Positions 1 to 64,000 of a DNA stretch of 64,000 bases are shown here, piece by piece. Where the stretch lies: positions 13,587-77,586 of the forward strand of contig DATKVB010000009.1 of the NCBI GenBank assembly GCA_035530295.1. The letters run 5' to 3'. The stretch comes from a bacterium. Its GTDB lineage: Bacteria > Spirochaetota > Spirochaetia > Treponematales > UBA12059. The position numbers and the translations under genes were made by a program. Within the stretch, counting starts at the first letter, position 1. Every line of letters starts with the position of its first letter. A model generated the notes under the pieces. It saw nothing but the letters and a program-made list of their open reading frames with translations. It ran no database searches and was not told the origin of the DNA.

Positions 1-1
1 G

Positions 2-262
2 CTCGGCTCCGCGCCGATGCTCGCTGCCACGGCGAACGGACCGAAGAGCCAAGTCGAGGCGCGCCGCGAGGCGACGACGGTAGCGATACGTGAGGCTTTG
101 CGCGCGTACCTGCGAACGGTGACCCACAACAAGCCGCGCGAGGTGCTGGGCTCGTTTTCGTTCTACGCGCCGCCGAGGATATTCATCAAGGATGGTTCCT
201 GGGTATCAAGCGTCAGGCTATACACGCGAGTGGACCAGATTCTGTCGTACGGCGCCTACTAG
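2..262 (+). CDS. hypothetical protein, C-terminal fragment (5' end outside window)
   Basis: The frame is open from the window edge to TAG at 260-262. The listed ATG at 17 is probably internal. No motif recognised. Confidence 0.3.
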   Translation, partial: LGSAPMLAATANGPKSQVEARREATTVAIREALRAYLRTVTHNKPREVLGSFSFYAPPRIFIKDGSWVSSVRLYTRVDQILSYGAY

Positions 263-270
263 GAGTCTCT

Positions 271-1161
271 CTAGCTTGTCTGTATCGACCGCCCCACTGA
301 TTCGTGCATCGTATCGAGCTCGGCCATGACGGCGTCGACTACCGCTTGCTTCTTGTCCTGGCCCTCGGGCGTCTGAGCCTTGATGCGGGTCCTGAACTCG
401 TCGCAGCGTCTGGGCTCGCTTATGTCTATGACAACGCGGTCACGGCAAATCAGGTCTTCAAGCATCTCGCCTTTTGGGTTCAGGCAGAGTATGTTGCCGT
501 TGATCGACACGAATGACACGTAGTCGAACGACCTGATGTAGGAATCAATCTCGCGGACGCCGCGCTTTGACGATGGATCCCAAGGGCGGTACCTGGTGCC
601 CGCCGGGAAGACCAGCACTATCTTGCCCTCGGTGCGCAACTTGGCCAAGGCCTTCATGGACGCCAGGTTGATGGAGTTGGCCTTGAGCGTCTCGGCCGCG
701 AGCTCCTTTGGATCCTTTATAAGCGTGGCCAGCTCGTCTATTGACCTGCTGGGGTAGATGACAAGCCTGGAGTACGCTTCCGAAAAAGCGGTGACCACGG
801 GATTCGTCTCGGACAGCTTGATGCCGGCCATAGCGACGATGCTGTCCGCGATGCGCTCGCCCTCGGGGCCGGCCTTGCGCAACAGGTATATCAGCACGGG
901 CAGGTCAAAATTGCTGTAGTGCTCGACGAGGAGCAGGCACTTGGAGCCGTGCCTGGAAAGCGACGCCAGCTTCTCGATGTTGGCAAACGACCTGATGCCA
1001 CTGCCGGGGGCCAGGTTTTCAGCGATTATTGAGTCGATGTACGGCAGGATGAGACGGTTGCCTTCCTGATAGACATCGTCGAGGGAGACGCTGGTCTTGC
1101 CGTTCGAGTGCTGAACCATGCCTGATATTTTATCTTTATAACGAGCAGTTATGGGTTCCAT
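271..1161 (-). CDS. acyltransferase, GPAT/PlsC-like (HX4D family)
   Basis: 296-aa ORF with the HX4D motif HYSNFD and the FPAGTR block typical of glycerolipid acyltransferases. Confidence 0.7.
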   Translation of the reverse strand: MEPITARYKDKISGMVQHSNGKTSVSLDDVYQEGNRLILPYIDSIIAENLAPGSGIRSFANIEKLASLSRHGSKCLLLVEHYSNFDLPVLIYLLRKAGPEGERIADSIVAMAGIKLSETNPVVTAFSEAYSRLVIYPSRSIDELATLIKDPKELAAETLKANSINLASMKALAKLRTEGKIVLVFPAGTRYRPWDPSSKRGVREIDSYIRSFDYVSFVSINGNILCLNPKGEMLEDLICRDRVVIDISEPRRCDEFRTRIKAQTPEGQDKKQAVVDAVMAELDTMHESVGRSIQTS

Positions 1162-1247
1162 GATGGCCTCCGGCCGTCAGCCGACGGCTAGGTTAGGGTT
1201 GTCCGCCAGTATAGGCGTGGCTCAAAGCTGGTGTCAACGACAGGCAC

Positions 1248-2543
1248 TCAGCGCGGAAAGGCAACGCCTATCCAGTCAGCCGGATCGGCCTGGCCCGCGT
1301 CTATCATTCCGATGCCGACCCTGGCCGTCGTCTCGGCGACCAGCCAGCGCTTGTCCTTGAACGGGAACCGCGCGCCTGTACCCGGTGCGTCGACGCCTGC
1401 GAGCGCGTGCTCATGCTTCAATGACACCATCATGATGGTGTCGATATCCTCGCGCCGCAGCAGTATGGCCATCACCAGAGCCCTGGAGTCGCAGTCGCCA
1501 CGCCCCTGAAAGGCGGCCGATATAGGATTGACCACGTCGGAGCCCTCAGGGTTGCGCTCGTATGTAAAGGTCTGCACCCATGAAAGTAGGGCCTCGGCAT
1601 AGGCGCGGGGGTTCGCGGTCGTTCCGAAGCGCGGACCAGTCGCCGCAGTCTTTGAGGCATCGCCCGCTGGCGTTCCTGGTGTTGCGGCATCCAGCAGCGT
1701 TGCAGGCGCGGCCTTGCCTGCCCACGCGCCCGTCTCCCACGCCATCGACATATCCAGAGCCAGCCTGTCCAGTGAAGGAGCCGCGTCGCGGTAAATCATG
1801 CGGTAGAAGCGAGCCACCGCGGCTTCGATCAGTTCGGGTGCCTGCGCATAGGCCGACAACACGCGGTATTCCCGTTCCACCAGCTCTTGGGCGACCTCGG
1901 CTTCGGCCGGCACCCATGACGACAGAACGGAGGCGGCGCCGAATCGTACCGTGACTGGAACCGGCTTGGCCGGGCCCAGCGTATACCGCACCGCAGAGCC
2001 GACAGGCCCCGGCACGGCACGCCTGCCATAGTTGGCGGAGAATCCATCGACGCACGACACGATCACATCGTGGTATTGAGCATATGCGGAGGCTGGAGCG
2101 TATGCCAGCATGACAAGATCATATGGCGCGGACTTGGCGTCGCCTCCGGGGGGTGGTGCGACATCATTCATGAACAGCCCCAGCCCCTTGAGGGCATCGC
2201 CGCCCGAGCCAATATCCATCTCGCCAAGCGCCGCGTCCGCACCCGAGTATGGAAAGGCCATGAAGTCGCCATGGCCGGACACTCTGCGCATGCTGTCCGC
2301 GGCTCCAGCCTGGGCTGATGCGAAACGGGTGGCGGGATACACGGCGACATCGACCCTGACCGCCCCATCAGGCGACCCAAAGGAGTATCTGGTCGATCCA
2401 TCGCCTTCGATGAACTCAAAGCCTTCCGGCAGGTCAATGGCAAAGCCGTGGTCCGAGTAATATTCCTCGCCGTAAGCCCGCAAGCCTGCAAGAGCCAATA
2501 GCATGAAGAGTGACACGCGCGCGATGGTGGCTGGTCTGGACAT
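1248..2543 (-). CDS. secreted protein with C-terminal transglutaminase-like core (tentative)
   Basis: 431-aa ORF with an N-terminal signal peptide (FMLLALAGLRAYG). The C-terminal pattern GDCDSRALV...HEHALAGV...AETT resembles a transglutaminase-like Cys/His/acidic core. Confidence 0.55.
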   Translation of the reverse strand: MSRPATIARVSLFMLLALAGLRAYGEEYYSDHGFAIDLPEGFEFIEGDGSTRYSFGSPDGAVRVDVAVYPATRFASAQAGAADSMRRVSGHGDFMAFPYSGADAALGEMDIGSGGDALKGLGLFMNDVAPPPGGDAKSAPYDLVMLAYAPASAYAQYHDVIVSCVDGFSANYGRRAVPGPVGSAVRYTLGPAKPVPVTVRFGAASVLSSWVPAEAEVAQELVEREYRVLSAYAQAPELIEAAVARFYRMIYRDAAPSLDRLALDMSMAWETGAWAGKAAPATLLDAATPGTPAGDASKTAATGPRFGTTANPRAYAEALLSWVQTFTYERNPEGSDVVNPISAAFQGRGDCDSRALVMAILLRREDIDTIMMVSLKHEHALAGVDAPGTGARFPFKDKRWLVAETTARVGIGMIDAGQADPADWIGVAFPR

Positions 2544-2651
2544 GGGCTAGAGTATAGCGCGTTTCGAAGCATTTTGTGACGGGGGCAAAGCCTGGCTACG
2601 TCACAAAAACGGACTTGCGCCGTCCGATCGAGTGGCTTATGCTGTGGCGCC

Positions 2652-3290
2652 ATGATTCCAGCCCTGTATTCAGACGACGATATCATGATCATAGACAAGC
2701 CAGCCGGTCTCGCGGTGCAACCTGGCGCGGGGGTGCGCGTCTGCGTGCTCGACGCAGTCGAGCGCGACTACGGCTTCAGGCCGTATCTGGTGCACAGGCT
2801 GGACAAGGAAACAGCGGGCTGTCTCGTGGTCGCGCGGTCGCCACGGGCCGCGGCGGCGATATCGGCGCTGATGGGAGGCCATGGTGCCGTCAAGGAATAT
2901 CACGCGGTAGTGTCCGGCCATCCAGAACCGCTGGATGGCGTATACCGCGACGATGTGCGTGTGCGCGGCGCCAGTCAGAGTGCCGAAACGCGGTATCGGA
3001 CACTTGATTCAGACGGACGCCTGTCTCTGGTCAGCGCTGTGCTGGGCACTGGGCGCATGCACCAGATCAGGCAGCATTTTGCCCAGGCTGGGCATCCCAT
3101 CATCGGCGACGACAAGCATGGCGACTTCAAGCTTAACAAGGCGCTCGCCAAGGAGCTGGGCATGAAGCGGCTGATGCTGTACGCCTTCAGGCTGTATCTG
3201 CCGCTACGGTCGCCGGTCGAGGTGACGGCATCGCTGCCGCCGCATTTTGCCGCATTCTTCGAGCGCTGGGGCCGGGAGGCGCCCGAATGA
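2652..3290 (+). CDS. RluA-family pseudouridine synthase
   Basis: 212-aa ORF with IIDKPAGLAV and the catalytic HRLDKETAGCLVVA motif. Confidence 0.85.
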   Translation: MIPALYSDDDIMIIDKPAGLAVQPGAGVRVCVLDAVERDYGFRPYLVHRLDKETAGCLVVARSPRAAAAISALMGGHGAVKEYHAVVSGHPEPLDGVYRDDVRVRGASQSAETRYRTLDSDGRLSLVSAVLGTGRMHQIRQHFAQAGHPIIGDDKHGDFKLNKALAKELGMKRLMLYAFRLYLPLRSPVEVTASLPPHFAAFFERWGREAPE

Positions 3291-3685
3291 ATCAAGCAAG
3301 CCCGTTTGCCTGGGTCAAGGGCGCGGCGTGGCTGTTCCCCGACGGTTCGCTGAGCATAGTCCCCGGCTTCCACGAAGAATGGATACGAGCACACCAGGAT
3401 AGAGCGCCGGGGTGTTCGACGGTCGCCGATGTCGTGACCAGGCTTGGCTGGATCTCGGTCGTTTCGTATGCCGAGGGCTATGCGGAATTCATGATTCGTT
3501 CCCGCTCTGATGCCGCCACGGTGCGTCTGTGTGCCGAGCATCTGCGCCGCAATCTTGGCCGGTGGCGCAATGCCCTGGTCATGACCATGGACGAGGAAGG
3601 CTACATCAAGCTGACTCCGGACGACTTCTCGCCCGGCCAGGATCCCGAGATCCACATCAGGGGTGCCTTCACGAAGGGCTCATGA
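3287..3685 (+). CDS. hypothetical protein
   Basis: 132-aa ORF whose ATG overlaps the upstream stop (ATGA). The composition looks coding. No motif recognised. Confidence 0.5.
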   Translation: MNQASPFAWVKGAAWLFPDGSLSIVPGFHEEWIRAHQDRAPGCSTVADVVTRLGWISVVSYAEGYAEFMIRSRSDAATVRLCAEHLRRNLGRWRNALVMTMDEEGYIKLTPDDFSPGQDPEIHIRGAFTKGS

Positions 3686-4445
3686 TATCCTTGAGCTCGT
3701 TGGCGTTGCGCACCGCGTAACCGCCAGGGTGGTTGTTGAACGCCACCAGCAACCGGCCCTGCCTGGCCATCCGCCGCAGGCGTGGCGCCGCCGTTTCAAG
3801 TTCTTCCCTGGAATAGAGATAGTCATACCTGGTAGCAGCATCGCCTGTCCACCAGGTGTCAGCGTTGCGGCCATGGAAGCGCAGGTAGGCCAGCCCTCCG
3901 GTGACTCGGTCATCGAGAGGCGGCAGGCCCGGCAGGTTTGGCCTGTCGACCATCGCCATGCCGACGCCACGCCTGTCAAGTCCTTCGGTAACGCGCTCAC
4001 CGTTCCACTCATCATTGCGGAATTCGACCACCAGCGGCAACGGCCGGAGTGAATCCAGAAGGCCCGCCAGAAAGGCCCGGTTGTCGGGAGTGTGGTGAAA
4101 GCGGTACGGCAACTGAAGGAGCACGGCCAGCAACTTGCCCGCATCGGCGAGCGCACCGGCGGCCTGCGCGAATGTCGCCGCATCGTCGCGCCAGCCAGGG
4201 CCTGGCTCGTGCGTCAGGCTCCGGTGCGCCTTGATGCTGAAGCCGAAGTGAGACGGCGTCCTTGCGGCCATCGACTCGAGGTTCCTTCGCGTGGGCATGG
4301 CGTAATACGAGAAATTCAGCTCGACGAACGGAAAGAAGAGGGCATAGTACCGCAGGTAGTCGCTCTTGGGCAGACCATCCGGGTAGAAGACGCCTTTCCA
4401 GTCATCATAGGAATACCCGCTGGTCGCTATCAGTACCTCGCCCAT
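3669..4445 (-). CDS. DUF72 (YecE-like) family protein
   Basis: 258-aa ORF. The N-terminus IATSGYSYDDWKGVFYP and the overall pattern are typical of DUF72. Confidence 0.8.
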   Translation of the reverse strand: MGEVLIATSGYSYDDWKGVFYPDGLPKSDYLRYYALFFPFVELNFSYYAMPTRRNLESMAARTPSHFGFSIKAHRSLTHEPGPGWRDDAATFAQAAGALADAGKLLAVLLQLPYRFHHTPDNRAFLAGLLDSLRPLPLVVEFRNDEWNGERVTEGLDRRGVGMAMVDRPNLPGLPPLDDRVTGGLAYLRFHGRNADTWWTGDAATRYDYLYSREELETAAPRLRRMARQGRLLVAFNNHPGGYAVRNANELKDIMSPS

Positions 4446-4449
4446 GCCG

Positions 4450-7400
4450 CTATTTCCGCCTGATCAGCATCATCGTCAGGTCGTCGTACTGGTCATCCTC
4501 CTTGAGTCTGCCATAATACCGGTATTCGGTGCGCTTTGGATCCGGATGCGGACGCCTGTCGGCGCAGAATCGGTCGTACTGCAGCCAGCACTTGGCCAGG
4601 ATCGCGTCAATCTTCGTGTCGACAATGACCTGGTCCTTCTCGGTTACGTCGGGATCAGGTACCAGCCTGAAGACCTTCTCGACGGCCGCGAGGCCGAGCA
4701 CCAGGTCCTCGGGGCTTGCGTCCAGCCTTGAGAAATCGAAGTCGTAGCTCAGATCGGAGCCGAGCGGATCGTCTTCCTTGGTAAACGAGAAGGCTCCCCT
4801 GGACATGATGGCCTCTGTGGCGGCCTTGATGCGATCCTCTCCCAGTTGCTCCACCAAGGCCTCGCGGTGGGTGCTCTCATTGCCTTCGCGATCGACAATC
4901 TTCTTGTCCTCGAACAGCTGCTTGAAGTCAGGTCCGCGCCTGGCACGGCTCGATTCCTCGAAACCGTCGGTGTAGAGCAACAGGATGTCTCCGTGGTCGA
5001 GCCGTATCTTGACCTGCTTGTAGACGGCGCTTAAATCGAACATCTCGCTTGATATAGCTCCGGCGGCGGGGGCGTTTTCAAGCTTGTGGACGACAACCTG
5101 GCGCTGCTCGGGCTTGTACACTCTGACGATGTTGTCGCCCGCGTGACACAGGTAGGTATCTCCCGTCTTTGAATCGTATACGCCCATGACAAGCGCGGCG
5201 AACAGGCCGCTGAAGCCGCGCCGTTCCAGGAAGTCGTTGATGCGCGCCGTCAGCGCGTCCAGTTTGATGCCGTCCTTCTTGTAATTCCAGCCCTGGAAGC
5301 TTGTCGTGAATATGGTCGCGACGCCGACCATGATGAGGGCCGCCGGCACACCCTTGCCGGAGACATCGCACTTGATGAAGGCCCAGTACTGGCCGTCGAG
5401 CGGCCTGTAGTCAAAATAGTCGCCGGAGACGCCCTTGGCGCCTTCATAGTAGCCATAGAAGCTGTGTGTCGGCGTGTCTTCAAAGCCGGTTGTCAGTTTC
5501 TCGCCCAGAGCGTTCTGGATAAGCGGAATGAACATCTTCTGGACGCCCTTGCCTACGGTCAGGAACTCGGCCTCGGCGGCCGCGTGTACGAGTCCAGTGG
5601 TCATCTCGTTGATGGTGCCTGCCAGAATCGCGAATTCGTCCTTGCGCTTGATGTCTATCGAGAAGTCGGCCAGGTTCTTCTTGTCCGGGGTGTCGCGTAT
5701 GTGCTTGATGCCCTCGACCACCTTCATAAGCGGTCTCAGGATCAGGCCCGACAGCGCGAACGAGCCGGCAATGCCTATGGCCAGGGCTATGGCGGCGACT
5801 ATGGCAATGCTTCTGATCAGTGTTGCCCGTGCCGCCTTGACCTCGGCGACTATAGGAGCGGTTGACACTGAGAGTCTGACGAGTCCCCGATAGAAGACAG
5901 TCTCCCTGCCCTGCCTGAACAGGATGGGCTTGTAGAAGACATACTCGGCAGCCTGAAGGCCCAGCTTGTTGGGATCAAACGCCGGCTCCGAAGCGACCGA
6001 CGCGTTGGCTATGGCAGTCAATCGTTCGCCCAGGGTTTTCTCCAGATCGCGGGCACTGGCGGCTATCTGCTCGAGCCTGGTCTGGCTCTGCGTATCCAGC
6101 TTCGCCGCCAGCGCGCGGCCCTCGTCCTGGAGCTGCTGGATGGCGTCTGCTATCGTTCCGACCTCGCTGTTCGCCTTGGCGTCTATCTCGGCGGCCATCG
6201 CCGGTATCAGCGGCGAAAGGCTGTCAGACAATATCGATGTGCCGGCGACAAGCGATGTGCCATCTATCTTCTTGAGTATGTCTTGATCGTTGCTGGCCCA
6301 TACGACGTCGGGGTTGGTGGTGCCGCTGGCTCCGAACCCGGTGATCGTGAGGTAGCGGGCCTCGGCTATGGCGCTTGCCTGGTTGGGCAGGAGCGACAGT
6401 TCCAGTATGTTCTTGGCGGGCAAGTACGACTTGCCGCCCTGCGCGGCGCTTTCAAGCAAGACTCTGGCCCGTTGCTCGAGGCCCCTGGCCAGGATCTCGC
6501 TCTGGGTTCCAAGCATCTGGGCGCCTAGCGGAATGGAAACGAGCAGTACGATGAATATGACGAGGAGGCTTATGGTCATCGCGAACTGCGCGGTCAGGCC
6601 GGAACCTCTTCGTATCGCGTTTTCTGCCGCCTTCTTGCGTTCGGTTTCTGGCATCGGGGTTCCTCCCAAAAGGGCTATGGCCTCCTGTCTGGCCGCGCGC
6701 ATTTCGCCGGCAAGGATGACAACCTGTCTAAGCGACAGGATCATGCCGAGCGCGGGAATGAGCAGAGCAGCTATCAGGAACAAAGTCGAGAGTCGGACAA
6801 GGAAATGTCGGGTCGGCTCGAATGCCCAGGTAGGCTTCCAGGGCTCGCCGCGGTCGCCGAACTTGACGGTTCCGGTGTAGTCGACCGACAGGCGCGGGCC
6901 GGTAAAGTACCAACCCCGGGTCTGATGATGCAGCCCGATACGATATGTGCTAGCCGCGAGGTCCACGATCTCCGGAATGGTTATCAGCCGGTCGGAGACT
7001 ATCGAGAATCCCTTGCCGGCCCGATCATAGACGCGATCGTACGGTTCTTTGCCATCGGCATCGATGACGACCGAGGTTATGGTTCCGTCGTCGGCAAAGC
7101 CCCTGCCGAGTATGGACAGGCGCAGCGTGCCGAATTCGTCCCGGGTCGAGGCGACATCGGAGACGGCCGTAAACGGCATGAACTTGTCGGCGCGCAACAG
7201 TATGCGCGAAGCCAGACCTATGTTGCCAACGCGGTCGATTGCCGCCACGGAGAAGGCCCAGAAGCCATCGTCGATGTTGGAGAAGTCGGCGCGCGGGACG
7301 GTGGTTCTGACGGTTGGCGGAGGTGATGCCGGCTGCCTGGCCGACCAGAGACGCTGCTCATAGTCGGTGGATGGCAGAAGGTTGTAGGTACCGGCTGTCA

Positions 7401-9159
7401 GTTCTGCTGTGGCGCGCGCCGATGCCAGCCGGCGGGCGGGCGGGCGGTCCAGTGGGCCAAGATAGTCGAGTACCCAGGTATAGCCAGCTACATCGGGATC
7501 GGGTGGCGGAGCCCAGGATAGCGCGAAGCTGTTGGATGCCATGAAGCCATCGGCGGAGGCCGCGGGCGGGAACGGCAACGGAGTTCCCGGAGGCGTCGTA
7601 TCCCTGACGAAGCGCAGGCGCGCCGTCTTTGACCAGTTGCCGGCATAGTCCTCGGCCCGTATTGAGAAGTACCAGTCGCCGTCCTGGTCGGCGTCAAAAC
7701 TGGCGCTTGTCTGGTTCTCGAGCGCGCCGACCCGCAGTGGCGGCTCTGCCGCCGCGTCGCGCGACCACAGGTACGAGAATCCAAGGATGCCCGAGGAGTC
7801 GTCTGGCGACTTCCACCGTATGTTCGCGCGGCTTCGCCTGGTCGGCGCTCCTTCATCGAAATCCACGGCGACAGGCAGTGGCGCCTGCACGCTGGTGTCG
7901 GGCATCATAGCCAGGACCGACGACGCGGTGCCACGGCCGGTCTGCCAGAATACATAGAGGCCGCGCGCCGTATAGACGGCTCGCCCGAAGGCACCATCAC
8001 CACGTGATTTGCCAGACAGGTCCTGCTCGTTCCAGAGTGTGCCGCTACGGAACGCGATATATACGCGGCTGCCACCCTTGCGGTCATCGAACCAGGCTAC
8101 CGCCGGCTCGCCATTGGCGTCGAGCAGTCGTGGTTCCGAGCACGAACCCTGACCCAGGGTAACCCGTTCAACGCTGTCGGGTACCACCGCGCTTGTGGCA
8201 TCCAGTCGTGCCGCGTATATCTGCGCGGGGCCGGACAGCACCCGGCGTTCCCAGGCCATCCACAGCGACCCGCCGACCTGGGCAAGGTGCGGGCGCTGGT
8301 TGTCAAAGTCGCCGGCGCTGGTCCTGTCCTTGCGCACCGGGTCCAGGAAGTTGGTGATCCGGCGCGGAGCCGACCAGGTGGCTCCGCCGTCTATCGTCGA
8401 CACGGAAAAGAGCTGGTAGCTAGGCCTGGCTCCGCCAGTCAGCGACTGGAAGACGACGACGTCGGTGCCGTTGATCGAGGCCGCGCTCGGCAGGAAGTTC
8501 GGGTCGAGTCCCACTTCTCCGCCAACGAACGGCGCGAATGTCGTCCAGGTAGTGCCATTTTCAGAACGCGCGTAGAATATGGAGAGGGACTGGTATGCCG
8601 CCCTGTCTCCATTGTCCTGTAGGCGCGAGAACGTCTGCTGGCGCGTAACGAACAGATACCAGCCGCCTCCAGTCTTGGTAAAGATACGCGGCGCAACCCC
8701 TGGCTCGGTCATCTGGATGACCATTGGCGGCGCAAAATCAAGCCCGCCATTCTTGGATTCATACAGCGAGACACTGAGTTCACCGGAAGTGGCGGCGACG
8801 ACCATCGTGCCGTTGCCGTCAGCCGCGGCCGAGAACAGCACCGGGGCGTCGCCATTGTATGGCAATGGGCCGGCAAAGTGATCGCGCCGCTGCACGCCAT
8901 CGGTGCCATACGAGGCGAGCGACAGCCATGCGGAGCCGCCATCGCCGGACGGAACATTCTCCTGCCACATGACGACGACCCGGCCGGCCGTGCTTATGGC
9001 CTGGGGGTAGGCGCCAACGCCGGTGGACAGCCGCGTTGGCGACTCCCAGTAGAAGTCAGGTGGCGCGGCGGTAACGGGCACTGACACCAGCAACGCGCTG
9101 CAGAGCGCGGCGATCGCCAGCGCCGGCTTCAGGCGTGACCAATTCCGGTATCGCATCAC
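4450..9159 (-). CDS. large membrane sensor protein phosphatase (BNR repeats - HAMP - PP2C/SpoIIE)
   Basis: 1569-aa ORF with a signal peptide and BNR-type repeats (STIDGGATWS, SENGTTWT). It has three predicted TM helices and a HAMP-like linker after the third. The C-terminal SpoIIE/PP2C blocks are GVSGDYFDY, CDVSGKGVPAALIM and LLLYTDGFEES. Confidence 0.85.
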   Translation of the reverse strand: MMRYRNWSRLKPALAIAALCSALLVSVPVTAAPPDFYWESPTRLSTGVGAYPQAISTAGRVVVMWQENVPSGDGGSAWLSLASYGTDGVQRRDHFAGPLPYNGDAPVLFSAAADGNGTMVVAATSGELSVSLYESKNGGLDFAPPMVIQMTEPGVAPRIFTKTGGGWYLFVTRQQTFSRLQDNGDRAAYQSLSIFYARSENGTTWTTFAPFVGGEVGLDPNFLPSAASINGTDVVVFQSLTGGARPSYQLFSVSTIDGGATWSAPRRITNFLDPVRKDRTSAGDFDNQRPHLAQVGGSLWMAWERRVLSGPAQIYAARLDATSAVVPDSVERVTLGQGSCSEPRLLDANGEPAVAWFDDRKGGSRVYIAFRSGTLWNEQDLSGKSRGDGAFGRAVYTARGLYVFWQTGRGTASSVLAMMPDTSVQAPLPVAVDFDEGAPTRRSRANIRWKSPDDSSGILGFSYLWSRDAAAEPPLRVGALENQTSASFDADQDGDWYFSIRAEDYAGNWSKTARLRFVRDTTPPGTPLPFPPAASADGFMASNSFALSWAPPPDPDVAGYTWVLDYLGPLDRPPARRLASARATAELTAGTYNLLPSTDYEQRLWSARQPASPPPTVRTTVPRADFSNIDDGFWAFSVAAIDRVGNIGLASRILLRADKFMPFTAVSDVASTRDEFGTLRLSILGRGFADDGTITSVVIDADGKEPYDRVYDRAGKGFSIVSDRLITIPEIVDLAASTYRIGLHHQTRGWYFTGPRLSVDYTGTVKFGDRGEPWKPTWAFEPTRHFLVRLSTLFLIAALLIPALGMILSLRQVVILAGEMRAARQEAIALLGGTPMPETERKKAAENAIRRGSGLTAQFAMTISLLVIFIVLLVSIPLGAQMLGTQSEILARGLEQRARVLLESAAQGGKSYLPAKNILELSLLPNQASAIAEARYLTITGFGASGTTNPDVVWASNDQDILKKIDGTSLVAGTSILSDSLSPLIPAMAAEIDAKANSEVGTIADAIQQLQDEGRALAAKLDTQSQTRLEQIAASARDLEKTLGERLTAIANASVASEPAFDPNKLGLQAAEYVFYKPILFRQGRETVFYRGLVRLSVSTAPIVAEVKAARATLIRSIAIVAAIALAIGIAGSFALSGLILRPLMKVVEGIKHIRDTPDKKNLADFSIDIKRKDEFAILAGTINEMTTGLVHAAAEAEFLTVGKGVQKMFIPLIQNALGEKLTTGFEDTPTHSFYGYYEGAKGVSGDYFDYRPLDGQYWAFIKCDVSGKGVPAALIMVGVATIFTTSFQGWNYKKDGIKLDALTARINDFLERRGFSGLFAALVMGVYDSKTGDTYLCHAGDNIVRVYKPEQRQVVVHKLENAPAAGAISSEMFDLSAVYKQVKIRLDHGDILLLYTDGFEESSRARRGPDFKQLFEDKKIVDREGNESTHREALVEQLGEDRIKAATEAIMSRGAFSFTKEDDPLGSDLSYDFDFSRLDASPEDLVLGLAAVEKVFRLVPDPDVTEKDQVIVDTKIDAILAKCWLQYDRFCADRRPHPDPKRTEYRYYGRLKEDDQYDDLTMMLIRRK

Positions 9160-9161
9160 GT

Positions 9162-12100
9162 TCAGTAGCCTCTGGCCGCGAGGCGCGCGTCGAGGTCGGA
9201 GACCTTCTGCACCGATAGCCCGCGCGGGAATATGGCGACAAGCCTGGTCAGCCTGGTCCTGGCGTTCAGATAATCGCCGCTTGTAAAGAATCCGACGGCA
9301 TCGTTGTACAGAGACTCGGCGGCACTGGAGAGCACGATGGCTGTATCGCCTCCGATGTATGTGGCTATACGGTCCTTGAGCCTGGAGGCGGCCTCGTTGT
9401 TCGGGTCAAGCGTTATTGCCTGTTCCAGCTGGGTCCGGGCAAAGGGGAACTGCGCAACCTGGCCGGAATCGAATATGCGCTGGGCAGCCTGCACGAGCGA
9501 CCGTGACTGGGCAATCGCCTTTGGATCAGGCGGCGGCTGTCTGAACCCGAGCAGTATCTCGGCCCGTTCTATGACCGTGCGGAGTCCGGAATAGCGCGGG
9601 TTGATGGCCTCGAGGTCCTTGAGGTCGCTGTAGGCTGTGGTCAGGTCAGTCCTGGAATCGACCTTGGCCTTGGCCTCGTTGAACATTCTCGCGAACTTGA
9701 TGCCGAACTGGTCGGGGTCGGACAGCTGGTCTATCTTCAGCTCCAGAACGCGGGCTTCCTGATTGAGCGGAAAGACAACTTTGACTTCCGATATCTTCTG
9801 TCGTGCCTGGTTGAACGACTTGATCGCGCCTGTCTTGTCACGCTTGGCAAGCAGGTTCGCCCCATCTTCGTAGTAGAGCTTGGCCAGCGATAAAAGCTGG
9901 CTCATCTCCGGGAAGAGCGGGGCTGTTACAGGAATATCACGGCCAGTCTTGACCGACAGCGCGGTCTGGACCAGTTTGAGCCAGTATTCGACCTCCACCT
10001 CCGGGGTCGTGTTTGTGGTGCTCCATCGTGACCTGGCCTGCAGTAGCGTGGATTCCGCCTGGTCGAACTGGCCTTGCAGGTACAGATCCTTGCCGCTGGT
10101 CAGGAGGCGCCTGGTCTCGGTGACGACGAGATCGTTTTCTGTTTTCAGTATGGTGTTGGCGAGATCCGAAAGCAGCTTGTCTGACTGGGTGCGCAGAAGC
10201 GGGTCCTGTTCGTAGGACAGCGAAGCGAGGTAGCGCTCCCGGGCACGTTCGAGCCGTTCCCTGGCTCCATCGAAGTTGTTCGCCTTCAGCGCGGCTTTTG
10301 ATTCTGTGACGCGGCGTTCCGCCTCGAGCCGGGCGGAGTCGGCCAGGCGCTTCTGCTCGCCGGCCTGCGTCATCAATGACGCGTTCTGGGCCACGGTGGC
10401 GCTTGTTGATGTGGACAGGTCGGCCGCCCGTGTCAGCCACTCCTGCACCGAGGCGTCCGAGGCGATGTAGCCGGGCCGCGATCGGTATAAGGCAAGGAAG
10501 GCGTCGATGGACGCGCGGAGGCCCTTGAGCGTGGTGTCGGCCGAACCGAGCGCGGCCAGAGCCTTGCCAGGGTACTTGAACACGGCATCGGGCAGCAATG
10601 GATCGTCTGATTGCACGCCGGCGAGCAGCGTGGAGCCCGTGGTCATATCGGTCTGGGCGGTCTTCAGGGCAGCCGCAAGGATTCCGTATTCATACCCGGC
10701 TGCCGACGCTATGGCCCGGGTCTCCATAGCGCGGGCATGGTCGGAAGCCAGCGCTATGCGGCCATCCAACAGGCCCTGTTCGGTGCTCGAGAAGTCTGAG
10801 CCATATCCCGCCTGCGTCCACACGGCGAGCCTCGAGGCCGACGCGCCCGATTCGTCGTGAAGAGTCTGTATCGATCCATAGGCCTTGACGAAGGCGGCTG
10901 CCCTGGCGTTGTACGCTGCCAGAGCCTCGGTCCTGGCATTGGCCGGAGGCGTGTACGCGGTGAGGGCCGCGGCTTCGGTATCGATGCTGGTCTGGATGGT
11001 CGCAAGGCGCGTGTAGGCCCTGGCCAGGTTCGCCGTCTGCAGGTACCGCAGGTAATCCGATCCCTTGAGCTTGAGGGCGGCCTGGCCGAGCGGTGTCGCC
11101 TGTTCGACCAGGTCGCTTGTCGCGTAGTGGCTCCAGAGTGACACCAGGGCTATGCCGCGGTCGGCAAGCGTGGCCACCTTGTCGAACCCGGCCTGTGCCG
11201 CCGGCCAGGTGCCGGCATCATAGGTGGCGCGCGCCAGTTCGATCTCCGCCTTGATGGTGTCATCGAGGGCTGTCTGCGCGGAGCCGAGCGCGCCGGCCCA
11301 GCCGGCATCGATGGCGCCGGCCACACCTTCGAGTTTTCCCTCCGTCTTCCTGCCCAGGACGAGGCGGAACGCGAACGGCAGGAACGAGTTGTCCGTCGCT
11401 GCCGGATTGTTGGCCGAAATGGCCGCGAACGTCTGTTCAAGTGCGCGACCCTGGTCGACTATGCCTCTCCGTATCTCGGCGACCGACAACGCCTCTGCCT
11501 CTGCCTTATTCCACGCTTCGGCTACCGCCTTGTCGTCACCCGCGCGGTAGGCTGCCGCGAGTGCGGCGAACGAGTCATTCATGGCGCCGAGGCCGTCCGT
11601 GAACCGGATGATGTCACCCGATATCGTTGAGACGCGCTGGAATGAGTCGTCGACGATGGCCTGGTCAAAACTGCCATCGGCGAACTCGGGCCGGTAGAGC
11701 ACGAAACCGGTTTCGTACAACTGCGCCGCCTCGGCGAATTTGCGGTTGTCTATCAAAACCCGGCCGTTGGCCATGATTTCCTCGAATTTCGCGCGGTTAT
11801 AGGTAAACAGGGCCAGGTACTTGGTCTGGGTGATGAATTCCTTGACGGCTGGATTGGGGTTTCGCTCGAAATTCTCGAGTTCCCTGATCATCGTTATTTT
11901 CTTGTCCTCGTTGGTCGGCTCCTTGACCATCGTATCGAGGAGGTTGAAGGCCTTGTCATTGTACGCGGAACGTATCTTGGTGATGCGCCTGAGCCGCTGC
12001 TGGGCGGCATCGAACCTGTCTGGATACTGCTTCATGAAATCGGTGAGATACAGTATCGCCTGATCATATTTTTGGTCGGCTATCAAGGTGTCGGCGTAGA

Positions 12101-12197
12101 CAAGGGGATCCTCACGGCTACCCATGCCCCAGGCGGCCGTCATGCAGTTGAGGAGAATACAGATGACGAGCGCGGTGCGGCGCATACTGACGTTCAT
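9162..12197 (-). CDS. TPR-repeat secreted/lipoprotein
   Basis: 1011-aa ORF with an N-terminal signal sequence and many TPR-like helical repeats. Its stop lies 2 nt from the start of the downstream phosphatase gene. Confidence 0.8.
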   Translation of the reverse strand: MNVSMRRTALVICILLNCMTAAWGMGSREDPLVYADTLIADQKYDQAILYLTDFMKQYPDRFDAAQQRLRRITKIRSAYNDKAFNLLDTMVKEPTNEDKKITMIRELENFERNPNPAVKEFITQTKYLALFTYNRAKFEEIMANGRVLIDNRKFAEAAQLYETGFVLYRPEFADGSFDQAIVDDSFQRVSTISGDIIRFTDGLGAMNDSFAALAAAYRAGDDKAVAEAWNKAEAEALSVAEIRRGIVDQGRALEQTFAAISANNPAATDNSFLPFAFRLVLGRKTEGKLEGVAGAIDAGWAGALGSAQTALDDTIKAEIELARATYDAGTWPAAQAGFDKVATLADRGIALVSLWSHYATSDLVEQATPLGQAALKLKGSDYLRYLQTANLARAYTRLATIQTSIDTEAAALTAYTPPANARTEALAAYNARAAAFVKAYGSIQTLHDESGASASRLAVWTQAGYGSDFSSTEQGLLDGRIALASDHARAMETRAIASAAGYEYGILAAALKTAQTDMTTGSTLLAGVQSDDPLLPDAVFKYPGKALAALGSADTTLKGLRASIDAFLALYRSRPGYIASDASVQEWLTRAADLSTSTSATVAQNASLMTQAGEQKRLADSARLEAERRVTESKAALKANNFDGARERLERARERYLASLSYEQDPLLRTQSDKLLSDLANTILKTENDLVVTETRRLLTSGKDLYLQGQFDQAESTLLQARSRWSTTNTTPEVEVEYWLKLVQTALSVKTGRDIPVTAPLFPEMSQLLSLAKLYYEDGANLLAKRDKTGAIKSFNQARQKISEVKVVFPLNQEARVLELKIDQLSDPDQFGIKFARMFNEAKAKVDSRTDLTTAYSDLKDLEAINPRYSGLRTVIERAEILLGFRQPPPDPKAIAQSRSLVQAAQRIFDSGQVAQFPFARTQLEQAITLDPNNEAASRLKDRIATYIGGDTAIVLSSAAESLYNDAVGFFTSGDYLNARTRLTRLVAIFPRGLSVQKVSDLDARLAARGY

Positions 12198-12353
12198 CGA
12201 TACGGTGCCGTCGAAGGCTCCTCCCGTGGTCGTGCACCGGGACGCGGACCCGGTACCACCCTATCATTGTCGGCGGGTTCTGGCGTTAGCTGAGCACGCC
12301 GCGTGATAACCCGATAGAAATTATATCAAACGTACTGTATATTCCATTGTAGC

Positions 12354-13616
12354 ATGAAGAGAAAGCCCGGACTGCTACTCTGTTTTGTCCTCATGGTATG
12401 CGCCCGGGTTGGTGCCCAGGGGGTATTCCCCAGCGCCTACGACCTCGTCTACAGTCTGTTCTCGCTTCAGGATCCCAACGCCGGCCTGACAACCTTCCTG
12501 TCGGCCCTGATACCGGTCGGCGGCAGTGCCGAAAGCATGGGCATGGCCTTTACCGCGGTGGCTGACGACGCCTCGTTCCTGGATCTCAATCCCTCTGCCA
12601 GCGCCGTGCAGGATCAGACCCAGTTTGCCTTCTACCACAACAACTGGATAGCCGATACCCGCATCGAAGGCATAGCGTACACGATGCGGCTCGGGACGAT
12701 CGGCCTGTCCTTGGGCGGCAAGTGGCTGTACTTGCCCTTTACCGAATATTCCGATTTCGCAGAGCGTCTGACCACCGGCTACTATTCGGAGGCGATTGGC
12801 ATTGCCAACGCATCCATACACCTCTGGCCTGGCTACTACTTCTATGGCGTGGCTCTGGGCGCCAACCTCAAGCTGGCATACCGGTCGATGCCTGACTTCT
12901 CCGATGACGCGGGCACGATCATAGCCGGGTCCGGTGCCAGCCAATCGGCTGTCGCTGTCATGGCCGACATAGGCGCGCTGACTCGGTTCAACATTGCCAA
13001 ATTGTACTCCTCCAGGAGCAAGAACTTTGCCGTGGGCCTGGCCCTGAAGAACTTCGGGCCGCCGGTTATGGGAGAGGCCCTGCCCACCGTAGCCACCGCC
13101 GGGGTAGCGTACAACTTCCTGAAGCCAATACTGATTTCAGGTGACATCAGCTTCCCCATCAACCTGGTCGATCCGTCGCTGAGCGAGCGGTTCTACTGGG
13201 GCGTTGGGTACCGGATGACCATAACGAACTTCTGGGATCTGCAGGCGGGGCTGCTGGTCAAGGGCGGCAACCCCAGGATCAGCGTCGGAGCCGCGCTCGA
13301 CTTCGCGCCACTGACGCTCGAGGTGAACTACACCCTCGACCTGACAACCCAGTTTTCTCCCCTCAACCGCATGAGCGTCGAGGCTCGTTTTGCCCTGGGA
13401 GACCTGGGGCGAGCCCAGAAGGCCGCCAAGGCGGAGGATCTGTACCTGCAGGGGCTCGACGCCTACGCAGCCGGCGACCTGGAACTGGCTATTTCATACT
13501 GGGATGAATCGCTTAAACTAAATCCATACTTCGATCCTGCGCGCGAGAATAGAGCTACCGCGCGCACCGCGCTTGAACTGAGAAAGCGCATACTCGAACT
13601 GCAGAAGCTCGAGTAG
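12354..13616 (+). CDS. outer-membrane beta-barrel protein (FadL/UPF0164-like) with C-terminal TPR extension
   Basis: 420-aa ORF with a signal peptide, the block SAESMGMAFTAVADDASFLDLNPSA and alternating beta-strand-like sequence. The C-terminus is TPR-like (AEDLYLQGLDAYAAGDLELAISYWDESLKLNPYF). Confidence 0.7.
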   Translation: MKRKPGLLLCFVLMVCARVGAQGVFPSAYDLVYSLFSLQDPNAGLTTFLSALIPVGGSAESMGMAFTAVADDASFLDLNPSASAVQDQTQFAFYHNNWIADTRIEGIAYTMRLGTIGLSLGGKWLYLPFTEYSDFAERLTTGYYSEAIGIANASIHLWPGYYFYGVALGANLKLAYRSMPDFSDDAGTIIAGSGASQSAVAVMADIGALTRFNIAKLYSSRSKNFAVGLALKNFGPPVMGEALPTVATAGVAYNFLKPILISGDISFPINLVDPSLSERFYWGVGYRMTITNFWDLQAGLLVKGGNPRISVGAALDFAPLTLEVNYTLDLTTQFSPLNRMSVEARFALGDLGRAQKAAKAEDLYLQGLDAYAAGDLELAISYWDESLKLNPYFDPARENRATARTALELRKRILELQKLE

Positions 13617-13644
13617 TACTATATTCCAACATGTGGAGAATGCG

Positions 13645-14232
13645 ATGACCGTGCTTGCCATCATTTTCAGGCTGCTTGGAGCGGCGACTTCCGTGTACAT
13701 GCTCCTGTGCATAGTCCGGGTGTTCCTGTATTGGTTCCCGACATCGGGACTGGGTCGTTCGGCCGAGATGCTCGAGCGCGTTACCGATCCGTATCTGTCG
13801 ATATGGAGCCGACTCTCGTTCCTGAAGGCCGGTGGCATTGATTTTTCGCCCATCGTGGCGCTTGCTGTCCTTTCCGGCGTATCGAGGATGTTCTCCGTAG
13901 CCTCATACGGGGCTCTGACGGTGGGACTCGTGCTGTCGTTGGTGCTCGAGATAGCGTGGGCTCCGGTCGCCTTCTTGCTGGGGTTCTTCGCGGTGCTGTT
14001 GATAGCGCGCATCATAGCCTACGCGGCCCACTGGAACAGCCTGCACCCGGTATGGCGAGCCGTCGACGCGATGATCAATCCGGTGCTTTTTAGAATCAAG
14101 CGCTTGATATATCGAGATAGGATAGTCAATTACATGCAGGGGCTGATAACCGGCGTGCTCGTGATTGCTGGCGTTCGCGTGGCGCTTGGGCTGGTCGTGG
14201 GGCTGCTGATCGGGCTCCTGCGCAGGATATAA
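13645..14232 (+). CDS. YggT-family membrane protein
   Basis: ATG at 13645 lies 6 nt after GGAG; the track start at 13633 is a GTG. Multi-TM protein with the YggT-like block TDPYLSIWSRL...GGIDFSPIVAL. Confidence 0.75.
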   Translation: MTVLAIIFRLLGAATSVYMLLCIVRVFLYWFPTSGLGRSAEMLERVTDPYLSIWSRLSFLKAGGIDFSPIVALAVLSGVSRMFSVASYGALTVGLVLSLVLEIAWAPVAFLLGFFAVLLIARIIAYAAHWNSLHPVWRAVDAMINPVLFRIKRLIYRDRIVNYMQGLITGVLVIAGVRVALGLVVGLLIGLLRRI

Positions 14233-14242
14233 AGGAAGACCA

Positions 14243-14533
14243 ATGCTGACATCAAAACAACGGGCTCACCTCTCGTCGCTGGCCAATACACTTGAACCTG
14301 TCGTGTTCCTTGGCAAGGCAGGCGCCGCAGGCGGCGTGGAGCAGGCACTCGATCGCGCGCTTACCGACCACGAGCTTATCAAGCTGCGCTTCGTCGACTT
14401 CAAGGGCGAGCGCAAGGAGCTGGCACAGCAGCTGGCTGACAAGGCCGGCGCCGACCTGGTCCGCGTCATAGGACACGTCGCCATCATGTATCGACAGAGT
14501 CCCGATCCTGAGAAGCGTGTGATCGAACCATAA
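14243..14533 (+). CDS. yhbY: YhbY/CRM-domain RNA-binding ribosome-assembly protein
   Basis: 96-aa ORF colinear with E. coli YhbY, sharing LTSKQRAHLSSLANTLEPVVFLGKAG and HELIKLRF. Confidence 0.8.
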   Translation: MLTSKQRAHLSSLANTLEPVVFLGKAGAAGGVEQALDRALTDHELIKLRFVDFKGERKELAQQLADKAGADLVRVIGHVAIMYRQSPDPEKRVIEP

Positions 14534-14543
14534 GGCACCGTGT

Positions 14544-14891
14544 ATGTCCAGACTGTTTCTCGTGATCCCCCTGCTGCTCCTCGGCGCCGGGCAGCTATCG
14601 GCTGCACTTTCCGGTAAGGCCATAGCCGCCGGGGGCTCGGCCTTCAACCTGTGTACCGCGGCTGCCTACCTGTTCCTGGCGCTTCGGGGGCTGAGCTGGG
14701 TGCTGATCGTGAGGCGCTTTCCGCTGTCGCGTGCCTATCCGGTGATGAGCCTGGGCTACATCGTTGTGCCGCTCGTGGCAGCCCTGTTCCTGGGCGACAG
14801 ACTCGAGTGGCGCACGCTCGTCGGCATGGTTCTTGTTGGGGCAGGCGTGGCTCTGGTTGGTTCCGACGATCGCACGGCGCAACACCGATGA
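14544..14891 (+). CDS. small EamA-like 4-TM protein, ArnE-like flippase subunit
   Basis: 115-aa hydrophobic ORF. Its size, topology and pairing with a second small subunit resemble ArnE/ArnF. Confidence 0.6.
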   Translation: MSRLFLVIPLLLLGAGQLSAALSGKAIAAGGSAFNLCTAAAYLFLALRGLSWVLIVRRFPLSRAYPVMSLGYIVVPLVAALFLGDRLEWRTLVGMVLVGAGVALVGSDDRTAQHR

Positions 14892-15262
14892 GCATATACC
14901 TTGTTCTTGTGGTAGTGCTTTCAGCCGCCGGCCAGGTTCTGGTCAAGGCGGGCGCAAACCTGACCCTGCCCAGACAGGATGAGGCTGCCGCCGGCCCGTT
15001 TTGGCGCCTGCTTGTCTTTGCCCGAAAGGCCATGAATCCCTGGCTTGTCGCGGGCATTGCCTGCGTCGCTCTTGTCCCATTGCTGTATACTCGCGCGCTG
15101 GCGGGTTCGGCGCTCTCCACTGTGTATGGAGCGACCGGGCTCAGCTATCCTTTGGTGATTGGGGCCAGTGCCCTCTTCTTTGGGGAAAGAATCGGCAGGA
15201 GGCAGATTGTGGGTGGCGTCCTTATCGTGGCTGGCTTTATTGTATGGAGCGGCATGCCATGA
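14888..15262 (+). CDS. small EamA-like 4-TM protein, ArnF-like flippase subunit
   Basis: Internal ATG at 14888 overlaps the upstream stop (ATGA). 124-aa hydrophobic product MSIYLVLVVVLSAAGQVLVKAG. The track's upstream extension overlaps the previous gene and is rejected. Confidence 0.6.
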   Translation: MSIYLVLVVVLSAAGQVLVKAGANLTLPRQDEAAAGPFWRLLVFARKAMNPWLVAGIACVALVPLLYTRALAGSALSTVYGATGLSYPLVIGASALFFGERIGRRQIVGGVLIVAGFIVWSGMP

Positions 15263-17307
15263 TTTCCGTATGCGTACCCAGCTACAATGGCGCCGCAACC
15301 GTGGCCGACCTGTGCCGCTCCGTGGCTGATGTCATGTCCGGGATGGACGAGGACTGGGAGTTGCTGGTCGTCCTCGACGGTTCGACCGACGCCAGCGAAT
15401 CGGTTCTGAATCCTCTGGTGCTCGATGGGACTATTGATAAGGTGATCGTGCTCGCACGGCGCTGTGGCCAGCAGCGGGCGACACTCCGCGGCATTGCGGC
15501 GGCCCGGGGAGACGTGGTCGTCACCATTGACGACGACTTTGGCCATCAGCCACGGGCCATAGCGGAGATGGTGCCGTTGCTTGACAGGAACTCGCCCGGA
15601 GGCGATGTGCTGTTTGCACTTCCATCGACGACGGGCAGGGTGGCTGCCAGAAACTGGGGAGCGGCTCTGAGATCGGCGCTGTTCAGGCTGGTTGCCGGAG
15701 CGCCAGCTGACCTTGTGCCGTCAAGTTTTCGTTTCTTCACCCGGCCATGCTCAGAGGCACTTCTGGCCAGCATCAATCAGTGCACATACCTTTCTGTCGA
15801 CCTGGTACGGCACGCCGCGCGCGTGCGCTCTGTTCCTCTCGGAGACTCGATCAGCATATCCAGCGGTCCAAGCCGCCGCCGCGGACTGTCGCTTCTGATT
15901 TCATTTCTATCACTAGGGCTGTATCTGCCTTTCGTTCCCTGTGTCCTCAGAAGGGCATTCGGCGGCATGGGCAGGATTGATGTCAGGGAGCTTCGGGGAC
16001 CGGCTGGTTGCCTGCTTGTCGTCGGCGCCGGACGCGGCCAGTGCGGCCTGATACGGCGCGGGATCGAGCATGGCCTGCGCGTGCTTGTCAGCGACCGCGA
16101 TCCCGGCGCACCTGGGGCCGGGATCGCCGAAAGGCTGCTGGTGGCGGATACCTTTGATCCGAAAGGGACGGTGTCTGCGGTCCGTGACCTTCAGTCTGAA
16201 GGCCTGCGCATCGACGGCGTCGCCACCGCCGGCACGGACCAGCCGGTGCTTACCGTCGCCGCCGTGGCCGAGGCCTTTGGCCTTGGTGGCGCCTTGCCCT
16301 ATGACGTCGCGCTCGCGGTCACCAACAAGTCGGTGATGAAGAAGCGCCTGAACGAGCTTGGCCTGCCGACCCTGGCCTGGCGGCTGGTGGGGCCGGAAGA
16401 TGCAAGCTCAGGAGCGAAGGTCGTGCGCGATGTGGCACCGGAAGGCGCCGCGGTCCTCAAGCCGATGGACAGCCAGGGGCAGCGCGGCATCTTCCTGGTG
16501 CGGAATGACGCCGAAGTCTTCGGCTACCTGCCACAGACCCTGTCGTACAGCCGCGAACCGCGCGCCATGCTGGAGTGCTTCTACCCGTCGGAAGAAGTAA
16601 CCTTGAGCGGCTGGGTTCATAGAGGCCGGCTGTATCCGCTGCTCCTGACCGACCGGGCGACCATGACCTCCGGGCCGCACATAGGAATCTGCCCGGCGCA
16701 CCGGTATCCGTCAAGACACTTCAGGAACCACGGAGCGGAGATTGTATCGATATGCTCCAGGTTCGTCGAAGGCTTCGGCATTCAGTCAGGCCCCATCTAT
16801 GTGCAGCTGCTGATAGGCTCCGAAGGAGTAGTGATAAACGAGGTGGCGTGCAGGATAGGTGGCGCCTACGAGGAAGTGCTGGTGCCGGCTCTGACCGGCG
16901 TCGATATCCTTGATTTGCAGCTTGAGCTGGCGATGCACGGCAGCATCGATCCAGAGGCCGTGGTCGCGCTTGAGCGTGCCAGCCGGCAATGGCCGCCCCG
17001 AGGCTTTGCTACGACTGTACTCGCCTTTACCGGAGAGGGGCGAGTCGGGCGGGTAGGTGACCAGGCCGTGCTTGCAGCCTTGCCCGGTGTCCGGGGCGCC
17101 GGATACTTGCTTGATGCCGGTACCCATATAGGCTCGCTTGTCAACTCGACCGGCAGGGCAGCCTGGGGTGTGATCACGGCCACAAGCCGTGCGCATATCA
17201 ATCGCCGCATCCATCGATTCTATGACGCCCTGGATGTCGAATCGGATTCCGGGGTGAATCTGGTCCGCGACCTGCGGAGCGCCGCCCTGCACTTGGAGGA
17301 TTCATGA
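15259..17307 (+). CDS. GT2 polyprenyl-phosphate glycosyltransferase (ArnC-like) fused to an ATP-grasp domain
   Basis: ATG at 15259 overlaps the upstream stop (ATGA). The N-terminal GT2 blocks are CVPSYNG, VVLDGSTDAS, RRCGQQRA and TIDDDFGHQP. TM helices follow, then a C-terminal ATP-grasp-like region (LLVVGAGRGQ, VLKPMDSQGQRGIFLV). Confidence 0.75.
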   Translation: MISVCVPSYNGAATVADLCRSVADVMSGMDEDWELLVVLDGSTDASESVLNPLVLDGTIDKVIVLARRCGQQRATLRGIAAARGDVVVTIDDDFGHQPRAIAEMVPLLDRNSPGGDVLFALPSTTGRVAARNWGAALRSALFRLVAGAPADLVPSSFRFFTRPCSEALLASINQCTYLSVDLVRHAARVRSVPLGDSISISSGPSRRRGLSLLISFLSLGLYLPFVPCVLRRAFGGMGRIDVRELRGPAGCLLVVGAGRGQCGLIRRGIEHGLRVLVSDRDPGAPGAGIAERLLVADTFDPKGTVSAVRDLQSEGLRIDGVATAGTDQPVLTVAAVAEAFGLGGALPYDVALAVTNKSVMKKRLNELGLPTLAWRLVGPEDASSGAKVVRDVAPEGAAVLKPMDSQGQRGIFLVRNDAEVFGYLPQTLSYSREPRAMLECFYPSEEVTLSGWVHRGRLYPLLLTDRATMTSGPHIGICPAHRYPSRHFRNHGAEIVSICSRFVEGFGIQSGPIYVQLLIGSEGVVINEVACRIGGAYEEVLVPALTGVDILDLQLELAMHGSIDPEAVVALERASRQWPPRGFATTVLAFTGEGRVGRVGDQAVLAALPGVRGAGYLLDAGTHIGSLVNSTGRAAWGVITATSRAHINRRIHRFYDALDVESDSGVNLVRDLRSAALHLEDS

Positions 17308-18290
17308 ACCCGCGCCGCTACCCGTTGATTGCCGTCTCTGTGATCATGCTTGGTGCGTCGCTGTCGTCATGCCAGAAGAGCCAGTCGGGACTACGGATTG
17401 CGGAGCAATTCGGTCTGGCCTACGCGCCGGTGACGATAGCCAGGCAACTGGGTTTCATGGATGAGGCGCTCAAGGAGGCCGGGCTGCCGGACAAGGTGGA
17501 ATGGCTACGGCTGGCTAATACCGCTACCATTCGGGAGGCCGCGCTGGCGGGCAATGTCGATGCCGCCTTCATGGGAATACCGCCGTACCTCATCAGCAAG
17601 GCCGGCGGCATGACCTGGCGCATCGCCGCGGGGCTCAACCAGTCGCCTAACGCGCTGGTCTCGGGCAGCGCCCGCATTCAGAACCTTGACGACTTCAAGC
17701 CCGAGGATCGCATTGTCCTGCCGCAGCCGGGCAGCATCCAGCATATATTGCTGGCCATGGGCGCACAGCGCCTTCTGGGCGACGCGAAGCGTTTCGACAA
17801 CCAGCTTGTCACCATGAGCCACCCCGATGGCATGCAGGCGCTGCTCGCGGGCAAGGAGATCGTCGCCCATTTTACATCGTCGCCTTATCTGGCTCTTGAA
17901 CTGAAGCAGCCGGGCATCCACCAGATACTGGACGGGCGGACCTGTTTCGGGGGGCCGTATACCTTCATCGTCACCGTCGCCACAGACAAACTGGCCCAGA
18001 CGCGCCCGCGGGTATACCGGGCCTTCATGGCAGGGCTACGGAAGGGCATAGATTATGTGCGCGAGCATCCGGAAGAGAGCGCCAGGATCCTTGCACCCCT
18101 GTACTCGATGGATGTCGAGACCGTCATGGCGCTGCTTGGCGAACAGGGTAACGAGTATGGCACGACTGTCCTGGGTTTGGGGCGCTTCGTCGACTTCATG
18201 AAGGAGACCGGCTATCTGCCCGAGAAATTCAGCTATGGCGACGACCTGTACTGGGATCCCGCGGTCGCTCGTGGCGACGTGCGTCAGTGA
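17304..18290 (+). CDS. ABC transporter substrate-binding lipoprotein (NitT/TauT, NMT1-like)
   Basis: 328-aa ORF with the lipobox LSSC and SsuA/TauA/NMT1-like sequence. The ATGA overlap couples it to the upstream gene. Confidence 0.75.
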   Translation: MNPRRYPLIAVSVIMLGASLSSCQKSQSGLRIAEQFGLAYAPVTIARQLGFMDEALKEAGLPDKVEWLRLANTATIREAALAGNVDAAFMGIPPYLISKAGGMTWRIAAGLNQSPNALVSGSARIQNLDDFKPEDRIVLPQPGSIQHILLAMGAQRLLGDAKRFDNQLVTMSHPDGMQALLAGKEIVAHFTSSPYLALELKQPGIHQILDGRTCFGGPYTFIVTVATDKLAQTRPRVYRAFMAGLRKGIDYVREHPEESARILAPLYSMDVETVMALLGEQGNEYGTTVLGLGRFVDFMKETGYLPEKFSYGDDLYWDPAVARGDVRQ

Positions 18291-19042
18291 GCCTTTTACT
18301 GATACCCCTCGCGCTCGCGGGCTGGCAGGCGCTGGCCATGAGCGGCGCGGTCTCGCCACTGCTCGTGCCCGGACTGGACGCCATAGCCGTCGCCTTGTGG
18401 AGGGACCTGATCCACGGCACCCTGTCGTACCAGCTGCTATTTTCACTTGGCCTTGTCGGAGCGGGGACAATTCTTGGAGCGTTCTTCGCGGTGATCCTGG
18501 CAGCCATCGCATCACTCGGCCGCGAGGCACTGCGCAGCGTCCGCCTGCTCACCGCCCTCTTGCATCCACTGCCCGGCATAGCCTTGCTTCCACTTGTCGT
18601 GCTCTGGGCTGGCACTGGCACTCCCGCGGTGCTCCTTGTGATGATTCATGCCGCCCTGTGGCCGGTGTATCTGAACCTGCAGACCGGGCTTGACGAAATT
18701 CCACAGCGATACCGCGAGATGACGCGCAACTGGGAACTGCGGCGCGCCGGAATATTCATGCATGTCATCGTGCCCGCGGTCTTCCCCTCCATGTTGTCAG
18801 GGCTTCGTACCGCCTGGGCCAGATCCTGGCGCGCGCTTATTGCGGCGGAGATGGTCTTTGGCGCTGCGGGCCATTTTGGTGGCATAGGCTGGTACCTCTT
18901 CGAGCGCCGGGTGTACATGGACACGCCGGGGCTCTACGCCGGGCTCTTCATGGTTATGGCGGCTGGCGTGCTGATGGATGCGCTGCTGTTCGGTTCTCTC
19001 GAACGAATTACCGCACGCCGCTGGGGACGGGATACGCGATGA
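18287..19042 (+). CDS. ABC transporter permease (NitT/TauT family)
   Basis: 251-aa multi-TM ORF with a BPD-type permease pattern. GTGA overlap with the upstream gene. Confidence 0.8.
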   Translation: MSLLLIPLALAGWQALAMSGAVSPLLVPGLDAIAVALWRDLIHGTLSYQLLFSLGLVGAGTILGAFFAVILAAIASLGREALRSVRLLTALLHPLPGIALLPLVVLWAGTGTPAVLLVMIHAALWPVYLNLQTGLDEIPQRYREMTRNWELRRAGIFMHVIVPAVFPSMLSGLRTAWARSWRALIAAEMVFGAAGHFGGIGWYLFERRVYMDTPGLYAGLFMVMAAGVLMDALLFGSLERITARRWGRDTR

Positions 19043-19806
19043 ATCGGCCAATAATCGAATTCCGCGATGTGACCTTTGGCTACGGCGCCACTGATACGGT
19101 GCTTCGAGACTGTTCGGTCTCGCTGGAGCGCGGTTCCTTTGTTGTCCTCCTTGGCCCAAGCGGATGCGGCAAAAGCACACTCTTGAGATTGGCCGCCGGG
19201 TTCCTGCGTCCCCGCACCGGGAGCGTCCACTTCGATGGCAAGGAGATCCTTGCGCCCGATCGGCGTCGCATCCTTATATTCCAGGAACAGGACCAGTTGT
19301 TCCCCTGGAGCAGGCTCCTGGCCAATACGGCGCTTCCGCTCCTGTGGGGGCCTGATCGATGTTCGCGTTCCGAGGCGGAGGACCGTGCCCGTGACGCACT
19401 TTCGCAGGTAGGTCTGGCAGAGAACCTGAATGATTTTCCGCACCAGATGTCCGGCGGCATGAAACAGCGGGCGGTCCTGGCTCGAGCCCTGGCGGTAGGA
19501 GCCGAGGCGCTCCTGCTCGACGAGCCGTTCGCGAGCCTCGACGCCTTGAGCCGGGAGAGTCTGCAGGAGACGCTGGTCAGCGCATGGGCGCGGCACGGGT
19601 CAACCGTCCTGTTCGTCACCCATGACATTCGTGAGGCCGTGCGCATTGGGGGCGAGCTATGGTTTCTGCACAACGCGGGACAGTCCGGCCAGATAGAGCG
19701 CATCAAGCTGCCTGGCGGATCGCCTCAGGGCGGAGCGCTGCGCGATCTGGACACGCCAGAAGCCATATCGGTAGTCAAATCGATACGCGAACGTTTGACG
19801 CGGTAG
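19039..19806 (+). CDS. ABC transporter ATP-binding protein (NitT/TauT family)
   Basis: Walker A GPSGCGKST, signature MSGGMKQR and Walker B LLLDEPF. ATGA overlap with the permease gene. Confidence 0.9.
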   Translation: MNRPIIEFRDVTFGYGATDTVLRDCSVSLERGSFVVLLGPSGCGKSTLLRLAAGFLRPRTGSVHFDGKEILAPDRRRILIFQEQDQLFPWSRLLANTALPLLWGPDRCSRSEAEDRARDALSQVGLAENLNDFPHQMSGGMKQRAVLARALAVGAEALLLDEPFASLDALSRESLQETLVSAWARHGSTVLFVTHDIREAVRIGGELWFLHNAGQSGQIERIKLPGGSPQGGALRDLDTPEAISVVKSIRERLTR

Positions 19807-21374
19807 AGTGTGACCTTCCAGTCACGTTTTCCGCTGTACGCGACTATTCGCATCCCATATACGGGTGAATCAAAACTGCCCACCGCGACACAGTCCTGCC
19901 TCAGGAATCGCTGCATATCGTCGTAGTATGCGGCGACGTTGCCATACAGGATGTTCCAGACCGGCCGCTCCTTATATATCAGGTCCATCTCCACAGGGTA
20001 CAGGATGTGCGTGATATTCCGACTACCCATGTACGAGGCAAAATCGAGCCGAGCGGCCTTCAGGTATGCCAGGTTGCGAAAGTCCAGAAGCGCACCATAT
20101 GGAAGTGCGTATTCGGTATTCAGGTTGCCGAGCACCCTGAGCTGCCGGCCCTCCGCTCGCAGCAGTGGCTCTTCATCCGCGAGCAAGTGCTTGATGGTGG
20201 CTTCATAGTCGGCGTAGCTCTCTGTGCCAGTGCGGCGGACATCGACCAGATTGTACGCCGTCGTACCTGCTACCAGTACCATAAGCGCCGCGGCCACCCA
20301 GGGCGCGGCCCTTGTGCCGCGATGGGGACTGATGTGCGATAGGAGCAGCGCCAGCGCCAGATAGCACAACGGAATCTCGAGCGCGAACAGCGGCGCTCCG
20401 TATTTTCCAAGCATCACCAACGCGGTGTTGAATCCCGCCAGCGCGAAGAAGGGTATCAGCAGCCTCCTGTTAGCGCTGACTATGGCCAGCGCGAGCGAAG
20501 CGACAATCGACAGACTATACAGCGGCATAAGCGGCCGCATCTCAGGTATGAAATAGGTTCCGGAATAGCGGTACCACAATTTCTGATACCAGTCAGGAAA
20601 GCGCACCAGCTTTATATACCACGGCACCCCGACCTCGACGCTGTCACCAAAAGCTATGTAGTCATGAAGGAAGTCGGGATTCATCCACAGGCTCAGCCCG
20701 ATGAATACCAGTGCGCCCAGAGCGCACGCCAGAAAGAATCCTGCCAGCGTCGAAAATCGGCGCCGCAGCGTCAGTATGATCCCGGTCAGTGCCGCCGCTA
20801 TGAGGAATGCCGCTGGATGGATGCCTATGGCTACCGCAACCATCAGCCCTGACTGCAGACCCCTGGCGAACCCTCCCGGTTCGCCTGCCTTGGGGAAGAG
20901 CCGCAGTGCCGCCAACACGAGCATGAGCAGCAGGGCGATCTCCTGTCGTCCCAGATGGGCGGCGCTGATGAACTGTGGGTCCAGCGCAAGCAGTATCGTG
21001 AAGCAGCCGGCCCGCTGATTTCTGTTGTGTTCCGGCAGGATCCTAAGGAGCAGTTGCCGAAAGGCAAGCAGCGCGGCGATACCCAGGGTCAGCGACAACA
21101 GGCGTGCCTGGAGGATTCCATACCCGCAGACAGCAAAAACGATAGCCTGCATGGCGTGATACAGAATTTTGACGGCGTGCGGTGCGCGCGGATACAGATC
21201 AAAGAACGGCTCGGTAGCCGTGATGGTTCCCTGGTTCAGCCAGGCTCTGGTAAGACCGCCGAGCCATGCTTCATCGCTGTGTATGAATGGGTAATAAAGC
21301 AAAGTAACTATATTGAAAAAGAGATATATAAATAAAAATAAATAGATAAAGTTGGCATGTAACCACTTGCTCAT
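19725..21374 (-). CDS. GT-C fold membrane glycosyltransferase (ArnT/PMT-like)
   Basis: Multi-TM protein with an early loop motif HSDEAWLGG similar to the DE motif of ArnT/PMT enzymes. ATG at 21374 follows GAAGG. The 3' end overlaps the convergent ABC ATPase gene by 82 bp. Confidence 0.65.
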   Translation of the reverse strand: MSKWLHANFIYLFLFIYLFFNIVTLLYYPFIHSDEAWLGGLTRAWLNQGTITATEPFFDLYPRAPHAVKILYHAMQAIVFAVCGYGILQARLLSLTLGIAALLAFRQLLLRILPEHNRNQRAGCFTILLALDPQFISAAHLGRQEIALLLMLVLAALRLFPKAGEPGGFARGLQSGLMVAVAIGIHPAAFLIAAALTGIILTLRRRFSTLAGFFLACALGALVFIGLSLWMNPDFLHDYIAFGDSVEVGVPWYIKLVRFPDWYQKLWYRYSGTYFIPEMRPLMPLYSLSIVASLALAIVSANRRLLIPFFALAGFNTALVMLGKYGAPLFALEIPLCYLALALLLSHISPHRGTRAAPWVAAALMVLVAGTTAYNLVDVRRTGTESYADYEATIKHLLADEEPLLRAEGRQLRVLGNLNTEYALPYGALLDFRNLAYLKAARLDFASYMGSRNITHILYPVEMDLIYKERPVWNILYGNVAAYYDDMQRFLRQDCVAVGSFDSPVYGMRIVAYSGKRDWKVTLYRVKRSRIDLTTDMASGVSRSRSAPP

Positions 21375-21475
21375 TTCGCCTTCTTGGTGTAAATTCATAT
21401 CGATAATTATATAGTATCAATTCACTATCTTATAGTTCTCGCTGCAAGAATATAATGCTGTGCGGAGGAATGACA

Positions 21476-22402
21476 ATGCGCAATTTCAGAAGATTGACGG
21501 TACTGACCCTGGCGGCCACACTGGTCGCCGTGCTGTTGGGCGCGTGCGGGCCGACCTATGGCCAGAGCGGCAAACAGATCATATCGGCAAAGCAAGCCCG
21601 CGCGATGCTCGCCGAAGGTGCCGCGGTCCTCGTTGACGCCAGGAATGCCGATGAATATGCCAAAGAGCATGTCGCCAAGGCCGTTTGCATCGCCAGGGAT
21701 GACATCATGGTCAACACGCCATATCCTAACCTGGTAGCCGGCAAGGCCCAGATCGAGCAAGCCCTGGGCAACCGTGGTATCGACGACGCGGCGCAGGTCA
21801 TAATCTACGACGCCAACCAGAACATGGACGCGGCGCGGCTCTGGTGGACCATGGTCGCCTACGGTCACGACGCCGGGAAGGTCATAGTCGTCAGCGGCGG
21901 CCTCGATGCGCTGAAGTCGGCAGGAGTTACGCTCGAATCAGGAATGCCGACCATCCAGCCCGTGGCATATACCGCCAAGGACCTGAACCCGGCCGTACTG
22001 GCCACGAAGGCGGAAGTCGAGGCCCAGGTCAACAACCCGGATCCAAAGACAGTCATCGTCGATACCAGAACCGATGAGGAATTCGCGGCGGGCACCATCC
22101 CTGGTTCCATACATATCAACTTTACCAGGAACAACTTCTTTAAAGGTGGAGAGTATAGACCGGTTTCGCAGATCAGGGCCATCTATATCGAAAAGGAAAT
22201 CGATCCTTCGAAGACAGTCATCCTGTTCTGCAAGACTTCCATTCGTGGTGCCGAATCTTTCCTTGCCCTGTACAACGCCGGCTACCGCAATCTGAAATTG
22301 TATGATGGTGCCTGGGTTGAATGGTCGGGCAATGCAGCCGTGCCTGTGCAGGCACCTGTGACTACGGATCTTCCCGTACTGAATACTCAGGACGGATCTT
22401 AG
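21476..22402 (+). CDS. periplasmic tandem-rhodanese sulfurtransferase lipoprotein
   Basis: ATG at 21476 lies 7 nt after GGAGGA. Lipobox LLGACG, two rhodanese-like halves and the active-site loop FCKTSIRG. Confidence 0.8.
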   Translation: MRNFRRLTVLTLAATLVAVLLGACGPTYGQSGKQIISAKQARAMLAEGAAVLVDARNADEYAKEHVAKAVCIARDDIMVNTPYPNLVAGKAQIEQALGNRGIDDAAQVIIYDANQNMDAARLWWTMVAYGHDAGKVIVVSGGLDALKSAGVTLESGMPTIQPVAYTAKDLNPAVLATKAEVEAQVNNPDPKTVIVDTRTDEEFAAGTIPGSIHINFTRNNFFKGGEYRPVSQIRAIYIEKEIDPSKTVILFCKTSIRGAESFLALYNAGYRNLKLYDGAWVEWSGNAAVPVQAPVTTDLPVLNTQDGS

Positions 22403-22429
22403 TAGATAGCATCTCTCAAGGAGGGAACC

Positions 22430-23332
22430 ATGAATCGAATCAAGCGTGTACTGGCAGTGCTTCTGCTGGTGGGATTGTCCACCGCGTTGTATGCACAGAA
22501 TCCAGCGACCAGCACTCTGGCCACACAGAAGGCCACTGAGTATCTGGCCAACATGCCAGCCGACAGCTATAAGATATCCGAAGCCGCCTTCATAGAAAAA
22601 GTGAAAGCCGGCGAGAACATCATGATCCTTGATATCAGGCAGGCAGCCGACTACAACAAGGGCCATGTCAAGGGCGCCGTCAACGCGCCCTTTGGCCCGG
22701 ACATGGGTTCGTTCCTGGACAAGTTGCCCAAGGACAAGCCCGTGATGCTGTATTGCTATACCGGTCAGACCGCTGGCCAGACCGTGGTGCTTCTCAATCT
22801 GGCAGGCGTCCAGGCTCGCTCGGTCAACCTCGGCTTTACCTTGGGCATTTCCAAGGTTTCCGGAGTCGAGGCCTACATTGAGACCACCGCCCGCGCATTC
22901 CCCGCCGCTGGCGCGACATACGATCCGGCTCTGAAGAAGATCTTCGCCGATTATTTCGCAGGCCTTGCCAAGGTCAATGGCACCATCTATGCGAATAATA
23001 TCATTGCAGAAGATGAGGCGAAGAAGTTGATCGACGCCAAGGATCCCAGCATCCAGGTCGTCTCTGTTCGCGGTGCCGCCGACTATGCCAAGGGCCATAT
23101 CAAGGGCGCGATCAATGTTCCATGGGGCAAAGGCATGCAGGCTGGATTCTCCGTGCTTCCCAAGAACAAGAAGCTGATCGTGTATTGCTACACCGGCCAG
23201 ACCGCCGGTCAGACCGTCGCCGCGCTTCGCGTGATGGGCTATGACGCCGTCAGCCTCCGTGGTGGTATGGGCATGCCGTCCAACGCTCCCAGTGGCTGGG
23301 CGAACAAGGGCTTCCCGGTCGTAACCGACTAA
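22430..23332 (+). CDS. secreted tandem-rhodanese domain protein
   Basis: RBS AAGGAGGG and a signal peptide. Two rhodanese domains each carry the loop YCYTGQTAGQT. Confidence 0.8.
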   Translation: MNRIKRVLAVLLLVGLSTALYAQNPATSTLATQKATEYLANMPADSYKISEAAFIEKVKAGENIMILDIRQAADYNKGHVKGAVNAPFGPDMGSFLDKLPKDKPVMLYCYTGQTAGQTVVLLNLAGVQARSVNLGFTLGISKVSGVEAYIETTARAFPAAGATYDPALKKIFADYFAGLAKVNGTIYANNIIAEDEAKKLIDAKDPSIQVVSVRGAADYAKGHIKGAINVPWGKGMQAGFSVLPKNKKLIVYCYTGQTAGQTVAALRVMGYDAVSLRGGMGMPSNAPSGWANKGFPVVTD

Positions 23333-23348
23333 GGTATTTCAAGCAGAA

Positions 23349-23385
23349 GGCGGATCCACGTTGCCGTGGGTCCGCCTTTTCTTTG
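23349..23385 (+). terminator. rho-independent terminator after the rhodanese genes
   Basis: GGCGGATCCACG-ttgc-CGTGGGTCCGCC stem-loop followed by TTTTCTTTG. Confidence 0.7.
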
Positions 23386-23427
23386 TCAGAATCATTGCCC
23401 AGGGCCGCGCAAGATCGCAGAATTCGG

Positions 23428-25455
23428 TTACCTCTTTTGTTCGAAGTGGGAAAACTCCATACTGAAACTGGCGCGGCCTTGGGAGACGGAGCGGAGGCTT
23501 GTCGAGAAGCCGAACATCACGGCGAGTGGCGCCTCCGCGTGAATCACATCGATAGCGGCGCGACTGTCGGAGCCATGGATAAGGCCACCACGCTGTGACA
23601 GAAGGCTCATCACGTCACCCATGTAGTCCTTCGGGGTCATGATGTCGACCTTCATCACCGGCTCGAGCTGGACCGGTCCGGCCTTGCGGCATGCCTCGTC
23701 AAAAGCCATCGATGCACAGGCCTCGAACGCGAACGGCGTCGCCGCCAGCTCGTCGTAGTCTATGCCTACCAGTTTTACCCCGATGTCGACGCAGGGGTAG
23801 CCGAGCACGATGCCGCCACCAAAGGCATTGGTCACCGCGCGCTCTATCGCGTCGTACAGCTCCTCGGGGACCTTGTTGTCGCGCATCGCCTTTTCATAGA
23901 CATTGCCCGATCCGCGCGCCAACGGCTCCACAACAAGCGTGACCCCCGCGGTGATCTCCTTGCCGGCCATGTTCCGTGAGTATGATTCGGCGTGCTGGAC
24001 TTTCTTGGTGATCGACTCGCGGTATGACACCTGGGGGTTGCCCACCTTGGCGCCAACCTTGAAGTCCCTGAGTATACGGGTAACAAGCACATCGAGATGC
24101 AGTTCGCCCATGCCACGTATCACGAGCTGGCCCGTTTCCTCGTCGTCGCCGGTCTGGAATGTTGGATCCTCCATGGAGAGGATGTCGAGCGTCTCCTTGA
24201 GTTTTTCCCTGTCCGATACGGTCTTGGGTTCTATGGCCACCGTAATCACTGGCTCCGGAAAGTGCATATGCTCAAGCAGCATCGGCCAGCCCTCTGAGCC
24301 GACGGTATCGCCGGTCTGGGCCACCTTCATGCCGACGAATACCGCGATGTCGCCGGCCTGGAGCTCATCGATCGCCTCGCTCTTGTTGGCGTGCATGCGC
24401 AGGATGCGTGTGACGCGTTCTCGCTTCTTCTTTCCTATGTTGAAGACCGTGCCCGCGGTTTTGACTATGCCGGAATACATGCGCACATAGCACAGCGGGC
24501 CAGCCTCGCGGTCGTACTGCACCTTGAAGACGAGCCCCAGCGGATTGCCTTTGGGATCGCACGGCAGGTCGAAGTGCTCCTCTTTCTTGGGATTGAATGC
24601 CTTCACCGGCGGAACGTCTGTAGGCGAAGGCAGATAGTCGACTACCGCATCGAGCAGGGGCTGCACGCCGATATTGCGCCGCGACGCTCCGCAGAGCACC
24701 GGCACGATCTTGCGGGCAATCGTCTGGTCGCGCAGAGCCGTGCGCAGCAACTCGGCGGGAATAGCCTCGCCGGATAGATAGAGCTCGGTGATCTCGTCGG
24801 AGTGCGAAGCGACCGCGTCGACCAGCTTGTCACGCCATGCGGCAGCGAGTTCCGTCATCGCCGGTCCTACCGGTGTGCGCGTAATCGTCTGGCCGCCTTC
24901 TTCGGCATCCCAGCGCAATTCCTCCATCGTGAGAAGATCAACCGCTCCCTCGAATCCGCCTTCCTTGCCGATAGGTAGCTGTACCGGCACCGCGGCCGTC
25001 GCGAACTTCTCGCGTATCTCTTCGACGGCGCCGTAGAAGTCGGCTCCCAAGCGGTCCATCTTGTTGATGTAGGCGACACGCGGAACATGGTAGCGGTCGG
25101 CCTGGTGCCACACCGTCTCGCTCTGCGGCTCGACGCCGCCGACGGCGCAGAACACCGCGACCGCGCCGTCAAGCACACGCAACGAGCGCTCCACCTCGGC
25201 GGTAAAGTCTACGTGCCCCGGCGTGTCGATTATGTTGATCTGGTGCTGCCGCCAGTACGTTGTCGTTGCGGCACTCTGTATGGTTATGCCGCGTTCCTGC
25301 TCCTGCTCCATCCAGTCCATGACGGCCTCACCGTCGTCGACTTCGCCGAGCTTGTAGGTCTTGCCCGAATAGAAGAGTATGCGCTCCGTCGTCGTGGTTT
25401 TGCCCGCGTCGATGTGCGCCATGATGCCGATATTTCGTGTTGAATCAAGGTTCAT
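23428..25455 (-). CDS. fusA: elongation factor G
   Basis: Start [32 protein letters not shown] at 25455, preceded by GGAG at 7 nt. GTPase and EF-G domains are present throughout. The track's 45-codon N-terminal extension is rejected. Confidence 0.9.
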
Positions 25456-25574
25456 GCTGTGGCTCCGGGCGCCACTATAGACGGAAAAGCGTCGCGCTTG
25501 CAAGATTGAGGCGATGCATCCAGCACCTTGCGGCCGATGGTCAGGGCAGACTAGTATCGCGTGCGAGGTGCCGC

Positions 25575-26504
25575 GTGAAAAAAGAAGCAATCCTGGTTGT
25601 CGTGTCCTATGCCCTGGTGTACGTCGTGTGGGGTTCCACGTATTTCTTCATCAAGGCAGCCGTGGAGACGATACCGCCAACCCTCGTGGTAGGGTTCCGG
25701 TTTCTGTTCGGATCCATCATGCTTGCCAGTATCGCCTGGGCCAAGGGAGGCCTGAGAGAACTGCCGGGCATCAGGGAAATCGCCGGTGCCGCGCTCATTG
25801 GCGTCTTATTGCTGCTTCTCGGAAACGGCCTTATCACTATTTCCGAACGATCCATTCCAAGCTGGATGGCGAGCATCGTGGTAGCGTGCATGCCCATCTA
25901 TGTGGCCTTCTTCAATATGCTTCTGTACCGAACCAAGGTGTCCGGAATCCGGCTTGTGGGCGCGGCGGCCGGAGTGGTGGGCGTTGGACTGTTGCTGTTC
26001 CAGGGCACGACCAATGCGGCTTCCTTCGGTCCGGCTCTCGTACTGGCAGTGATCGGGGCCTTGTCGTGGGGTTTCGGCTCGAGCCTTGCCAAGGCTATCC
26101 CAAAGCCCAAGGATGTGCTGGTGTCCACCGCCATCCAGATGCTGGTCGCGGGCAGCGTCGCGTTGATCATTGGTGCCGGTTCGGGCGTGAACATCCTGTC
26201 AGCCCTCTCGCAGGCATCTGCCTGGTCAATTTTTTCACTCGCCTATCTCGCCCTTCTTGGAGGGCTCACCTTGGTAGCATACAATCACTTGCTTGTCGTC
26301 GAGCCAAGCTTTCGGGTTTCCAGCTACTCGCTGGTAAATCCCCTGATCGCGGTTGTCCTCGGCATGGCCGCCGGGGAGCGGGCTTCGCGCTTCTTTGCTA
26401 TTGGATCTCCGCTCGTTCTCGTCGGCCTGGTAATCATTCTGTATGGCGACGCGATCAGGGATTACTGGGTCAAGCGGGGCACGCGTGGTGAACGCCGCAT
26501 CTGA
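25575..26504 (+). CDS. EamA/DMT-family transporter
   Basis: GTG at 25575 after GAGGTG. 309-aa, roughly 10-TM protein with [11 protein letters not shown] typical of EamA domains. The track start at 25437 overlaps the fusA start region. Confidence 0.75.
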
Positions 26505-26545
26505 TTGAGTGATGTTGTGAGCCAATGCTTCACCGCTCCCTTGTG

Positions 26546-26660
26546 TAGTATCACGAAGCTTGTTATGGACTCGAATTCCATACTGGATGGGCCCATCCCT
26601 GTGTGCGCCGATACCATAGGTAGTATCCCGGGCTCGCCCGTAACAAGCTTCGAGGAACTA
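26546..26660. repeat. 115-bp element with about 20-bp inverted termini (copy A)
   Basis: Termini are TAGTATCACGAAGCTTGTTA (26546-26565) and TAACAAGCTTCGAGGAACTA (26641-26660). The reverse complement of the right terminus matches the left terminus of copy B (46719-46737) at 19/19 positions. Internal hairpins are present. Confidence 0.7.
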
Positions 26661-26775
26661 AATGAGGGCAACGGGCGCAAAGGATGTTTCTCGCTTTGGC
26701 GGAGGCATGAAGGCGGTTAGGGAAAGACACGAATAGCCAGCGGCCCCGCCCTGACGAGGCCGCTGATACTTTGGA

Positions 26776-27417
26776 TTAGAACTTGATCAGGCAGGAGAAG
26801 GTCGGGTTCAGGCCAGTGTACATGGTTTCGAACCAGAGCTCCGAGTGGGCATATTCGAGCGTGCCAAGAGTCGTTGAGTAGGTATACCATCCAAGCGAAG
26901 CAAAAGGTTGTGAAATACGGACGGCAAACTTGCTGCCCAGGTCGATATCGAGCATCAAAGGGAGGCTGACTTCTATCTGCGCTGAAAAATACTTGTCATA
27001 GGAAGTGGCGGAAGTGCCGAAAGGTTCTCCATAAAGATAAAACATTGTTTTGGGACCGATCTTGAAGCTCAAGGCACCAGCATTCAGCATGGTCTTGTAA
27101 ACACCAGCGCCTAAGCTGAAACTGAGCCTGGAATAATCCTGACTGACGGTCAGGCCGGGGATGGCGATGATAGACGGATTCGCCTCATTAGAGATAGAGA
27201 CCGACAGTTCAGGATCAAGCTCCAGGCTATCTGACAAGGCAAGCGACGCGACCCCACCAAGGCGCAAAGTCGTTACGCTCGCGTCGTCCACCTCGTTTGA
27301 ATAGAAATTTGCGTCATACATGACCAGCGGGCCAATGGCCTGGAATCTCATGCCTTGGGCCGCGACGAGCCCGCCCATCGCGGCAAGCGCTACGAATGCC
27401 AGTACGAATTTCTTCAT
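26776..27417 (-). CDS. small outer-membrane beta-barrel protein
   Basis: ATG at 27417 after GGAGGA. Signal peptide MKKFVLAFVALAAMGGLVAAQG, alternating beta-strand pattern and a C-terminal Phe. Visibly lower G+C than the neighbouring genes. Confidence 0.6.
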   Translation of the reverse strand: MKKFVLAFVALAAMGGLVAAQGMRFQAIGPLVMYDANFYSNEVDDASVTTLRLGGVASLALSDSLELDPELSVSISNEANPSIIAIPGLTVSQDYSRLSFSLGAGVYKTMLNAGALSFKIGPKTMFYLYGEPFGTSATSYDKYFSAQIEVSLPLMLDIDLGSKFAVRISQPFASLGWYTYSTTLGTLEYAHSELWFETMYTGLNPTFSCLIKF

Positions 27418-27747
27418 TGTTCTTCCTCCATTATAAAAAGAAATATGTTGCATGCAGAAGACGTTCGATCCATACCGAGCACAGTCTGGAACATATCGAT
27501 TGACGCAGATTAGATTAGTTTTCCCATGCAGTCAAGGCAGATTTTTCGACATGCCTGCTCTGGTGCCCGCTACCGGGAGCTTGTCAGCCTCATATATGGC
27601 GGACCTCTTACCTATCCATTACCCCTATAATCATAGTATCTTCATACTTCGGCCTGTCCCGCCAGAGTGGGACCCGTTGTGACCGTTCCGACGCACCGTA
27701 GATGGACACCCAAGGCCGAGTGCCGACAATCTGAGAGGATTCATAGC

Positions 27748-30156
27748 ATGTCATATACAACCGCCGAGCTGCTTGCCCCGGCGGGCAACCCGGAGGCCCT
27801 CGATGCCGCAATCGGCGAAGGCGCCGACGCGGTCTATCTGGGGCTCAAGACCTTCAACGCGCGCATGCGCACGAGCAACTTCGCCTACAGTCAATTCGAG
27901 GCCGCCGTGGAGTCGCTGCACAAGCTGGGCAAACGGCTCTATGTCACCGTAAACACGGTGTTCGAGCAGCGCGAAGCCGACCGGATGTACCAGCTCCTGC
28001 AGTACCTTGAACGCGTGGGGCCCGACGGCATAATTGTCCAGGACTTTGGCGTCGTCAAAATGGCCTACGATAATTTCCCTGGACTCAAGCTGCACGCGTC
28101 AACGCAGATGAACGTCGGTACAGCTGCCGGGGCCAATTTCCTGTCAAAGGCCGGTTTTAAACGAGTCGTGCTGTCACGCGAGCTGTCGCTCGACGAGATG
28201 AAGTCTGTCAGGGCCGAGACCAATGTCGAGCTCGAGACGTTTGTGCATGGCGCCCTGTGCGTCAGCGCGTCCGGCGTATGCCTGTTCTCCAGCTATCTCG
28301 GAGGACGCTCGGCCAATCGTGGCGCATGTACGCAGGCGTGCCGCCGGCTCTTTGCCGACGAGAGCCGGGATGGCTACTTCTTCAGCCCGGACGACCTGCA
28401 GTTGATCGAGAAGGTGCCGGAGCTGGTCGAGGCTGGACTGGATACCTTCAAGATAGAAGGCAGGATGAAGAGTTCCGAGTATGTCGGCACCGTCGTGGCG
28501 GCGTACCGGTACATGCTCGACAACTGGAGATTTGACCGCGAGCGCGCCGCTTCGAAGGCCGCCGCCATGCTCCAGGGCGACTTCGCGAGGCACAAGACGA
28601 CCTTCTGGTTCGAGGGAACCGTAGACCACAACTTCATACGGCCTGACCAGGCTGGCGGCACCGGGCTTGCCCTTGGCAAGGTCAAGGTCGTCCGCGTGTT
28701 CGATGACAAGCGCTGGATGCTGGTGCGCAGCTTTGAAGGGGTCGCCGAGGGCGATTCAATACGCATACACAGCCATGGAGATACCGGCCGGACCACGGCG
28801 CGGGTCCATGGCGTGATGGAGAAGCCAGAGGGGCTGTTCCTGCAGATTGATGGAGAATACGGTCCGGAGGACGAGATATACCTGGTGCAGACCAAGTCCA
28901 TGTCGCGCCGGTACAAGCCCGTGCTGCCGTCGGCCCTGGCCAAGTACCACAAGTTTCCCAGCTGGGATACGGCACCGCGTCCGGAATTTCCGGCTATAGC
29001 AAAGGATAGGCTTGCCGTCCTGCCTGATGGGCTTTATTCAATGGTCAGCCGCGTGCAGGATCTGCATACCATCCTGTCCGACCGGCCCGAGAAGGCCATC
29101 CTCAGGCTGTCAAGGAAGAATGCCGAGTTGCTCCGCCGTCACGAGAAGGAGACGCCGTTCAAGCGCGACAGCCTGATACTGTGGCTGGAACCGTTCTTCC
29201 CGCAGGGAGACGCGGCATGGCTCGCCGAAGAGCTCGACTACTGGACGAGCAAGGGGCAGCGGATCTTCATAGCCAACAATCTTGGGCATCTGGCCATCCT
29301 CAAGGGGCGCGACGTCTCCGTGATTGCCGGGCCGTGGCTCTATGCCTTCAACGCATGGGCTGCCGCGTTCCTGCTTGGCTCCGGAGCGGACTTCATAGTC
29401 CCGCCACTCGAAATTTCAAAGCAGGCGTTTGGCAAGCTGACAGAGACCGTTCCGGCCAAGAGCCTGTTCCCGACGGTGTTCGCGTATCCGCAGTTGTTCA
29501 CGATACGCGCCGACATGGGTGAGCTCTTTGACCTTCGCTTCCTGCGTGACCGTGATGGAGACGAGTACGAGCTTGTCGCCTCGCCCGAGAGCTCAGTCGT
29601 CATCCCGATCAAGCCATTTTCGTTGGTCGACCGCATTCCATACCTGAAGAAGGATGGCGCGACCAAATTCATGCTCGATTTCAGCTTCATCGATCTCAAG
29701 AAGCAGGTGTACAAGCGCGTCATGTCGGCCGCGCGCGACGGTGTTGTGTTGCCCGAGTCGGGGCGCTTTAACTGGAAGGACGGCTTCTGGAACCCCGAGG
29801 AGGAACGGTCGCAGGCTCGGTCGGCAGACTCCGGCGAGCGGACGGCTCCGGCCCCGCGGGGGCCGACGACTGAAGGCAAAGGCGCGGCTCCGGGAACGGC
29901 GGCACGCGTTTCCGGCCGCACCGGCGGGACGGGCCGCCCTGATCGCCCGGGCCGCGGTGGTCATCCGTGGAAGGTAGCGCTGGCCCAGAGGCACGCATCC
30001 GGGGCAGACCGGGCTGCGGCTCCCGTCAGCGGGTCAAAGCCTGTCAGGGGAAAGGCTTCCAGCGGTCCAGGAAGGCAGTCTGACAAGACAAGCGCCAATG
30101 TTCCGGGCCGCAAGTCTGGCCCTTCCAGATCGCCGAAGAAGGGGCGGGACCGCTAG
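27748..30156 (+). CDS. U32-family protein (peptidase U32 / RlhA-TrhP-like) with basic disordered C-terminal tail
   Basis: Start MSYTTAELLAPAGNPEALDAAIGEGADAVYLG is the typical U32 N-terminus, and the U32 core contains EGRMK. The last roughly 120 aa are rich in R, G, P, S and K. Confidence 0.8.
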   Translation: MSYTTAELLAPAGNPEALDAAIGEGADAVYLGLKTFNARMRTSNFAYSQFEAAVESLHKLGKRLYVTVNTVFEQREADRMYQLLQYLERVGPDGIIVQDFGVVKMAYDNFPGLKLHASTQMNVGTAAGANFLSKAGFKRVVLSRELSLDEMKSVRAETNVELETFVHGALCVSASGVCLFSSYLGGRSANRGACTQACRRLFADESRDGYFFSPDDLQLIEKVPELVEAGLDTFKIEGRMKSSEYVGTVVAAYRYMLDNWRFDRERAASKAAAMLQGDFARHKTTFWFEGTVDHNFIRPDQAGGTGLALGKVKVVRVFDDKRWMLVRSFEGVAEGDSIRIHSHGDTGRTTARVHGVMEKPEGLFLQIDGEYGPEDEIYLVQTKSMSRRYKPVLPSALAKYHKFPSWDTAPRPEFPAIAKDRLAVLPDGLYSMVSRVQDLHTILSDRPEKAILRLSRKNAELLRRHEKETPFKRDSLILWLEPFFPQGDAAWLAEELDYWTSKGQRIFIANNLGHLAILKGRDVSVIAGPWLYAFNAWAAAFLLGSGADFIVPPLEISKQAFGKLTETVPAKSLFPTVFAYPQLFTIRADMGELFDLRFLRDRDGDEYELVASPESSVVIPIKPFSLVDRIPYLKKDGATKFMLDFSFIDLKKQVYKRVMSAARDGVVLPESGRFNWKDGFWNPEEERSQARSADSGERTAPAPRGPTTEGKGAAPGTAARVSGRTGGTGRPDRPGRGGHPWKVALAQRHASGADRAAAPVSGSKPVRGKASSGPGRQSDKTSANVPGRKSGPSRSPKKGRDR

Positions 30157-30163
30157 CCCGGAT

Positions 30164-31222
30164 TCAGGTATGGTTCTGGCCTGATCTCTTTTCGAAGAAG
30201 TCGAGTATCCTGGACCAAACCCTGTCACGCTGGCTGTCGTACGCGAGCAGATTATGCTGCTTGTGCCTGAACTGATCCATATTGGCTGTGTACGCCTCTA
30301 TGACGTTTGACCCCACTTGGCTCATCAGTATGCCCGCGTTGCGAAAATCGACCATGCGGTCGCCGCGAGCGTGGCATACCAGGATGGGGCAGGTGACCTG
30401 TGGCAGCCTTCGCTCCACGGCGCGCATGCCAACCTGCAACGTGTAGCTTTGCCTCGTGTATGTCCCGAGATAGCCCTTCCAGTCGCTGTCGCCATCCTCG
30501 CCAACTCTATCCGGATCGGGAAAGGCTGCCCCGATGGAGGGCATGATCCGCCCAAGGAAGCGCGCCGCATAGAGAAGCGGACTCTTCATTATGCCATGGC
30601 GTGTCCACGCGTTTAGAATGATCGGCGCCGCCACGGTGGACATGGCCAGAGGCGCTCGTGCCGGATCGGCGCATGTCGCTTCGGCAAGCGCCAGAACGAG
30701 CGCGCCACCCATCGAAATGCCTACAAGGCAAGCCTCGTCGTACTGTGGCCTCAGCCTGTTCCATGTATCGGTGACCGCCGCCAGATATTGGCTCCACTCG
30801 GTTGCCAGGATGTCCTTTGGCTCGGTGCCGCAGCCCGGCAGGAGGGGCGCCGCCACATCCCAGCCTCGGGCGTCGGAGACGGCCAGTATTTTCCTGAAGT
30901 CGGCTGGCGTCGATGGAAAGCCATGGACGCACAGTATCAGCCGCCGGTGTCGGCCGGCTGGTTCTATTGGCAGCGACTCAGGCCATCGAACCTTCTCTGG
31001 CGATGGCAACGTATATACCGGTCGAGCCTTGAAGAGAAATGGCGTTGTGTTCCAGAGTCCGAATGCCAGCGCAAGAATCACCAGCCCCATCGAAATCCAC
31101 AATGCTTCGGTACCGAAGCTTGCCAGCGCCAGACCTATGGCAATGCCCACCAATGTCATCACGGCCGTACGCGCCAGACGCGCGCGTTTGGCGCGCGATA
31201 TTCGTGTCTCGATCGTATCCAT
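30164..31222 (-). CDS. alpha/beta hydrolase (esterase/lipase-like) with N-terminal TM helices
   Basis: Start MDTIETR at 31222. Contains HGFPSTP and the nucleophile elbow GISMGG. The track's N-terminal extension is rejected. Confidence 0.7.
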   Translation of the reverse strand: MDTIETRISRAKRARLARTAVMTLVGIAIGLALASFGTEALWISMGLVILALAFGLWNTTPFLFKARPVYTLPSPEKVRWPESLPIEPAGRHRRLILCVHGFPSTPADFRKILAVSDARGWDVAAPLLPGCGTEPKDILATEWSQYLAAVTDTWNRLRPQYDEACLVGISMGGALVLALAEATCADPARAPLAMSTVAAPIILNAWTRHGIMKSPLLYAARFLGRIMPSIGAAFPDPDRVGEDGDSDWKGYLGTYTRQSYTLQVGMRAVERRLPQVTCPILVCHARGDRMVDFRNAGILMSQVGSNVIEAYTANMDQFRHKQHNLLAYDSQRDRVWSRILDFFEKRSGQNHT

Positions 31223-31322
31223 CGCGTCAGTATACCAGCGGGACGCGGCTCTGGTCAAAACCGCGCTTGCATGTATACTATAAGCATAGAATGTCCGTGA
31301 TAGTCCGTGTATTGGAGCGATC

Positions 31323-32099
31323 ATGATAGAAGACAAGGAAGCTGGCGGAGTGGTTCTGTTCGATGATGGAGACCATCGCTTCATTTGGCTTGGCGCAGAT
31401 GCCCACAGCAAGAAGGGCGTCGTGCAGACGATGCAGTATCTGATCATCGACAAGGGAAGAGGCGTTCTGCTTGATCCGGGTGGAGTGCACCTGTTCCCCC
31501 GTGTCGTCGCCGCGGTGAGCCGTTACATATCGCTTGATCGCATCGACGGCATCTTCTTTTCGCATCAGGATCCCGACGTCTCCAGTGGCATTGCGCTGTG
31601 GCTCGGTGTTACTTCGGCCAAGATCTATATCGCCGAGCTGTGGATGCGATTCATACCGCATTTTGGCATTGTGGACCAGTCGCGCATCATCTCGGTGGAG
31701 AGCGCGGGCAAGTCGCTGCGGCTTGGCTCAGGCAGCGAGTTGATGTTCGTACCCACGCACTATATGCACTCACCCGCGGCTTTTTCGCTGTTTGACAAGC
31801 ATGCGGGCATACTGTTTACCGGTGATGTCGGCGGCGCAGTATTCGCCGATGGAGAAGAAGTCCTGTATGCCGATGACTTCCAGCGCCACATCAAGAACAT
31901 CGAGGGATTTCACAAGCGGCTGATGGTCTCCAACATCGTTACCAAGCGCTGGGTGGAAAACGTTCGCAGGCTGGCGCCGACGATCATCGCGCCACAGCAT
32001 GGCGCCGTATATAGGGGCGCCTCGGTCGGTGCCTTCCTGGACTGGTTGTCGACACTGCGCTGCGGCATCGATGATCTTGATGCCCTGTACAGGATGTGA
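31323..32099 (+). CDS. flavodiiron-type metallo-beta-lactamase-fold di-iron protein without flavodoxin domain (ODP-like)
   Basis: 258 aa. Candidate ligands are H81-x-D83-x-D85, H146/H149, D168 and H226, spaced as in the flavodiiron HxExDH...H...D...H pattern. The next gene is a soluble MCP. Confidence 0.7.
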   Translation: MIEDKEAGGVVLFDDGDHRFIWLGADAHSKKGVVQTMQYLIIDKGRGVLLDPGGVHLFPRVVAAVSRYISLDRIDGIFFSHQDPDVSSGIALWLGVTSAKIYIAELWMRFIPHFGIVDQSRIISVESAGKSLRLGSGSELMFVPTHYMHSPAAFSLFDKHAGILFTGDVGGAVFADGEEVLYADDFQRHIKNIEGFHKRLMVSNIVTKRWVENVRRLAPTIIAPQHGAVYRGASVGAFLDWLSTLRCGIDDLDALYRM

Positions 32100-33016
32100 G
32101 CGCCATGGAAACACCCGCTACCGAGCCTGGTATCGATCATGCAACCTCCGATGCCTGTGACAGGCGCATAGCTGAACTGGAAGGCAACTTTGGCGAGGCC
32201 ATAGACCGCTGCGTCGTCGGCTACAACAAGGGCGTTGTCCTTTCATCGGTGACGCGCCACTCGCTGGAAATTCTCGATGACTCGATGAGCCACATCGAAT
32301 CGGGGCTTACAACCATCGTCGCGGCCTTCGAGGAGATACGCGCCACCAGCGGTTCAACCTCGTCCAATGCGGAACGCATCGAATCGATGATGGCCGAGGT
32401 GCTTGGCAGCAACGACGGGCTCAACGCCGGTATTGCGGAGCGCATGCAGGATGTCGAGCGAGGCGTCGCGATAGCCAGGGACCTTGGCGCCAAATTCACG
32501 GGGCTCAAGGAGAAGACCACCGGCGTGGCCAGCATCACCGGCTCAATTCAGGACGTATCGGACAGGACCAACATACTCGCCATCAACGCGTCGATAGAGG
32601 CCGCGCGGGCCGGTACGGTTGGCCGTGGTTTCAGGATCATAGCCAATGAGGTGCGGACGCTCGCGGGACAGACCAGCGACTTTGCCAAGCAGATCGAGTC
32701 AAGCATCGGAGAACTGTCAGGAGCGGTCGGCGCGATTGCCGGCAGGATGGACGAGTTCGTAGAGCTGTTCACGCGGTTTCGCGAATCATTCTCCGAGGTG
32801 CAGGCGACATCGGCGGAGAACGCGTCCAGCATGAAAAACGCTGGACAGTTCCTGGCGCAGATCGCCGGTGCGATCAAGGAAGAAACTCAGGCTCTTGGTG
32901 ACGGCCTCCATTCGCTTGAGGCCATCTCCGCGAATGCCAAGGATACGCACGCGGTCTTTGGCGCGTTGCGCTCCAGCCATGATTTCCTGGACACGCTACT
33001 CGACAAGAAGTCCTGA
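32096..33016 (+). CDS. soluble methyl-accepting chemotaxis protein (signalling domain only)
   Basis: Contains the MCP hairpin-tip motif SDRTNILAINASIEAARAGTVGRGFRIIANEVRTLA. No TM segment is apparent. GTG at 32096 overlaps the upstream stop; an alternative ATG is at 32105. Confidence 0.85.
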   Translation: MSAMETPATEPGIDHATSDACDRRIAELEGNFGEAIDRCVVGYNKGVVLSSVTRHSLEILDDSMSHIESGLTTIVAAFEEIRATSGSTSSNAERIESMMAEVLGSNDGLNAGIAERMQDVERGVAIARDLGAKFTGLKEKTTGVASITGSIQDVSDRTNILAINASIEAARAGTVGRGFRIIANEVRTLAGQTSDFAKQIESSIGELSGAVGAIAGRMDEFVELFTRFRESFSEVQATSAENASSMKNAGQFLAQIAGAIKEETQALGDGLHSLEAISANAKDTHAVFGALRSSHDFLDTLLDKKS

Positions 33017-34023
33017 TGGCGGGTCCCGGGCGGTTGCGCGCCGTCATTACCGATGACCGCTTTGGTTCGGTCGATGAAGAGCGGGCAGTCCTTGAGCCTC
33101 TTGGCGTCGAGCTTGTCGTCGCAGCCTGTGTAACATCAAGTGATGTAGCACGCGCCTGCGCCGGTGCCGACGCGGTGCTCGCCAACCTGGCGCCCATAGA
33201 CGCGAGCGCCGTGGTCTCAATGAAGCGGTGCCGCGTCGTGTCGCGGTATGGCGTGGGCCTGGACTCCGTTGATGTCGCCGCCTGTGCCGCCCGTGGCATA
33301 ATCGTCGCCAACGTGCCTGGATATTGCGACGGAGAGGTCGCCGAGCACGCGCTTGGCCTCCTGTTGTCGCTGACACGCGGCATACCCGAACGTGACGGCG
33401 CCGTGCGCTCCGGTTCGTGGAACCTGGCTACTCCCCAGTATTCAATTCGTGGCTCGACGATAGGCATAGCCGGGTTTGGCGGCTCGGGAAAAGCCTTCGC
33501 CCGCGCGGTGCTTGGCCTCGGCCCCGCCCGCGTGCTGCTGTGGAGCCCCAACATCGACCAGGCGCGGATACACGAAGCCCTGGGGCCTGCCGCCGAGAGT
33601 CTTGGCGTGCCTGCTATAGCGGTACCCTTCGACGAGCTGTTGGCGGAATCCGATGCCATATCGCTGCACCTGCGACTGGCGCCAACATCTGCCGGTATTT
33701 TTGGATCACAGGCCTTTGCGGCGATGAAGCGTGGGGCGTTCTTCGTCAACACGGCCCGCGGAGGGCTGGTCGATACGGTCGCGCTCGCGGCGGCGCTCCG
33801 ATCGGGGCACCTGTCCGGGGCTGGCCTCGATGTGCTTGATACAGAACCACCTCCGCCCGATCATCCGCTCCTGGCCGCGCCCAATGTCATCCTGACCGAT
33901 CATTGCGCGTACCGATCGACCCGCTCGGTGACCGAGCTCAAGCGCCGCTGTGCCGAGAATGCCGCTCGTGCTCTCGGGTTGCTGCCATCTGTCGCATCGC
34001 TTGTACTGCCTCGCGCGCCCTGA
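33016..34023 (+). CDS. D-isomer-specific 2-hydroxyacid dehydrogenase family protein
   Basis: Contains GIAGFGGSGKA (NAD fold), FVNTARGGLVD, GAGLDVLDTEPP and LTDHCA. The ATG overlaps the MCP stop. Confidence 0.85.
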   Translation: MAGPGRLRAVITDDRFGSVDEERAVLEPLGVELVVAACVTSSDVARACAGADAVLANLAPIDASAVVSMKRCRVVSRYGVGLDSVDVAACAARGIIVANVPGYCDGEVAEHALGLLLSLTRGIPERDGAVRSGSWNLATPQYSIRGSTIGIAGFGGSGKAFARAVLGLGPARVLLWSPNIDQARIHEALGPAAESLGVPAIAVPFDELLAESDAISLHLRLAPTSAGIFGSQAFAAMKRGAFFVNTARGGLVDTVALAAALRSGHLSGAGLDVLDTEPPPPDHPLLAAPNVILTDHCAYRSTRSVTELKRRCAENAARALGLLPSVASLVLPRAP

Positions 34024-34035
34024 TATTCTAGAGCG

Positions 34036-34785
34036 GTGAAGAATACCCAACGCCGAGAGCTCGCCGTGTGCGGGCTGGAAACCGTTCGCGCTCTCGTTGC
34101 CGTCCGGCCCGATGCCGTGCGGCGTTTCTTTTATACCGAGGATCGCGCGCGCGAGTTCGGCTCGCTCTGTTCGAGGCTGGCAGCGCTCAAGCGCCCATAC
34201 CGCCTGGTTGCCCCGGCGGAACTGGAACGGCTCTCGGGCACCGCTCACCACCAGGGCCTGGTCGCGATGATGGACGACGCGCCGCCTCCGCAGGTGACAG
34301 ACGCGTTGGTCGATCAGTGGGTGGCGGTCAAGGCCCGCGTCGTCGTCCTTGACCGCGTAGGAGATGACCACAACCTTGGCTCCATAGCGCGGTCGGCGGC
34401 TTTCTTCGGGTGGCAAGCCCTGGTCATCGGGCGCGATGATGGCGGCGCCAGACTCACGACAAGCGCATATCGCGTGGCCCGTGGGGCTCTGGAACGCATT
34501 CCCGTGTACACTGATGAATCGGCCGCGCGTTTTGTAAGCAGATGCGGCCGTCGCATCATGACGATAGGAGCGGACCACCGGGCTTCGCGCTCCATCAGGA
34601 AGAGCGCGGTGCCGGATGGCGCGGTGGCCTTGGTGCTGGGCAACGAGGAGACGGGATTATCCTCCGATGTCCGCGCGTCCTGCGCCGAGCTTGTCAGGAT
34701 CGACGGCGCGGGTACGGTCGAGAGCATGAATGTCTCACAGGCAGCCGCCGTGTTCCTGTACGAGCTGGCGCCGATAGGACGATGA
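34036..34785 (+). CDS. TrmH/SpoU-family RNA 2'-O-methyltransferase
   Basis: SpoU motifs GDDHNLGSIARSAAFFG, VLGNEETGLS and ESMNVSQAAAVFLYEL. GTG start. Confidence 0.8.
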   Translation: MKNTQRRELAVCGLETVRALVAVRPDAVRRFFYTEDRAREFGSLCSRLAALKRPYRLVAPAELERLSGTAHHQGLVAMMDDAPPPQVTDALVDQWVAVKARVVVLDRVGDDHNLGSIARSAAFFGWQALVIGRDDGGARLTTSAYRVARGALERIPVYTDESAARFVSRCGRRIMTIGADHRASRSIRKSAVPDGAVALVLGNEETGLSSDVRASCAELVRIDGAGTVESMNVSQAAAVFLYELAPIGR

Positions 34786-35261
34786 ACGGCTCCAGTCGAT
34801 CCACGCGATCTTCGCGATCTTCGCGATCTTCGCGATCCCGCGTCCGCGTGACCAGGCTGATGCTTGATACCAATATTTTCGACGCCCTTGCCGCTGACCC
34901 TGAAGCCGTGGCAGAGCTCGAGAACCGACGGGATCTGCGGCTCGTCGTTTCGGAGGTACAACTCAGGCAACTGGCGGCTATCCCCGATGTGGAGCGGAGC
35001 TCGCTATACCTGGAACTGGCGAAGCGGTTGTGCGGTACCGTTTCGGCGTTTCTGGCAAGAAAGCCGGATATACCCAGCGTCGCCGATACTGCCGACCATG
35101 ATCGCCATGAACCTGACCGCATGATAGCCGCGGCCGCTCGGTCGCGTTGCGATATGCTGATAACAAATGACCGGGGCTTGCTCGAATACGCCAGGCAGGC
35201 TTCTATCGTGGCCATGGACTGGAAGACGTTCCTGCGGTGTATCCTCTTCCATACCGGTTGA
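34782..35261 (+). CDS. PIN-domain (VapC-like) protein
   Basis: PIN pattern MLDTNIF ... SEVQL ... DRMIAAAA ... LITNDRGL. ATG at 34782 overlaps the trmH-family stop (ATGA). An alternative start at 34860 (MLDTNIF) would exclude the Ser/Arg repeat. Confidence 0.55.
   Translation: MNGSSRSTRSSRSSRSSRSRVRVTRLMLDTNIFDALAADPEAVAELENRRDLRLVVSEVQLRQLAAIPDVERSSLYLELAKRLCGTVSAFLARKPDIPSVADTADHDRHEPDRMIAAAARSRCDMLITNDRGLLEYARQASIVAMDWKTFLRCILFHTG
34804..34838. repeat. 9-bp tandem repeat (CGCGATCTT, about 3.8 copies)
   Basis: Read directly as cgcgatctt cgcgatctt cgcgatctt cgcgatcc. It encodes SRS repeats in the long form of the PIN ORF. Confidence 0.9.
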
Positions 35262-35302
35262 TCAGTGTTGACAAGAGTATCTGAACAGGAGCATCTACCA
35301 GC

Positions 35303-37120
35303 ATGCGTTTGACGACCAGACTGCTCATTCTGATGTTTCTAAGCGTCCTTGTGCCCTTGGTCGGGCTGTCATGGTTCCTCAAGCAAGAGATTACCGAGAA
35401 TATCCTCAAGGAGAAACGTGACAAGCTGTTTGGCCTGGCCAGGCAGCTTGACGGCGCCCTTGAAGGGACCTTTGACGATATACTTCTCAAGGAACACGCC
35501 AGCGCGTCTGATCGTGACACAAAGATAGCAATCCTGAATTCAAAGCTGCGTGGCATAACCGACTTTGTCGCTTCGGGCAATGATGGCGTCGGAGTTGGCT
35601 ACTACAGCAAGGATCTGGACGCGGTGCTGACCTATGGCCCAAGCGACCAATTCCAGTACATGGTTGGCCGTTCGATATTCGTGGGGCACAAGGGTTACGA
35701 GGTGATGGCGACGGGCAAGCCCATGGTGCAGACCGGCTCGCTTGTCCGCGGCGACATCCTCAATTGCATGTGGCCAATCAATCGCGACGGCCAGACGATA
35801 GGCTATATTTGGTCGAACGAGACGCTCGATATGATTGGCCAGCAGCTGGAGCCGATCATCCGTCGTGTCTTCGTAATACTGGCCATCATCTTCTTCCTGA
35901 TATACCTCAGCCTGACTGTCACGATGAAGGGACTGCTCGATACGGTAACATCGATCAGGAAGGGCATCGAGGTGCTGTTCCACACGCCGACATACCATAT
36001 TCCCCAGGTTCCGGGTGAGCTTTCCGCCATTGTCACCACGATCAACGATCTGGTCGATACGACCAACTTGATGAAGTGCTACAACAAGAACATCCTGGAA
36101 AGCGTCACGAACGGAGTGTTGGCCATATCGTCACCGGGCATCATCACCAGGGCCAACAAGGCATTCTTCGAGATGTTCCCCGGATTCACCGAGTCGTCAA
36201 TCGACCAGCCCTACCGCGATGTGCTTGAACCGGAGGTCGCGGCCCTGGTCAGCGCGGGCCTCGATGGAGATGGGCAGGCGGGGGGAGAGCTATCGTTCCG
36301 CGGTTCCACACTCGAGGTTCACGGCAGCGCCATGTACGACGAGGCCGGGGCCAGGCTGGGCGCGGTCTTCGTGTTCAGGGACATAACGGTGATGCGGCGC
36401 TACGAGCGCGAGATCCAGGAGAAGGAACGCGCGGCGATGCTGGGCGAAATGGCGCTGGCAGTGGTCCACGAGGTCAAGAACCCGATGACATCGGTGAAGG
36501 GCTTTACGCAGCTCCTGGGTCGGCCGGATGTCGACGAGTTGAAGCGAGCAAAGTATCTCCATCTGATCGATGATGAGCTTAACCGGGTCAACCGGCTGCT
36601 CAACGAGATGCTCGTGTACGGTGGCAGGAGCCGGCTTGATCCGCGGCGCTGCGATATAGCGGCCCTGGTGCGCGAGGCAGTGGAACGCAACGACTGGACA
36701 CAGGGAGGCGCGCTCGAGGAATGCCGTCCGCTTGTTCGCGCCATTCCGGATGGCGACTATGCCGCGGAGGTTGACGCATTCAAGCTGGGGCAGGTGCTGG
36801 ACAATCTGTTGAAGAACGCCTGTGATGCCGTCGCGGCCAAGGGGCGGGGTCGCATAGTCGTGCTGATCCAGGACCTTGGCCAGGCGGTTGCCGTGCGCAT
36901 AGTCGACTCCGGCATCGGCATAGAGCCAGAGGTGCTGCCCAGAATTGGCAACCCGCTTTTTTCCACAAAAAAGACAGGCAATGGCTTTGGCATTGCCATA
37001 TCCAGGAAAATAGTCGAGGCGCACGGTGGTAGTCTGTTCATAGACTCGGTGGCCGGCGTCTACACCAAGCTGAGCATCTTCTTGCCCAGGGGACAGAAAC
37101 AGAAGAGGGAGGAAGCATGA
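35303..37120 (+). CDS. sensor histidine kinase (AtoS/NtrB-like)
   Basis: N-terminal TM segment and sensing region, with a PAS-like segment. H-box HEVKNPMTSVKGF, N-box LLKNACDA, and G-boxes DSGIGI and GNGFGI. Confidence 0.85.
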   Translation: MRLTTRLLILMFLSVLVPLVGLSWFLKQEITENILKEKRDKLFGLARQLDGALEGTFDDILLKEHASASDRDTKIAILNSKLRGITDFVASGNDGVGVGYYSKDLDAVLTYGPSDQFQYMVGRSIFVGHKGYEVMATGKPMVQTGSLVRGDILNCMWPINRDGQTIGYIWSNETLDMIGQQLEPIIRRVFVILAIIFFLIYLSLTVTMKGLLDTVTSIRKGIEVLFHTPTYHIPQVPGELSAIVTTINDLVDTTNLMKCYNKNILESVTNGVLAISSPGIITRANKAFFEMFPGFTESSIDQPYRDVLEPEVAALVSAGLDGDGQAGGELSFRGSTLEVHGSAMYDEAGARLGAVFVFRDITVMRRYEREIQEKERAAMLGEMALAVVHEVKNPMTSVKGFTQLLGRPDVDELKRAKYLHLIDDELNRVNRLLNEMLVYGGRSRLDPRRCDIAALVREAVERNDWTQGGALEECRPLVRAIPDGDYAAEVDAFKLGQVLDNLLKNACDAVAAKGRGRIVVLIQDLGQAVAVRIVDSGIGIEPEVLPRIGNPLFSTKKTGNGFGIAISRKIVEAHGGSLFIDSVAGVYTKLSIFLPRGQKQKREEA

Positions 37121-38454
37121 TAAAAAAAATACTGATATGCGATGACGAGGCGAACGTCCGGGTCTTCCTCAAGGATCTGCTGGTGCTTGAGGGCTTTTCC
37201 GTTGTGGAGGCCGAAAGCGGTGCGACCGCCCTCGATTCAGTTGCCAGGGACAAACCTGATCTATGCATCCTCGATCTGATGCTGCCCGATTGCAACGGCG
37301 TTGAGCTGCTTCCCAGGCTCAAGGCAGCCAGCCCGTCGCTGGCGGTCATCGTTATCACAGCGCTCGGAACCATAGACAACGCGGTGCTCTCGATGAAAGC
37401 CGGAGCCTACGACTTCATAACCAAGCCGTTCGATGTCGATACCATCCTGATGTCCGTGAAGCGGGCTTTGGACTTCATCGTGGTCAGCCGTGAAAACACG
37501 GTGCTATGGAATCTGCACAAGAATCGCATCTACTTTGAGGACTTCATAGGCGACTGCCAGCAGATCCAGGCGATCCGGAGCCTTATACCCAAGCTGGCCT
37601 ATGCCGACGTACCAATATTGATTACCGGCGAGACAGGCACCGGCAAGAATGTTCTGGCCAAGCAGATTCACTTCACGCTGTCCGCCGCGGAGGCGCCACT
37701 GATCTATGTCAATTGTTCAAGCATTCCGGCCACGTTGTTCGAGTCGGAGCTCTTTGGCCACGAGAAGGGCAGTTTTACCGGAGCCGCCAGCCAGAAGAAG
37801 GGGCGCGTCGAACTTGCCCACGGCGGGACTCTGCTTCTGGACGAGATAACCGAGATACCGTTTGAAATTCAGGCCAAGCTTCTGGACTTTCTACAGGAGC
37901 GCACGTTCTATCGTGTCGGCGGCGTCACCCCCGTAACCGTTGACATCCGCATCATAGCCCTGACCAACAAGAACCTGCAGGAAGAGATTAAATCAGGCAA
38001 ATTCCGCAAGGATCTGTACTACAGGCTCAATGTGATCCACTTCAACATTCCTCCGCTACGCGAGCGCGGTGCCGACGTCATCCTGATATCCGAGTACCTG
38101 CTGTCGCTGTTGCGGCGCAAGTACAACAGCTCGACGATACGCATCAGCGAGCAAGCCATCGGCCTCATTCGGGCCTACGCCTGGCCAGGCAACGTACGTG
38201 AGCTCAAGAACGCCCTGGAACGGGCCTTCATCTGCGCCGATGGCGATGTGATAGAGGCCAACGCCCTGAATCTGGAGGAGCAGGAACACGGTGTGGTCAA
38301 GCGCAGGATAAAGGACATGATAGACGAATTCGAGCGCGACGTGATACTCAGGCGCCTGTCATTCTTCAAGGGTAGCCGCACCCAGACCGCCCAGGACCTC
38401 GGCATATCGATTCGGAACCTGCAATACAAGCTGGAGAAGTACGATATCCGGTAA
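37117..38454 (+). CDS. sigma-54-dependent response regulator (NtrC/AtoC family)
   Basis: Receiver domain, AAA+ Walker A GETGTGKN, sigma-54 contact loop GSFTGA and a C-terminal HTH (TQTAQDLGISIRNLQYKL). ATGA overlap with the kinase gene. Confidence 0.9.
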   Translation: MIKKILICDDEANVRVFLKDLLVLEGFSVVEAESGATALDSVARDKPDLCILDLMLPDCNGVELLPRLKAASPSLAVIVITALGTIDNAVLSMKAGAYDFITKPFDVDTILMSVKRALDFIVVSRENTVLWNLHKNRIYFEDFIGDCQQIQAIRSLIPKLAYADVPILITGETGTGKNVLAKQIHFTLSAAEAPLIYVNCSSIPATLFESELFGHEKGSFTGAASQKKGRVELAHGGTLLLDEITEIPFEIQAKLLDFLQERTFYRVGGVTPVTVDIRIIALTNKNLQEEIKSGKFRKDLYYRLNVIHFNIPPLRERGADVILISEYLLSLLRRKYNSSTIRISEQAIGLIRAYAWPGNVRELKNALERAFICADGDVIEANALNLEEQEHGVVKRRIKDMIDEFERDVILRRLSFFKGSRTQTAQDLGISIRNLQYKLEKYDIR

Positions 38455-38582
38455 TGGCCGCGCGCTTGGCGGTACGCAACAAATTGCATACGACATGCTG
38501 GAATTTGCACCATGCAGAGCGGAATCTTGCGCGGAATTCTCATGAAAGCGGGTCCAAGCGGCCCCTGAGGCAGATCCGGGCT

Positions 38583-38598
38583 TGGCACGCTTCCTGCT
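38583..38598 (+). promoter_or_regulatory. sigma-54 (-24/-12) promoter upstream of atoE-like gene
   Basis: TGGCACgcttcCTGCT has GG and GC at the canonical spacing of TGGCAC-N5-TTGCW. It lies about 35 nt upstream of the atoE-like ATG and directly downstream of a sigma-54 activator gene. Confidence 0.65.
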
Positions 38599-38631
38599 TT
38601 AATGTTGTCACTATCGCAACAGGAGGCATGT

Positions 38632-39966
38632 ATGATTAGAGCCCTGGGAAATTTCTTTACAAAGATTGCCAAACGATGGCTGGCTGACGCGTTCGTCTTT
38701 GCCATCGTATTGACCATCATCGTCTACGCGCTGGGTATGATTATCCAGAAGACATCGTTCCTTGATATGGCCACGTACTGGGGCGGCGGCATGTGGAGCC
38801 TCCTCGGCTTCTCCATGCAGATGGTGCTGGTCCTGGTCACCGGTAGCGCCCTGGCCATTTCAAAGCCCGTGCACCGCGTTCTCGTTTCCATCGCCAAGGC
38901 AGCCTACACTCCGGCCAGGGCGATCATCATCGTGACCGTGGTCGCGTTGCTGGGCAACTGGCTGAACTGGGGCTTTGGCCTTATTGTCAGCGCCATACTT
39001 GCCAAGGAAATAGCCAAGGCCAACAAGGGCATCCACTACCCATTGCTGGTCGCCAGCGCCTATTCTGGCTTCATCATCTGGCATTCTGGTCTATCCGGCT
39101 CGATTCCGCTGTCCATAGCCGCCAAGACGCCGGTAATGGAGAAGTTCGCCCACGGCGCCATCGTGCCGACAGGCGAGACCATCTTTTCCGTGCAGACACT
39201 GGCCATCGTCGTGGTCCTCGTCATCAGCATCCCGATCATCAACATGCTGATGCACCCCAAGAAGCAGGAAGAGATAGTGGAGGTCAACCCGCTGGCCTTT
39301 GCTGATGATGACAAGGATGATGTGCCGGTCAAGGCGCGCAAGGACATGACCCCTGCCGAGAGGCAGGAGAATTCGATGGTCCTTGCTCTGATCATCGTGG
39401 TTGTCGGCCTGGTGTATACGGTTCGCTTCTTCGTCAAGGGTGGGTCGCTGAGTCTGGACGTAGTCAACTTCATCTTCCTGATACTCGGGCTTCTCTTCCA
39501 TAGGACTCCGATAGCGTATGTCAAGGCGGTGGACAAGTCGGTACGGACCTGCGGCGGCATTGTGCTGCAGTTCCCGTTCTACGCCGGCATCATGGGCATG
39601 ATGGTTAGCTCGGGGCTTGCCGCGACATTGTCAAACTGGTTTGTCAGCATCTCCACGCCCAAGACATTCCAGCTGTTCACGTATTACGCGGCCGGTATCG
39701 TCAACATGTTCGTGCCATCCGGTGGCGGCCAGTGGGCGGTCCAGGGCCCGATCATGATGCCGGCAGCGGAAGCGCTCGGCGTTTCCTACGGCCGTGCCGC
39801 GATGGGCATAGCATGGGGCGACGCGTGGACCAACATGATCCAGCCGTTCTGGGCCCTGCCGCTCCTGGCCGTGGCCAAACTGAACATCAAGGACATCATG
39901 GGATACACCACGGTCATCCTGCTGTGGGCGGGCATCATCACGTCACTTGGCTTGCTGTTCCTCTGA
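38632..39966 (+). CDS. atoE: short-chain fatty acid transporter AtoE family
   Basis: ATG at 38632 after AGGAGG. Colinear with E. coli AtoE, sharing FFTKIAKRWLADAFVFAIVLT, VLQFPFYAGI, PSGGGQW and QPFWALPLLA. Confidence 0.8.
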   Translation: MIRALGNFFTKIAKRWLADAFVFAIVLTIIVYALGMIIQKTSFLDMATYWGGGMWSLLGFSMQMVLVLVTGSALAISKPVHRVLVSIAKAAYTPARAIIIVTVVALLGNWLNWGFGLIVSAILAKEIAKANKGIHYPLLVASAYSGFIIWHSGLSGSIPLSIAAKTPVMEKFAHGAIVPTGETIFSVQTLAIVVVLVISIPIINMLMHPKKQEEIVEVNPLAFADDDKDDVPVKARKDMTPAERQENSMVLALIIVVVGLVYTVRFFVKGGSLSLDVVNFIFLILGLLFHRTPIAYVKAVDKSVRTCGGIVLQFPFYAGIMGMMVSSGLAATLSNWFVSISTPKTFQLFTYYAAGIVNMFVPSGGGQWAVQGPIMMPAAEALGVSYGRAAMGIAWGDAWTNMIQPFWALPLLAVAKLNIKDIMGYTTVILLWAGIITSLGLLFL

Positions 39967-39982
39967 TAGGCTAGACTGGCGG

Positions 39983-40020
39983 GCCCGCGATCCGGCTTAG
40001 GCCGGATCGCGGGCTTTTTT
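39983..40020 (+). terminator. rho-independent terminator (probably bidirectional)
   Basis: GCCCGCGATCCGGC-ttag-GCCGGATCGCGGGC followed by TTTTTT. It lies between the convergent atoE-like and plsC genes. Confidence 0.75.
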
Positions 40021-40730
40021 CATAGAGCGGACTGTATGGCCGAGAAGACCGTGCCGGCAAGCTGTTTCCTGCCTTCGGCGTCAAGCGTGTCGGTGCGCAC
40101 AGGCGGATGAACGGTAATGCGTATTTCCGCGGGCTCGATGCGGTTATGCGCCTCCCAGACCTTGTATGAGCCGTCTATCGTAACCGGTACTATGGTCGCG
40201 TTCGAGCGGGTGGCCAGCTTGAAACTGCCCTTGTGAAATGGCAGCATCGCGGGCCCGCGACTCCGGGTACCTTCCGGATAGATTACTATGGCATTGCCGC
40301 GCTCGATGCTCCTGACTCCACGGTCAATCGCGCGCATGCCGCGCCTGGGATTGCCCCGGTGGATGAAGGCGGAGCCTAGCGCGGCTATCCAGACATTGAT
40401 GAACGGGAACCACATTGCCTCGCTCTTGGCTATGAACCCGACAGGACGTGGCAGATAAGCCAGCATCAGCACGATATCGAGGTCTCCCTGATGGTTGGCC
40501 ACGAAACACACTCGTTCTTCCGCGGGCACGTGCTCCAAGCCGGTAATCGTCGCGCTGGCACCGATTCCCCAGAGTACCACTCTTCCCCAGGCTCTGGTAA
40601 AGTATCCCAGCGCCTGGCGCGTCTTGCGGCCCAAGCCGAGCGTATCGGTCAGCATATAGAGGAGTGCCAGTGGCGTAGACAGAGCCGCGCTGATCCATAC
40701 TCCTGATAGTACCAGTATCGTTCTGAGCAT
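40020..40730 (-). CDS. plsC: 1-acyl-sn-glycerol-3-phosphate acyltransferase
   Basis: ATG at 40730 after GGAGGA. HX4D motif NHQGDLD and the YPEGTRSRG block. Confidence 0.8.
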   Translation of the reverse strand: MLRTILVLSGVWISAALSTPLALLYMLTDTLGLGRKTRQALGYFTRAWGRVVLWGIGASATITGLEHVPAEERVCFVANHQGDLDIVLMLAYLPRPVGFIAKSEAMWFPFINVWIAALGSAFIHRGNPRRGMRAIDRGVRSIERGNAIVIYPEGTRSRGPAMLPFHKGSFKLATRSNATIVPVTIDGSYKVWEAHNRIEPAEIRITVHPPVRTDTLDAEGRKQLAGTVFSAIQSAL

Positions 40731-40828
40731 CGGAAAATCCTCCAACTCGCCGCGCCGAAGTAGCACGCGCATTCTCCCGAATTCAAGCGCGCATGCCAAG
40801 TCCTCTATGCAGTGGTCGCGACGATATA

Positions 40829-40857
40829 TTGGACTTGCGGGCTCGTTTGACTATACT
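40829..40857 (+). promoter_or_regulatory. sigma-70-like promoter candidate for the STAS gene
   Basis: TTGGAC, a 17-nt spacer, then TATACT, about 47 nt upstream of the ATG at 40905. Confidence 0.4.
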
Positions 40858-40904
40858 AGAGTCATGATTAAAGTTACCGTTGCCAATGCAAGAATGGGGT
40901 TGCC

Positions 40905-41279
40905 ATGATCGACTATTTTGCCCCATTCCGCGAACGTCATCCGGAGTCGTTCGCGCAGTACGATAGTCCGGAACGCCAGGGCGCGCCTGCCGTGCTTCGA
41001 ATATCGGGTGGCATCGATACCGAATCCGCCCGTGACTTTCTCGATTGCACGCTGGCGGCGCTCGCCGATCTCACCACGGGCACCGAACTGGTCATCCGGC
41101 TCGATGGCGTCCAGTACATATCCTCTGCGGGCGTCGGAGCCTTGGCCCGAATACTCGCAGAAGCGGAGACCCGAAAGATCAGCATGTGCTTCAAGGGCAT
41201 TTCTGCATCCTGCCGCGATGTATTCTCCGTGCTCGGACTCCTGCGCTACTTCAATGTCCAGGAATCCGAGACGGTCTAG
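40905..41279 (+). CDS. STAS-domain protein (anti-sigma-factor antagonist, SpoIIAA-like)
   Basis: 124-aa ORF with LDGVQYISSAGVGALARIL, which includes the conserved phospho-Ser context. Confidence 0.7.
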   Translation: MIDYFAPFRERHPESFAQYDSPERQGAPAVLRISGGIDTESARDFLDCTLAALADLTTGTELVIRLDGVQYISSAGVGALARILAEAETRKISMCFKGISASCRDVFSVLGLLRYFNVQESETV

Positions 41280-41302
41280 CAATCAGAAGCCAGGCAGAAG
41301 TC

Positions 41303-42403
41303 CTAATCAGCGCCTCCAGGCAGCAATCTGACGCGGTCCTCGTTGAATGATACCGAAACGCGTTCGCCCTCTGCGGCGACACGCTTGCCAGCTGGGTCAT
41401 CAATCTGCACAAGCAGCTCTCCGTATTCGGTGGTGACGAACGACTCGACGCTCGAACCCAGGTACACATTCTGACGTACGGTGCCGTCGACCACGCCTGA
41501 ATCCGGGGCGCCAAGCCTGAGCGATTCCGGTCTGGCCATCAGCATCGCCGGCTTGCCTGCCTCGAGGCCCGCGACACCCGAGCCTGCACGCACCTGTTTG
41601 CCATGAATTGCGCAGACATATCTGCCATCCTCGGTGCCCTTGAACTCCGCCGGAAAGAACGCCACCTTGCCGACAAAGCCCGCCACGAACATGGAATCGG
41701 GCTTCTCGTATATTGTGTTTGGCGATCCTATCTGCCTGATCCGGCCGTCCTTCATCACGATGACGCGATCCGACAGGCTCATTGCCTCGACCCGGTCGTG
41801 GGTTACGTAGACAGCCGTGATGCCCAGCGATTTCTGTATGCGGCGAATTTCCACGCGCATCTGCTCGCGCAGCAGCGCGTCAAGATTTGACAGCGGTTCG
41901 TCGAGCAACAACACGCCCGGCTCTACAACGAGGCTGCGTGAAAGGGCGACACGCTGCTGCTGGCCGCCTGATAGCCTTCCCGGAGACCGATCGGCATAGT
42001 CGGCCAGGCCCGTCAGAGCCAGAGCCTCTTGAACCCGCTCATCGATCTCTGATTTTGGCAGCCTGCGTATGCGCAGCCCATAGGCCACGTTTTCTGCCAC
42101 GTTCATGTGCGGAAACAGGCCATAGCTCTGGAACACGGTTGCCGTATCGCGCTTGTTGGGCGGCAGCGCGCTGACGTCCTCTCCGCCTATCCGTATGGCG
42201 CCCTTGGTGGGCAGATCGAAGCCCGCTATCATTCTGAGCGTCGTCGTCTTGCCGCATCCCGACGGGCCGAGCAGGGTGACAAGCTCGCCGGGGTTGACGA
42301 CGAAGCTCGCGTCGTCGACGGCAACGACGTCCGCTCGTCCCTTGATGTTCCTGTATATCCTGGTGACGTGGTCAATCGTTACCGCTACCGGTTCTTTAGC
42401 CAT
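41303..42403 (-). CDS. ABC transporter ATP-binding protein (FbpC/PotA-like)
   Basis: Walker A GPSGCGKTT, signature LSGGQQQR, Walker B LLLDEP and a C-terminal TOBE-like region. Confidence 0.9.
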   Translation of the reverse strand: MAKEPVAVTIDHVTRIYRNIKGRADVVAVDDASFVVNPGELVTLLGPSGCGKTTTLRMIAGFDLPTKGAIRIGGEDVSALPPNKRDTATVFQSYGLFPHMNVAENVAYGLRIRRLPKSEIDERVQEALALTGLADYADRSPGRLSGGQQQRVALSRSLVVEPGVLLLDEPLSNLDALLREQMRVEIRRIQKSLGITAVYVTHDRVEAMSLSDRVIVMKDGRIRQIGSPNTIYEKPDSMFVAGFVGKVAFFPAEFKGTEDGRYVCAIHGKQVRAGSGVAGLEAGKPAMLMARPESLRLGAPDSGVVDGTVRQNVYLGSSVESFVTTEYGELLVQIDDPAGKRVAAEGERVSVSFNEDRVRLLPGGAD

Positions 42404-42415
42404 GGTACGCTCCGC

Positions 42416-44617
42416 CTATCGAGTCATCGATTTGTCAAACGCTCCCGTGTCGCGCACGAGGAGCCTCATGATGCCAAAGGCACTCATGACTATGATGATC
42501 AGCGTGGTCGCGAGTACGCTCGCGAGGCCGAATCGCAGGTTTTCCGAGAAGTTGTAAATCAGTACGGTCATGTGGTACCAGCGCGCCGATATCAGGAATA
42601 TGACGGCGCTGACCGCCGTCATCGACCGCACAAAGGTATAGGACATGCTCGATATGAAGGCGGGCCTGATCAGCGGCAGCACGATGCTCCTGAACACCAT
42701 GCCTTCGTCGGCGCCAAGGTCGCGCGCGGCTTCTTCTATCGATGGATCGATCTGCCGCAGCGAGGCGACCCCCGACTCGATGCCGACTGGCAGTTCTCTG
42801 ATTACGTAATTGATCACGATGATGGCGCCGGTGCCGACCAAGAGGATCGGTGCCTTGTTGAAGGCCAGGATATAGGCGATGCCCAAGAGTGTTCCTGGCA
42901 CGGCGAACGGTGTCATCATGATTGCCTCGAGTACGCGTCTGCCCGCGAAGCTCTTGCGTACGAATATCACCGCCGATGCCATGGCCAGGAGGCCCGCCAC
43001 CGGCGTCGCAAGCACGGCCAGCGTAAATGTCGATCGAATGGCGTCCTTGCCGCGCGACAGCGCCTCTCCGATGTTGGCCAGCGTAAAGCTGTAGTCGATA
43101 CCCCAGTTCTTTACGAAGCATCCCGCGACAATGGTGCCGTAGAGGGACAGCACGAACGCGACTATCAGCCATACACCAACGGTCAGCGCGGCCTTGACCG
43201 GAGGAGAGGCGATCTCGACAAGCTTGAGGTTTGGCTTGCCGGTAACGGTTATGAACGATCGCTTGGATACCCAGTTGCGCTGGATGAAGAACGCTGTCAG
43301 GGTCGGCAACAGCAGCAGCAGTGACAGTGCGGCGCCGCCTCCCAGGTCGTTGCGTCCGGTTACCTGGATGTACGCCTCTACCGAGAGCACCCGGTAGTTG
43401 CCGGCCAGAAGCAGCGGGTTGGCAAAGTCCGCCAGCGAATTGGTAAACACGAGCAGCCACGCGGACAGGATGCCAGGAATCGCGAGCGGCAGCGTTACGG
43501 TGCGGAACACCTCACCGCGGCTGGCGTTCAGGTCAAGCGCGGCTTCTTCGAGCGTCGCGTCGAGCCCCTGCAGTACACCGGCCAGCGTAAGGTACGCTAT
43601 CGGGAACATGCCGATGGTCTGCACCAGCACGAGGCCGCCCAGGCCATATATGGAAAAATTCTGCAAGCCGAACAATTGCTTGGTAATGAGTCCATTGTTG
43701 CCGGCCAGCAATATTATTGACAGCGTAAGCGAGAATGGCGGTGATATAACGGGAAGCTGGGCTATCGCCGACAGGAATTTTTTACCGCCGGCACTGGTCC
43801 TGTGAATCACGAAGGCGAACAGGAATCCCACCAGCGTCGATGTCGTTGCCGTCCATATCCCCAGCCTGACGGATCCCCAGAGCGCCTGCAGATGGGCGCC
43901 GGACAGGGCATCGGCCCAGAGCGCCAGAGAGAACTTGTCTTCGTACAGGAATGACAGCCTGAAGGCTTCGGCAAGAGGATACACGATGAATATCAAGGAA
44001 ATCGCCGCGAGTATGACCACCGCGTAGCCCACGGTCGTATCGCGCGTGAAGCGCGCTATGCCCGAGAGGGCGGCGAATAGCACAAATGCGCCAATCGCGA
44101 ATGTGAGCAGCAGGCGCTCGATTCCGGAATCGGCAGTCTCCGGTACCATGAACACGGCGATGGCAAGCAACTCGCTCTTGGCGTCGTCGGTAATCGGCGC
44201 ATAGAACAACCGTATAGGCGTCTCGCCGAGCCGTGCCCTTGCCGGTGAGGCATAGTTTTCAAAATAGTACGCCGATTCAAGCCCCTTCTTCGCGTCGGGC
44301 GTGGATCCCAGCGTATCCCAGAGCGACAAGGCGCCTTCATCTATGGCGTGCGCCTCGTACACATCGGGATCCGCCTCCGAAGGAACAAGGTATACCGCCG
44401 AGCCGCCTGGCAGGGATTCGTCGACAGCCTTGAGCCACTCATCGGTCAGTTCCGGGTCAGCTGGCGCACTCCCGGCTAGCAGATCAAGCGCATGGGTGCG
44501 GGTTGTCGCCGCACTGGCGCGTACCGATGAGCGCAACGTCGTGAATATCCACAGATCCGCGGCCGCGAAGACCGTCAAAACCATGAGAAATTTAAGAACC
44601 TTATCCTTGGTAAACAC
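42416..44617 (-). CDS. ABC transporter permease, duplicated (FbpB-like)
   Basis: 733-aa protein containing two BPD-type permease modules, as in Fe(III) transport permeases. Confidence 0.8.
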   Translation of the reverse strand: MFTKDKVLKFLMVLTVFAAADLWIFTTLRSSVRASAATTRTHALDLLAGSAPADPELTDEWLKAVDESLPGGSAVYLVPSEADPDVYEAHAIDEGALSLWDTLGSTPDAKKGLESAYYFENYASPARARLGETPIRLFYAPITDDAKSELLAIAVFMVPETADSGIERLLLTFAIGAFVLFAALSGIARFTRDTTVGYAVVILAAISLIFIVYPLAEAFRLSFLYEDKFSLALWADALSGAHLQALWGSVRLGIWTATTSTLVGFLFAFVIHRTSAGGKKFLSAIAQLPVISPPFSLTLSIILLAGNNGLITKQLFGLQNFSIYGLGGLVLVQTIGMFPIAYLTLAGVLQGLDATLEEAALDLNASRGEVFRTVTLPLAIPGILSAWLLVFTNSLADFANPLLLAGNYRVLSVEAYIQVTGRNDLGGGAALSLLLLLPTLTAFFIQRNWVSKRSFITVTGKPNLKLVEIASPPVKAALTVGVWLIVAFVLSLYGTIVAGCFVKNWGIDYSFTLANIGEALSRGKDAIRSTFTLAVLATPVAGLLAMASAVIFVRKSFAGRRVLEAIMMTPFAVPGTLLGIAYILAFNKAPILLVGTGAIIVINYVIRELPVGIESGVASLRQIDPSIEEAARDLGADEGMVFRSIVLPLIRPAFISSMSYTFVRSMTAVSAVIFLISARWYHMTVLIYNFSENLRFGLASVLATTLIIIVMSAFGIMRLLVRDTGAFDKSMTR

Positions 44618-44710
44618 GGCGGACTCCGGGATTGGAACGGTTGATGTCGAGGATGGTCTGGTTCCGGCACAAACCGGCCGCGATGCGCGGCCGGCTCATG
44701 TCCCTTGCAA

Positions 44711-45718
44711 TTATCGCTTGTTGCCTATCTCGGTGTCCCAGCGCTTCAGGAGCCGCGCCTTGTTTTCCGGCGCGCCATCCCAGGCAAAGTCCTGCTTCAC
44801 CGTCTTGATGTCCTTGATGGACAGCGCGAACTCATGCTTGACCGCACCGGCCGCGACGAGCACGACATAGTAGTTCACAAATTCCTTCTGGGCGGTCGGG
44901 CTCGACAGAATCCAGTCATAGAGCTTCTTGGCGTTGACAGAATCCTTGCCACCGGCGACCAGCGACATCGACGCCAGCTCGTACCCGGTGCCTTCACTCG
45001 GGGCATAGAACACCACAGGGGCGCCTTCAACCTTGAGCTTGACCTGGTCATGCGCGTAGCCGATAGCTACTGGAATCTCACCGATCGCGACGCTCTTGCC
45101 TGGCGCCGATCCCGACTTGGTGTACTGGTCGATATTGGCGTCGAGCTTTTTCAGATAGTCGAAGACCTTGTCCTCGTTACCCTTGTAGATATAGCGCAAC
45201 GTGGTGATCACATTGTAGGCGGTGCCCGACGTGTTCGGGTTGGCCATGCGAATCATGCCCTTGTATTCCGGCTTGATAAGGTCGGCCCAGCTGGTCGGCG
45301 GCTTGATGCCAAGCTCGGCGGCGCGCTTGGTGTTGGTTACGAAGGTCAGCGGACCAACATACAATCCTACCCAGTAGCCGTCCTTGTCCTTGAACTCGGC
45401 GGCCGTCTTGCTGGCGGCGCGTGACTTGTACGGCGTGGTCAGGCCCATGCCCTTGGCGGTGATATGATCGAGGCCGACGCCACCGACCCATATCGAGGCC
45501 TGCGGATTGGCCTTTTCGGCTTGAAGCCGGGCCACAACCTCGCCGCCGGACAGCCGCACGAAGCTGACCTTGATGCCGGTTTCCGCTTCGAACTTCTCGA
45601 AGAGCGCCTTCGCGAGCGGCTCCTCGAGCGTGGTGTACGCGCTGACCGTCTGCTGCTGCGCCATCGCGAATGACGCGGCGAATGCGACGAGCGCTAGAAC
45701 CAATACTGAACGCTTCAT
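44711..45718 (-). CDS. ABC transporter periplasmic substrate-binding protein (Fe(III)/FbpA-like family 1 SBP)
   Basis: ATG at 45718 after GGAGGA. Signal peptide MKRSVLVLALVAFAASFAMA and an SBP family 1 pattern. Confidence 0.8.
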   Translation of the reverse strand: MKRSVLVLALVAFAASFAMAQQQTVSAYTTLEEPLAKALFEKFEAETGIKVSFVRLSGGEVVARLQAEKANPQASIWVGGVGLDHITAKGMGLTTPYKSRAASKTAAEFKDKDGYWVGLYVGPLTFVTNTKRAAELGIKPPTSWADLIKPEYKGMIRMANPNTSGTAYNVITTLRYIYKGNEDKVFDYLKKLDANIDQYTKSGSAPGKSVAIGEIPVAIGYAHDQVKLKVEGAPVVFYAPSEGTGYELASMSLVAGGKDSVNAKKLYDWILSSPTAQKEFVNYYVVLVAAGAVKHEFALSIKDIKTVKQDFAWDGAPENKARLLKRWDTEIGNKR

Positions 45719-45761
45719 AATTCCTCCGTACGCGGGTACGGTATGCCCGCATGTTTTTAAT

Positions 45762-45790
45762 ATTCTAGGCCCGCTGCATCGAATGCGCAA
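45762..45790 (-). promoter_or_regulatory. sigma-70-like promoter candidate for the Fe(III)-type ABC operon
   Basis: On the minus strand: TTGCGC, a 17-nt spacer, then TAGAAT, about 45 nt upstream of the ATG at 45718. Confidence 0.4.
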
Positions 45791-45912
45791 ATCAATAAAG
45801 GTTTGAAAACGCGATCTAGCGTTTGAAATTCCGGTAGCCTCGCCGGCCTTCTGTACAGCCTGGCGCGCGCTGGCATATTCTTTATGGAGCGGATCAAGGC
45901 AAGAGGAGCAGG

Positions 45913-46683
45913 ATGAAGGACGACGACAGGAATATCATGATTGTGGTCGCGTATGACGGCACCGAATTTCAGGGCTGGCAGCGGCTCGGGGGCGGCGCGC
46001 GTACCGTCCAGAAGACGCTGGAGGATGCGCTGTCACGCGCGCTTGCCGGCAGCATAAACGTGGTGGGCTCCGGTCGAACAGACGCCGGCGTGCATGCCGA
46101 CGGACAGGCCGCCAATTTCTGGACAACGTCGAGCATGCCGCTCGACACCATGGTGAGCCGGCTCAACGATGTACTGCCACGGGATCTTGTCTGTGTCTCT
46201 GCCCATGCGATGGTGCCGTCGTTCCACGCCCGCTACCGCGCCGTGTCCAAGATCTATGCCTACCGCTTTCATGACGGCCTCGTCCGTGATCCATTCCTGG
46301 TTCGCTGGACGCTTCACGCGCCCGCGCACCTGGACGACCAAGCGATGCGTGCGGCCTGTGCCGCGCTGACCGGCCAGCGCGACTTCTCTGCGCTCTGCAA
46401 TGCCAAGGAAGACGCGCGCGGCTTCGTCCGGAACCTGGTCTCCGCCACCGTTGAGCGGCGCGGCGACCTCGTCGAGGTGGCCTTCATCGCCGATGGCTTC
46501 CTGTACAACCAGGCCCGCGTGATGGCCGCCTGCCTCTATGAGGCAGGATTGAGGCGGATGACTCCTGCCCGCCTCGCGTCGCTGGTCGAATCGCGCGACA
46601 GGAGCGCCGCACCCGGGGCGCTTGGCGCCTACGGACTCAGGCTGGTGAAGGTGGAATACAGGGAAGAGGACTTCATACGCTGA
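45913..46683 (+). CDS. truA: tRNA pseudouridine(38-40) synthase TruA
   Basis: Contains VAYDGTEFQGWQ, the catalytic GSGRTDAGVHA and the C-terminal GLRLVKVEY. Confidence 0.9.
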   Translation: MKDDDRNIMIVVAYDGTEFQGWQRLGGGARTVQKTLEDALSRALAGSINVVGSGRTDAGVHADGQAANFWTTSSMPLDTMVSRLNDVLPRDLVCVSAHAMVPSFHARYRAVSKIYAYRFHDGLVRDPFLVRWTLHAPAHLDDQAMRAACAALTGQRDFSALCNAKEDARGFVRNLVSATVERRGDLVEVAFIADGFLYNQARVMAACLYEAGLRRMTPARLASLVESRDRSAAPGALGAYGLRLVKVEYREEDFIR

Positions 46684-46718
46684 TCCAGCCAGGCTCCAAT
46701 TGCCTTGATAAAGGACAC

Positions 46719-46834
46719 TAGTTCCTCGAAGCTTGTTGCTGGTACCAGTAACCACAATAAATGGTATGGTCCGATAGTCGAAGAGTACCTCGGGTAGTAT
46801 CTTCCTTGGGTAAAGCACAAGCTTCGATGAACTA
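46719..46834. repeat. 116-bp element with about 20-bp inverted termini (copy B)
   Basis: Termini are TAGTTCCTCGAAGCTTGTTG (46719-46738) and GCACAAGCTTCGATGAACTA (46815-46834). It shares the subterminal GGTAGTATC with copy A, 41 nt from the right end in both copies. Confidence 0.7.
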
Positions 46835-46849
46835 GTCATGGATACGGAA

Positions 46850-47128
46850 TCAGCTCACTCCGCCCACGGAGCCGGACATCTGCATATGATAAATCCATGC
46901 CTGGCCTTGGCGGCTCTTTCTGGACCCGCGTTCGCCCGCGCCCACCTCGTCGGGCGTCTTCATCACCTCACTTACGGCATCATTCGAAAGCCTGTCATGA
47001 TAGTAGCCGCAATTTGCACATCCCCTCCTGATCACGAAGGGGGGGCAATTCCCAGTGTCGCCAGGGGGCAGTCTCTCGTGTCGCCTGACGTTCTCATACA
47101 AAAGACCATCAGTCCCCCAGAATGACAT
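46850..47128 (-). CDS. hypothetical small Cys-containing protein
   Basis: ORF MSFWGTDGLLYEN...CPPFVIRRGCANCGYYH with G/C-biased third codon positions, a weak RBS and no recognised motif. An overlapping plus-strand ORF (46838-47125) is an alternative. Confidence 0.3.
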   Translation of the reverse strand: MSFWGTDGLLYENVRRHERLPPGDTGNCPPFVIRRGCANCGYYHDRLSNDAVSEVMKTPDEVGAGERGSRKSRQGQAWIYHMQMSGSVGGVS

Positions 47129-47157
47129 CTCGTAGCATCCTATCTGCATAATCGCTA

Positions 47158-47186
47158 TTGACCCGCACGCTACTACGTGATACATT
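47158..47186 (+). promoter_or_regulatory. sigma-70-like promoter candidate for the padR operon
   Basis: TTGACC, a 17-nt spacer, then TACATT. It is flanked by TACTAC / GTAGTA inverted and direct repeats (47171-47206) that could be a PadR operator. Confidence 0.45.
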
Positions 47187-47241
47187 ATAGCTGTAGTAAG
47201 TAGTACAGCATACAAGTTATACAGAATAGCAGGAGATGATC

Positions 47242-47571
47242 ATGCAGGAAAACCTGACAGAAATGCTCAAAGGCGTACTTGAGGGCTGTGTACTCGAAAT
47301 AATTAGTCGGAAAGAAACCTACGGCTACGAAATCACGCGGCGGCTGAACGCCCTCGGCTTCTCCGATGTTGTTGATGGAACGGTGTACACCATCCTGATC
47401 CGGCTCGAAAGGAACAAGCTGGTAGAGGCCACGAAAAAGCTATCCGACATAGGACCGCCGCGCAAGTTTTTCGCGCTCAATGACGCGGGCCGTAAGGAGC
47501 TCGATAAGTTCTGGGGGAAATGGGATTTTGTTTCGTCACGAATCAAAGAGTTGAGGGAGGAGAGAGAATGA
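47242..47571 (+). CDS. PadR-family transcriptional regulator
   Basis: Contains LKGVLEGCVLEIISRKETYGYEITRRL and TVYTILIRLERNKLV. ATG at 47242 lies 6 nt after AGGAG. Confidence 0.85.
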   Translation: MQENLTEMLKGVLEGCVLEIISRKETYGYEITRRLNALGFSDVVDGTVYTILIRLERNKLVEATKKLSDIGPPRKFFALNDAGRKELDKFWGKWDFVSSRIKELREERE

Positions 47572-47915
47572 ACTTCTGGGAAAAGATCACAGGGAGCGAC
47601 ATGAAAAGGGAATTGAAATCTCTTGAGTTGCGAGCCCGGAAGCTGCCGGTTGATTATCAGGCGGCATGGGGAAAAATCGAAGGCAATCTTTGGCCGCATT
47701 CGGATCTTAGCGGTCGCAATCTCATGCCAATTCTTGACGGTGTGATTGGACTGCTCGAAGAAGCGGCCGGGGATGGTCAGAGTATCCGGGAAGTCCTGGG
47801 CGACGATATCAAGGGATTTTGTTCAGCATTAATCGGCGAAGAAGGTGCGATGTCTTTTCGCGACAAGTGGCGCAACCAGCTGAACAACAACATTGCCAAG
47901 AAGCTAGATATCTAG
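47568..47915 (+). CDS. DUF1048-family protein
   Basis: ATGA overlap with padR. The pattern KRELKSLELRARKLPVDYQAAWGKIEGNLW matches my recollection of DUF1048, a family commonly found next to PadR. Confidence 0.65.
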   Translation: MNFWEKITGSDMKRELKSLELRARKLPVDYQAAWGKIEGNLWPHSDLSGRNLMPILDGVIGLLEEAAGDGQSIREVLGDDIKGFCSALIGEEGAMSFRDKWRNQLNNNIAKKLDI

Positions 47916-47924
47916 GAGGATGCA

Positions 47925-48275
47925 ATGAGAATACGAGATATCATCGAAGGAAAAAGAGAGTGGCGAGCGCATATGGCGCGTGTCAAAGCACTCCCGCACG
48001 ATTATCTGATTGTTTATAAGGAGATTCAACAATATCTCTTTAAGGTCGGCCCTGTAGAGCTAACCGAGGGGATTGGCTTGCTCTCGGGGGTTGTCGATCT
48101 TCTTGAACAAGGCGTAGCTTCGGAGAAAGATGTGCTCGAAGTGACGGGCCGTGATGTAGCGGGCTTCTGCGACGATCTGATCAAAGATTCGAAAACTTAC
48201 GCTGACATCTATCAAGAGTCTGTTGATCAAGAGACCAACAAGGCTGTGAAAAAGGTTGCGGACAGAATAAAGTAA
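47925..48275 (+). CDS. DUF1048-family protein (paralog)
   Basis: Contains KREWRAHMARVKALPHDYLIVYKEIQQYLF and is a paralog of the preceding gene. Confidence 0.65.
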   Translation: MRIRDIIEGKREWRAHMARVKALPHDYLIVYKEIQQYLFKVGPVELTEGIGLLSGVVDLLEQGVASEKDVLEVTGRDVAGFCDDLIKDSKTYADIYQESVDQETNKAVKKVADRIK

Positions 48276-48386
48276 AAGCGGATATTGGGATGGATAAGGA
48301 CTCCAAGTGAAACGGCTTCAAGAGTCCTACAAGATGCTTCATGGTCTGAATGGTGTCCACGGTCATGGTGGGGATGGGATGCCGAG

Positions 48387-48461
48387 GCTAGACCCGCCGG
48401 TTCGGACGGAGCCTACGGTTTGCGCTTGGTCCGCGTAGAATACCCTGCCGAAGATTTTTTC
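48387..48461 (+). pseudogene. remnant of a truA 3' end
   Basis: Translates to ARPAGSDGAYGLRLVRVEYPAEDFF, compared with the TruA C-terminus SAAPGALGAYGLRLVKVEYREEDFI. The DNA has diverged mostly at synonymous positions. Confidence 0.5.
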
Positions 48462-49366
48462 GACCCGCCTGCCGGTTTCTTGCCCCGGGCCGTTGGACCG
48501 CCTCCTGGCCAGGCGCGCGAGGCGTGCTTTGGCGCGGACTCGGGCGCAGGCCGCCCGGAAGGTGCGCGGGTACCGCGTGTGCCGCTGGATCCACGGGGAC
48601 CACGTGAGTCGCGCGGCGCGCCGCCGGCCCGTGGGCTGCGACCCCGGTCCTGATCGGCGGAGCCTTTGAGCGCGGCCCTGAACATGGCAGGCGGCGGGCA
48701 CTCAAGGCGTAGCGGCTCGCTGCTCGATGGCCGCTTCAGCGATATGACAGCGGCGTGCAGCCCCAGGCGGCCGATCGGGTCTCGCCTGGCGCCGTAGCGT
48801 TCATCACCGGCCACAGGGCAGCCGGCACCAGCCAACTGGGCGCGTATCTGGTGCCGTCGGCCTGTCTCCAGTGTCAGCTCGACCAGTGACAGGCCGTCGC
48901 CCTCGGCTACCACGCGGTAGCGCGTTATGGCTCGCAACGAGCCCTTGGTCCCGGCGGGCACCTCCCGTACCAGGAACGGGTCAGTCTCTGACAGCCAGGT
49001 GTCCAGTATGCCTTCCGCCGATGGCAGTCTGCCTTCAACAAGGGCGATGTATAGGCGCTCGTCCACTGATTCATTCCATGTGGACATCAGAGCCGTTTTA
49101 GCCGCGGCATTCTTGGCAAAGACGATGACGCCCGAGGTATCACGGTCCAGGCGGTGGACGACGGCGGCGCGGCCCTTGGGGTTGTGCCTGCGTATGTGGT
49201 CGGTAATCACGTCGTACAGGCTGCGTGTCCTGGAGCCTTCAGGCGCTATTGTCGGCATGCCGCATGGCTTGTCCACGGCTATGATGTCGTCATCCTCGTA
49301 GAGGAAGGTGATGATGAACTTGCCGGAACGCACCGTCGACGGGGATCTGCCACGGGGGCCGCTCAC
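48413..49366 (-). CDS. RluA-family pseudouridine synthase with basic disordered C-terminal tail
   Basis: Contains IIAVDKPCGMPT and the catalytic HRLDRDTSGVIVFA. The last roughly 83 aa are rich in R, G, P, S and K. Confidence 0.85.
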   Translation of the reverse strand: MSGPRGRSPSTVRSGKFIITFLYEDDDIIAVDKPCGMPTIAPEGSRTRSLYDVITDHIRRHNPKGRAAVVHRLDRDTSGVIVFAKNAAAKTALMSTWNESVDERLYIALVEGRLPSAEGILDTWLSETDPFLVREVPAGTKGSLRAITRYRVVAEGDGLSLVELTLETGRRHQIRAQLAGAGCPVAGDERYGARRDPIGRLGLHAAVISLKRPSSSEPLRLECPPPAMFRAALKGSADQDRGRSPRAGGAPRDSRGPRGSSGTRGTRAPSGRPAPESAPKHASRAWPGGGPTARGKKPAGGSKKSSAGYSTRTKRKP

Positions 49367-49653
49367 AGGACGGCTTTGACGCCGGGCAGCTGCCCTATGG
49401 CCTGGTATGTCGCGTACAGGCTCTCTTTGTCCTGAAATACGACCTTGCAGGCCAGCCTGCCATACTTCTCGCCGGTGGCTGGAAGTGATCTGACTGACTC
49501 CAGCGCCACGCCGCGCTCCGTCAACAGGGCGTCCAGATCGACCTGCAGGGTCGCTCCGGCGTCGCGCGCATAGATGACGCGCAGTTCGAACTCCACCGGG
49601 TATTCTATGCCTTCGACACCGGAAGGTTCTATGGAAACGGTCTCATCAGCCAT
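49363..49653 (-). CDS. DUF493 (YbeD-like) family protein
   Basis: 96-aa ORF with the YbeD-like pattern YPVEFELRVI ... GEKYGRLACKVVF ... VKAVL. 4-nt overlaps link it to both neighbouring genes. Confidence 0.55.
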   Translation of the reverse strand: MADETVSIEPSGVEGIEYPVEFELRVIYARDAGATLQVDLDALLTERGVALESVRSLPATGEKYGRLACKVVFQDKESLYATYQAIGQLPGVKAVL

Positions 49654-51190
49654 TGTTGCCTCGCTCCGTCCGCTGCCGGGATTGCTGTCGATCGCGCAGC
49701 GGCGAACGCCTGGAAGCGGTTTCTTGATATGAAAGGATGTCCTGCTCCACAGAGCTTCTATACGACAGCAGCTCGAGCAGGATGGGTTTGTCTTCGGCCG
49801 CGGTGTCCAGGTTTGACAGCAACGATTCGACTGTCTTGGAGAAACCGGCTAGATCGGTGGCGCCTTCTATACGCGGACACAAGAGACGGCTGGCGCAGAA
49901 CGATCGCCAGCGGGCCAGTTCCGGCGCGGACAGGGTCTGCGGCCAGTTTCTGGCAAAGAGCCGCCTCACGAGCTGGGGCAGTCGCTCGTCCAGGAACGGC
50001 ATGGCATAGGCGTGGGGTCGCGCCTCCGCCGGGCCCAGTGTCGCTATCGATTCATGGACTGCCGCCATCGCGTCCTTGTCCTCGTCGCGGAAAAACCCGC
50101 CGGAGTATATCCGATATTCGGGGTCGGGCTCCACCGCGTCCGGCGGAGGCGGAGCAAAGACCGCCTGCAGTTTCTGTATCAGCTCGGGTTCGCGTTCCAG
50201 GCTCCGCGCCCGCTGCGTGGCAAGTTCCGGATCGAGGCCGAGCCTGTCGGCGGCCTTGGCGTCCATGGTCGAAAGCGGCGCCAGGAATGGACAGCGTCCA
50301 AGCCTGATGTCGATGAGCGGTATGCGTTCGCCGTCGTCAAGCTCGGCCTTGCGGGAGAACACGCGGCGGCGAATCTCGTCGACCGGCAGGTCGAGGAGGG
50401 GCGAGGGGTCATAGCGGAGGTCTATCGCGACGAGGCCATCGCGCCTGCCCGGTACCATGCCCACCGGCGCCACAATGGTCGTGCAGCCGCGAGCGCTGGT
50501 GTACTGGGCCGCGGTATGCACGAGTGGCTCCCGGTTGGCGAGGTTGACGAGTGGCCTGAGCGAGTCGCGCGTCCTGTGTTTCCAGTACCAGTCATAGAGC
50601 CGAGGCTGCACCTGTCGAACCAGCCTGGCCAGGCCTACGGTCGCCGCTATGTCATGGAAGGCGTCGTGCGCCGATTCAAGCGCAATGTCATTGGCCGCAG
50701 CCAGGCTGCCCAGCCTGAAGTCGGGCTTGCCATCCTGCCCGTCAGGCCACGACAGGTCGTCGGGACGCAGGTCCCTCATGGCGCGAAACAGATCGATTAC
50801 GTCCCAGCGGGTATTGCCATCGGCCCATTCGCGTTCGTACGGATCGAACAGGTTGCGGTACAGCATATTGCGTATGAACTCGTCGTCAAAGCGGATGGAG
50901 TTGTATCCGGCCACGCAGGTGCCCGGAGCCAGCATCTCGTTTCTGATGGCTTTCGCAAACTCGTATTCGGGCAGACCCTTCTCAATCGTCTCGGCGGGCG
51001 TTATGCCGTGAACGAGGCATGAATAGGGGCTGGGTAGGTAGTCAGCGGTTATCTTGCTGTACAGTACGACACGATCGGCTACAGGTTCCAGGTTCTCGTC
51101 GGTTCTGAGACCGGCAAACTGGGCTATTCTGTCGTGCCGTGGATCGAGGCCAAATGTTTCAAGATCGTACCAGAGTATGCTCGAGCCCAT
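49646..51190 (-). CDS. sbcB: exodeoxyribonuclease I
   Basis: Start MGSSILWYDLETFGLDPRHDRIAQFAGLRTD at 51190 and colinear with E. coli SbcB (YNSIRFDDEFIRN, AHDAFHD). Confidence 0.85.
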   Translation of the reverse strand: MGSSILWYDLETFGLDPRHDRIAQFAGLRTDENLEPVADRVVLYSKITADYLPSPYSCLVHGITPAETIEKGLPEYEFAKAIRNEMLAPGTCVAGYNSIRFDDEFIRNMLYRNLFDPYEREWADGNTRWDVIDLFRAMRDLRPDDLSWPDGQDGKPDFRLGSLAAANDIALESAHDAFHDIAATVGLARLVRQVQPRLYDWYWKHRTRDSLRPLVNLANREPLVHTAAQYTSARGCTTIVAPVGMVPGRRDGLVAIDLRYDPSPLLDLPVDEIRRRVFSRKAELDDGERIPLIDIRLGRCPFLAPLSTMDAKAADRLGLDPELATQRARSLEREPELIQKLQAVFAPPPPDAVEPDPEYRIYSGGFFRDEDKDAMAAVHESIATLGPAEARPHAYAMPFLDERLPQLVRRLFARNWPQTLSAPELARWRSFCASRLLCPRIEGATDLAGFSKTVESLLSNLDTAAEDKPILLELLSYRSSVEQDILSYQETASRRSPLRDRQQSRQRTERGNNG

Positions 51191-51234
51191 TGTGTCAGTA
51201 TACTCCGCGTGTGGCCCGAGCGTGAAGTGATGCC

Positions 51235-51277
51235 TTGACACTAGCCTGTCGTATCGATAATCGTTATCGTTACGATT
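51235..51277 (+). promoter_or_regulatory. promoter-like elements plus Fur-box-like operator upstream of the fur-family gene
   Basis: TTGACA (51235-51240) and GATAAT (51256-51261) are separated by a 15-nt spacer. They are overlapped by GATAATCGTTATCGTTACGATT, which contains the inverted repeat AATCGT-N7-ACGATT (51259-51277). Confidence 0.35.
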
Positions 51278-51300
51278 GCCCGCTGGCTGCGGTGGAGGTT

Positions 51301-51738
51301 GTGGTGAACGACGATGAACGCGCGGCTCTTGAGCGATACCTGAAGGCGCGCGGACTCAAGATGACACACGCCAGGAGAACCGTTCTTGAGGCCTTTCTGG
51401 GACTCGAGTCACATGTCAGCGCCGAGGCGGTGTTCGAGGCGGCCAGGCTCATCGATCCTGGCATCGGTCAGGCCACCGTATTCCGCACCATCAAGCTGCT
51501 GTCAGACGCGGGCTTGGCCAGGGAAGCCAGCCGTGACGACGCGGCACGGCTGTACGAGCATGCCTTCAACCACGCCCACCACGACCACCTGACATGCGTG
51601 CGCTGTGGAGCTGTCGTGGAGTTTATCGACGCGGACATAGAGCGCGCGCAGGATGGTGTCTACAGGCGCTTCGGCTTCGTGTCGAGCGGGCATCGGCTTG
51701 AGCTGTACGGCCTGTGTCCCGACTGCCAGAAATCATGA
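51301..51738 (+). CDS. Fur-family metalloregulator
   Basis: Contains HARRTVLEAF, ATVFRTIKLL, HHDHLTCVRCG and the C-terminal CPDC. GTG start at 51301 or 51304 after GGTGGAGG; the exact start is uncertain. Confidence 0.75.
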   Translation: MVNDDERAALERYLKARGLKMTHARRTVLEAFLGLESHVSAEAVFEAARLIDPGIGQATVFRTIKLLSDAGLAREASRDDAARLYEHAFNHAHHDHLTCVRCGAVVEFIDADIERAQDGVYRRFGFVSSGHRLELYGLCPDCQKS

Positions 51739-51751
51739 GTGGCTCAAGCGA

Positions 51752-52501
51752 CTAGCGATCCCCCGCGTCCACATGAAATCGTCCCCGCCCTTGCCTTCTC
51801 GCCTCGATGATGGCCGCTCGGGCTCGCTTCAGGATTTCTGGCCCTTCGCTGGGTTTGCCGACGGCCGCGCCGACCGCTCCACCTATCCATATCGTCTGCG
51901 AGTCTAGCTCGACCGGCCTGCACAGCGTCTCGACGAGCTGGCCGGAGCGCTCCTCCGCCGTCTCAAGCGCCCTGGCGGGCACAACCGTCGCTATGGCGGC
52001 AAAATCATCATCGCCGGTACGCGCGGCTATGCCGTCGGAGCCGGCGAATGTCGAGACACGCTTGGCAACCTCGACCAGCACCGTATCCGACACCGATTTG
52101 CCGTATCGTCGCTCTATCTCGTCGAAGTTGTCGAGGTCGGCGCTCATAACAATGATGCTCTTGCCTTCCTGCGCAATCAGGCCAGCTTTCTCGGCCAGCC
52201 ACGCGGCCAGGCCGTTTGCATTGGCAAGTCCGGTCAGCTCGTCGATCCTGTCAGATGGTATGGGTTCATCACTCGACCTGGCTGCCGACAAGACGGGCGC
52301 GGCCGCCACCGACAGGCTCAGCCGCCCTATCCGCATGAGCAGAGCCGCAAGCCCTCCCGCGACAACGATTCCGCCCAAGGCACCCGGAGCTCCGCCAATT
52401 GCCGCGCCGACCGCTCCAATCAGGGCCGATGCGGATGCGACCAGGGCCGCCATCATGATGGCCCCGGAGTAACCCGAAATGCTTGATCTTTGTGTGCTCA
52501 T
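51752..52501 (-). CDS. membrane-anchored GGDEF-domain protein with degenerate active site
   Basis: N-terminal TM helices and the block DELTGLANANGL. The signature reads RTGDDDF where RxGG(D/E)EF is expected. Confidence 0.7.
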   Translation of the reverse strand: MSTQRSSISGYSGAIMMAALVASASALIGAVGAAIGGAPGALGGIVVAGGLAALLMRIGRLSLSVAAAPVLSAARSSDEPIPSDRIDELTGLANANGLAAWLAEKAGLIAQEGKSIIVMSADLDNFDEIERRYGKSVSDTVLVEVAKRVSTFAGSDGIAARTGDDDFAAIATVVPARALETAEERSGQLVETLCRPVELDSQTIWIGGAVGAAVGKPSEGPEILKRARAAIIEARRQGRGRFHVDAGDR

Positions 52502-52604
52502 ACCATTGTATCGGCTGTCGCATACATGGAAATAACAGGACTATGTGCCGATTGCGCCGCGAGCGGGCGAAAGGCAGTTGCACATACTGTCATAACGGGC
52601 GAAA

Positions 52605-53594
52605 ATGGCAAGCATGGAGCAAACATACAGAGCGCTCATACCCGATGCCATTCCTGTCGATAAGGGAAATGAGAAAGTGGGTATGGCTTCAAAAACAGGT
52701 TTCGCAGTTTCAGATTCGGATAGACGTCTCATCCGTGACAACGCGCACTACATCCGTGAGGCGCTGTTCTCGTGTATTACCGATACGCAGGTGGAATGCT
52801 CCGTCGCCTTTGCCCGGTACCTGGCGCGAGCTGGGTTGAACGCCGAGAACTACTGGCTGTTCCTGCGGCTCGTCATGACAAACAATCCGTGGGTGCTTGA
52901 CGAGCTGATGCACGAGCGAGAACCGCGCCTGCTGTTCTCGACCATTCTGCCCACAGAGGAACTCGTCGAGACCGCCTTCCAGGCTCTGTTCTCAAGGCAT
53001 CCAGACGAAATATACCCCAAGGCTCTCGAGGCTCTGCTTGGCATAGTCGAGAACGCCTACTTCGACCCTGATGATGGATACCGCCTCCGCAAGCTGTCGA
53101 TCATGGACATCAACGCACTGGGCAAGTTCCTCCGCAAGGACGAGCCCCAGGAACATCCCGTCAACCGCCTTATCCTTGAGATTCTTGACAAGCTGACCGG
53201 TCTTGGGGAGTACTTCCAGGAGCCTGACAAGAGCGTGTTGTCCAAGCATGCCTTCAATGTCCGGTTTGCCTATTTCGACAGGGCCAGGAACATGGTCGAC
53301 GCGATACCGCATCCGTTGCTGGTTCGGTTCGCCGACCGCAGTTCGGCCGACCCCGAATCGGACTATGCCGACCTGATAACCAAGCGGCGCGCGCGCAGGC
53401 GTGACGAACGCGGTCGCTTCATACGTGAATCGCAGCCGGATGCCGAGCCGACCATAGTTGCGCCAACAGCAGTTGAGCCAACCTTGGCCAAGGCACCAGT
53501 GATTGAGCGAGCGATAGTCGAGACCGCAGCAGTTGGGCCGCCGCCAGTTGAGCCGCAAGCGGCTCCCAAGCGAAAGAGAAAGAAGACGAGCTGA
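52605..53594 (+). CDS. unknown-family protein, paralog 1 of 4 (with Pro/Val/Glu-rich, basic C-terminal tail)
   Basis: Shares NYWLFLRL, IYPKAL, DGYRL, DINALGKFL, NRLILEILDKL and IPHPLLV with the ORFs at 55639, 56359 and 57142. An alternative start at 52683 would give paralog-like N-terminal spacing. Confidence 0.7.
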   Translation: MASMEQTYRALIPDAIPVDKGNEKVGMASKTGFAVSDSDRRLIRDNAHYIREALFSCITDTQVECSVAFARYLARAGLNAENYWLFLRLVMTNNPWVLDELMHEREPRLLFSTILPTEELVETAFQALFSRHPDEIYPKALEALLGIVENAYFDPDDGYRLRKLSIMDINALGKFLRKDEPQEHPVNRLILEILDKLTGLGEYFQEPDKSVLSKHAFNVRFAYFDRARNMVDAIPHPLLVRFADRSSADPESDYADLITKRRARRRDERGRFIRESQPDAEPTIVAPTAVEPTLAKAPVIERAIVETAAVGPPPVEPQAAPKRKRKKTS

Positions 53595-53649
53595 TTCCGG
53601 CCACAAAACATGAATGTCCGCATCGTGTCGAGCCGCAAGGAGGGTCCTC

Positions 53650-54621
53650 ATGGCGAGGAAGACTGACACCAGTATCATTCGGGCCCGGGAAAAGCCTGTG
53701 GACCCAGCGTCCATACCGCCCCACTCCGATGTCCTGCTGGTAGAGCGGGCGATAGACATAATAAAGGACGACGCCTGCAGGCCCCACGATTCGCGCGGGC
53801 AGCCGGGTGGACTCCTGTACCTGCCGGATGGGCTGCGGCCCATCATCGTGGGCGATCTGCATGCGTGCGTTGACCATCTCGGCAATATTCTTGATCACGA
53901 CAACAACAGGCGCGATATGGACGAGGGCCGCGCCTACCTGCTCTTCGTTGGCGACATTCTGCATGACGACCGTGTCGGCTACATGCGCGAGACTGCCAAC
54001 TCCATCCAGATACTCAACCAGGTGCTTACGCTGGTAGCCACCTGGCCAGGCAGGGTATTCTATATCCGTGGCAACCATGATACCTTCGACGAGCGCCTGA
54101 GGAAATCGGGCGTTGCCCAGGGAGCCGAATTCAAGAAGGCCCTTATCCAGATTACTGGCCAGGCCTTTACTGACGCGGTTGCCCGCTGGTTCGAGGCGCT
54201 GCCATATTTTGCCATCGGCGATAGCTTCGTCATCGTTCATGCGGGCCCTATACGGGGTGGCTGCACGCGGGAGGAAATCATAGACATCTGGAGGCGTCCC
54301 GACTACGCGATGCAATTCATGTGGAACCGCGTCAACGAGTTCCATGGCAACCCCAGCCCCAAGGAATATGGCGAGACCGATATCAGGATGACACTCGAGT
54401 CGCTTGGATTGCCGCCCTTGACCCACTTTATCGTCGGTCACAACCCACTCTGGAACGATGGTGGAACGACTGGCTTGTGGGAAAACGTGATTGGCATAAA
54501 GAATCACCACATCATCTATTCCGGTTCCGGGAGCAAGGCCCCCTACTATACGCTGGAAGGCGGGTTGCTCAAGGCCAAATTTTCCAAACCAGAGCGAGCG
54601 GAGGTGTATTACTATGGATGA
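53650..54621 (+). CDS. PPP-type metallophosphoesterase (Ser/Thr phosphatase-like)
   Basis: ATG at 53650 after AAGGAGGG. Ordered motifs are GDLHAC, GDILHD, GNHD, VHAG and GHNP. Confidence 0.8.
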   Translation: MARKTDTSIIRAREKPVDPASIPPHSDVLLVERAIDIIKDDACRPHDSRGQPGGLLYLPDGLRPIIVGDLHACVDHLGNILDHDNNRRDMDEGRAYLLFVGDILHDDRVGYMRETANSIQILNQVLTLVATWPGRVFYIRGNHDTFDERLRKSGVAQGAEFKKALIQITGQAFTDAVARWFEALPYFAIGDSFVIVHAGPIRGGCTREEIIDIWRRPDYAMQFMWNRVNEFHGNPSPKEYGETDIRMTLESLGLPPLTHFIVGHNPLWNDGGTTGLWENVIGIKNHHIIYSGSGSKAPYYTLEGGLLKAKFSKPERAEVYYYG

Positions 54622-55528
54622 ACGACAACGCATGCTCGCCGAGCTCGATGATCCGGAGCTGGCTTCATATTTCTACCTTGACAAGACCATGCCCGAGGTG
54701 TTGCGTTATCTCGATTCCCTGCAGCTGACGCTTGATCCGCTCGCAGACGACATGCCTTTCAACGCGGCCGTCAAGGGGTATGGTGGGGCCAAGGATATGC
54801 AGGGGCACCCATGGATTGTCAAACCTATAACCAACAAGCAGGACATTCTATACCACAGGCTATGCACGCTGGCGTACCTCCTGGACCATGCTACTGGCAC
54901 GCTCGCGGCGCCCACGGGCATCGCGAGCATCGACGGATCGGTGTACCGCATAACCAAGGTCGTGCGCAAATCAATACAGATCAGCTCGTACCCATACCTT
55001 GACCAGCCATACATCGGCATCATCAGGGCCGACCTGGTCAACCGCTGGCTGTACTTTGATGAAGACCGCAATCCCAACAACTATCTGGTTGTCCACAACC
55101 GCAAACAGCGCCCCTTTGTTGTCGCCATCGACTACGACAAGGCCGATCTGGCGTCTCCCGTAATGAAGATAACAGGCGACCAGCAGAAATTTGGGTGGTT
55201 CCGCAGTGAGAAGACCCGATTCCTGACCCTGCTCCGACCTACGCACTTCGATGGCATATCGATAGACGTGTTTGATGCCAGGCTCAAGGCCATATGCGGC
55301 ATCACCGAGGCCGAGTTGCGGAGTATCGTCCATCAGCTACTGGACGCCTATTCGGACGCGGCCTATGCCGATGCTATCGTGGCCAACCTGCTGGCCAGAC
55401 GTGCCTACATCGATGAGTATTTCAGGCGCATGTTCAAGTCAGCAGCCGAAACAACCGATTCCAGGCATGATGATGACTACGCCGCCTTCGGTGATAGCTT
55501 CAGAAACATGTATAAAGACAAGAATTGA
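54614..55528 (+). CDS. atypical kinase-like protein (PI3/4-kinase type II / HipA-like catalytic loop)
   Basis: 8-nt overlap with the phosphatase gene. Contains WIVKP (candidate Lys), FDEDRNPNNYLVV (DRxxxN-like catalytic loop) and VVAIDYDKAD (DFG-equivalent). The functional call is tentative. Confidence 0.5.
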   Translation: MDERQRMLAELDDPELASYFYLDKTMPEVLRYLDSLQLTLDPLADDMPFNAAVKGYGGAKDMQGHPWIVKPITNKQDILYHRLCTLAYLLDHATGTLAAPTGIASIDGSVYRITKVVRKSIQISSYPYLDQPYIGIIRADLVNRWLYFDEDRNPNNYLVVHNRKQRPFVVAIDYDKADLASPVMKITGDQQKFGWFRSEKTRFLTLLRPTHFDGISIDVFDARLKAICGITEAELRSIVHQLLDAYSDAAYADAIVANLLARRAYIDEYFRRMFKSAAETTDSRHDDDYAAFGDSFRNMYKDKN

Positions 55529-55558
55529 GCGCATTTTGATCGTAATACCAGCGATCAT

Positions 55559-55587
55559 TTGACAATTGGGATTTCGGGGATTAGAAT
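55559..55587 (+). promoter_or_regulatory. sigma-70-like promoter inside the paralog locus
   Basis: TTGACA, a 17-nt spacer, then TAGAAT. The -10 element is embedded in the hairpin GGGGAT-taga-ATCCCC. It lies 52 nt upstream of the ATG at 55639. Confidence 0.5.
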
Positions 55588-55638
55588 CCCCAGAGAATAT
55601 TGTAGAGAAATGATGCCTTTTTTCATTCGGAGGTCACG

Positions 55639-56337
55639 ATGGACAAACAGACTGAGAAGGTGATCGAGCGGACCTGGTCAAAAGAGACCATAATGCAGGT
55701 AGAACTCGGAATCCTCCAGAACATGCTCGGGTGTCGCACGGAAGAGGCTGTAGAGGCGGCGATCAGTTTTGCCCGTTTCCTCAGTATCTCTGGCTTGAGC
55801 AATGACAACTACCCGCTATTTCTCAAACTGCTCGAGGTTGAGAATCACTGGGTAATCGATACGATGGTAGCCGACAAGGATCCGTTCCTTCTCATCAGCC
55901 CCATCCAGTCGAACAGCTACTTGCTGTACACGGCATTCAAGTTGCTGACGAAGTGGCATCCGGGCGGAATCTACCCGGTAACGCTCTCTATCGTGCTTGG
56001 CATCCTGCAGGCCGCGTATGCGTCGCCAAAAGATGGCTACAAGATCTTCTCGGTATCGATCAATGACGTCAACAACCTTGGCAAGCACCTGAACAAGGAA
56101 AACGGGCAGGACGATCCAAACAATCGCTGCATCCTGGACATTCTCGACAGGCTGGGCTCTCTGGCTGGTACCTCTACCAACCCGGAGAAGGAGCAGATGT
56201 CACGGCAGGCCAACAGTATCCGTACCTTCTTCTTTGACAAGCGCAAGAAGATGGAAGATGTGATTCCGCAGGTTCTTCTCGTAAAGTCGGATTACATCGC
56301 CAAGGAAACCGCCCCCCGCCAGATTTTTGCTGACTAA
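55639..56337 (+). CDS. unknown-family protein, paralog 2 of 4
   Basis: 232 aa, RBS GGAGG. Shares NYPLFLKL, IYPVTL, DGYKI, DVNNLGKHL, NRCILDILDRL and IPQVLLV with the other paralogs. Confidence 0.75.
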   Translation: MDKQTEKVIERTWSKETIMQVELGILQNMLGCRTEEAVEAAISFARFLSISGLSNDNYPLFLKLLEVENHWVIDTMVADKDPFLLISPIQSNSYLLYTAFKLLTKWHPGGIYPVTLSIVLGILQAAYASPKDGYKIFSVSINDVNNLGKHLNKENGQDDPNNRCILDILDRLGSLAGTSTNPEKEQMSRQANSIRTFFFDKRKKMEDVIPQVLLVKSDYIAKETAPRQIFAD

Positions 56338-56358
56338 GGCCCATAAAGGAGCGTGGAT

Positions 56359-57069
56359 ATGAAAGAACTTTTCGAGAAGAAACAGGATTGGACCGACGAA
56401 GAAGTCGCGAATATAGAGTACAGCATGCTCAAGGGCATCATGGGCACACGCACGGAAGAAGCTGTCGAAGCCGCCATGACCTACGCGAGCTACCTCAACT
56501 TTACCGGAATAACCAACGGTAATTACCCGGTGTTCCTGAAGGCACTGATAACCAGGAACCACCATGTGATAGATGCTCTCCTGGGGACCAGGGATCCGTT
56601 CCTCTTCATGAGCTCCATCCAGCCCAATTACTTCATAGTCGCCTCGTGCTTCAGCATTCTGGCCAAGTACCGCAAGGGCGAGATCTATCCCAAGACACTC
56701 GGCATCATCCTTGGCGTCTTCCAGGCTACCTACAACTCGCCGCTTGATGGATACAAGATCTATCCGGCCACCGTCGCCGACGTGAACTGCCTTGGCAAGC
56801 ACCTCAATGAGGACAAGGGCCAGGATGATCTGCTCAACCGCTCCATCCTCGACATCCTTGACAAGATCTCTTCTCTCGAGGGGCAGAATGTGGACGAGGA
56901 CATGGAAGATCTGGCTGTGCATGCCCACAACATCCGCAACAATTTCTTCGACTCCACCAAACGGCTCGTTGACATCATCCCCGAAGTGTTGCTCCGCATA
57001 GAGCCGAACATGGACAAGGATGTTCAGCCGCGCAAGCGCGTTCCTCTCGAGGCTCCGGCCGCTAACTAA
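56359..57069 (+). CDS. unknown-family protein, paralog 3 of 4
   Basis: ATG at 56359 after AAAGGAG; the track start at 56353 is a GTG. Shares NYPVFLK, IYPKTL, DGYKI, DVNCLGKHL, NRSILDILDKI and IPEVLL. Confidence 0.75.
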   Translation: MKELFEKKQDWTDEEVANIEYSMLKGIMGTRTEEAVEAAMTYASYLNFTGITNGNYPVFLKALITRNHHVIDALLGTRDPFLFMSSIQPNYFIVASCFSILAKYRKGEIYPKTLGIILGVFQATYNSPLDGYKIYPATVADVNCLGKHLNEDKGQDDLLNRSILDILDKISSLEGQNVDEDMEDLAVHAHNIRNNFFDSTKRLVDIIPEVLLRIEPNMDKDVQPRKRVPLEAPAAN

Positions 57070-57141
57070 ATGGCAAAATGGCGGTAGCCGCTGGTCTCGT
57101 CGGAGACCACGGCACCGTCGGCCAGCAAGAGGAGGGATCGA

Positions 57142-57843
57142 ATGCTCGGAGAGGCGTGGCCCATGTGGTCCGAGGACGAGATAGACGCGCTGAAGCTCGG
57201 CTATCTGAATGATATTATCGAGTGCAATGACGGCTACGGCACCTTTGCCGCGTTGGCCTACGCACAGTACATGATCAGCAAGGTTGGCATTACCTCTGAT
57301 AATTACCCCATATACTTCCGTCTGATAGAGTCGGGAAACCGCTGGGTAGTCGATACCCTCGTCGGTGACCGCGATCCTTCAAAGTTCTTTGGCAGCATCC
57401 AGCCGAATACCTTCATGCTCAAGGAATGCTTCAGCATGCTGACCGCCTGGAAACCAGGTGAGGTGTATCCGAAGAGTCTGCAGATTCTGTACGGACTCCT
57501 GGTTCTGTGCTACGAGACGCCAGAGGAAGGCTATCGTCTGTACCCGCTTACCATTCCGGACGTAAACAATCTGGGCAAGCATCTGGACAAATCCAAGGAT
57601 CAGATGGATCCGCTCAATCGTATCGTATTGACGCTGCTCGACAGGCTGGCTGGGCTCATCGAGCCGCAGAAGCCGCTGCCGGCTCGGGAGATTCAGGATG
57701 TCGCGTTGCAGGCGAACAATATCCGGGGCAAGTTCCTTGATATGACCAAGCGCATGAATGAGGCTATCCCTGATATTATCCTGGTACGCGGCGATTACAC
57801 TGCCGCCGAGGTCAAACCAGCAATCCCTGAAATCAAGGTCTGA
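57142..57843 (+). CDS. unknown-family protein, paralog 4 of 4
   Basis: RBS GAGGAGGG. Shares NYPIYFRL, VYPKSL, EGYRL, DVNNLGKHL, NRIVLTLLDRL and IPDIILV. Confidence 0.75.
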   Translation: MLGEAWPMWSEDEIDALKLGYLNDIIECNDGYGTFAALAYAQYMISKVGITSDNYPIYFRLIESGNRWVVDTLVGDRDPSKFFGSIQPNTFMLKECFSMLTAWKPGEVYPKSLQILYGLLVLCYETPEEGYRLYPLTIPDVNNLGKHLDKSKDQMDPLNRIVLTLLDRLAGLIEPQKPLPAREIQDVALQANNIRGKFLDMTKRMNEAIPDIILVRGDYTAAEVKPAIPEIKV

Positions 57844-57943
57844 TGACTGATCCGGTGCGGTCCATACGGGCCGCACCGACGTGATCCGCACAACGATCGC
57901 GGCCATGCACTTGAAAAATCTGCCGACAACGGAGCGTTGAGGC

Positions 57944-59800
57944 TTGTCATCGGGCACAGTACTGCGCGAACGCGCCATCATCAATGATTGCTACATACTC
58001 CGTGAGCGCGTTGGCCATGATGCCTACTGCGAAATATGGCGTGCCAGCGCACTCTTCTCTGCCACGAACTTCCTGGTTCGATTCATCGACGCCAACATCC
58101 CCGTTGAATATTGCGAGGCCGAGCGGCGACTGATCATGGATGCCTATGACGTCCGCCACGCGGCGATTCTCGATGTAGTCGAGGTCGACCGCTTCGGGAC
58201 GCTGATGTTTATATCATCGGAATACAGCGCACTGGTAACGCTCGAGCAGGCCTTGTCGGGCGGCATAACCTTCTCACTCGATCACATCTGCGGCTTTGCG
58301 CTTGAGCTTTCCCAGGCGCTGGACATGTTCAACCGCCGTGGGCTTGTCTATGGCACCGTGAACATGCAGGCTATATTTGTATCATTGGAGCAGGGCATCG
58401 TGACCGAACTCAAGCTCCTGAAGCCGGGGTATCTCCCGCTGGTCGGTTCGGCGAGCAAGCTTGATCCTGATGCGATGCGCTGCAACTATGGCTTCATGGC
58501 GCCTGAATGCAAGGGCGGCGCATTGACAAGAGCCGATCAGCGGGCTGATGTATATTCTCTGGGCATCCTGCTCTACAGGCTTATAACAGGATCGATGCCA
58601 TTCCGCGGAACTCACGCCGGGCGTGCGCTGGACGCTCCTGTTTCGGTCCGGCACATATCCAATGCTTTGATACGCCGGGGCGTACCGCCGGCGCTGGCAA
58701 GGATCATCGTCACCTGTGTACGGACAAACCCGGCGTCGCGGTATCCAAACATGGTAGGGCTGATCCGGGAGCTGCGCATGTTCCTGGATGACAGGCGACT
58801 TGCTACGATAAAGCGAGGAGCCGCGGACCCACTCGCCGACCTGGAGAATTTGAACTCAACCAAATCGGCTGGTGGCGCGGAACAGGTGCTGCGCAAGCTT
58901 GATATGGCAGAATACTTTGGCGCGCTGTCCGAGGGCATAAGTATGGAGCCGGATTCCGACTCGGGGCAGCGATTTCCAACCGGAGTATCGCTCGGCGAGA
59001 CCAGGTCGGGTATGGCGGGCGAAGCCGAAGAAATCTCAGAGATGGGCGACACCGATATCGAGAGCATGAGCGCCCAGGACCATGTCGACGCAAGCCTGAG
59101 CCTTCTCGGGATATCGGTGTCCGCCCGCGCTACCGGAGCGACTGGCCGGCCGGTGGCCACCGGGAACGCCGCGCTCCTGTCCGCCACCCTGGATGCATCC
59201 GCTGCGGAGACAGGGCCAGGGCCAGTACCCGGGGCGGCCTCCGAAGGCATGGTATCGATGTCCTCTGCAACCGGCCACCGTGTACTGTGGAGCCATGTGC
59301 GCATTGACTCGGAGGAGCTTGCCGCTTCGCTCATTGAAGCGTGCGAATCAGCGCGGCACAAGCGTGGCGCGTTCCGCTATATACAGGAGCCAGCTGGAGA
59401 GCACGGCATGCGGTTGCTTTCTGACCTTGTGGAACGTATGCGGCAGTCGTACTTTGTGCTGGACATGTCGACGGGCAGCCATGGCCTCGATGAGTTTGTT
59501 CCGGCAATGCAAGCGGCTATTGCCATATCGCTGCGCGATGTCTCGCCGGGCATCAGGCGCAGGCTCAAGACTCGTTTCCCCGCGGTACTGCAGTCGATCG
59601 GAACATCGGCTGATCCTGGAGCCGCGGCGCTTGCGTGTGCCAGGATGGCAACGCGATCAAGACCATTGGTCCTGATGCTCCGCGTCGTCGCCCCGACGGA
59701 TGATGCCCTTGGAACATTCTTCGAGGCACTGGCCGCGATAGCCCACCATGAGCGGCTCTGCGTCTTTGCGTTTTTCTCCGGTGAGCCTCCGGTAGCCTGA
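57944..59800 (+). CDS. Hanks-type pseudokinase with long C-terminal region (possible degenerate P-loop NTPase module)
   Basis: The kinase fold is retained (YGFMAPE, DVYSLGILLYRLITGSMPF, NPASRYP). The VAIK Lys is replaced in LVRF, HRD-x4-N reads VYGTVNMQ and DFG reads KPG. TTG start; no in-frame ATG lies nearby. Confidence 0.65.
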   Translation: MSSGTVLRERAIINDCYILRERVGHDAYCEIWRASALFSATNFLVRFIDANIPVEYCEAERRLIMDAYDVRHAAILDVVEVDRFGTLMFISSEYSALVTLEQALSGGITFSLDHICGFALELSQALDMFNRRGLVYGTVNMQAIFVSLEQGIVTELKLLKPGYLPLVGSASKLDPDAMRCNYGFMAPECKGGALTRADQRADVYSLGILLYRLITGSMPFRGTHAGRALDAPVSVRHISNALIRRGVPPALARIIVTCVRTNPASRYPNMVGLIRELRMFLDDRRLATIKRGAADPLADLENLNSTKSAGGAEQVLRKLDMAEYFGALSEGISMEPDSDSGQRFPTGVSLGETRSGMAGEAEEISEMGDTDIESMSAQDHVDASLSLLGISVSARATGATGRPVATGNAALLSATLDASAAETGPGPVPGAASEGMVSMSSATGHRVLWSHVRIDSEELAASLIEACESARHKRGAFRYIQEPAGEHGMRLLSDLVERMRQSYFVLDMSTGSHGLDEFVPAMQAAIAISLRDVSPGIRRRLKTRFPAVLQSIGTSADPGAAALACARMATRSRPLVLMLRVVAPTDDALGTFFEALAAIAHHERLCVFAFFSGEPPVA

Positions 59801-59829
59801 TAGCCGCCCTGGCAGTCACCCACAAAGGT

Positions 59830-59858
59830 GCGGCGCTCCCCGTATGAAGGAGCGCCGC
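59830..59858. terminator. terminator-like hairpin between convergent genes
   Basis: GCGGCGCTCC-ccgtatgaa-GGAGCGCCGC is a perfect 10-bp stem. No U-tract follows on either strand. Confidence 0.4.
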
Positions 59859-59925
59859 GAATAAGGAGGTAAAACGTATCGCCTAAACTGACATCCAGGC
59901 ACCCTTGGATCGCCTGCCATCAAGT

Positions 59926-60972
59926 TTATCGCTTGTTGAGGTACTTCCTGATATCGATAGCTACCGCCGCAATGATGATCGCGCCTTTTACTATCTGTTG
60001 CCAGTACGGCGACATGTTGATGAAGGTTAATCCATAATTGATGACGCTGAAGATCAGGACGCCGACAAGCATGCCGGGCACGGTGCCGATGCCGCCCGAG
60101 GTGGAGACTCCGCCCACGACGCAGGCCGCGATCGCGTCGAGCTCGTATCCGTTGCCATAATTGTTGGTAGCACCGCCGGTCCTGGCGGCTTCAAGCGCTC
60201 CGGCCAAGCCGTAGAGCAAACCCGCTATCGTGTAGGCGATAAGAAGATTCCTGGTCACGTTGACGCCTGAAACCTTGGCGGCCTCGGGATTGCCGCCGAT
60301 CGCGTATATGTTCTTGCCAAAGGTTGTCTTGTTGTGCAGTACCCAGATTATGAATGCCACGCCAAGCGCGATGATCACAATGAATGGCACGGAGAGCCTG
60401 CCATCAAATCCCAGGTATCCAGAGCCAAGCGATGTAAAGCGCTTATCCAGACCGCCTATCGGCTGGGCTCCATAGGGGGGCCTGTCGAAATACAACGATG
60501 TAGCTCCATAGACGGCGACCATGGTGCCCAAGGTGGCAATGAATGGCGGGACCTTGAGCTTCGAGACTATCAGTCCATTGGCAAGGCCAATGATGCCGCA
60601 CACGACCATGGCGGCCAGGATTGGCACGATCAGTGGCAGCTGGCCAAGGTTTGGATACATCCTGCGGGGATAGTCGATGGCCTGCAGCAACGAGCCTGAT
60701 ATGACCGCGGCCAGTCCCACCATGCGGCCCGCAGAAAGATCGGTGCCGCCCGTTATCAGGATGCCGCCTACGCCCATGGCTATGATGATGCGCGTAGCGG
60801 ACATGGACAGGATGTTTCTGAAATTCTCTATCGACAGGAATGAAGGTTCCTTGATTGTTATGCCTATTATCAGGATGACAAAGACGAAATAGATCGCGTA
60901 CCGCAACGCGAAATCAGACACGGCACGTTGGCCTGGACGCTCTCCGAGCGCTGTTTTATCTTGCTTGGACAT
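59926..60972 (-). CDS. mglC: galactose/methyl-galactoside ABC transporter permease
   Basis: 348-aa multi-TM ORF of the MglC/RbsC permease family, positioned downstream of mglB-mglA. Confidence 0.8.
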   Translation of the reverse strand: MSKQDKTALGERPGQRAVSDFALRYAIYFVFVILIIGITIKEPSFLSIENFRNILSMSATRIIIAMGVGGILITGGTDLSAGRMVGLAAVISGSLLQAIDYPRRMYPNLGQLPLIVPILAAMVVCGIIGLANGLIVSKLKVPPFIATLGTMVAVYGATSLYFDRPPYGAQPIGGLDKRFTSLGSGYLGFDGRLSVPFIVIIALGVAFIIWVLHNKTTFGKNIYAIGGNPEAAKVSGVNVTRNLLIAYTIAGLLYGLAGALEAARTGGATNNYGNGYELDAIAACVVGGVSTSGGIGTVPGMLVGVLIFSVINYGLTFINMSPYWQQIVKGAIIIAAVAIDIRKYLNKR

Positions 60973-60983
60973 CGATGTCTCCC

Positions 60984-62501
60984 TTACTCAAAGAGCGCCG
61001 CGAGGCGCATGATTTCTTCCTGCGTTGTGGTCTTGCCGTCAAGGATGCCCGTTTTTCTGCCATCGCACATGACCATGATCCTGTCCGACATGCCGATCAG
61101 TTCGGGCATCTCCGAGGATATCATGATGATGCTTTTGCCGCTCGCGGCAAGGTCGGCGATGATTGTGTATATTTCATACTTTGCGCCAACATCAATACCA
61201 CGCGTTGGCTCATCGAGTATCAGGATCTCCGGTTCGGTAAGCAGCCATTTGGCAAAGAGCACCTTCTGCTGATTGCCTCCGGAGAGATCCTTTATCAACG
61301 TCCTGTAGCTGGGTGTCTTGATGCGCAACTCGTCAATTTTTCTTCTGGTATCTGCCACGCCAAGCTTCTCGTTGATCAGCCCGGTCTTGCCTACGTAGCG
61401 GGCGATGTTGGCCAGAAGCATGTTCTCCTTGACGCCAAGCATTGGAATGATGCCAGTCGCCCGGCGTTCCTCGGTGAGCAACGAGAAGCCTTCACCCATC
61501 GCGTGTACGGGTGATCGCATCTTGATGGTCTTGCCACGAAGCTCGATGTGTCCCTTCTCGATAGCCCTGAGACCGAAGATTGATTCCACCAATTCGGTGC
61601 GTTTGGCGCCGACCAGACCACCGATGCCGAGAATTTCTCCCTTGCGCAAATCAAACGATATGTCCCGGAACGAATGGCGCTCGGCCGAGGTCAGGCCTTC
61701 GACTCTCATAACCACGTCTCCCGGAACATTCGACCGCGGTGGGAAGCGGTGCGTCAGATCGCGTCCGACCATCCGCTTGATTATCACATCCGTGGTCAGC
61801 TCGCTGGACGGCCAGGTACCGACGTGCTTGCCATCGCGCATTATGGACACCTCGTCCGCTATCTCGAGTATCTCTTCCATCTTATGGGAAATATAGACTA
61901 TCGCGGCCCCTTCGGAACGGAGCCGGCGTATGATGCCAAACAGGTGGGCGACCTCATGCTCGGTCAGCGAGCTCGTCGGTTCGTCCATGATGATGACCTT
62001 GGCGCTGTAGGAGACCGCCTTGGCAATTTCTATCGATTGTATCTTGGACACGGAAAGGTTCTTGACCCAGATCGCGGGGTCAATGTCCATAGCCAGGTTC
62101 TTGAACAAGGTCTTGGTATCGGATCGCATCTTCCTGTGGTCCACCAGCTTGAAAGGACCAAAGCCTCTCAGCGGATATCTGCCGAGCCACAAATTCTCTT
62201 CAACGCTTCTGTTCGGGACCGACAAAAGCTCCTGATGTATCATGGAAACGCCACTGTCCAGAGCCTGTCGGGAATTCTGGAATCGTACCGGTGTGCCATC
62301 GAGCACTATCTCGCCCTGGTCGGGAGCGTAAATGCCAAAAATGCACTTCATCAAGGTCGACTTGCCGGCGCCATTCTCGCCCATCAGGGCGTGAACCGAG
62401 CCTGGGCGAACCTTGATTGAGACATCGTCCAGTGCCTTAACGCCCGGGAAGCTTTTTGATATGTTTTTTAATTCCAGGACATATTCAGCGCTCATGTGCA
62501 C
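60984..62501 (-). CDS. mglA: galactose/methyl-galactoside ABC transporter ATP-binding protein
   Basis: 505-aa duplicated ATPase with GENGAGKST, IIMDEPTS, LSGGNQQK and LILDEPTRGID. Confidence 0.85.
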   Translation of the reverse strand: MHMSAEYVLELKNISKSFPGVKALDDVSIKVRPGSVHALMGENGAGKSTLMKCIFGIYAPDQGEIVLDGTPVRFQNSRQALDSGVSMIHQELLSVPNRSVEENLWLGRYPLRGFGPFKLVDHRKMRSDTKTLFKNLAMDIDPAIWVKNLSVSKIQSIEIAKAVSYSAKVIIMDEPTSSLTEHEVAHLFGIIRRLRSEGAAIVYISHKMEEILEIADEVSIMRDGKHVGTWPSSELTTDVIIKRMVGRDLTHRFPPRSNVPGDVVMRVEGLTSAERHSFRDISFDLRKGEILGIGGLVGAKRTELVESIFGLRAIEKGHIELRGKTIKMRSPVHAMGEGFSLLTEERRATGIIPMLGVKENMLLANIARYVGKTGLINEKLGVADTRRKIDELRIKTPSYRTLIKDLSGGNQQKVLFAKWLLTEPEILILDEPTRGIDVGAKYEIYTIIADLAASGKSIIMISSEMPELIGMSDRIMVMCDGRKTGILDGKTTTQEEIMRLAALFE

Positions 62502-62537
62502 TCCAGGTAGATTGAGTCAGAAGCCTGCCCGGTAGCC

Positions 62538-62585
62538 CTGAACCCGGAGGACAGGAGCCTGGTGGCCCGCGTCCTCCGGGTTCAG
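62538..62585 (-). promoter_or_regulatory. intercistronic stem-loop between mglB and mglA
   Basis: Perfect 15-bp inverted repeat CTGAACCCGGAGGAC ... GTCCTCCGGGTTCAG with an 18-nt loop. Confidence 0.55.
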
Positions 62586-62600
62586 ATCCTTCTGTAAGGC

Positions 62601-63611
62601 TTATTTGAACTGCGTATAGTTGTCCTTGGTAACCTTCTGGTACGGAACCCAGACATACTTGCCATCGGAGATGGTCCAGCCGACGGTCGCGGGATCCTTG
62701 CCTGTGGCAAGGGCGAACGCTATGTCGAAGGTAGCTTTTCCCTGGTTCTTGGCATCGTTGAGGACGGTGCCGAGCAGGGTGCCCTGCTCAAGAGCCTGCA
62801 GCGCCGGAGCGGTGGCATCAACGCCTACGACCGGCAGGTACTTGTCGCCGGCGAAGAAGCCTTCCTGGCGGAGGGCTTCGATGGCTCCAAGGGCCATGTC
62901 ATCATTGTTGCAGAGCACTACTTCGATGCGGTTGCCAAACTTGGCCCAGAAGGCCTTCATCTTCTCGACGGCCTTGGGGCGATCCCAATAGGCGGTGTCT
63001 TCGGCGAGCTTCTCGACCTTCATGCCGGCGGCGGTGATGGCCTTGATTGAATACTCGGTGCGCAGCTCCGCGTCCTGGTGTCCTGGCTCACCCTTGAGCA
63101 TGATGTACTGTATGATTCCGTCGCCGTTCTTGTCGGCCTTGGGATTGGCTTTGAAATAGTCGACGACGATCTCGCCCTGCATGGTACCCGACTGCTCGGC
63201 CTTGGCGCCGACATAGTAGACTTTGTCCCACTTGGCCATGTCCTCAGGAAGGGGCTCGCGGTTGAAGAAGACCACAGGGGTCGAGCGGGCCTTGGCCTTG
63301 TCAATGATGGCGGCGGCTGCGGTGCGGTCAACGGGGTTGATCGCTATGACCTTGGCCTTCTTGGACAGGAACGCGTCGACTTGATCGTTCTGGGTCGGCT
63401 GGGCGTTCTGGGAATCGACCATCTCGACCGTGGCCTTGCCTGTCGCGTTGGCCTCGATTGCGTTTCTTACGTATGACATGAACGTGTCATCGAACTTGTA
63501 GATCGCTACGCCGATTTTTGGCATGGCGCTTTCCGCAGTCTTGGTGCCGCAGGAGACAACGAGCGTCCCGAGCACGACCAGGGCGGCGAGGATCGCGAAT
63601 AACTTCTTCAC
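62601..63611 (-). CDS. mglB: galactose/glucose-binding periplasmic lipoprotein
   Basis: GTG start after GAGGAGG and the lipobox VVSCG. Contains IGVAIYKFDDTFMSYVRNAIE, colinear with E. coli MglB. Confidence 0.85.
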   Translation of the reverse strand: MKKLFAILAALVVLGTLVVSCGTKTAESAMPKIGVAIYKFDDTFMSYVRNAIEANATGKATVEMVDSQNAQPTQNDQVDAFLSKKAKVIAINPVDRTAAAAIIDKAKARSTPVVFFNREPLPEDMAKWDKVYYVGAKAEQSGTMQGEIVVDYFKANPKADKNGDGIIQYIMLKGEPGHQDAELRTEYSIKAITAAGMKVEKLAEDTAYWDRPKAVEKMKAFWAKFGNRIEVVLCNNDDMALGAIEALRQEGFFAGDKYLPVVGVDATAPALQALEQGTLLGTVLNDAKNQGKATFDIAFALATGKDPATVGWTISDGKYVWVPYQKVTKDNYTQFK

Positions 63612-63630
63612 GATAGATACCTCCTCATGT

Positions 63631-63658
63631 GGTAAGCGAACCGTACGGTTCGCTTACC
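63631..63658. promoter_or_regulatory. 28-bp perfect palindrome in the mglB leader
   Basis: GGTAAGCGAACCGTACGGTTCGCTTACC lies immediately upstream of the mglB RBS. It could be an operator or an RNA hairpin. Confidence 0.5.
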
Positions 63659-63797
63659 CTAGGCTATAACGGCTTTGCGAAACGCGATACAGGACAGTCT
63701 TTCTATCTTCTGGATAGCCGTTCGAGCACCGTGCCGCGTTTCTGCAAACAGATAGCACAAAACGCGCATGGCTGTCTGGCAAGTCCAGATATGGCAC

Positions 63798-64000
63798 CTA
63801 GTCACCCAGCACGTTGCGATAGATATCGCTCTCCAGGTGAAAACCATCCTTGACTATGGTTTCCTTGAGCAGAGATCGATCGACGGCGATCGGCTCCAAC
63901 TCATAGAAGGGCACACGATAGGTGCCATCCCAAATGGCGTTGTGTACCGTGACACGATCCTTGCGAGCGAGGTAGACCGCAAGCTCCGCGGCCTTGGCGG
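63798..64000 (-). CDS. sugar ABC transporter substrate-binding protein, C-terminal fragment (5' end outside window)
   Basis: My manual translation of the minus strand gives ...AKAAELAVYLARKDRVTVHNAIWDGTYRVPFYELEPIAVDRSLLKETIVKDGFHLESDIYRNVLGD, with the stop at 63798-63800. The ending resembles XylF/ChvE-type binding proteins. Confidence 0.5.
   Translation of the reverse strand, partial: AKAAELAVYLARKDRVTVHNAIWDGTYRVPFYELEPIAVDRSLLKETIVKDGFHLESDIYRNVLGD

Follow-up and report, generated by a model that had tools for sequence, protein, structure and literature searches.

A conserved, overlapping gene pair in Spirochaetota encoding a PPP-like metallophosphatase and a predicted atypical kinase-fold protein

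Within the window, the whole 64,000-nucleotide stretch of DNA analysed here, two overlapping genes on the forward strand encode a metallophosphatase of 323 amino acids and a protein of 304 amino acids, KinL, for which a kinase fold is predicted. With a probability that we put at roughly 0.6, the two are antagonistic enzymes that are inherited and expressed together as a single unit, and they probably form an on/off phosphorylation switch restricted to spirochaetes. The pair sits in a conserved eight-gene chromosomal cluster, in which its usual neighbours are four highly conserved helical paralogs, a conserved Hanks-type pseudokinase and a protein with a degenerate GGDEF domain. KinL represents a bacterial kinase-fold family that has no Pfam or NCBIfam model and was found by none of the family-model searches; its predicted structure puts it on the branch of CtkA, HipA and PI4KII, where bacterial toxin kinases are joined to eukaryotic lipid kinases. 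Literature searches turned up nothing on the pair or on its cluster in spirochaetes.

The gene pair and its phosphatase

The phosphatase gene extends from 53650 to 54621 (+ strand) and kinL from 54614 to 55528 (+). A longer reading frame for the phosphatase, starting at 53614, is not favoured, because its orthologs are approximately 300–340 residues long (mostly 320–323) and several of them open with MAR[KS]; the start at 53650 (MARK...), which the initial annotation had also used, is therefore taken as the correct one, and a Shine-Dalgarno-like AAGGAGGG can be read in the sequence 5 nt upstream of it (53637..53644, +). The two reading frames share the eight nucleotides ATGGATGA (54614..54621, +), so that the phosphatase ends in ...YYG with its TGA at 54619-54621, while KinL begins MDE... 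with its ATG at 54614. A GGAGG Shine-Dalgarno sequence of kinL lies inside the 3' end of the phosphatase gene (54600..54604, +), 9 nt from the ATG. Among 81 related loci, 64 have overlapping genes, 52 with the identical 8-nt arrangement ATGnnTGA and 12 with other overlaps, and the remaining 17 have a gap of 1–43 nt; in close relatives with the 8-nt overlap a GGAGG-like Shine-Dalgarno sequence is likewise found about 7–9 nt upstream of the kinL ATG. Such retention of the overlap rules out a chance overlap of open reading frames. The initial annotation had recognized the stop/start overlap and read it as translational coupling with stoichiometric co-expression. The overlap is as described and the coupling is plausible, given a junction kept through evolution, but a stop/start overlap in which the second gene has its own strong Shine-Dalgarno sequence is no proof of a 1:1 ratio, and the claim of stoichiometry was overstated.

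The full ordered set of metallophosphoesterase motifs that had been noticed in the phosphatase is present in the translation: GDLHAC (residues 68-73), GDILHD (101-106), GNHD (141-144), VHAG (196-199) and GHNP (263-266). On the + strand, these correspond to GDLH at 53851-53862, GDILHDD at 53950-53970, GNHD at 54070-54081, His197 at 54238-54240 and GHN at 54436-54444. In 75 distinct orthologs, G68-D69-L70-H71, G101-D102 with H105 and D107, G141-N142-H143-D144, H197 and G263-H264-N265 are at least 97% conserved. The protein matches Pfam Metallophos (PF00149) with 41.4 bits against a gathering cut-off of 21.5 (E=2.7e-10). Compared on its own with PDB sequences, it has a best match of E=0.12; the best matches of the family profile are the PPP Ser/Thr phosphatases BSU1 (1.1e-7) and PP5 (1.7e-4), followed by calcineurin and PP2A, whereas an ApaH-like chain reaches only 9e-4. 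A PHROG model of NinI-like Ser/Thr phosphatases is matched at 5.8e-9, and the NCBIfam matches to ApaH and Pnkp are weak and far under their cut-offs. The Pfam score, the ordered motifs and the closeness to Ser/Thr phosphatases all place the protein in PF00149, on its PPP/lambda-like branch, in line with the identity first given to it. As judged by these sequence comparisons, it is a PPP/lambda-phosphatase-like metallophosphatase that stands nearer to protein Ser/Thr phosphatases than to phosphoesterases acting on nucleotides or other substrates. It has in common with the PPP/lambda (NinI) phosphatases the ordered GDxH, GDxxD, GNH[DE], H and GH elements, yet all its matches to them are distant, its motif II contains an extra residue relative to PPP enzymes (GDxxHxD, not GDxVDRG) with no conserved Arg, and it carries an invariant N-terminal PGGL motif.

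Relatives of KinL form 248 homolog clusters and are encoded by 109 GTDB species genomes, every one of them an uncultured metagenome-assembled genome, and all recovered loci (80 listed from the 109 species) belong to Spirochaetota. The phosphatase gene lies immediately upstream of kinL and in the same orientation in 80 of the 80 loci that hold upstream DNA; a phosphatase match is missing in two of 82 loci, namely L025, which is cut at a contig end, and L084. Identities of the phosphatase and of KinL to the window copies co-vary across 80 loci (r=0.91). A range limited to Spirochaetota and a divergence in step with the neighbours fit vertical inheritance rather than mobility. PADLOC gave no defence match for the pair, no mobile-element genes were seen flanking the cluster in the window and synteny is conserved, which together speak against membership in a mobile toxin-antitoxin or defence module. 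The Metallophos score, the number of KinL homolog clusters, the spread over species and the kept junction indicate that the pair is not a product of chance.

Predicted fold and relationships of KinL

The three stretches of KinL that had been singled out in the initial annotation were found at residues 67-71 (WIVKP), 148-160 (FDEDRNPNNYLVV) and 169-178 (VVAIDYDKAD). They contain Lys70 (54821-54823, +), a predicted catalytic loop D149-Y157 (DEDRNPNNY; 55058-55084, +) and a predicted DFG-equivalent, I172-D173...D178 (55127-55147, +). In 79 distinct orthologs, with identities down to 34%, K70, D91, D149-Y157, I172-D173 and D178 are conserved to at least 97%, and K70, D151, N156 and D173 rank with the best-conserved positions of the family. 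The Lys, the D-x4-N loop and the Asp equivalent to that of DFG, proposed earlier as catalytic candidates, hence did not turn out to be variable among homologs.

In the AlphaFold2 model of KinL (pLDDT 88, pTM 0.85), K70 ends the strand 66-71, which is followed by the helix 75-93, D151 and N156 come after the helix 133-146, and D173 after the strand 167-171. The modelled order, β(K70), long helix, two strands, linker, helix, D-x4-N loop, two strands and Asp173, matches that of the canonical kinase core, and only about 50 residues precede the first core strands. A bilobal kinase fold in the predicted model, together with a β3 Lys, D-x4-N and DFG-type Asp placed in canonical order by model and conservation alike, would make KinL a member of the PKL fold, even if a Gly-rich GxGxxG loop was not recognized in it. 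When the model was compared with the PDB using Foldseek, a check that the initial annotation had proposed, all 28 matches at E≤1e-3 were kinase-fold proteins and a non-kinase fold did not emerge. The first places are taken by CtkA (3akl, E=6.7e-5, TM 0.47), PI4KIIα (4hnd, TM 0.48) and HipA (3tpv/3dnu, TM 0.40–0.43, probability 1.00), so that the suggested resemblance to PI3/PI4-kinases of type II and to HipA holds at the level of the fold; these top TM-scores, 0.40–0.48 with E-values of about 1e-4, are modest. Hanks kinases match with a TM of only 0.25–0.33 and an rmsd of 14–18 Å, and a small-molecule kinase of the APH/choline-kinase type was ruled out at a TM of only 0.25.

[quoted passage not shown] The gene of CtkA is located on the mobile element tfs3 ICE and its product acts on host cells (PMC5536186), whereas kinL is chromosomal, apparently inherited vertically in free-living spirochaetes and always situated behind the phosphatase gene. 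HipA has an active-site layout similar to that of KinL, consisting of an hhK-P element (IIKLP in HipA, WIVKP in KinL), D-x4-N (DGHAKN and DRNPNN) and an Asp (YD and ID) at near-identical spacing: D to N is 5 in both, and N to D is 17 in KinL and 18 in HipA (D309, N314, D332). Both hipA and kinL overlap an upstream antagonist gene. KinL differs from HipA in lacking the HipA N-terminal domain and an HTH partner of the HipB type, and its distribution is not patchy or mobile; at annotated HipA loci of E. coli and plasmids an HTH gene precedes the match or lies at its 5' edge, where KinL has the metallophosphatase. PI4KIIα (PDB 4HND, 5EUT, 5I0N; TM 0.44–0.48), whose closest structural analogues are CtkA and other protein kinases (PMC3974213), has counterparts in KinL to its DR-x3-N catalytic loop and its (A/I)ID Mg-binding motif. 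In contrast to PI4KIIα, KinL is bacterial, has a partner of the protein-phosphatase type and is devoid of the palmitoylation and other PI4KII insertions, with neither a CCPCC nor a Cys-rich motif in its 304 residues.

Sequence searches placed KinL in no existing family. Pfam and NCBIfam gave no match, Pfam gave nothing meaningful with 32 family members even at E≤10, and neither PDB sequences, searched with phmmer and two profiles, nor PADLOC and PHROGs yielded anything meaningful. An exhaustive search of 1.84 billion representatives with a KinL HMM retrieved 35 matches, nearly all of them fragments of the KinL family, and the sole match outside it (P0149) contains a domain that matches the KinL profile at E=1.8e-6 and Pfam PI3_PI4_kinase (PF00454) at E=6.5e-5, the latter with 23.4 bits and thus under the cut-off of 27.1. 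This is a weak, transitive link of two steps between KinL and PI3_PI4_kinase, and a homolog search with the domain of P0149, aimed at broadening the bridge, gave no match. Using hhalign, the KinL profile produced a spurious 12-column match to the single E. coli HipA and a non-significant one (E=0.2, probability <1%) to a profile of nine HipA sequences from plasmid loci, in the single aligned stretch of which D151 falls on HipA D309 and N156 on N314. KinL matches neither the HipA_C nor the HipA_N model, and PF00454 or PI4K type II models are not matched by its sequence. As to Hanks kinases, no Pkinase match was obtained for KinL or the 32 family members, and GxGxxG, HRD and DFG were not recognized. 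The earlier statement that KinL lacks Hanks motifs is right in this sense, though its loop D-R-N-P-N-N has the D-x-x-P-x-N spacing of the Hanks D-L-K-P-x-N, of which nothing more than the spacing is kept. By sequence, then, KinL belongs to neither the HipA nor the PI3_PI4_kinase family, and the resemblance is one of fold and active site. The model predicts that it founds an unclassified family with the PKL fold, on the CtkA/HipA/PI4KII branch.

A phosphorylation switch and its alternatives

The analysis shows how the genes are built, how their motifs and synteny are conserved, which fold is predicted and to which family the phosphatase belongs; catalytic activity, a substrate that is a protein and not a lipid, and a connection with the paralogs are inferred. 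The model and the conservation pattern suggest that Lys70, at the end of a strand before the long helix, would position ATP, that Asp151 and Asn156 in the DEDRNPNNY loop would serve as catalytic base and Mg ligand, and that Asp173 would be a Mg ligand of the DFG type; K70, D151, N156 and D173 are accordingly the obvious mutational targets. The phosphatase would be translated first and KinL second, and since kinL starts inside the stop region of the phosphatase gene with its own Shine-Dalgarno sequence, KinL is probably not produced unless its antagonist is made too. As to the chemistry, a protein that is reversibly phosphorylated on Ser/Thr is most likely, and the target may come from the spirochaete-specific module of four helical paralogs, Hanks pseudokinase and degenerate GGDEF protein. 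Ser/Thr kinase/phosphatase operons of bacteria, such as PrkC/PrpC and PknB/PstP, consist of adjacent, co-oriented and often overlapping genes with the phosphatase first, and in them a Hanks kinase is paired with a phosphatase of the PP2C (PPM) type. The adjacent, co-oriented, phosphatase-first arrangement is common to them and to the present pair. The pairing itself is unusual, in that an atypical kinase of the CtkA/HipA/PI4KII kind is hard-wired to a PPP/lambda-type metallophosphatase, while the Hanks protein of the cluster is catalytically dead.

It is also conceivable, though unlikely, that KinL phosphorylates a lipid head group, a metabolite or a nucleotide and that the phosphatase reverses the reaction or hydrolyses the product, with no protein substrate involved. 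A non-protein substrate is suggested by the fact that PI4KIIα, which ties for the top TM-score (0.48), is a lipid kinase and that the metallophosphatase class includes ApaH and Pnkp, both weakly matched in NCBIfam; moreover, the only sequence bridge from KinL leads to PI3_PI4_kinase, and in the deepest clade the pair occurs alone, with the paralogs missing from the neighbourhood and, at the one locus checked (L078), housekeeping genes for isoprenoid and haem biosynthesis next to it. Yet it is the protein kinases CtkA and HipA that KinL matches best and most often by fold, the small-molecule kinases LicA and NahK match it at a TM of only 0.25, and it does not have the palmitoylation insertion of PI4KII. 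The phosphatase profile, for its part, is far nearer to PPP than to nucleotide hydrolases and has a lambda/NinI-type match as well, and the genes usually found next to the pair encode a pseudokinase and soluble helical proteins.

The kinase fold might also be used without phosphotransfer, KinL acting as a scaffold or pseudokinase or in AMPylation or glutamylation (of the SelO or SidJ type) and the phosphatase acting elsewhere, which we regard as quite improbable. The failure of sequence searches to place KinL in a kinase family, the unrecognized Gly-rich loop and the adjacent Hanks protein, a kinase fold without catalytic residues that is in use in this very cluster, are compatible with such a role; the high conservation of Lys, D-x4-N and DFG-type Asp in 79 orthologs is the opposite of what is seen in that pseudokinase, and an obligatory phosphatase partner fits a phosphoryl product. 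That KinL is a growth-arresting kinase of the HipA type, with the first-translated phosphatase as an antidote in place of HipB, is highly improbable: its HipA/CtkA-like fold and the invariant antagonist-first order with overlapping codons, which mirrors hipB-hipA in E. coli and annotated plasmid loci, would fit, but there is no HTH antitoxin, the protein has 304 instead of 440 residues with an N-terminal region that cannot be aligned to HipA, and an embedding in a conserved chromosomal cluster of eight genes, the confinement to Spirochaetota with divergence in step with neighbours, and the negative results for PADLOC and flanking mobile-element genes speak against it. A canonical HipBA toxin-antitoxin was ruled out, there being no HipB, no HipA N-domain and apparently vertical inheritance.

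The surrounding cluster

For the switch reading, the conserved neighbours amount to a short list of candidate substrates or partners: the four paralogs, the pseudokinase and the degenerate GGDEF protein. The initial annotation had proposed a substrate common to both enzymes, plausibly the paralogs; against this idea stand the promoter of parB, parC and parD, their displacement in some lineages and the solitary pair of the deepest clade. A more far-reaching proposal, which we consider tentative and rather doubtful, is that the phosphatase and KinL are the enzymatic core of an undescribed, spirochaete-specific cellular system that is controlled by phosphorylation and includes these neighbours. 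The four helical paralogs would then form a heteromeric structural or cytoskeleton-like assembly, KinL and the PPP-like phosphatase would set its state, the dead Hanks kinase would be a scaffold or receptor, and the degenerate GGDEF protein would connect this machinery with nucleotide signalling or the membrane. Should the system have a regulatory function, an unstudied part of spirochaete cell biology would come into view; the practical impact is limited for now, as the carriers are all uncultured and the activities only predicted.

The pseudokinase (57944..59800, +; 618 aa) is recognized by Pfam Pkinase at E=1.1e-11, and its uncharacterized C-terminal half showed no relation to the paralogs. 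Aligned with S. aureus PknB, it has Arg for the VAIK Lys, YGT for HRD, Ala for the catalytic-loop Asn and KPG for DFG, and the same degenerate motifs are present in 48 orthologs. The membrane-anchored GGDEF-domain protein is encoded divergently (51752..52501, −), with the domain recognized by Pfam on orthologs; its motif, GDDDF in the window copy, is GDDDF, SGDEF, NGDEF, EGDEF or GTDEF across the window and orthologs.

Directly upstream of the phosphatase gene, as in most loci, lies that of the long paralog parA (52605..53594, +; 329 aa), in which the helical paralog domain is followed by a Pro/Ala-rich basic C-terminal tail and which is 39%, 33% and 33% identical to the three short paralogs. 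These, the all-α parB (55639-56337), parC (56353-57069) and parD (57142-57843), are arranged in tandem downstream of kinL (55639..57843, +). An AlphaFold2 paralog model is all-helical (pLDDT 75), and a PDB fold search with it gave no significant match, the weak ones (TM <0.35) being generic noise of the helical-repeat and 14-3-3-like kind. parB, with 1324 homolog clusters, is 72–100% identical across Spirochaetia and is conserved far more strongly than the phosphatase and KinL. Between kinL and parB, a putative σ70-like promoter, TTGACA-17-TAGAAT (11/12; 55559..55587, +), marks what appears from the sequence to be a separate transcription unit for parB, parC and parD, and in some lineages these three genes are on the opposite strand or several kb distant. 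Of 39 distinct orthologous intergenic regions, 35 contain the pattern TTGAC-N17-19-TAnnnT ahead of parB, where 0.19 would be expected from shuffled sequences; its distance to the parB start is 43–95 nt, with 34 of the 35 within 43–73 nt.

Organization and conservation of the gene pair

The phosphatase ORF ends at TGA 54619–54621 (+ strand) and the gene for the 304-aa protein with a predicted kinase fold, KinL (54614–55528, + strand), begins with ATG at 54614, so that ATGGATGA is common to both, as the initial annotation had reported; translation of the two ORFs also recovers all ten peptide motifs quoted there, in the same order. GGAGG (54600–54604, + strand) lies within the phosphatase gene, 9 nt ahead of the KinL start codon. 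A mechanical ORF list starts the phosphatase gene at 53614, but the start at 53650 (53650–54621, + strand; 323 aa) is to be preferred, since it gives a MARK N-terminus in agreement with several orthologs that begin MAR[KS], fits ortholog lengths (mostly about 300–340 aa) and has AAGGAGGG just ahead of it (53637–53644, + strand).

KinL relatives were scanned in one genome per GTDB species and found in 109 species; all 80 listed loci come from Spirochaetota MAGs, no cultured host being among them, with members in Treponematales, Rectinemataceae, Alkalispirochaeta, Marispirochaeta, Sediminispirochaeta and others, and one short KinL-bearing contig labelled Magnetospirillaceae, among the homolog clusters, is probably mis-binned. 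A phosphatase gene stands directly upstream of KinL in the same orientation at 80 of 82 related loci; L025, which ends at a contig edge, and L084 gave no phosphatase match. Among 81 junctions scored, 52 have an identical 8-nt ATGnnTGA overlap, 12 overlap by 11–26 nt and 17 have gaps of 1–43 nt. Together with the correlation between KinL and phosphatase identities to the window copies (r=0.91, 80 loci), these data indicate that the pair is a co-inherited unit. The predicted translational coupling is conserved in the window's clade; coupling and an internal Shine-Dalgarno sequence do not, however, establish a 1:1 output, as in the earlier proposal of stoichiometric co-expression.

The phosphatase scores 41.4 bits against Pfam Metallophos (cut-off 21.5), while NCBIfam similarities to ApaH, Pnkp and PdeM are weak and far below threshold. 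When PDB sequences were searched with a profile built from 14 diverse orthologs (A5), the matches were to Ser/Thr protein phosphatases of the PPP family (BSU1, 1.1e-7; PP5, 1.7e-4; then calcineurin and PP2A) in an alignment spanning the GDxH, GDxxD, GNH[DE] and HxG motifs, and the PHROGs match is to the NinI-like (lambda) Ser/Thr phosphatase family (5.8e-9). The ordered metal-ligand motifs (GDLH 68–71, GD..H.D 101–107, GNHD 141–144, H197, GHN 263–265) are at least 97% conserved in 75 distinct orthologs, in which an N-terminal PGGL motif is conserved as strongly. The Pfam score and these motifs uphold the original phosphatase assignment, and we read the protein as a predicted active PPP/lambda-like phosphatase whose substrate is, by inference, most likely a phosphoprotein.

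Predicted fold and active site of KinL

Searches of Pfam, NCBIfam, PADLOC, PHROGs and PDB sequences gave no match to KinL, either alone or as a profile. Its homologs form 248 clusters, nearly all of 304–306 aa, and the family is narrow, because just 35 matches came back when 1.84 billion representatives were searched exhaustively with an HMM. The single match in that search from outside the family (E=1.8e-6) is a domain of the 6078-aa metagenomic protein P0149 that reads GDMDRHGGNFLVV...VSVDH (residues ~2826–2949) and scores 23.4 bits against Pfam PI3_PI4_kinase, under the 27.1 cut-off; it provides a weak transitive sequence bridge from KinL to PF00454. By eye, this giant multidomain protein also contains separate Hanks-like kinase and acetyltransferase-like stretches. 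The sole profile–profile alignment of KinL with HipA (9 members; E=0.2, not significant) places DEDRNPNNY on ATDGHAKNF, with D151 on D309 and N156 on N314. Membership of KinL by sequence in HipA_C, PI3_PI4_kinase or Pkinase was rejected, no family match having appeared in these searches.

An AlphaFold2 model from a 32-sequence alignment (pLDDT 88, pTM 0.85) was compared with the PDB using Foldseek. All 28 matches with E<=1e-3 are kinase-fold proteins, the TYK2 pseudokinase domain among them, at modest TM-scores: CtkA (3akl, 3akj, 3akk; E=6.7e-5 to 3.5e-4, TM 0.45–0.48), PI4KIIalpha (4hnd, TM 0.48; 5eut and 5i0n, 0.44–0.45) and HipA (3tpv, 3dnu, 3tpd, 3dnv, 2wiu; 0.35–0.43), followed by Hanks and small-molecule kinases (0.25–0.33). 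The best-ranked families, CtkA being a HipA-like Ser/Thr kinase, are those to which the initial annotation had likened KinL, and they form one coherent structural neighbourhood, since CtkA and other protein kinases are reported as the closest structural analogues of PI4KIIalpha (PMC3974213). In the model, a strand (66–71) ending in K70 is followed by a long helix (75–93), towards the end of which stands the invariant D91, strands 101–106 and 109–115, a linker, helix 133–146, the loop D149–Y157 (DEDRNPNNY), strands 157–161 and 167–171, and I172-D173; this predicted order reproduces the canonical kinase core. Conservation of at least 97%, measured in 79 distinct orthologs with identities as low as 34%, is seen at K70, D91, D140, N143–W145, D149–Y157, I172-D173 and D178, a set that includes the proposed catalytic residues. 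D151 and N156 are 5 residues apart and N156 and D173 17, compared with 5 (D309–N314) and 18 (N314–D332) in HipA. From model and conservation, KinL is predicted to work like a kinase with the protein-kinase-like (PKL) fold, on its CtkA/HipA/PI4KII branch; the family is new, in a known fold class, and no model of it exists.

A putative reversible phosphorylation module

We suggest, with a probability of about 0.6, that the pair constitutes a reversible phosphorylation module, the activity being predicted from structure and conservation. KinL would transfer phosphate by means of K70, D151, N156 and D173, the PPP-like enzyme would remove it, and the phosphatase-first overlapping gene order would ensure that the antagonist accompanies the kinase. 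The CtkA/HipA fold matches, the PPP/lambda-type partner and a pseudokinase neighbour favour a protein substrate, candidates being the neighbouring paralogs, the pseudokinase or KinL itself. A pair acting on a lipid or metabolite, to which the PI4KII similarity, the PF00454 bridge through P0149 and the housekeeping context at the one deep-clade locus checked (L078, among isoprenoid and haem genes) would lend themselves, appears improbable. That KinL has non-kinase chemistry or a scaffold role on a kinase fold is still harder to accept, as exactly the phosphotransfer residues are conserved. A HipA-like toxin with the phosphatase as antidote would agree with the gene order, yet both HipB and the HipA N-domain are missing and inheritance is apparently vertical, which makes this the least probable of the three. 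Our literature search found no paper on the pair or the cluster; for the module proposed here, the partner is unusual in being a PPP phosphatase and not PP2C, and the conserved gene context is intriguing.

Neighbouring genes and variation between clades

The cluster usually begins with GGDEF on the divergent strand and continues with parA, phosphatase, KinL, parB, parC, parD and a Hanks-type protein. The paralogs parA (52605–53594, + strand; about 330–350 aa across loci) and parB, parC and parD (55639–57843, + strand; 232–239 aa each) share 33–44% mutual identity. AlphaFold2 predicts an all-helical structure for them (pLDDT 75), and neither a significant PDB fold match nor a family match was obtained. 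parB is far more conserved (72–100% identity across Spirochaetia, 1324 clusters) than KinL over the same loci (41–78%), a constraint typical of structural or multi-partner proteins. A near-consensus sigma70-like promoter, TTGACA-17-TAGAAT (55559–55587, + strand), separates KinL from parB; of 39 distinct orthologous spacers, 35 contain TTGAC-N17–19-TAnnnT (0.19 expected by shuffling), at a distance of 43–95 nt to the start of parB that is within 43–73 nt in 34 of them. The short paralogs therefore form a separate transcription unit, probably the stronger one. GC content is 0.54 across the KinL–parBCD segment (54001–58000) and about 0.59–0.63 in most of the window.

The Hanks protein (57944–59800, + strand; 618 aa, about 620–700 aa across loci), whose C-terminal ~300 residues have no family match, is by its motifs a conserved pseudokinase: aligned with S. 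aureus PknB, the VAIK Lys is Arg, HRD is YGT, the catalytic-loop Asn is Ala and DFG is KPG, degenerate states kept in 48 orthologs (YG[TCN] at HRD). The membrane-anchored GGDEF protein (51752–52501, − strand) has a degenerate signature, GDDDF (RTGDDDF) here and SGDEF, NGDEF, EGDEF, GTDEF or GGDDF in orthologs; it may act as an effector that binds nucleotides, or be a cyclase without activity.

In the deepest clade (34–37% identity), no paralog, pseudokinase or GGDEF match was found near the pair, which is the invariant core of the cluster; its association with the paralogs is strong, not obligatory at the locus level. parBCD is inverted or several kb away in Spirochaetales-type loci; in loci of these and deeper lineages (L041, L047, L050–L056, L059–L069, L072, L074–L076) it lies on the opposite strand, 0.1–3 kb downstream of KinL. 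One clade (L074–L076, L081) has five paralogs. In L022, L023, L026 (the same as L001) and L058, the first three being complete or near-complete chromosomes, parBCD flanks the cluster on both sides (parBCD-pseudokinase-GGDEF-parA-phosphatase-KinL-parBCD), a tandem duplication of the triplet in one lineage; L001 also has a fragment of an IS/DDE transposase after its second triplet. Next to the window's GGDEF gene, inspection by eye suggests an exonuclease I-type DEDD nuclease-like 531-aa ORF (49646–51241, − strand; WYDLETFG...) and a Fur-family regulator-like 167-aa ORF (51235–51738, + strand; HHDHLxCxxCG).

Follow-up and report, generated by a model that had tools for sequence, protein, structure and literature searches.

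Several described systems combine, in part, the kinds of proteins encoded at the locus analyzed here. In the PP2A-type holoenzymes, a PPP catalytic subunit associates with the HEAT-repeat scaffold A/PR65 and with regulatory B subunits, whereas in LKB1-STRAD-MO25 an active kinase and a pseudokinase are combined with a helical-repeat adaptor. The HipBA and HipBST toxin-antitoxin systems and CtkA of H. pylori share an atypical kinase fold. In the FrzS-SgmX polarity module of Myxococcus, the polar scaffold FrzS, a pseudo-receiver/coiled-coil protein lacking the phospho-acceptor Asp (PMC1974792), recruits a helical-repeat protein (PMC9811614). Finally, alpha/beta-tubulin and BtubA/BtubB are polymers built from pairs of paralogs. 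When examining a 64,000-nucleotide stretch of spirochaete DNA (hereafter, the window; contig DATKVB010000009.1), we found a cluster that encodes four related, predicted all-helical proteins of an undescribed family along with a PPP-like phosphatase, a protein with a HipA/CtkA/PI4KII-like predicted fold and an apparently inactivated Hanks-type kinase, and that resembles each of these systems only in part.

The four paralogs, here denoted par1 (52605-53594), par2 (55639-56337), par3 (56353-57069) and par4 (57142-57843), are all encoded on the + strand and align over about 200 residues with 41 invariant columns, including the blocks NY, [RK][DE]P, YP..L, GY, D[VI]N.LGK.L, NR..L..LD and IP..L. Pairwise BLASTP comparisons gave 34-46% identity, 130-223 bits and E values of 1e-40 to 1e-77 (1e-40 to 1e-53 for par1 against par2-par4), far beyond chance. 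The observation of a tandem family with shared, ordered sequence blocks made in the original prediction is therefore confirmed, although with several corrections. The apparent triplication is ancient rather than recent, and each copy has its own ortholog lineage. The N- and C-terminal segments that were described as divergent differ between the paralogs but are conserved within each ortholog group, so that they are paralog-specific and not hypervariable. The par1 tail, predicted to span roughly 90 residues with VEP-like repeats, consists of 87 residues that do end in KRKRKKTS, but the supposed repeats are low-complexity P/A/V/E sequence, and Tandem Repeats Finder detected no DNA repeat there. 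The most likely start of par3 is the ATG at 56359, which is preceded, 8 nt upstream, by an AAGGAG ribosome-binding site and is compatible with the 236-aa length of a 99.6%-identical ortholog (236-238 aa overall), and par1 probably starts at 52683, given that the NCBI model of the same protein (P0086 in our numbering) is 303 aa long and the orthologs begin there. Both par2 (232 aa) and par4 (233 aa) are preceded by a GGAGG ribosome-binding site.

Searches of Pfam, NCBIfam, PADLOC, PHROGs and PDB sequences, with single proteins and with profiles, yielded no match for the paralogs; the best hit of the profile search against PDB sequences had an E value of 2.1, and scattered weak hits (DUF1824, Sua5 and a Bcl-x homolog), all with E values of 0.03 or more, were treated as chance. 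The AlphaFold2 model of par2 (pLDDT 80.9) is entirely alpha-helical, with 12 short helices and not long hairpins, and has no significant Foldseek match. As in the PP2A-type holoenzymes, a PPP-like Ser/Thr phosphatase is encoded here with several all-helical, solenoid-looking proteins. The weak structural neighbors among the 436 matches to the PDB are HEAT/ARM proteins, including the PP2A A subunit (ranks 23, 26 and 31; E about 1, TM about 0.27). However, comparison of segments of the family alignment with one another using hhalign found no internal repeats (probability of 0.5% or less), and no HEAT or Arm Pfam hit was obtained in 47 members of the family even at E values up to 1. Neither 14-3-3 nor cyclins nor MO25 are among the 50 best structural matches, and no catalytic fold and no known bacterial cytoskeletal fold (FtsZ/tubulin, MreB/actin, bactofilin, intermediate-filament-like coiled coils or ESCRT-III/PspA) appears among the Foldseek matches. 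The best match in BFVD had an E value of 0.46. Of the 10 positions that are conserved across the whole family, only K149 and D200 are polar, which argues against an enzyme. A literature search for the locus tags of Sediminispirochaeta and for related concepts found no description of this family.

The order par1, phosphatase, kinase, par2, par3, par4, pseudokinase, or the same genes with the par2-par4 block inverted, was found in about 45 loci of Spirochaetia, including that of the cultured, sequenced Sediminispirochaeta (CP002116.1, about 894.7-915.4 kb), which has the full cluster, and each paralog forms its own ortholog cluster. The cluster is kept almost unchanged across free-living spirochaetes; host-associated Treponema, Borrelia, Leptospira and Brachyspira were not seen among the loci returned, although this sampling does not establish absence. 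The identity of the paralogs falls with taxonomic distance, as expected for vertical inheritance. Two of the paralogs are extremely constrained: over the 45 loci, median identity is 86.6% for par2, the most conserved member, and 84.0% for par3, compared to 69.1% for par4, 54.4% and 53.6% for the neighboring enzymes and 36.7% for the pseudokinase. In 55 orthologs of par3, 107 of the 240 columns are invariant and 146 are conserved at 90% or more. The dN/dS ratio (omega) is of the order of 0.01-0.05 (0.012-0.053 for par2 and 0.012-0.084 for par3), and for the unsaturated pair of loci L002/L003, it is 0.047 for par2 and 0.012 for par3, against 0.09-0.21 for the neighbors. These estimates were obtained from pairs of orthologs because comparison of the paralogs within the window, as originally suggested, is not meaningful at 34-46% protein identity, where synonymous sites are saturated. 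The dS of par2-par4 is also 2-4 times lower than that of the neighbors in most genome pairs.

A near-consensus sigma-70-type promoter for par2-par3-par4 (TTGACA-17-TAGAAT, 11 of 12 consensus matches) is predicted at 55559-55587 (+), and the pattern TTGAC[AT]-N16-18-TAnnnT lies 34-127 nt (mostly 45-85 nt) upstream of par2 in 29 of 63 loci. In four loci (L017, L018, L021 and L024), the promoter-par2-par3-par4 block is present twice at about 100% identity, and in L017 and L024, the promoter was specifically found to be included in the 100%-identical duplicated block. Codon bias, used here only as weak support for high expression, is clear only for par3 (Nc 39.2, the second most biased of the 30 genes of the window) whereas par2 and par4 have ordinary Nc values of 48 and 46.

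The remaining paralog, par1, consists of the family domain followed by the tail, which contains a conserved motif (PE.D[FY]A[DE]LV..RR.RKRD..GRF[VI][KR]E), then a P/A-rich linker and then the polybasic end; in 38 orthologs, the tail has a median length of 67.5 aa and a net charge of +6.2. Judging by gene spacing, par1 appears to be co-transcribed with the phosphatase and the kinase. The phosphatase (53614-54621, +) is a divergent, PPP-like Ser/Thr protein phosphatase of the metallophosphoesterase kind (Pfam Metallophos, E 2.7e-10), and the profile of its orthologs hits BSU1 (E 1.2e-6), PP5 and calcineurin in the PDB at E values of 1e-6 to 1e-3. The motifs GDLH, GD..H, GNHD, HAGP and GHN are invariant although the second motif lacks the classical DRG. 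The 304-aa putative kinase (54614-55528, +) overlaps the phosphatase stop by 8 nt, which implies translational coupling. Its AlphaFold2 model (pLDDT 88.3, pTM 0.86) matches CtkA (E 3.6e-5, TM 0.45-0.53), PI4KIIalpha, HipA and HipT with a Foldseek probability of 1.00 (E 3.6e-5 to 2e-3 for CtkA, HipA and HipT), and the motifs W..K, FDEDRNPNNY and ID[YF]..D are invariant, and the catalytic loop is intact; the DRNPNN motif followed by ID[YF] resembles the HipA motif D-x-H-x-K-N. This protein is vertically inherited, has no Pfam, NCBIfam or PDB sequence hit, shows only 9-14% identity and TM of 0.4-0.5 to these kinases, and forms its own family of about 250 database clusters, none with a Pfam domain. 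Given that the fold is shared with the PI4KII lipid kinases, its substrate may not be a protein. By contrast, in the Hanks-type pseudokinase (57944-59800, +; kinase domain at residues about 10-290, Pfam Pkinase E 1e-11, followed by an unannotated C-terminal half of about 330 aa), alignment with Stk1 of S. aureus (4eqm) shows that the Gly-loop is lost, VAIK is replaced by LVRF, HRDIKPQN by YGTVNMQA, and DFG by KPG, and the same degenerate motifs (LLRF, YG[TC], KPGY) occur in 40 orthologs.

Outside the spirochaetes, par2/par3-like pairs were detected in Desulfobacterales, Myxococcales and Acidobacteria, with no such enzymes nearby. In four non-spirochaete loci, the pair lies next to a large protein (642-854 aa) with a receiver domain (Pfam Response_reg), in which the phospho-acceptor position is occupied by G or S, followed by a very long, E/K/Q/A-rich, coiled-coil-like region; a homolog is also present in locus L055. 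The similarity to FrzS/AglZ is one of architecture only because generic receiver domains score better than FrzS, and SgmX, the partner of FrzS, is a TPR protein unrelated to the present family; in the spirochaete clusters, a pseudokinase is present instead. These non-spirochaete relatives and a subfamily of 187-208 aa occur without any kinase or phosphatase, so that phospho-control is not intrinsic to the family.

The interpretation offered in the original prediction is only partly supported. The family is real, has a conserved core, is predicted to be helical, lacks a catalytic signature and any known domain, and lies beside a phosphatase, a kinase and a pseudokinase as predicted, and a binding or adaptor role remains the most plausible class of function. 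The notion of a diversified, immunity-type family, however, is not supported: four fixed ortholog lineages under very strong purifying selection, without hits to defense or phage libraries, are the opposite of a rapidly diversifying family. Our preferred, albeit tentative, explanation is that the four paralogs are subunits of one cytoplasmic, hetero-oligomeric, all-helical assembly, in which par2 and par3 would form the obligate, abundant core and par4 would be a third stoichiometric subunit. In this view, par1 would be a specialized subunit, made together with the enzymes, that couples the assembly to the kinase and the phosphatase and, through its polybasic tail, to a polyanionic surface such as acidic membrane or nucleic acid. 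The state of the assembly, or the partners it recruits, would be switched by reversible Ser/Thr phosphorylation, with the HipA/CtkA-like kinase writing the mark, the PPP-like phosphatase erasing it, and the catalytically dead Hanks kinase acting as a docking or allosteric scaffold. The homology, synteny, constraint, folds of the enzymes and expression signals emerge from the analysis itself, whereas physical association, including any stable binding of the helical proteins to the phosphatase, as well as stoichiometry, phosphorylation of the paralogs, self-assembly and the target surface, and hence the function as a whole, are inferences. The fixed set and order of genes, constraint typical of multi-interface structural subunits, signs of high and balanced dosage, the lack of enzyme features, the phospho-signaling context, the polybasic tail and the FrzS-like neighbors in other phyla are all in line with this model. 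So are the conserved termini, W[ST]..E at the N-terminus and [ED]V.P at the C-terminus, which AlphaFold2 fails to place (pLDDT 40-58) and which could be arms that dock on partners. Against it, there is no direct evidence of any protein-protein contact: the only apparent par2-par3 fusions (proteins P0001, 443 aa, and P0002, 431 aa) have frameshifted ends and were rejected as assembly or sequencing artifacts. Also against it are the codon bias that is clear only for par3, the occurrence of family members without any kinase or phosphatase, and the kinase fold shared with lipid kinases.

Alternative scenarios appear less likely. Conceivably, although doubtfully, the paralogs are interchangeable helical adaptors that confer substrate specificity on the phosphatase, the kinase or the pseudokinase, by analogy with the PP2A A/B subunits or with MO25 in STRAD-LKB1. 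The tight synteny, the apparent co-transcription of par1 with the enzymes and the weak HEAT/ARM neighbors are compatible with this possibility, but par2 and par3 are far more conserved than the enzymes they would regulate, their own strong promoter and extra gene copies imply an excess over the enzymes, and par2/par3 pairs exist in three other phyla without such enzymes nearby; furthermore, the active kinase in the LKB1 module has a Hanks fold, unlike the kinase described here. It is likewise possible, but unlikely, that par2/par3 heterodimers polymerize into a previously unknown cytoskeletal or shell-like structure of free-living spirochaetes, with par4 and par1 as capping or anchoring subunits and with assembly controlled by phosphorylation. 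The constraint on two adjacent paralogs that are always kept together is at the level seen for actin or tubulin, dosage signals and unplaceable conserved termini are present, par1 has a polybasic putative anchor, the non-spirochaete relatives lie beside long coiled-coil proteins, and cytoplasmic tubules of unknown composition have been described in some spirochaetes (PMC3746420, for Leptonema, an organism in which the family was not shown to occur). On the other side, we found no GTPase or other nucleotide-binding motif and no similarity to any known polymer-forming fold, and the same conservation pattern fits a non-polymeric hub complex. At its boldest, this reading, which is no more likely, would make par2 and par3, with par4, the building blocks of a phosphorylation-controlled polymer or lattice of an all-alpha fold unrelated to tubulin, actin, bactofilin, intermediate-filament-like or ESCRT-III proteins, with par1 anchoring it to membrane or nucleoid and the relatives in Desulfobacterota, Myxococcota and Acidobacteriota working with FrzS-like coiled-coil scaffolds.

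It is still less likely that the paralogs are enzymes or small-molecule-binding proteins acting, for example, in a pathway together with a lipid or metabolite kinase and a phosphoesterase. Within the four spirochaete lineages, many polar residues are invariant (N57, Y58, N69, D74, D143, K149, Q157, N162, R163, D170, R195 and D200), the kinase fold is shared with PI4KII, and metallophosphoesterases include non-protein phosphatases, with weak ApaH and Pnkp hits in NCBIfam; however, only K149 and D200 remain among the polar residues conserved family-wide, there is no catalytic-fold match, four co-retained paralogs in a fixed order are unusual for an enzyme, and the phosphatase profile best matches protein phosphatases. 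Least likely of all is a toxin-antitoxin or anti-phage island in which a HipA-like toxin kinase is countered by the phosphatase, with the paralogs as diversified immunity or sensor proteins. Apart from the HipA/HipT-like fold, this idea rests on sub-threshold hits of the pseudokinase to defense kinase models (PD-T4-6, MADS6 and PglW), which reflect generic kinase-domain similarity far below the curated cut-offs. The paralogs, the phosphatase and the kinase gave no PADLOC hits and no meaningful PHROG hits, no HipB/HipS-like or HTH partner was found in the cluster, no tRNA was found in the window, no mobile-element gene was noticed among the ORFs flanking the cluster, the cluster is single, syntenic and diverges with taxonomy, and the low omega values are the opposite of arms-race evolution.

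If the preferred model is correct, this cluster represents a core, class-wide aspect of spirochaete cell biology that has not been named, namely, an abundant multi-subunit helical assembly with its own dedicated kinase, phosphatase and pseudokinase. The findings add an undescribed protein family and an undescribed branch of HipA/CtkA/PI4KII-fold kinases to bacterial Ser/Thr signaling, as well as a rare bacterial example of a conserved pseudokinase embedded in a defined module. The link to FrzS-like polar scaffolds in other phyla suggests a general role in subcellular organization, and should the assembly prove to be a polymer, it would be a new cytoskeletal class.

A relaxed profile search of the C-terminal half of the pseudokinase, a 542-aa membrane protein and the receiver/coiled-coil proteins detected no hidden copies of the family domain. 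A subfamily of short members (187-208 aa) consists of singletons located beside unrelated genes (fucose isomerase/FucU and nitroreductase; sufC/sufD), a context that is uninformative. Divergently transcribed from par1 is a gene (51752-52501, - strand) for a membrane-anchored GGDEF-domain protein (Pfam GGDEF, E 5e-25) with a non-canonical motif, RTGDDDF. This is a loosely associated neighbor, with orthologs of 43-59% identity next to the cluster in about 13 loci, where the motif takes forms such as SGDEF, NGDEF, EGDEF and GTDEF.

The four open reading frames of the family, designated here par1 (52605-53594), par2 (55639-56337), par3 (56353-57069) and par4 (57142-57843), are present as described, and in a MAFFT alignment the other three show 33-39% identity to par1, with 41 invariant columns that include all the sequence blocks which the original prediction had claimed to be shared among the four proteins. 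Pairwise BLASTP comparisons yield 34-46% identity, 130-223 bits and E values from 1e-40 to 1e-77, so that the homology is beyond doubt and the original observation of a four-member family holds. Minor corrections are nevertheless in order. The par3 gene probably starts at the ATG at 56359, given that an AAGGAG ribosome-binding site is located 8 nt upstream of this codon and that a 99.6%-identical database protein is 236 aa long, whereas par1 probably starts at 52683, because the NCBI model of the identical protein is 303 aa long and the orthologs start at this position. The C-terminal tail of par1 consists of 87 aa and ends in KRKRKKTS; since it contains no tandem repeat at the DNA level, the 'VEP-like repeats' noted in this region are low-complexity sequence.

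All genes of the cluster are on the + strand, in the order par1, a metallophosphoesterase (53614-54621), a 304-aa protein (54614-55528), par2, par3, par4 and a 618-aa kinase-like protein (57944-59800). The metallophosphoesterase is recognized by the Pfam Metallophos model (E 2.7e-10), and a profile constructed from its orthologs best matches the PPP-family Ser/Thr protein phosphatases, namely, BSU1 (1.2e-6), followed by PP5 and calcineurin; the motifs GDLH, GD..H and GNHD are invariant. The start of the 304-aa protein overlaps the end of the phosphatase gene by 8 nt (54614-54621), and the overlap is 4 nt in many orthologous loci, which indicates translational coupling of the two opposing enzymes. 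The 304-aa protein shows no sequence-level match in Pfam, NCBIfam or the PDB and has only about 250 database relatives, none of which is annotated with a Pfam domain. However, its AlphaFold2 model (pLDDT 88.3, pTM 0.86) matches Helicobacter pylori CtkA, PI4KIIalpha, HipA and HipT (E 3.6e-5 to 2e-3, probability 1.00, TM 0.4-0.53), and the motifs W..K, FDEDRNPNNY and ID[YF]..D are invariant, so, judging by the predicted structure and sequence, this protein is a likely active atypical kinase. By contrast, the 618-aa protein is a Hanks-type pseudokinase: when aligned to Stk1 of Staphylococcus aureus, it has lost the Gly loop, VAIK is replaced by LVRF, HRDIKPQN by YGTVNMQA and DFG by KPG, and the same degenerate motifs recur in 40 orthologs. 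The C-terminal half of the pseudokinase (residues about 300-618) has no domain hit and is poorly conserved (22-53% identity overall). Thus, the original assignment of the neighbors as a phosphatase, a kinase and a pseudokinase is correct.

A profile search of 5.8 billion proteins identified 762 relatives, all of which are unnamed or annotated as 'hypothetical'; none has a Pfam domain and, where a source names the organism, it is a spirochaete. An exhaustive HMMER search of 1.84 billion cluster representatives found only 218 clusters, and the distant members similarly lack Pfam domains; the family is therefore small and tight, with no bridge to a larger known family. A scan of one genome per GTDB species yielded 72 loci (individual loci are denoted hereinafter by L and a number), nearly all of them from metagenome-assembled genomes of Spirochaetota (Treponematales, Rectinemataceae, Marispirochaeta, Alkalispirochaeta and Sediminispirochaeta), with a few from Desulfobacterales, Myxococcales and Acidobacteria. 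Mapping of the genes by tblastn showed that the gene order of the window is shared by about 30 loci and that, in the loci of the Spirochaetales type, the same genes occur with the par2-4 block inverted; altogether, 45 loci carry par1, the phosphatase, the kinase and par2-4. Clustering of 261 family sequences places each of the window paralogs in its own ortholog group, so the four copies predate the divergence of the Spirochaetia orders. The full set is also present in a cultured organism, where the protein is annotated 'MULTISPECIES hypothetical protein [Sediminispirochaeta]' and is encoded on CP002116.1 (4,653,970 bp). In some Spirochaetales genomes, a fifth, more divergent paralog (27-32% identity) is located upstream of the cluster (L047:5230-5790, L049:5475-5999, L058:1177-1725 and L066:1106-1630), and L064, L065, L070 and L071 contain further extra copies, with 33-41% identity. 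In addition, a shorter subfamily of 187-208 aa (database proteins P0200-P0241; L073:8001-8627), which lacks the N-terminal helices, occurs as single genes in unrelated contexts in other Spirochaetota.

Over the 45 loci, the median identity to the window proteins is 86.6% for par2, 84.0% for par3, 69.1% for par4 and 61.1% for par1, compared to 54.4% for the phosphatase, 53.6% for the kinase and 36.7% for the pseudokinase. Among 55 par3 orthologs, 107 of the 240 alignment columns are invariant and 146 are at least 90% conserved. Nei-Gojobori estimates for ortholog pairs gave, for the unsaturated pair L002/L003, omega values of 0.047 for par2, 0.012 for par3, 0.054 for par4, 0.092 for the phosphatase, 0.107 for the kinase, 0.133 for par1 and 0.21 for the pseudokinase. 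In most pairs, the dS of par2-4 is also 2-4 times lower than that of the neighbors; in particular, for L021/L024, it is 0.63, 0.82 and 0.61 against 1.6-2.3. Low dS is common in highly expressed genes, although constraint at the RNA level also could be the cause.

Other signs of high expression were detected as well. The par3 gene has an Nc of 39.2, the second strongest codon bias among 30 genes of the window, although par2 and par4 are ordinary in this respect. A near-consensus promoter, TTGACA-17-TAGAAT, is located at 55559-55587, and the same pattern was found 34-127 nt (mostly 45-85 nt) upstream of par2 in 29 of 63 loci. Furthermore, in several Treponemataceae genomes (L017, L018, L021 and L024), the block consisting of the promoter, par2, par3 and par4 (about 2.3 kb) is present twice at about 100% identity, the copies being 8.1-8.3 kb apart (positions 2770-5100 and 10923-13250 in L017) and flanking the pseudokinase, GGDEF, par1, phosphatase and kinase genes. 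Given that the identity between genomes is only 86-93%, the copies either are kept identical within each genome, through gene conversion, or were duplicated repeatedly. Collapse of the same repeat probably explains the 141-nt terminal overlap of the 8260-bp contig L016, in which positions 1-141 are identical to 8120-8260. Together, these features point to abundant proteins that are made in balanced amounts.

The AlphaFold2 model of par2, built from an alignment of 47 sequences (pLDDT 80.9, pTM 0.74; residues 40-210 mostly above 85), contains 12 short helices and no strands. Foldseek comparison, which was limited to the PDB and BFVD, detected no significant match in the PDB (best E 0.096, TM 0.25-0.36) or in BFVD; the top weak PDB hits are designed helical repeats, armadillo, MIF4G, TOG and the PP2A A subunit, whereas no internal repeats are detectable in the sequence. 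The N-terminal 32 and the C-terminal 16 residues are modeled with low confidence and yet carry conserved motifs, namely, W[ST]..E in par2-4 and [ED]V.P in all four paralogs, a pattern that fits arms docking on partners. Across the whole family, including the 187-208-aa subfamily, only A45, L48, P82, L103, G121, K149, L151, L169, D200 and P210 stay conserved, a pattern that is structural rather than catalytic. The par1 orthologs of the Treponematales type carry, in addition, a conserved motif (PE.D[FY]A[DE]LV..RR.RKRD..GRF[VI][KR]E) followed by a variable A/P/K-rich segment that ends in a polybasic cluster, with a mean net charge of +6.2, suggesting an anchor to a polyanionic surface.

In all four loci from outside the spirochaetes, two or three par2/par3-like genes are adjacent to a gene for a large protein (L052:9945-12281, + strand; L055:4857-5888, + strand; L062:10355-12919, - strand; L067:9852-11780, - strand), which consists of 642-854 aa in L052, L062 and L067 and is cut by the contig end in L055. 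This protein contains an N-terminal receiver domain in which the phospho-acceptor Asp is replaced by G or S, a conserved SPFS[SR][DE]F motif and several hundred residues of coiled-coil-like sequence, an architecture like that of FrzS and AglZ. FrzS lacks the acceptor Asp (PMC1974792) and acts as a polar beacon that recruits a helical-repeat protein (PMC9811614). No phosphatase or HipA-like kinase is found nearby in these loci. We therefore infer that the par2/par3 pair would be the autonomous core, repeatedly linked to 'dead' signaling domains that are fused or adjacent to scaffolds, that is, a pseudokinase in spirochaetes and a pseudo-receiver elsewhere.

Taken together, the evidence fits best, although only tentatively, an abundant hetero-oligomeric helical assembly in which par2 and par3 would be the core, par4 a third subunit, and par1 a linker or anchor made together with the enzymes; the state of this assembly would be set by the kinase and the phosphatase of the cluster, with the pseudokinase as a docking partner. 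The homology of the paralogs, the synteny of the cluster and the constraint on its sequences are established directly by the present analysis, whereas the interactions between the proteins, their abundance and their phosphorylation are inferred; the apparent fusion proteins turned out to be artefacts. The original interpretation is only partly supported: the neighboring genes were correctly identified, but the reading of the paralogs as diversified, immunity-type proteins is not supported. To our knowledge, the family has not been described previously, in that none of the curated libraries, solved structures and papers searched contains an account of it. The working principle, as inferred here, nevertheless resembles that of the known helical scaffolds of Ser/Thr signaling, and the prospect that the family represents something categorically new, namely, a new class of polymer, is unlikely although it remains possible.

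Among the alternatives, it seems rather unlikely that the paralogs are adaptors of a holoenzyme formed with the enzymes of the cluster, considering that the putative regulators are far more conserved and probably more abundant than the enzymes and occur without them. A true polymer is compatible with everything found here but, on present evidence, is conjectural and appears somewhat less likely still. An enzymatic or ligand-binding role is improbable and is disfavored by the structural rather than catalytic pattern of conservation across the whole family. A toxin-antitoxin or defense role is the least plausible of these scenarios, being disfavored by the lack of PADLOC hits and of meaningful PHROG hits for the paralogs as well as by the synteny and conservation of the cluster and the low omega values.

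In the window, a protein with two TM segments and a GGDEF domain, in which the motif is RTGDDDF instead of RxGGDEF, is encoded next to par1 (51752-52501, - strand); membrane GGDEF proteins with a non-canonical motif are often present in loci of the Treponematales type, and the orthologs of this protein, which lie beside the cluster in about 13 loci, have SGDEF, NGDEF, EGDEF, GTDEF or GSDEF. This protein may be an inactive or atypical cyclase functionally tied to the cluster. The Spirochaetales-type loci additionally carry, next to par1, a conserved membrane protein of 460-790 aa (L074:8263-9891, + strand, and homologs in L036-L049, L058, L059 and L066), with an N-terminal helical domain of about 230 aa, a low-complexity middle, one TM segment and a small C-terminal domain; it has no Pfam hit and is not detectably related to the paralog family. 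No tRNA is present in the window and no mobile-element gene was noticed among the ORFs around the cluster (48-64 kb). The flanking genes look like ordinary chromosomal housekeeping genes, which, judging from their translations, are an mglBAC-type sugar ABC transporter downstream (59926-63611, - strand) and exonuclease I (sbcB-like) and a Fur-family regulator upstream (49646-51738). Long antisense ORFs of 201-404 aa (52992-53885, 53419-54633, 56200-56928 and 57379-57984, all on the - strand) overlap the genes of the cluster; they lie opposite genes conserved on the + strand, and we treated them as by-products of GC-rich coding sequence.

Follow-up and report, generated by a model that had tools for sequence, protein, structure and literature searches.

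The last gene of a conserved cluster in the window (the whole 64,000-nucleotide stretch of DNA analysed here) encodes a protein that an earlier note had read as a pseudokinase possibly fused to a degenerate P-loop module. The locus raises the question of whether both modules of this protein are indeed dead enzymes and, if so, what such a protein does beside its neighbours. The gene lies at 57944..59800 on the + strand, and the open reading frame list bears out its placement, TTG start and length of 618 aa. All of the motifs that had been quoted for it are found in the translation: VGHDAY (residues 23-28), LVRF (44-47), VYGTVNMQ (135-142), KPG (160-162), YGFMAPE (182-188), DVYSLGILLYRLITGSMPF (202-220) and NPASRYP (262-268) in the kinase-like part, and RGAFRYIQEPAGEHGMRLLSDL (474-495) and PLVLMLRVVAPTDDAL (574-589) in the C-terminal part. 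An identical protein is on public record as P0001, 'protein kinase [bacterium]'. There are six full-length homologues, and the gene is called identically in three assemblies. Present annotations of the proteins in this cluster are either 'hypothetical' or, wrongly, an active 'protein kinase'.

The kinase-like domain and its linker

Residues ~10-285 (57971..58798, + strand) form a Hanks-type pseudokinase domain, as defined by Pfam Pkinase, an alignment to PknB, a family census and dN/dS. The similarity to kinases is far beyond chance. Pfam Pkinase (PF00069) matches residues 70-267 with 45.0 bits and an E of 1.1e-11 (cutoff 31.7 bits), the NCBIfam model PknB_PASTA matches the domain with 64 bits, and the PknB and Stk1 structures match residues 12-285 at E 2e-11 to 5e-9.

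A residue-by-residue alignment to PknB was used to read the catalytic positions. The G-loop of PknB, GFGGMSE, becomes GHDAYCE (GHDAYC at residues 24-29), and the beta3 strand VAVK becomes FLVR, with R46 in place of the Lys (58079-58081, + strand). The catalytic loop HRDVKPAN is replaced by YGTVNMQA, such that HRD reads YGT (58349-58357, + strand) and the Asp, Lys and Asn are substituted by T138, N140 and A143. DFG reads KPG at residues 160-162 (58421-58429, + strand), with K160 for the Asp. L63 aligns to the alpha-C Glu (Glu59 in PknB), with Glu residues 3-5 positions upstream in a region that is variable in the family. The APE motif (58499-58507, + strand), DVYSLG (DxYSLG) and the subdomain XI Arg are retained. 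The proposal that all catalytic positions are substituted is confirmed for the G-loop, VAIK, HRD and DFG positions it had named. We looked in the PknB alignment for a catalytic Lys, Asp or Asn in a shifted position and found none available; in this alignment, which serves the proposed check of the catalytic positions, the beta3 Lys, the HRD Asp, the Asn of the catalytic loop and the Asp of DFG are all missing.

Seven close homologues carry these substitutions without exception, and a wider family of 77 sequences shows the same set. The HRD Asp is absent from all 76 relatives aligned there (0/76), where the residue varies freely (T, C, N, S, V, L, G and others). The beta3 position carries Arg in 60 of the 77 and Lys in 2; at the DFG positions Asp occurs in 2 and Lys in 47, followed by Pro in 61 and Gly in 61. 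The catalytic-loop Asn is kept in 25/77, the window protein having A143. In a 29-sequence family alignment, the G-loop follows the pattern GxD with an invariant Asp (D26). The family thus shares a conserved replacement set, namely GxD (G-loop), R (beta3 Lys), Y-G-x (HRD) and K-P-G (DFG). Taking as a pseudokinase any kinase domain without at least one of the beta3 Lys, HRD Asp and DFG Asp, this domain is a pseudokinase: all three are absent from a recognizable fold that is under selection. The residues needed for binding ATP and transferring phosphate would all have been exchanged for a new conserved set, while the docking surface of the C-lobe appears to be kept.

The kinase-like domain is followed by a conserved post-kinase segment (residues 286-330, 58799..58933, + strand; RRLATIKRGAADPLADLENLN...AEQVLRKLDMAEYFGALS), seen in homologue alignments, which is near-invariant in close homologues, still recognizable in the wider family and has a dN/dS of 0.03 against the related locus L006. 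The acidic, Ser-rich linker described earlier is located by composition and family alignment at residues 331-444 (58934..59275, + strand). It is rich in Ser, Ala, Gly and acidic residues, contains 18 Ser and 9 Thr in 115 residues and is of low conservation, and it bears one conserved short acidic motif, EEISEMGDTDIESMSAQDHVDASL. Across the family this motif takes the form of an acidic run followed by [LW][ST]x[DE][DE][YF][VIL].

A truncated AAA_16-like core at the C terminus

Residues 445-618 (59276..59797, + strand) correspond to a truncated, degenerate core of the AAA_16 type (STAND-type P-loop NTPase), as identified by AF2, Foldseek, hhalign and HMM comparison. The AF2 model of residues 444-618 has a pLDDT of 86.9 and the topology helix-beta1-helix-beta2-helices-beta3-helix-beta4. 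Almost all of the top 50 Foldseek matches to this model are P-loop NTPases, led by STAND/AAA+ proteins (RdrA, the Sir3 AAA+ domain, PCH-2, ORC1 and MalT), with RdrA matched at a probability of 0.99 and a TM of 0.50. The E-values are weak, 2.6e-3 at best and 1e-3 to 1e-1 overall, with TM about 0.5.

The profile of the C-terminal family was then compared by hhalign with an AAA_16 profile built from 81 real PF13191 domains, giving 90.4%, E 1.4e-6 and a score of 45.0 over 154 columns. The controls scored 11.7 +/- 2.1 (column shuffles), 22.0 +/- 2.8 (block shuffles) and 23.5 (reversed), with a maximum of 28.2, so that the observed score is about 8 SD over the composition-preserving block shuffles and twice the reversed control. 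The alignment covers the whole domain and keeps the Walker A and Walker B motifs and the strand after them in register, CVFAFF being the counterpart of the AAA_16 'LLvgTYR' strand. An AAA_16 HMM scores family members at up to 30.8 bits and shuffled sequences at 7.7 or less. Pfam AAA_16 was found below threshold in 8/8 orthologues tested (12-23 bits against a cutoff of 32.6) and is the only recurrent non-kinase match in them.

The C-terminal domain of the window protein itself has no Pfam AAA_16 match even at E 10, and Pfam at E <= 10 returned noise alone (Tnp_DNA_bind, PqqD) for this domain and six close homologues. Searched against PDB sequences, the HMM of the C-terminal family gave a single chance match (E 1.6). 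The case for AAA_16 ancestry is therefore built on the profile of the family, on the predicted structure and on orthologues. An exhaustive hmmsearch of the profile against 1.8 billion representatives gave 40 matches, all from the same protein family and none from a canonical AAA_16 protein, which means that sequence-to-profile search alone is unable to bridge to AAA_16.

The nucleotide-binding motifs are absent throughout the family. In the hhalign alignment, the Walker A equivalent is QEPAGEHGM (59384-59410, + strand), and the Walker B equivalent is LVLMLRV (59666-59686, + strand), in which R580-V581 replaces both Asp. The Walker A Lys is missing at the aligned position in 57/57 family members and the Walker B Asp in 56/56, the first Walker B position being Arg in 46 of the 56 and acidic in none. 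The motifs align in the way that the earlier note had proposed, GxxGxGKS and the Walker B acidic pair are absent from every family member, and the suggested profile comparison supports the similarity to P-loop modules. Our analysis refines that reading in one respect. The protein ends 10 residues past the last core strand, without the downstream STAND modules (helical/winged-helix arm, sensor repeats), and most orthologues have only a short 'W-H-x-L-S-x-L' tail after the core; the module is a truncated AAA_16 core without downstream STAND domains. It would represent a P-loop core that has lost the Walker A Lys/Ser and the Walker B acids. The 618-aa product is thus, with high confidence as regards the double-dead architecture, a soluble protein carrying two pseudoenzyme modules in one polypeptide.

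Selection and the seven-gene cluster

Purifying selection acts on both dead modules: dN/dS is 0.07-0.09 in the kinase domain and 0.135-0.17 in the C-terminal one, compared with 0.33-0.36 in the linker. The reading frame is unbroken throughout Spirochaetia, specifically the Treponematales-type lineages, to which the family is confined. At the same time, the pseudokinase is the fastest-evolving gene of the cluster, at 27-30% identity where the neighbouring P1 retains 87%. The AAA_16-like domain is missing in one spirochaete subgroup, and the whole pseudokinase is missing near the cluster in at least one distant lineage; the fusion protein is therefore an accessory, not a core, part of the module. 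In the distant locus L080, a neighbouring 591-aa protein was a candidate for a diverged pseudokinase, but the test ruled it out.

A further refinement of the earlier reading is that the fusion protein belongs to an undescribed, widespread cluster of seven genes that is conserved across Spirochaetia. Another member is a 329-aa protein (52605..53594, + strand), a long paralogue of the P1-P3 family (33-39% identical to P1-P3) with a Pro/Ala-rich, basic C-terminal tail (KRKRKK) and no Pfam match. It is followed by a calcineurin-like metallophosphoesterase (53650..54621, + strand; Pfam Metallophos E 2.7e-10) with the PPP-type motifs GDLHA, GDILHDD and GNHD, for which NCBIfam matches to ApaH and Pnkp are weak and a PDB sequence search gave no match. 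The position of the phosphatase gene is conserved in all related loci, and its end overlaps the next gene by 8 nt.

This next gene (54614..55528, + strand) encodes an atypical protein-kinase-like protein of 304 aa, recognized by its AF2 model (pLDDT 89.8), Foldseek and invariant columns. Its structural matches are PI4KIIalpha (7.9e-5), CtkA (1.4e-4) and HipA (4.7e-4), and K70, D149-E-D-R-N-P-N-N156 and I172-D-Y-D175 are intact and invariant in 62 sequences. None of the 62 members has a Pfam match, and the PDB sequence search returned noise only. The protein looks active and is predicted to be a PI4KII/CtkA/HipA-like kinase of a new family. A HipA-like toxin-antitoxin role was considered and is unlikely because the synteny is class-wide and the neighbours are highly conserved.

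Between this gene and the fusion gene lie three tandem paralogues of ~233 aa identified by alignment, P1 (55639-56337), P2 (56353-57069) and P3 (57142-57843), all on the + strand. Neither Pfam nor PDB gave a match for the four paralogues, even with a 23-sequence profile. They are very strongly conserved, more so than the enzymes encoded beside them: when the window is compared with distant spirochaetes, identity is 87% for P1, 84% for P2 and 67-70% for P3, against 56% for the kinase-like gene. Adjoining the cluster in all loci examined is a gene for a small membrane-anchored GGDEF-domain protein (51752..52501, - strand; Pfam GGDEF E 5e-25), whose signature motif is degenerate in the window (GDDDF) and occurs as GDDDF, GEDDF, GTDEF, SGDEF and EGDEF.

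Relatives with a pseudokinase of 27-72% identity share the gene order of the cluster but not its flanking genes. The pseudokinase is adjacent to P1-P3 in 51/77 Spirochaetota loci, also where it is inverted. A functional link between the fusion protein and the cluster is accordingly likely. We also considered a defence system, as PADLOC reported PD-T4-6, Mad6, MkoA and PglW. These are generic kinase-domain matches, and the idea was dropped because the partner genes match no defence model and the cluster is syntenic and slowly evolving.

Possible roles and relation to known systems

What, then, would a protein with two dead modules do? As both domains are dead yet conserved and the neighbouring kinase and phosphatase look active, it is most likely a non-catalytic organizer. 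Judged from its dead sites and gene neighbourhood, there is roughly an even chance that it acts specifically as a scaffold or allosteric adaptor of the kinase/phosphatase module. A scaffold, as the earlier note suggested, is a reasonable reading that fits the operon context. Partners could dock on the C-lobe of the dead kinase and on the acidic motif of the linker, or these could serve as phospho-acceptor, and the dead AAA_16 core could mediate self-association or partner binding without nucleotide, with the dead ORC1-like AAA+ domain of Sir3 as a parallel. Alternatively, the pseudokinase may be mainly a substrate, decoy or regulated target of the 304-aa kinase and the phosphatase rather than a scaffold, which we consider unlikely; phosphates written and erased on the Ser/Thr-rich linker or the retained activation segment would, with the same low probability, switch its binding. 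The 18 Ser and 9 Thr of the linker, the conserved Ser/Thr in its acidic motif, the retained activation segment and APE, and an apparently active kinase and phosphatase in the same cluster all agree with this, whereas the linker is poorly conserved outside the one motif (dN/dS 0.33-0.36). Being a substrate is compatible with being a scaffold.

The remaining explanations are much less probable. Some pseudokinases that are dead by sequence catalyse other reactions, as do SelO and SidJ, and the kinase-like domain might similarly keep a non-canonical activity, either nucleotide binding via R46 and K160 or AMPylation/glutamylation. Its replacements form a new conserved set and not random decay (R46 in 60/77, Y/F/H-G, K-P-G, D26), selection on it is strong, and about one third of orthologues keep the catalytic-loop Asn. 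However, an acidic residue occurs at the HRD Asp position in none and at the DFG Asp position in only 2 of 77, the free variation at the former is ill-fitting for a catalytic role, the G-loop no longer has its glycines and instead carries an invariant Asp, which should repel phosphates, and the window protein has A143 for the Asn; such an activity is thus very improbable. Nearly as improbable is that the C-terminal domain has no relation to AAA_16 and is instead a generic interaction domain of the alpha/beta (Rossmann-like) type, its motif likeness being convergent or compositional. The missing Pfam match in the window, the modest Foldseek statistics (E 1e-3 to 1e-1, TM <= 0.5) and the Ala/Arg/Leu-rich composition common to this family and AAA_16 would fit such a domain, but the hhalign score lies well over the shuffled and reversed controls with the whole domain in register, plain HMM search and Pfam AAA_16 pick the orthologues specifically, and nearly every one of the top 50 structural matches is a P-loop NTPase. 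Finally, the loss of all catalytic motifs and the fastest evolution in the cluster could indicate a functionless, decaying remnant of a kinase-STAND gene, which is effectively refuted by the selection and conservation data, i.e. an intact frame across Spirochaetia, dN/dS far below 1 in both domains, invariant new motifs and conserved synteny.

Considered as a whole, a two-pseudoenzyme protein organizing the signalling module of the cluster is the best explanation and a reasonably probable one. More tentatively, and with the odds rather against it, the cluster may be an undescribed phospho-signalling machine specific to Spirochaetia, in which the fusion protein organizes a kinase and a phosphatase acting on a paralogue hetero-oligomer of new fold, possibly structural or cytoskeletal, with the degenerate GGDEF protein as input or output. 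If true, this would be an architecture new to bacterial signalling, centred on two pseudoenzyme modules in a single polypeptide. The protein itself is a kinase-STAND fusion in which both nucleotide-using modules lack catalytic residues and are still under purifying selection; since both are dead yet selected, it offers a clean natural case for what these folds do without catalysis. The cluster also holds a kinase-like family missed by sequence profiles, a phosphatase and four paralogues without known domain, and, if it is one functional unit, would give a tractable entry to a lineage-specific regulatory system in spirochaetes. Bacterial pseudokinases have been little studied experimentally, and a 2025 review gives only seven families, none of which matches the fusion protein (PMC12599244). 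Our literature search on spirochaete pseudokinases returned nothing relevant.

Among known proteins, PknB and Stk1 are the best sequence matches of the kinase domain and have the bilobal fold and subdomains VIII-XI in common with it. PknB, however, possesses the full set of catalytic residues as well as a transmembrane segment and PASTA repeats, none of which is present in the fusion protein. Eukaryotic assemblies of the STRADalpha-MO25-LKB1 type combine a dead kinase fold with an active kinase and with helical adaptors. They are unrelated in sequence to the present system and serve as a working analogy for how a pseudokinase might act allosterically or as a scaffold; the partner kinase in the cluster is PI4KII/CtkA/HipA-like and not Hanks-type in fold, and its assembly with the pseudokinase is a putative one. 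The Sir3 AAA+ domain (PDB 3te6) is the third-best structural match to the C-terminal model. It is a dead ORC1 paralogue that keeps the P-loop fold without nucleotide binding and works as a protein-interaction module. Sir3 differs in being eukaryotic, about 10% identical, without a kinase fusion and in another biological context, and the likeness would be one of working mode and not of family membership.

The closest architecture is that of the CP1 family, bacterial Ser/Thr (pseudo)kinases in which the kinase domain is fused to a COG3899 predicted ATPase (O'Boyle et al., PMC12599244). About 40% of CP1 members are pseudokinases, two of which occur in the spirochaete Leptospira (PMC12599244). Like CP1 proteins, the fusion protein would be cytosolic, and it has the order of a Hanks-type kinase domain at the N terminus followed by a P-loop module of AAA_16/COG3899 likeness at the C terminus. 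Unlike CP1, the fusion protein has an ATPase module that is also dead (without Walker A/B) and reduced to a ~175-aa core without the downstream helical/TPR part, carries a new conserved set (R / YG / KPG) in place of the three catalytic motifs of the kinase, and is confined to Spirochaetia and bound to a specific seven-gene cluster. The shared domain order suggests that its architecture is a variant of the known kinase–AAA_16 (CP1-like) kind.

The pseudokinase gene and its kinase domain

The ORF listing placed the gene at 57944..59800 on the + strand, with a TTG start and a 618-aa product, in agreement with the earlier note, and every peptide string quoted there was found in the protein. Residues 70-267 match Pfam Pkinase at 45.0 bits (E 1.1e-11), exceeding the curated cutoff of 31.7, and solved PknB/Stk1 kinase domains match residues 12-285 with E-values of 2e-11 to 5e-9; the score against NCBIfam PknB_PASTA_kin, 64 bits, is far under the equivalog cutoff. 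Using a residue-by-residue alignment with M. tuberculosis PknB, we compared the catalytic positions. The G-loop GFGGMSE reads GHDAYCE, with its glycines lost, VAVK of beta3 reads FLVR (K→R46), the catalytic loop HRDVKPAN reads YGTVNMQA (D→T138, K→N140, N→A143) and DFG reads KPG (D→K160). The note's claim that these positions are substituted stands, as the alignment offers no shifted Lys, Asp or Asn. L63 aligns with the alpha-C Glu position, in a variable region. Subdomains VIII-XI are preserved as the note described, retaining APE (186-188), DVYSLG (202-207) and the subdomain XI Arg, R266. Judged by sequence, the fold is that of a kinase and the catalytic positions are dead, and the label of the identical public record, 'protein kinase [bacterium]', is misleading.

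The same substitutions are invariant across seven full-length homologues (68-100% identity) retrieved by a word-indexed search. To widen the family, we combined the 40 hits of an exhaustive HMM search, for which the C-terminal domain served as query, with sequences from spirochaete genomes, and placed 77 sequences on a family HMM. In this census, whose counts depend on the HMM alignment of divergent sequences, Asp is never present at the HRD Asp position, beta3 carries Arg in 60 sequences and Lys in 2, and the DFG positions carry Lys in 47, Pro in 61 and Gly in 61, with Asp in only 2. Asp always occupies the second-glycine position of the G-loop in the 29-sequence family alignment. This conserved replacement set (GxD, R, [YFH]G, KPG) argues against simple decay; as read from these alignments, the active site is swapped for a new conserved set of residues.

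The C-terminal domain and the linker

Residues 445-618 gave no Pfam match, even at E 10, and no match in a PDB sequence search. An AlphaFold2 model of this domain from a 7-sequence alignment (pLDDT 86.9, pTM 0.85) has the order helix-beta1-helix-beta2-three helices-beta3-helix-beta4, and its top 50 Foldseek matches in the PDB are almost only P-loop NTPases. The best is RdrA of RADAR (E 2.6e-3, prob 0.99, TM 0.50); next come the Sir3 AAA+ domain, PCH-2, ORC1, MalT, clamp-loader delta and ABC ATPases. The E-values are weak, yet the set of matches is consistent.

From 120 retrieved PF13191 proteins we obtained 81 complete domains, and an hhalign comparison between these and 29 aligned sequences of the C-terminal family scored 45.0 (probability 90.4%, E 1.4e-6, 154 columns), versus 11.7 ± 2.1 for column shuffles (maximum 17.3), 22.0 ± 2.8 for 12-column block shuffles (maximum 28.2) and 23.5 for the reversed control, supporting the P-loop similarity to AAA_16 proposed from the sequence. 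The alignment also gives the same Walker A/B register as was proposed: G-A-F-R-Y-I-(Q)EPAGEHG faces the AAA_16 consensus G-x-v-v-L-V-GEPGIGKT in the Walker A region, RPLVLMLRVVAPTDDAL faces RPLvLVLDDLHWADxxS in the Walker B region, and CVFAFF faces LLvgTYR in a later strand. With an HMM of the 81 domains, individual family members reach 30.8 bits and 11 of 58 exceed 11.9 bits, against a maximum of 7.7 in 580 shuffled sequences. Pfam AAA_16 matches the C-terminal domain in all eight tested orthologues (12-23 bits, E 1e-4 to 0.24, under the 32.6 cutoff) and is their sole recurrent non-kinase Pfam family.

The absence of GxxGxGKS and of the Walker B acids, noted for the window protein, extends to a nucleotide site lost throughout the family: in HMM-aligned censuses, the Walker A Lys position holds Lys in none of 57 sequences, and the first Walker B acidic position holds Arg in 46 of 56 and Asp or Glu in none. 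Only the core of ~175 residues is present; the window protein ends 10 residues past the last strand, and most relatives extend the core by just a short W-H-x-L-S-x-L tail. The domain is a dead, truncated AAA_16 core.

Between the two modules, residues 286-330 are strongly conserved (DPLADL..LN...A..VLRKLDMAEYF). The linker at 331-444 is rich in Ser, Ala, Gly and acidic residues, which agrees with its earlier description as acidic and Ser-rich. It carries one conserved short motif in the family alignment, a run of acidic residues and then [LW][ST]x[DE][DE][YF][VIL], which is EEISEMGDTDIESMSAQDHV in the window protein.

The gene cluster and its variants

The pseudokinase gene (57944-59800, +) closes a run of seven genes that share one direction. 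All relatives examined keep the order of these genes and have different genes on the flanks. The run opens with a long paralogue (52605-53594); next come a metallophosphoesterase of the calcineurin-like type, which has PPP-type motifs (53650-54621), a 304-aa protein (54614-55528) and three ~233-aa paralogues, P1-P3 (55639-57843). The last 8 nt of the phosphatase gene are also the first 8 nt of the 304-aa gene. No Pfam match was found among 62 homologues of the 304-aa protein, which belongs to a kinase-like family missed by sequence profiles; its AF2 model (pLDDT 89.8) matches PI4KIIalpha (7.9e-5), H. pylori CtkA (1.4e-4) and HipA (4.7e-4). Invariant in the family are K70, D149-E-D-R-N-P-N-N156 and I172-D-Y-D175. 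PI3/4-kinases and HipA carry DRHxxN and DFG-like motifs, and by this analogy the 304-aa protein should be an active atypical kinase. Linkage of the pseudokinase to the four paralogues, and to a kinase and a phosphatase that both look active, is conserved.

The four paralogues (P1, P2, P3 and the 329-aa version, which has a basic Pro/Ala-rich tail) have neither a Pfam nor a PDB match and share the motifs NDNYP, DGY[KR] and DVNxLGKxL. Comparing the window genes with two distant genomes, between spirochaete orders, P1 is 87%, P2 84% and P3 67-70% identical, versus about 55% for the neighbouring enzymes (kinase-like gene 56%, phosphatase 53-56%) and 27-30% for the pseudokinase. By sequence conservation, the paralogues are a very strongly constrained family without a recognised fold.

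A genome scan with P1 as query gave 77 loci, all but one from Spirochaetota MAGs (Treponematales, Rectinemataceae, Marispirochaeta, Alkalispirochaeta, Sediminispirochaeta and Sphaerochaetaceae), and the pseudokinase adjoins P1-P3 in 51 of them. It lies after P3 and carries the AAA_16-like domain in the Treponematales-type group (33 loci). In the Marispirochaeta/Sediminispirochaeta group the gene, in convergent orientation, also encodes a pseudokinase, and most members have a long low-complexity tail in place of the C-terminal domain. In four such loci lacking the domain (L052, L071, L063 and L059, from Marispirochaeta, Alkalispirochaeta and related MAGs), the tail ends in a basic amphipathic stretch, e.g. 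FFARLRHFVKKVIRRVTSPFRK. L080, a locus from a distant spirochaete MAG, has the paralogues, the phosphatase and a 302-aa ORF at the position of the kinase-like gene, and no pseudokinase was found near its cluster. Its paralogues number five in tandem (5399-9317) versus three plus one, and the phosphatase and the ORF, a presumed kinase-like homologue without a Pfam match, are on the opposite strand. By its low identity and this distribution, the pseudokinase is an accessory, fast-evolving and persistently linked component of the cluster.

Several further features of the locus were observed. The cluster always has as neighbour a small protein (51752-52501, - strand) that combines a GGDEF domain with a hydrophobic N-terminal segment; its signature is GDDDF in the window and GEDDF, GTDEF, SGDEF or EGDEF in relatives, and it may be a third degenerate enzyme. 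The 110 nt that separate the kinase-like gene from P1 contain a sigma-70-like site at 55559-55587 (TTGACA, 17-nt spacer, TAGAAT; 11 of 12 consensus matches). As an internal promoter it may drive P1-P2-P3-pseudokinase, which agrees with the movement of this block as one piece in other genomes. In L008, a locus from the complete long-read chromosome of a spirochaete (OY759746.1), the P1-P2-P3 block of 2.35 kb occurs twice with >99.8% identity (739-3090 and 8944-11295, 8205 bp apart). The copies flank pseudokinase-GGDEF-long paralogue-phosphatase-kinase, the second adjoining transposase remnants, and the genes seem to be in the order of the window after circular permutation. OY762953.2, OW818665.1 and DAOPYF010000010.1 have two P1 matches each. 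Downstream of the pseudokinase lies a sugar ABC transporter (permease, ATPase and periplasmic binding protein; 59926-63611, - strand), extended in homologous contigs (L004/L005 comparison) by another binding protein and a two-component system. A 70%-identical relative has FeoA and an HWE histidine kinase directly after the pseudokinase, so the transporter block is an insertion/deletion difference at the cluster boundary.

Proposed role and relation to known families

We infer for the pseudokinase a role without catalysis, as a scaffold or an allosteric adaptor. Docking or phospho-acceptance would likely fall to its preserved C-lobe, to the segment after the kinase domain and to the acidic motif of the linker. 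The dead AAA_16 core would likely self-associate or bind partners independently of nucleotide, as Sir3 does.

Purifying selection acts on both dead modules: dN/dS, approximate throughout as dS is near saturation, is 0.07-0.09 for the kinase domain (versus two relatives), 0.03 for residues 286-330, 0.33-0.36 for the linker and 0.135-0.17 for the C-terminal domain. These values refute a functionless remnant, whose probability is negligible. As the protein's main role, serving the cluster kinase as substrate or decoy is unlikely; it is compatible with the scaffold model. A C-terminal domain without relation to AAA_16 is very improbable, four independent lines backing that relation, and non-canonical catalysis by a kinase-like domain with this replacement set is very improbable too.

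The nearest described architecture to this pseudokinase/AAA_16 fusion is that of the CP1 bacterial (pseudo)kinases, a family consisting partly of pseudokinases, present in Leptospira and always fused to the COG3899 predicted ATPase (PMC12599244); COG3899, like AAA_16, is a Walker-A P-loop ATPase domain (bioRxiv 10.1101/2024.03.06.583649). In contrast to CP1, the present family also has a dead ATPase, cut to its core, has all its kinase motifs swapped for a new conserved set, is confined to Spirochaetia and is tied to a specific gene cluster. It matches none of the seven pseudokinase families in the review (PMC12599244).
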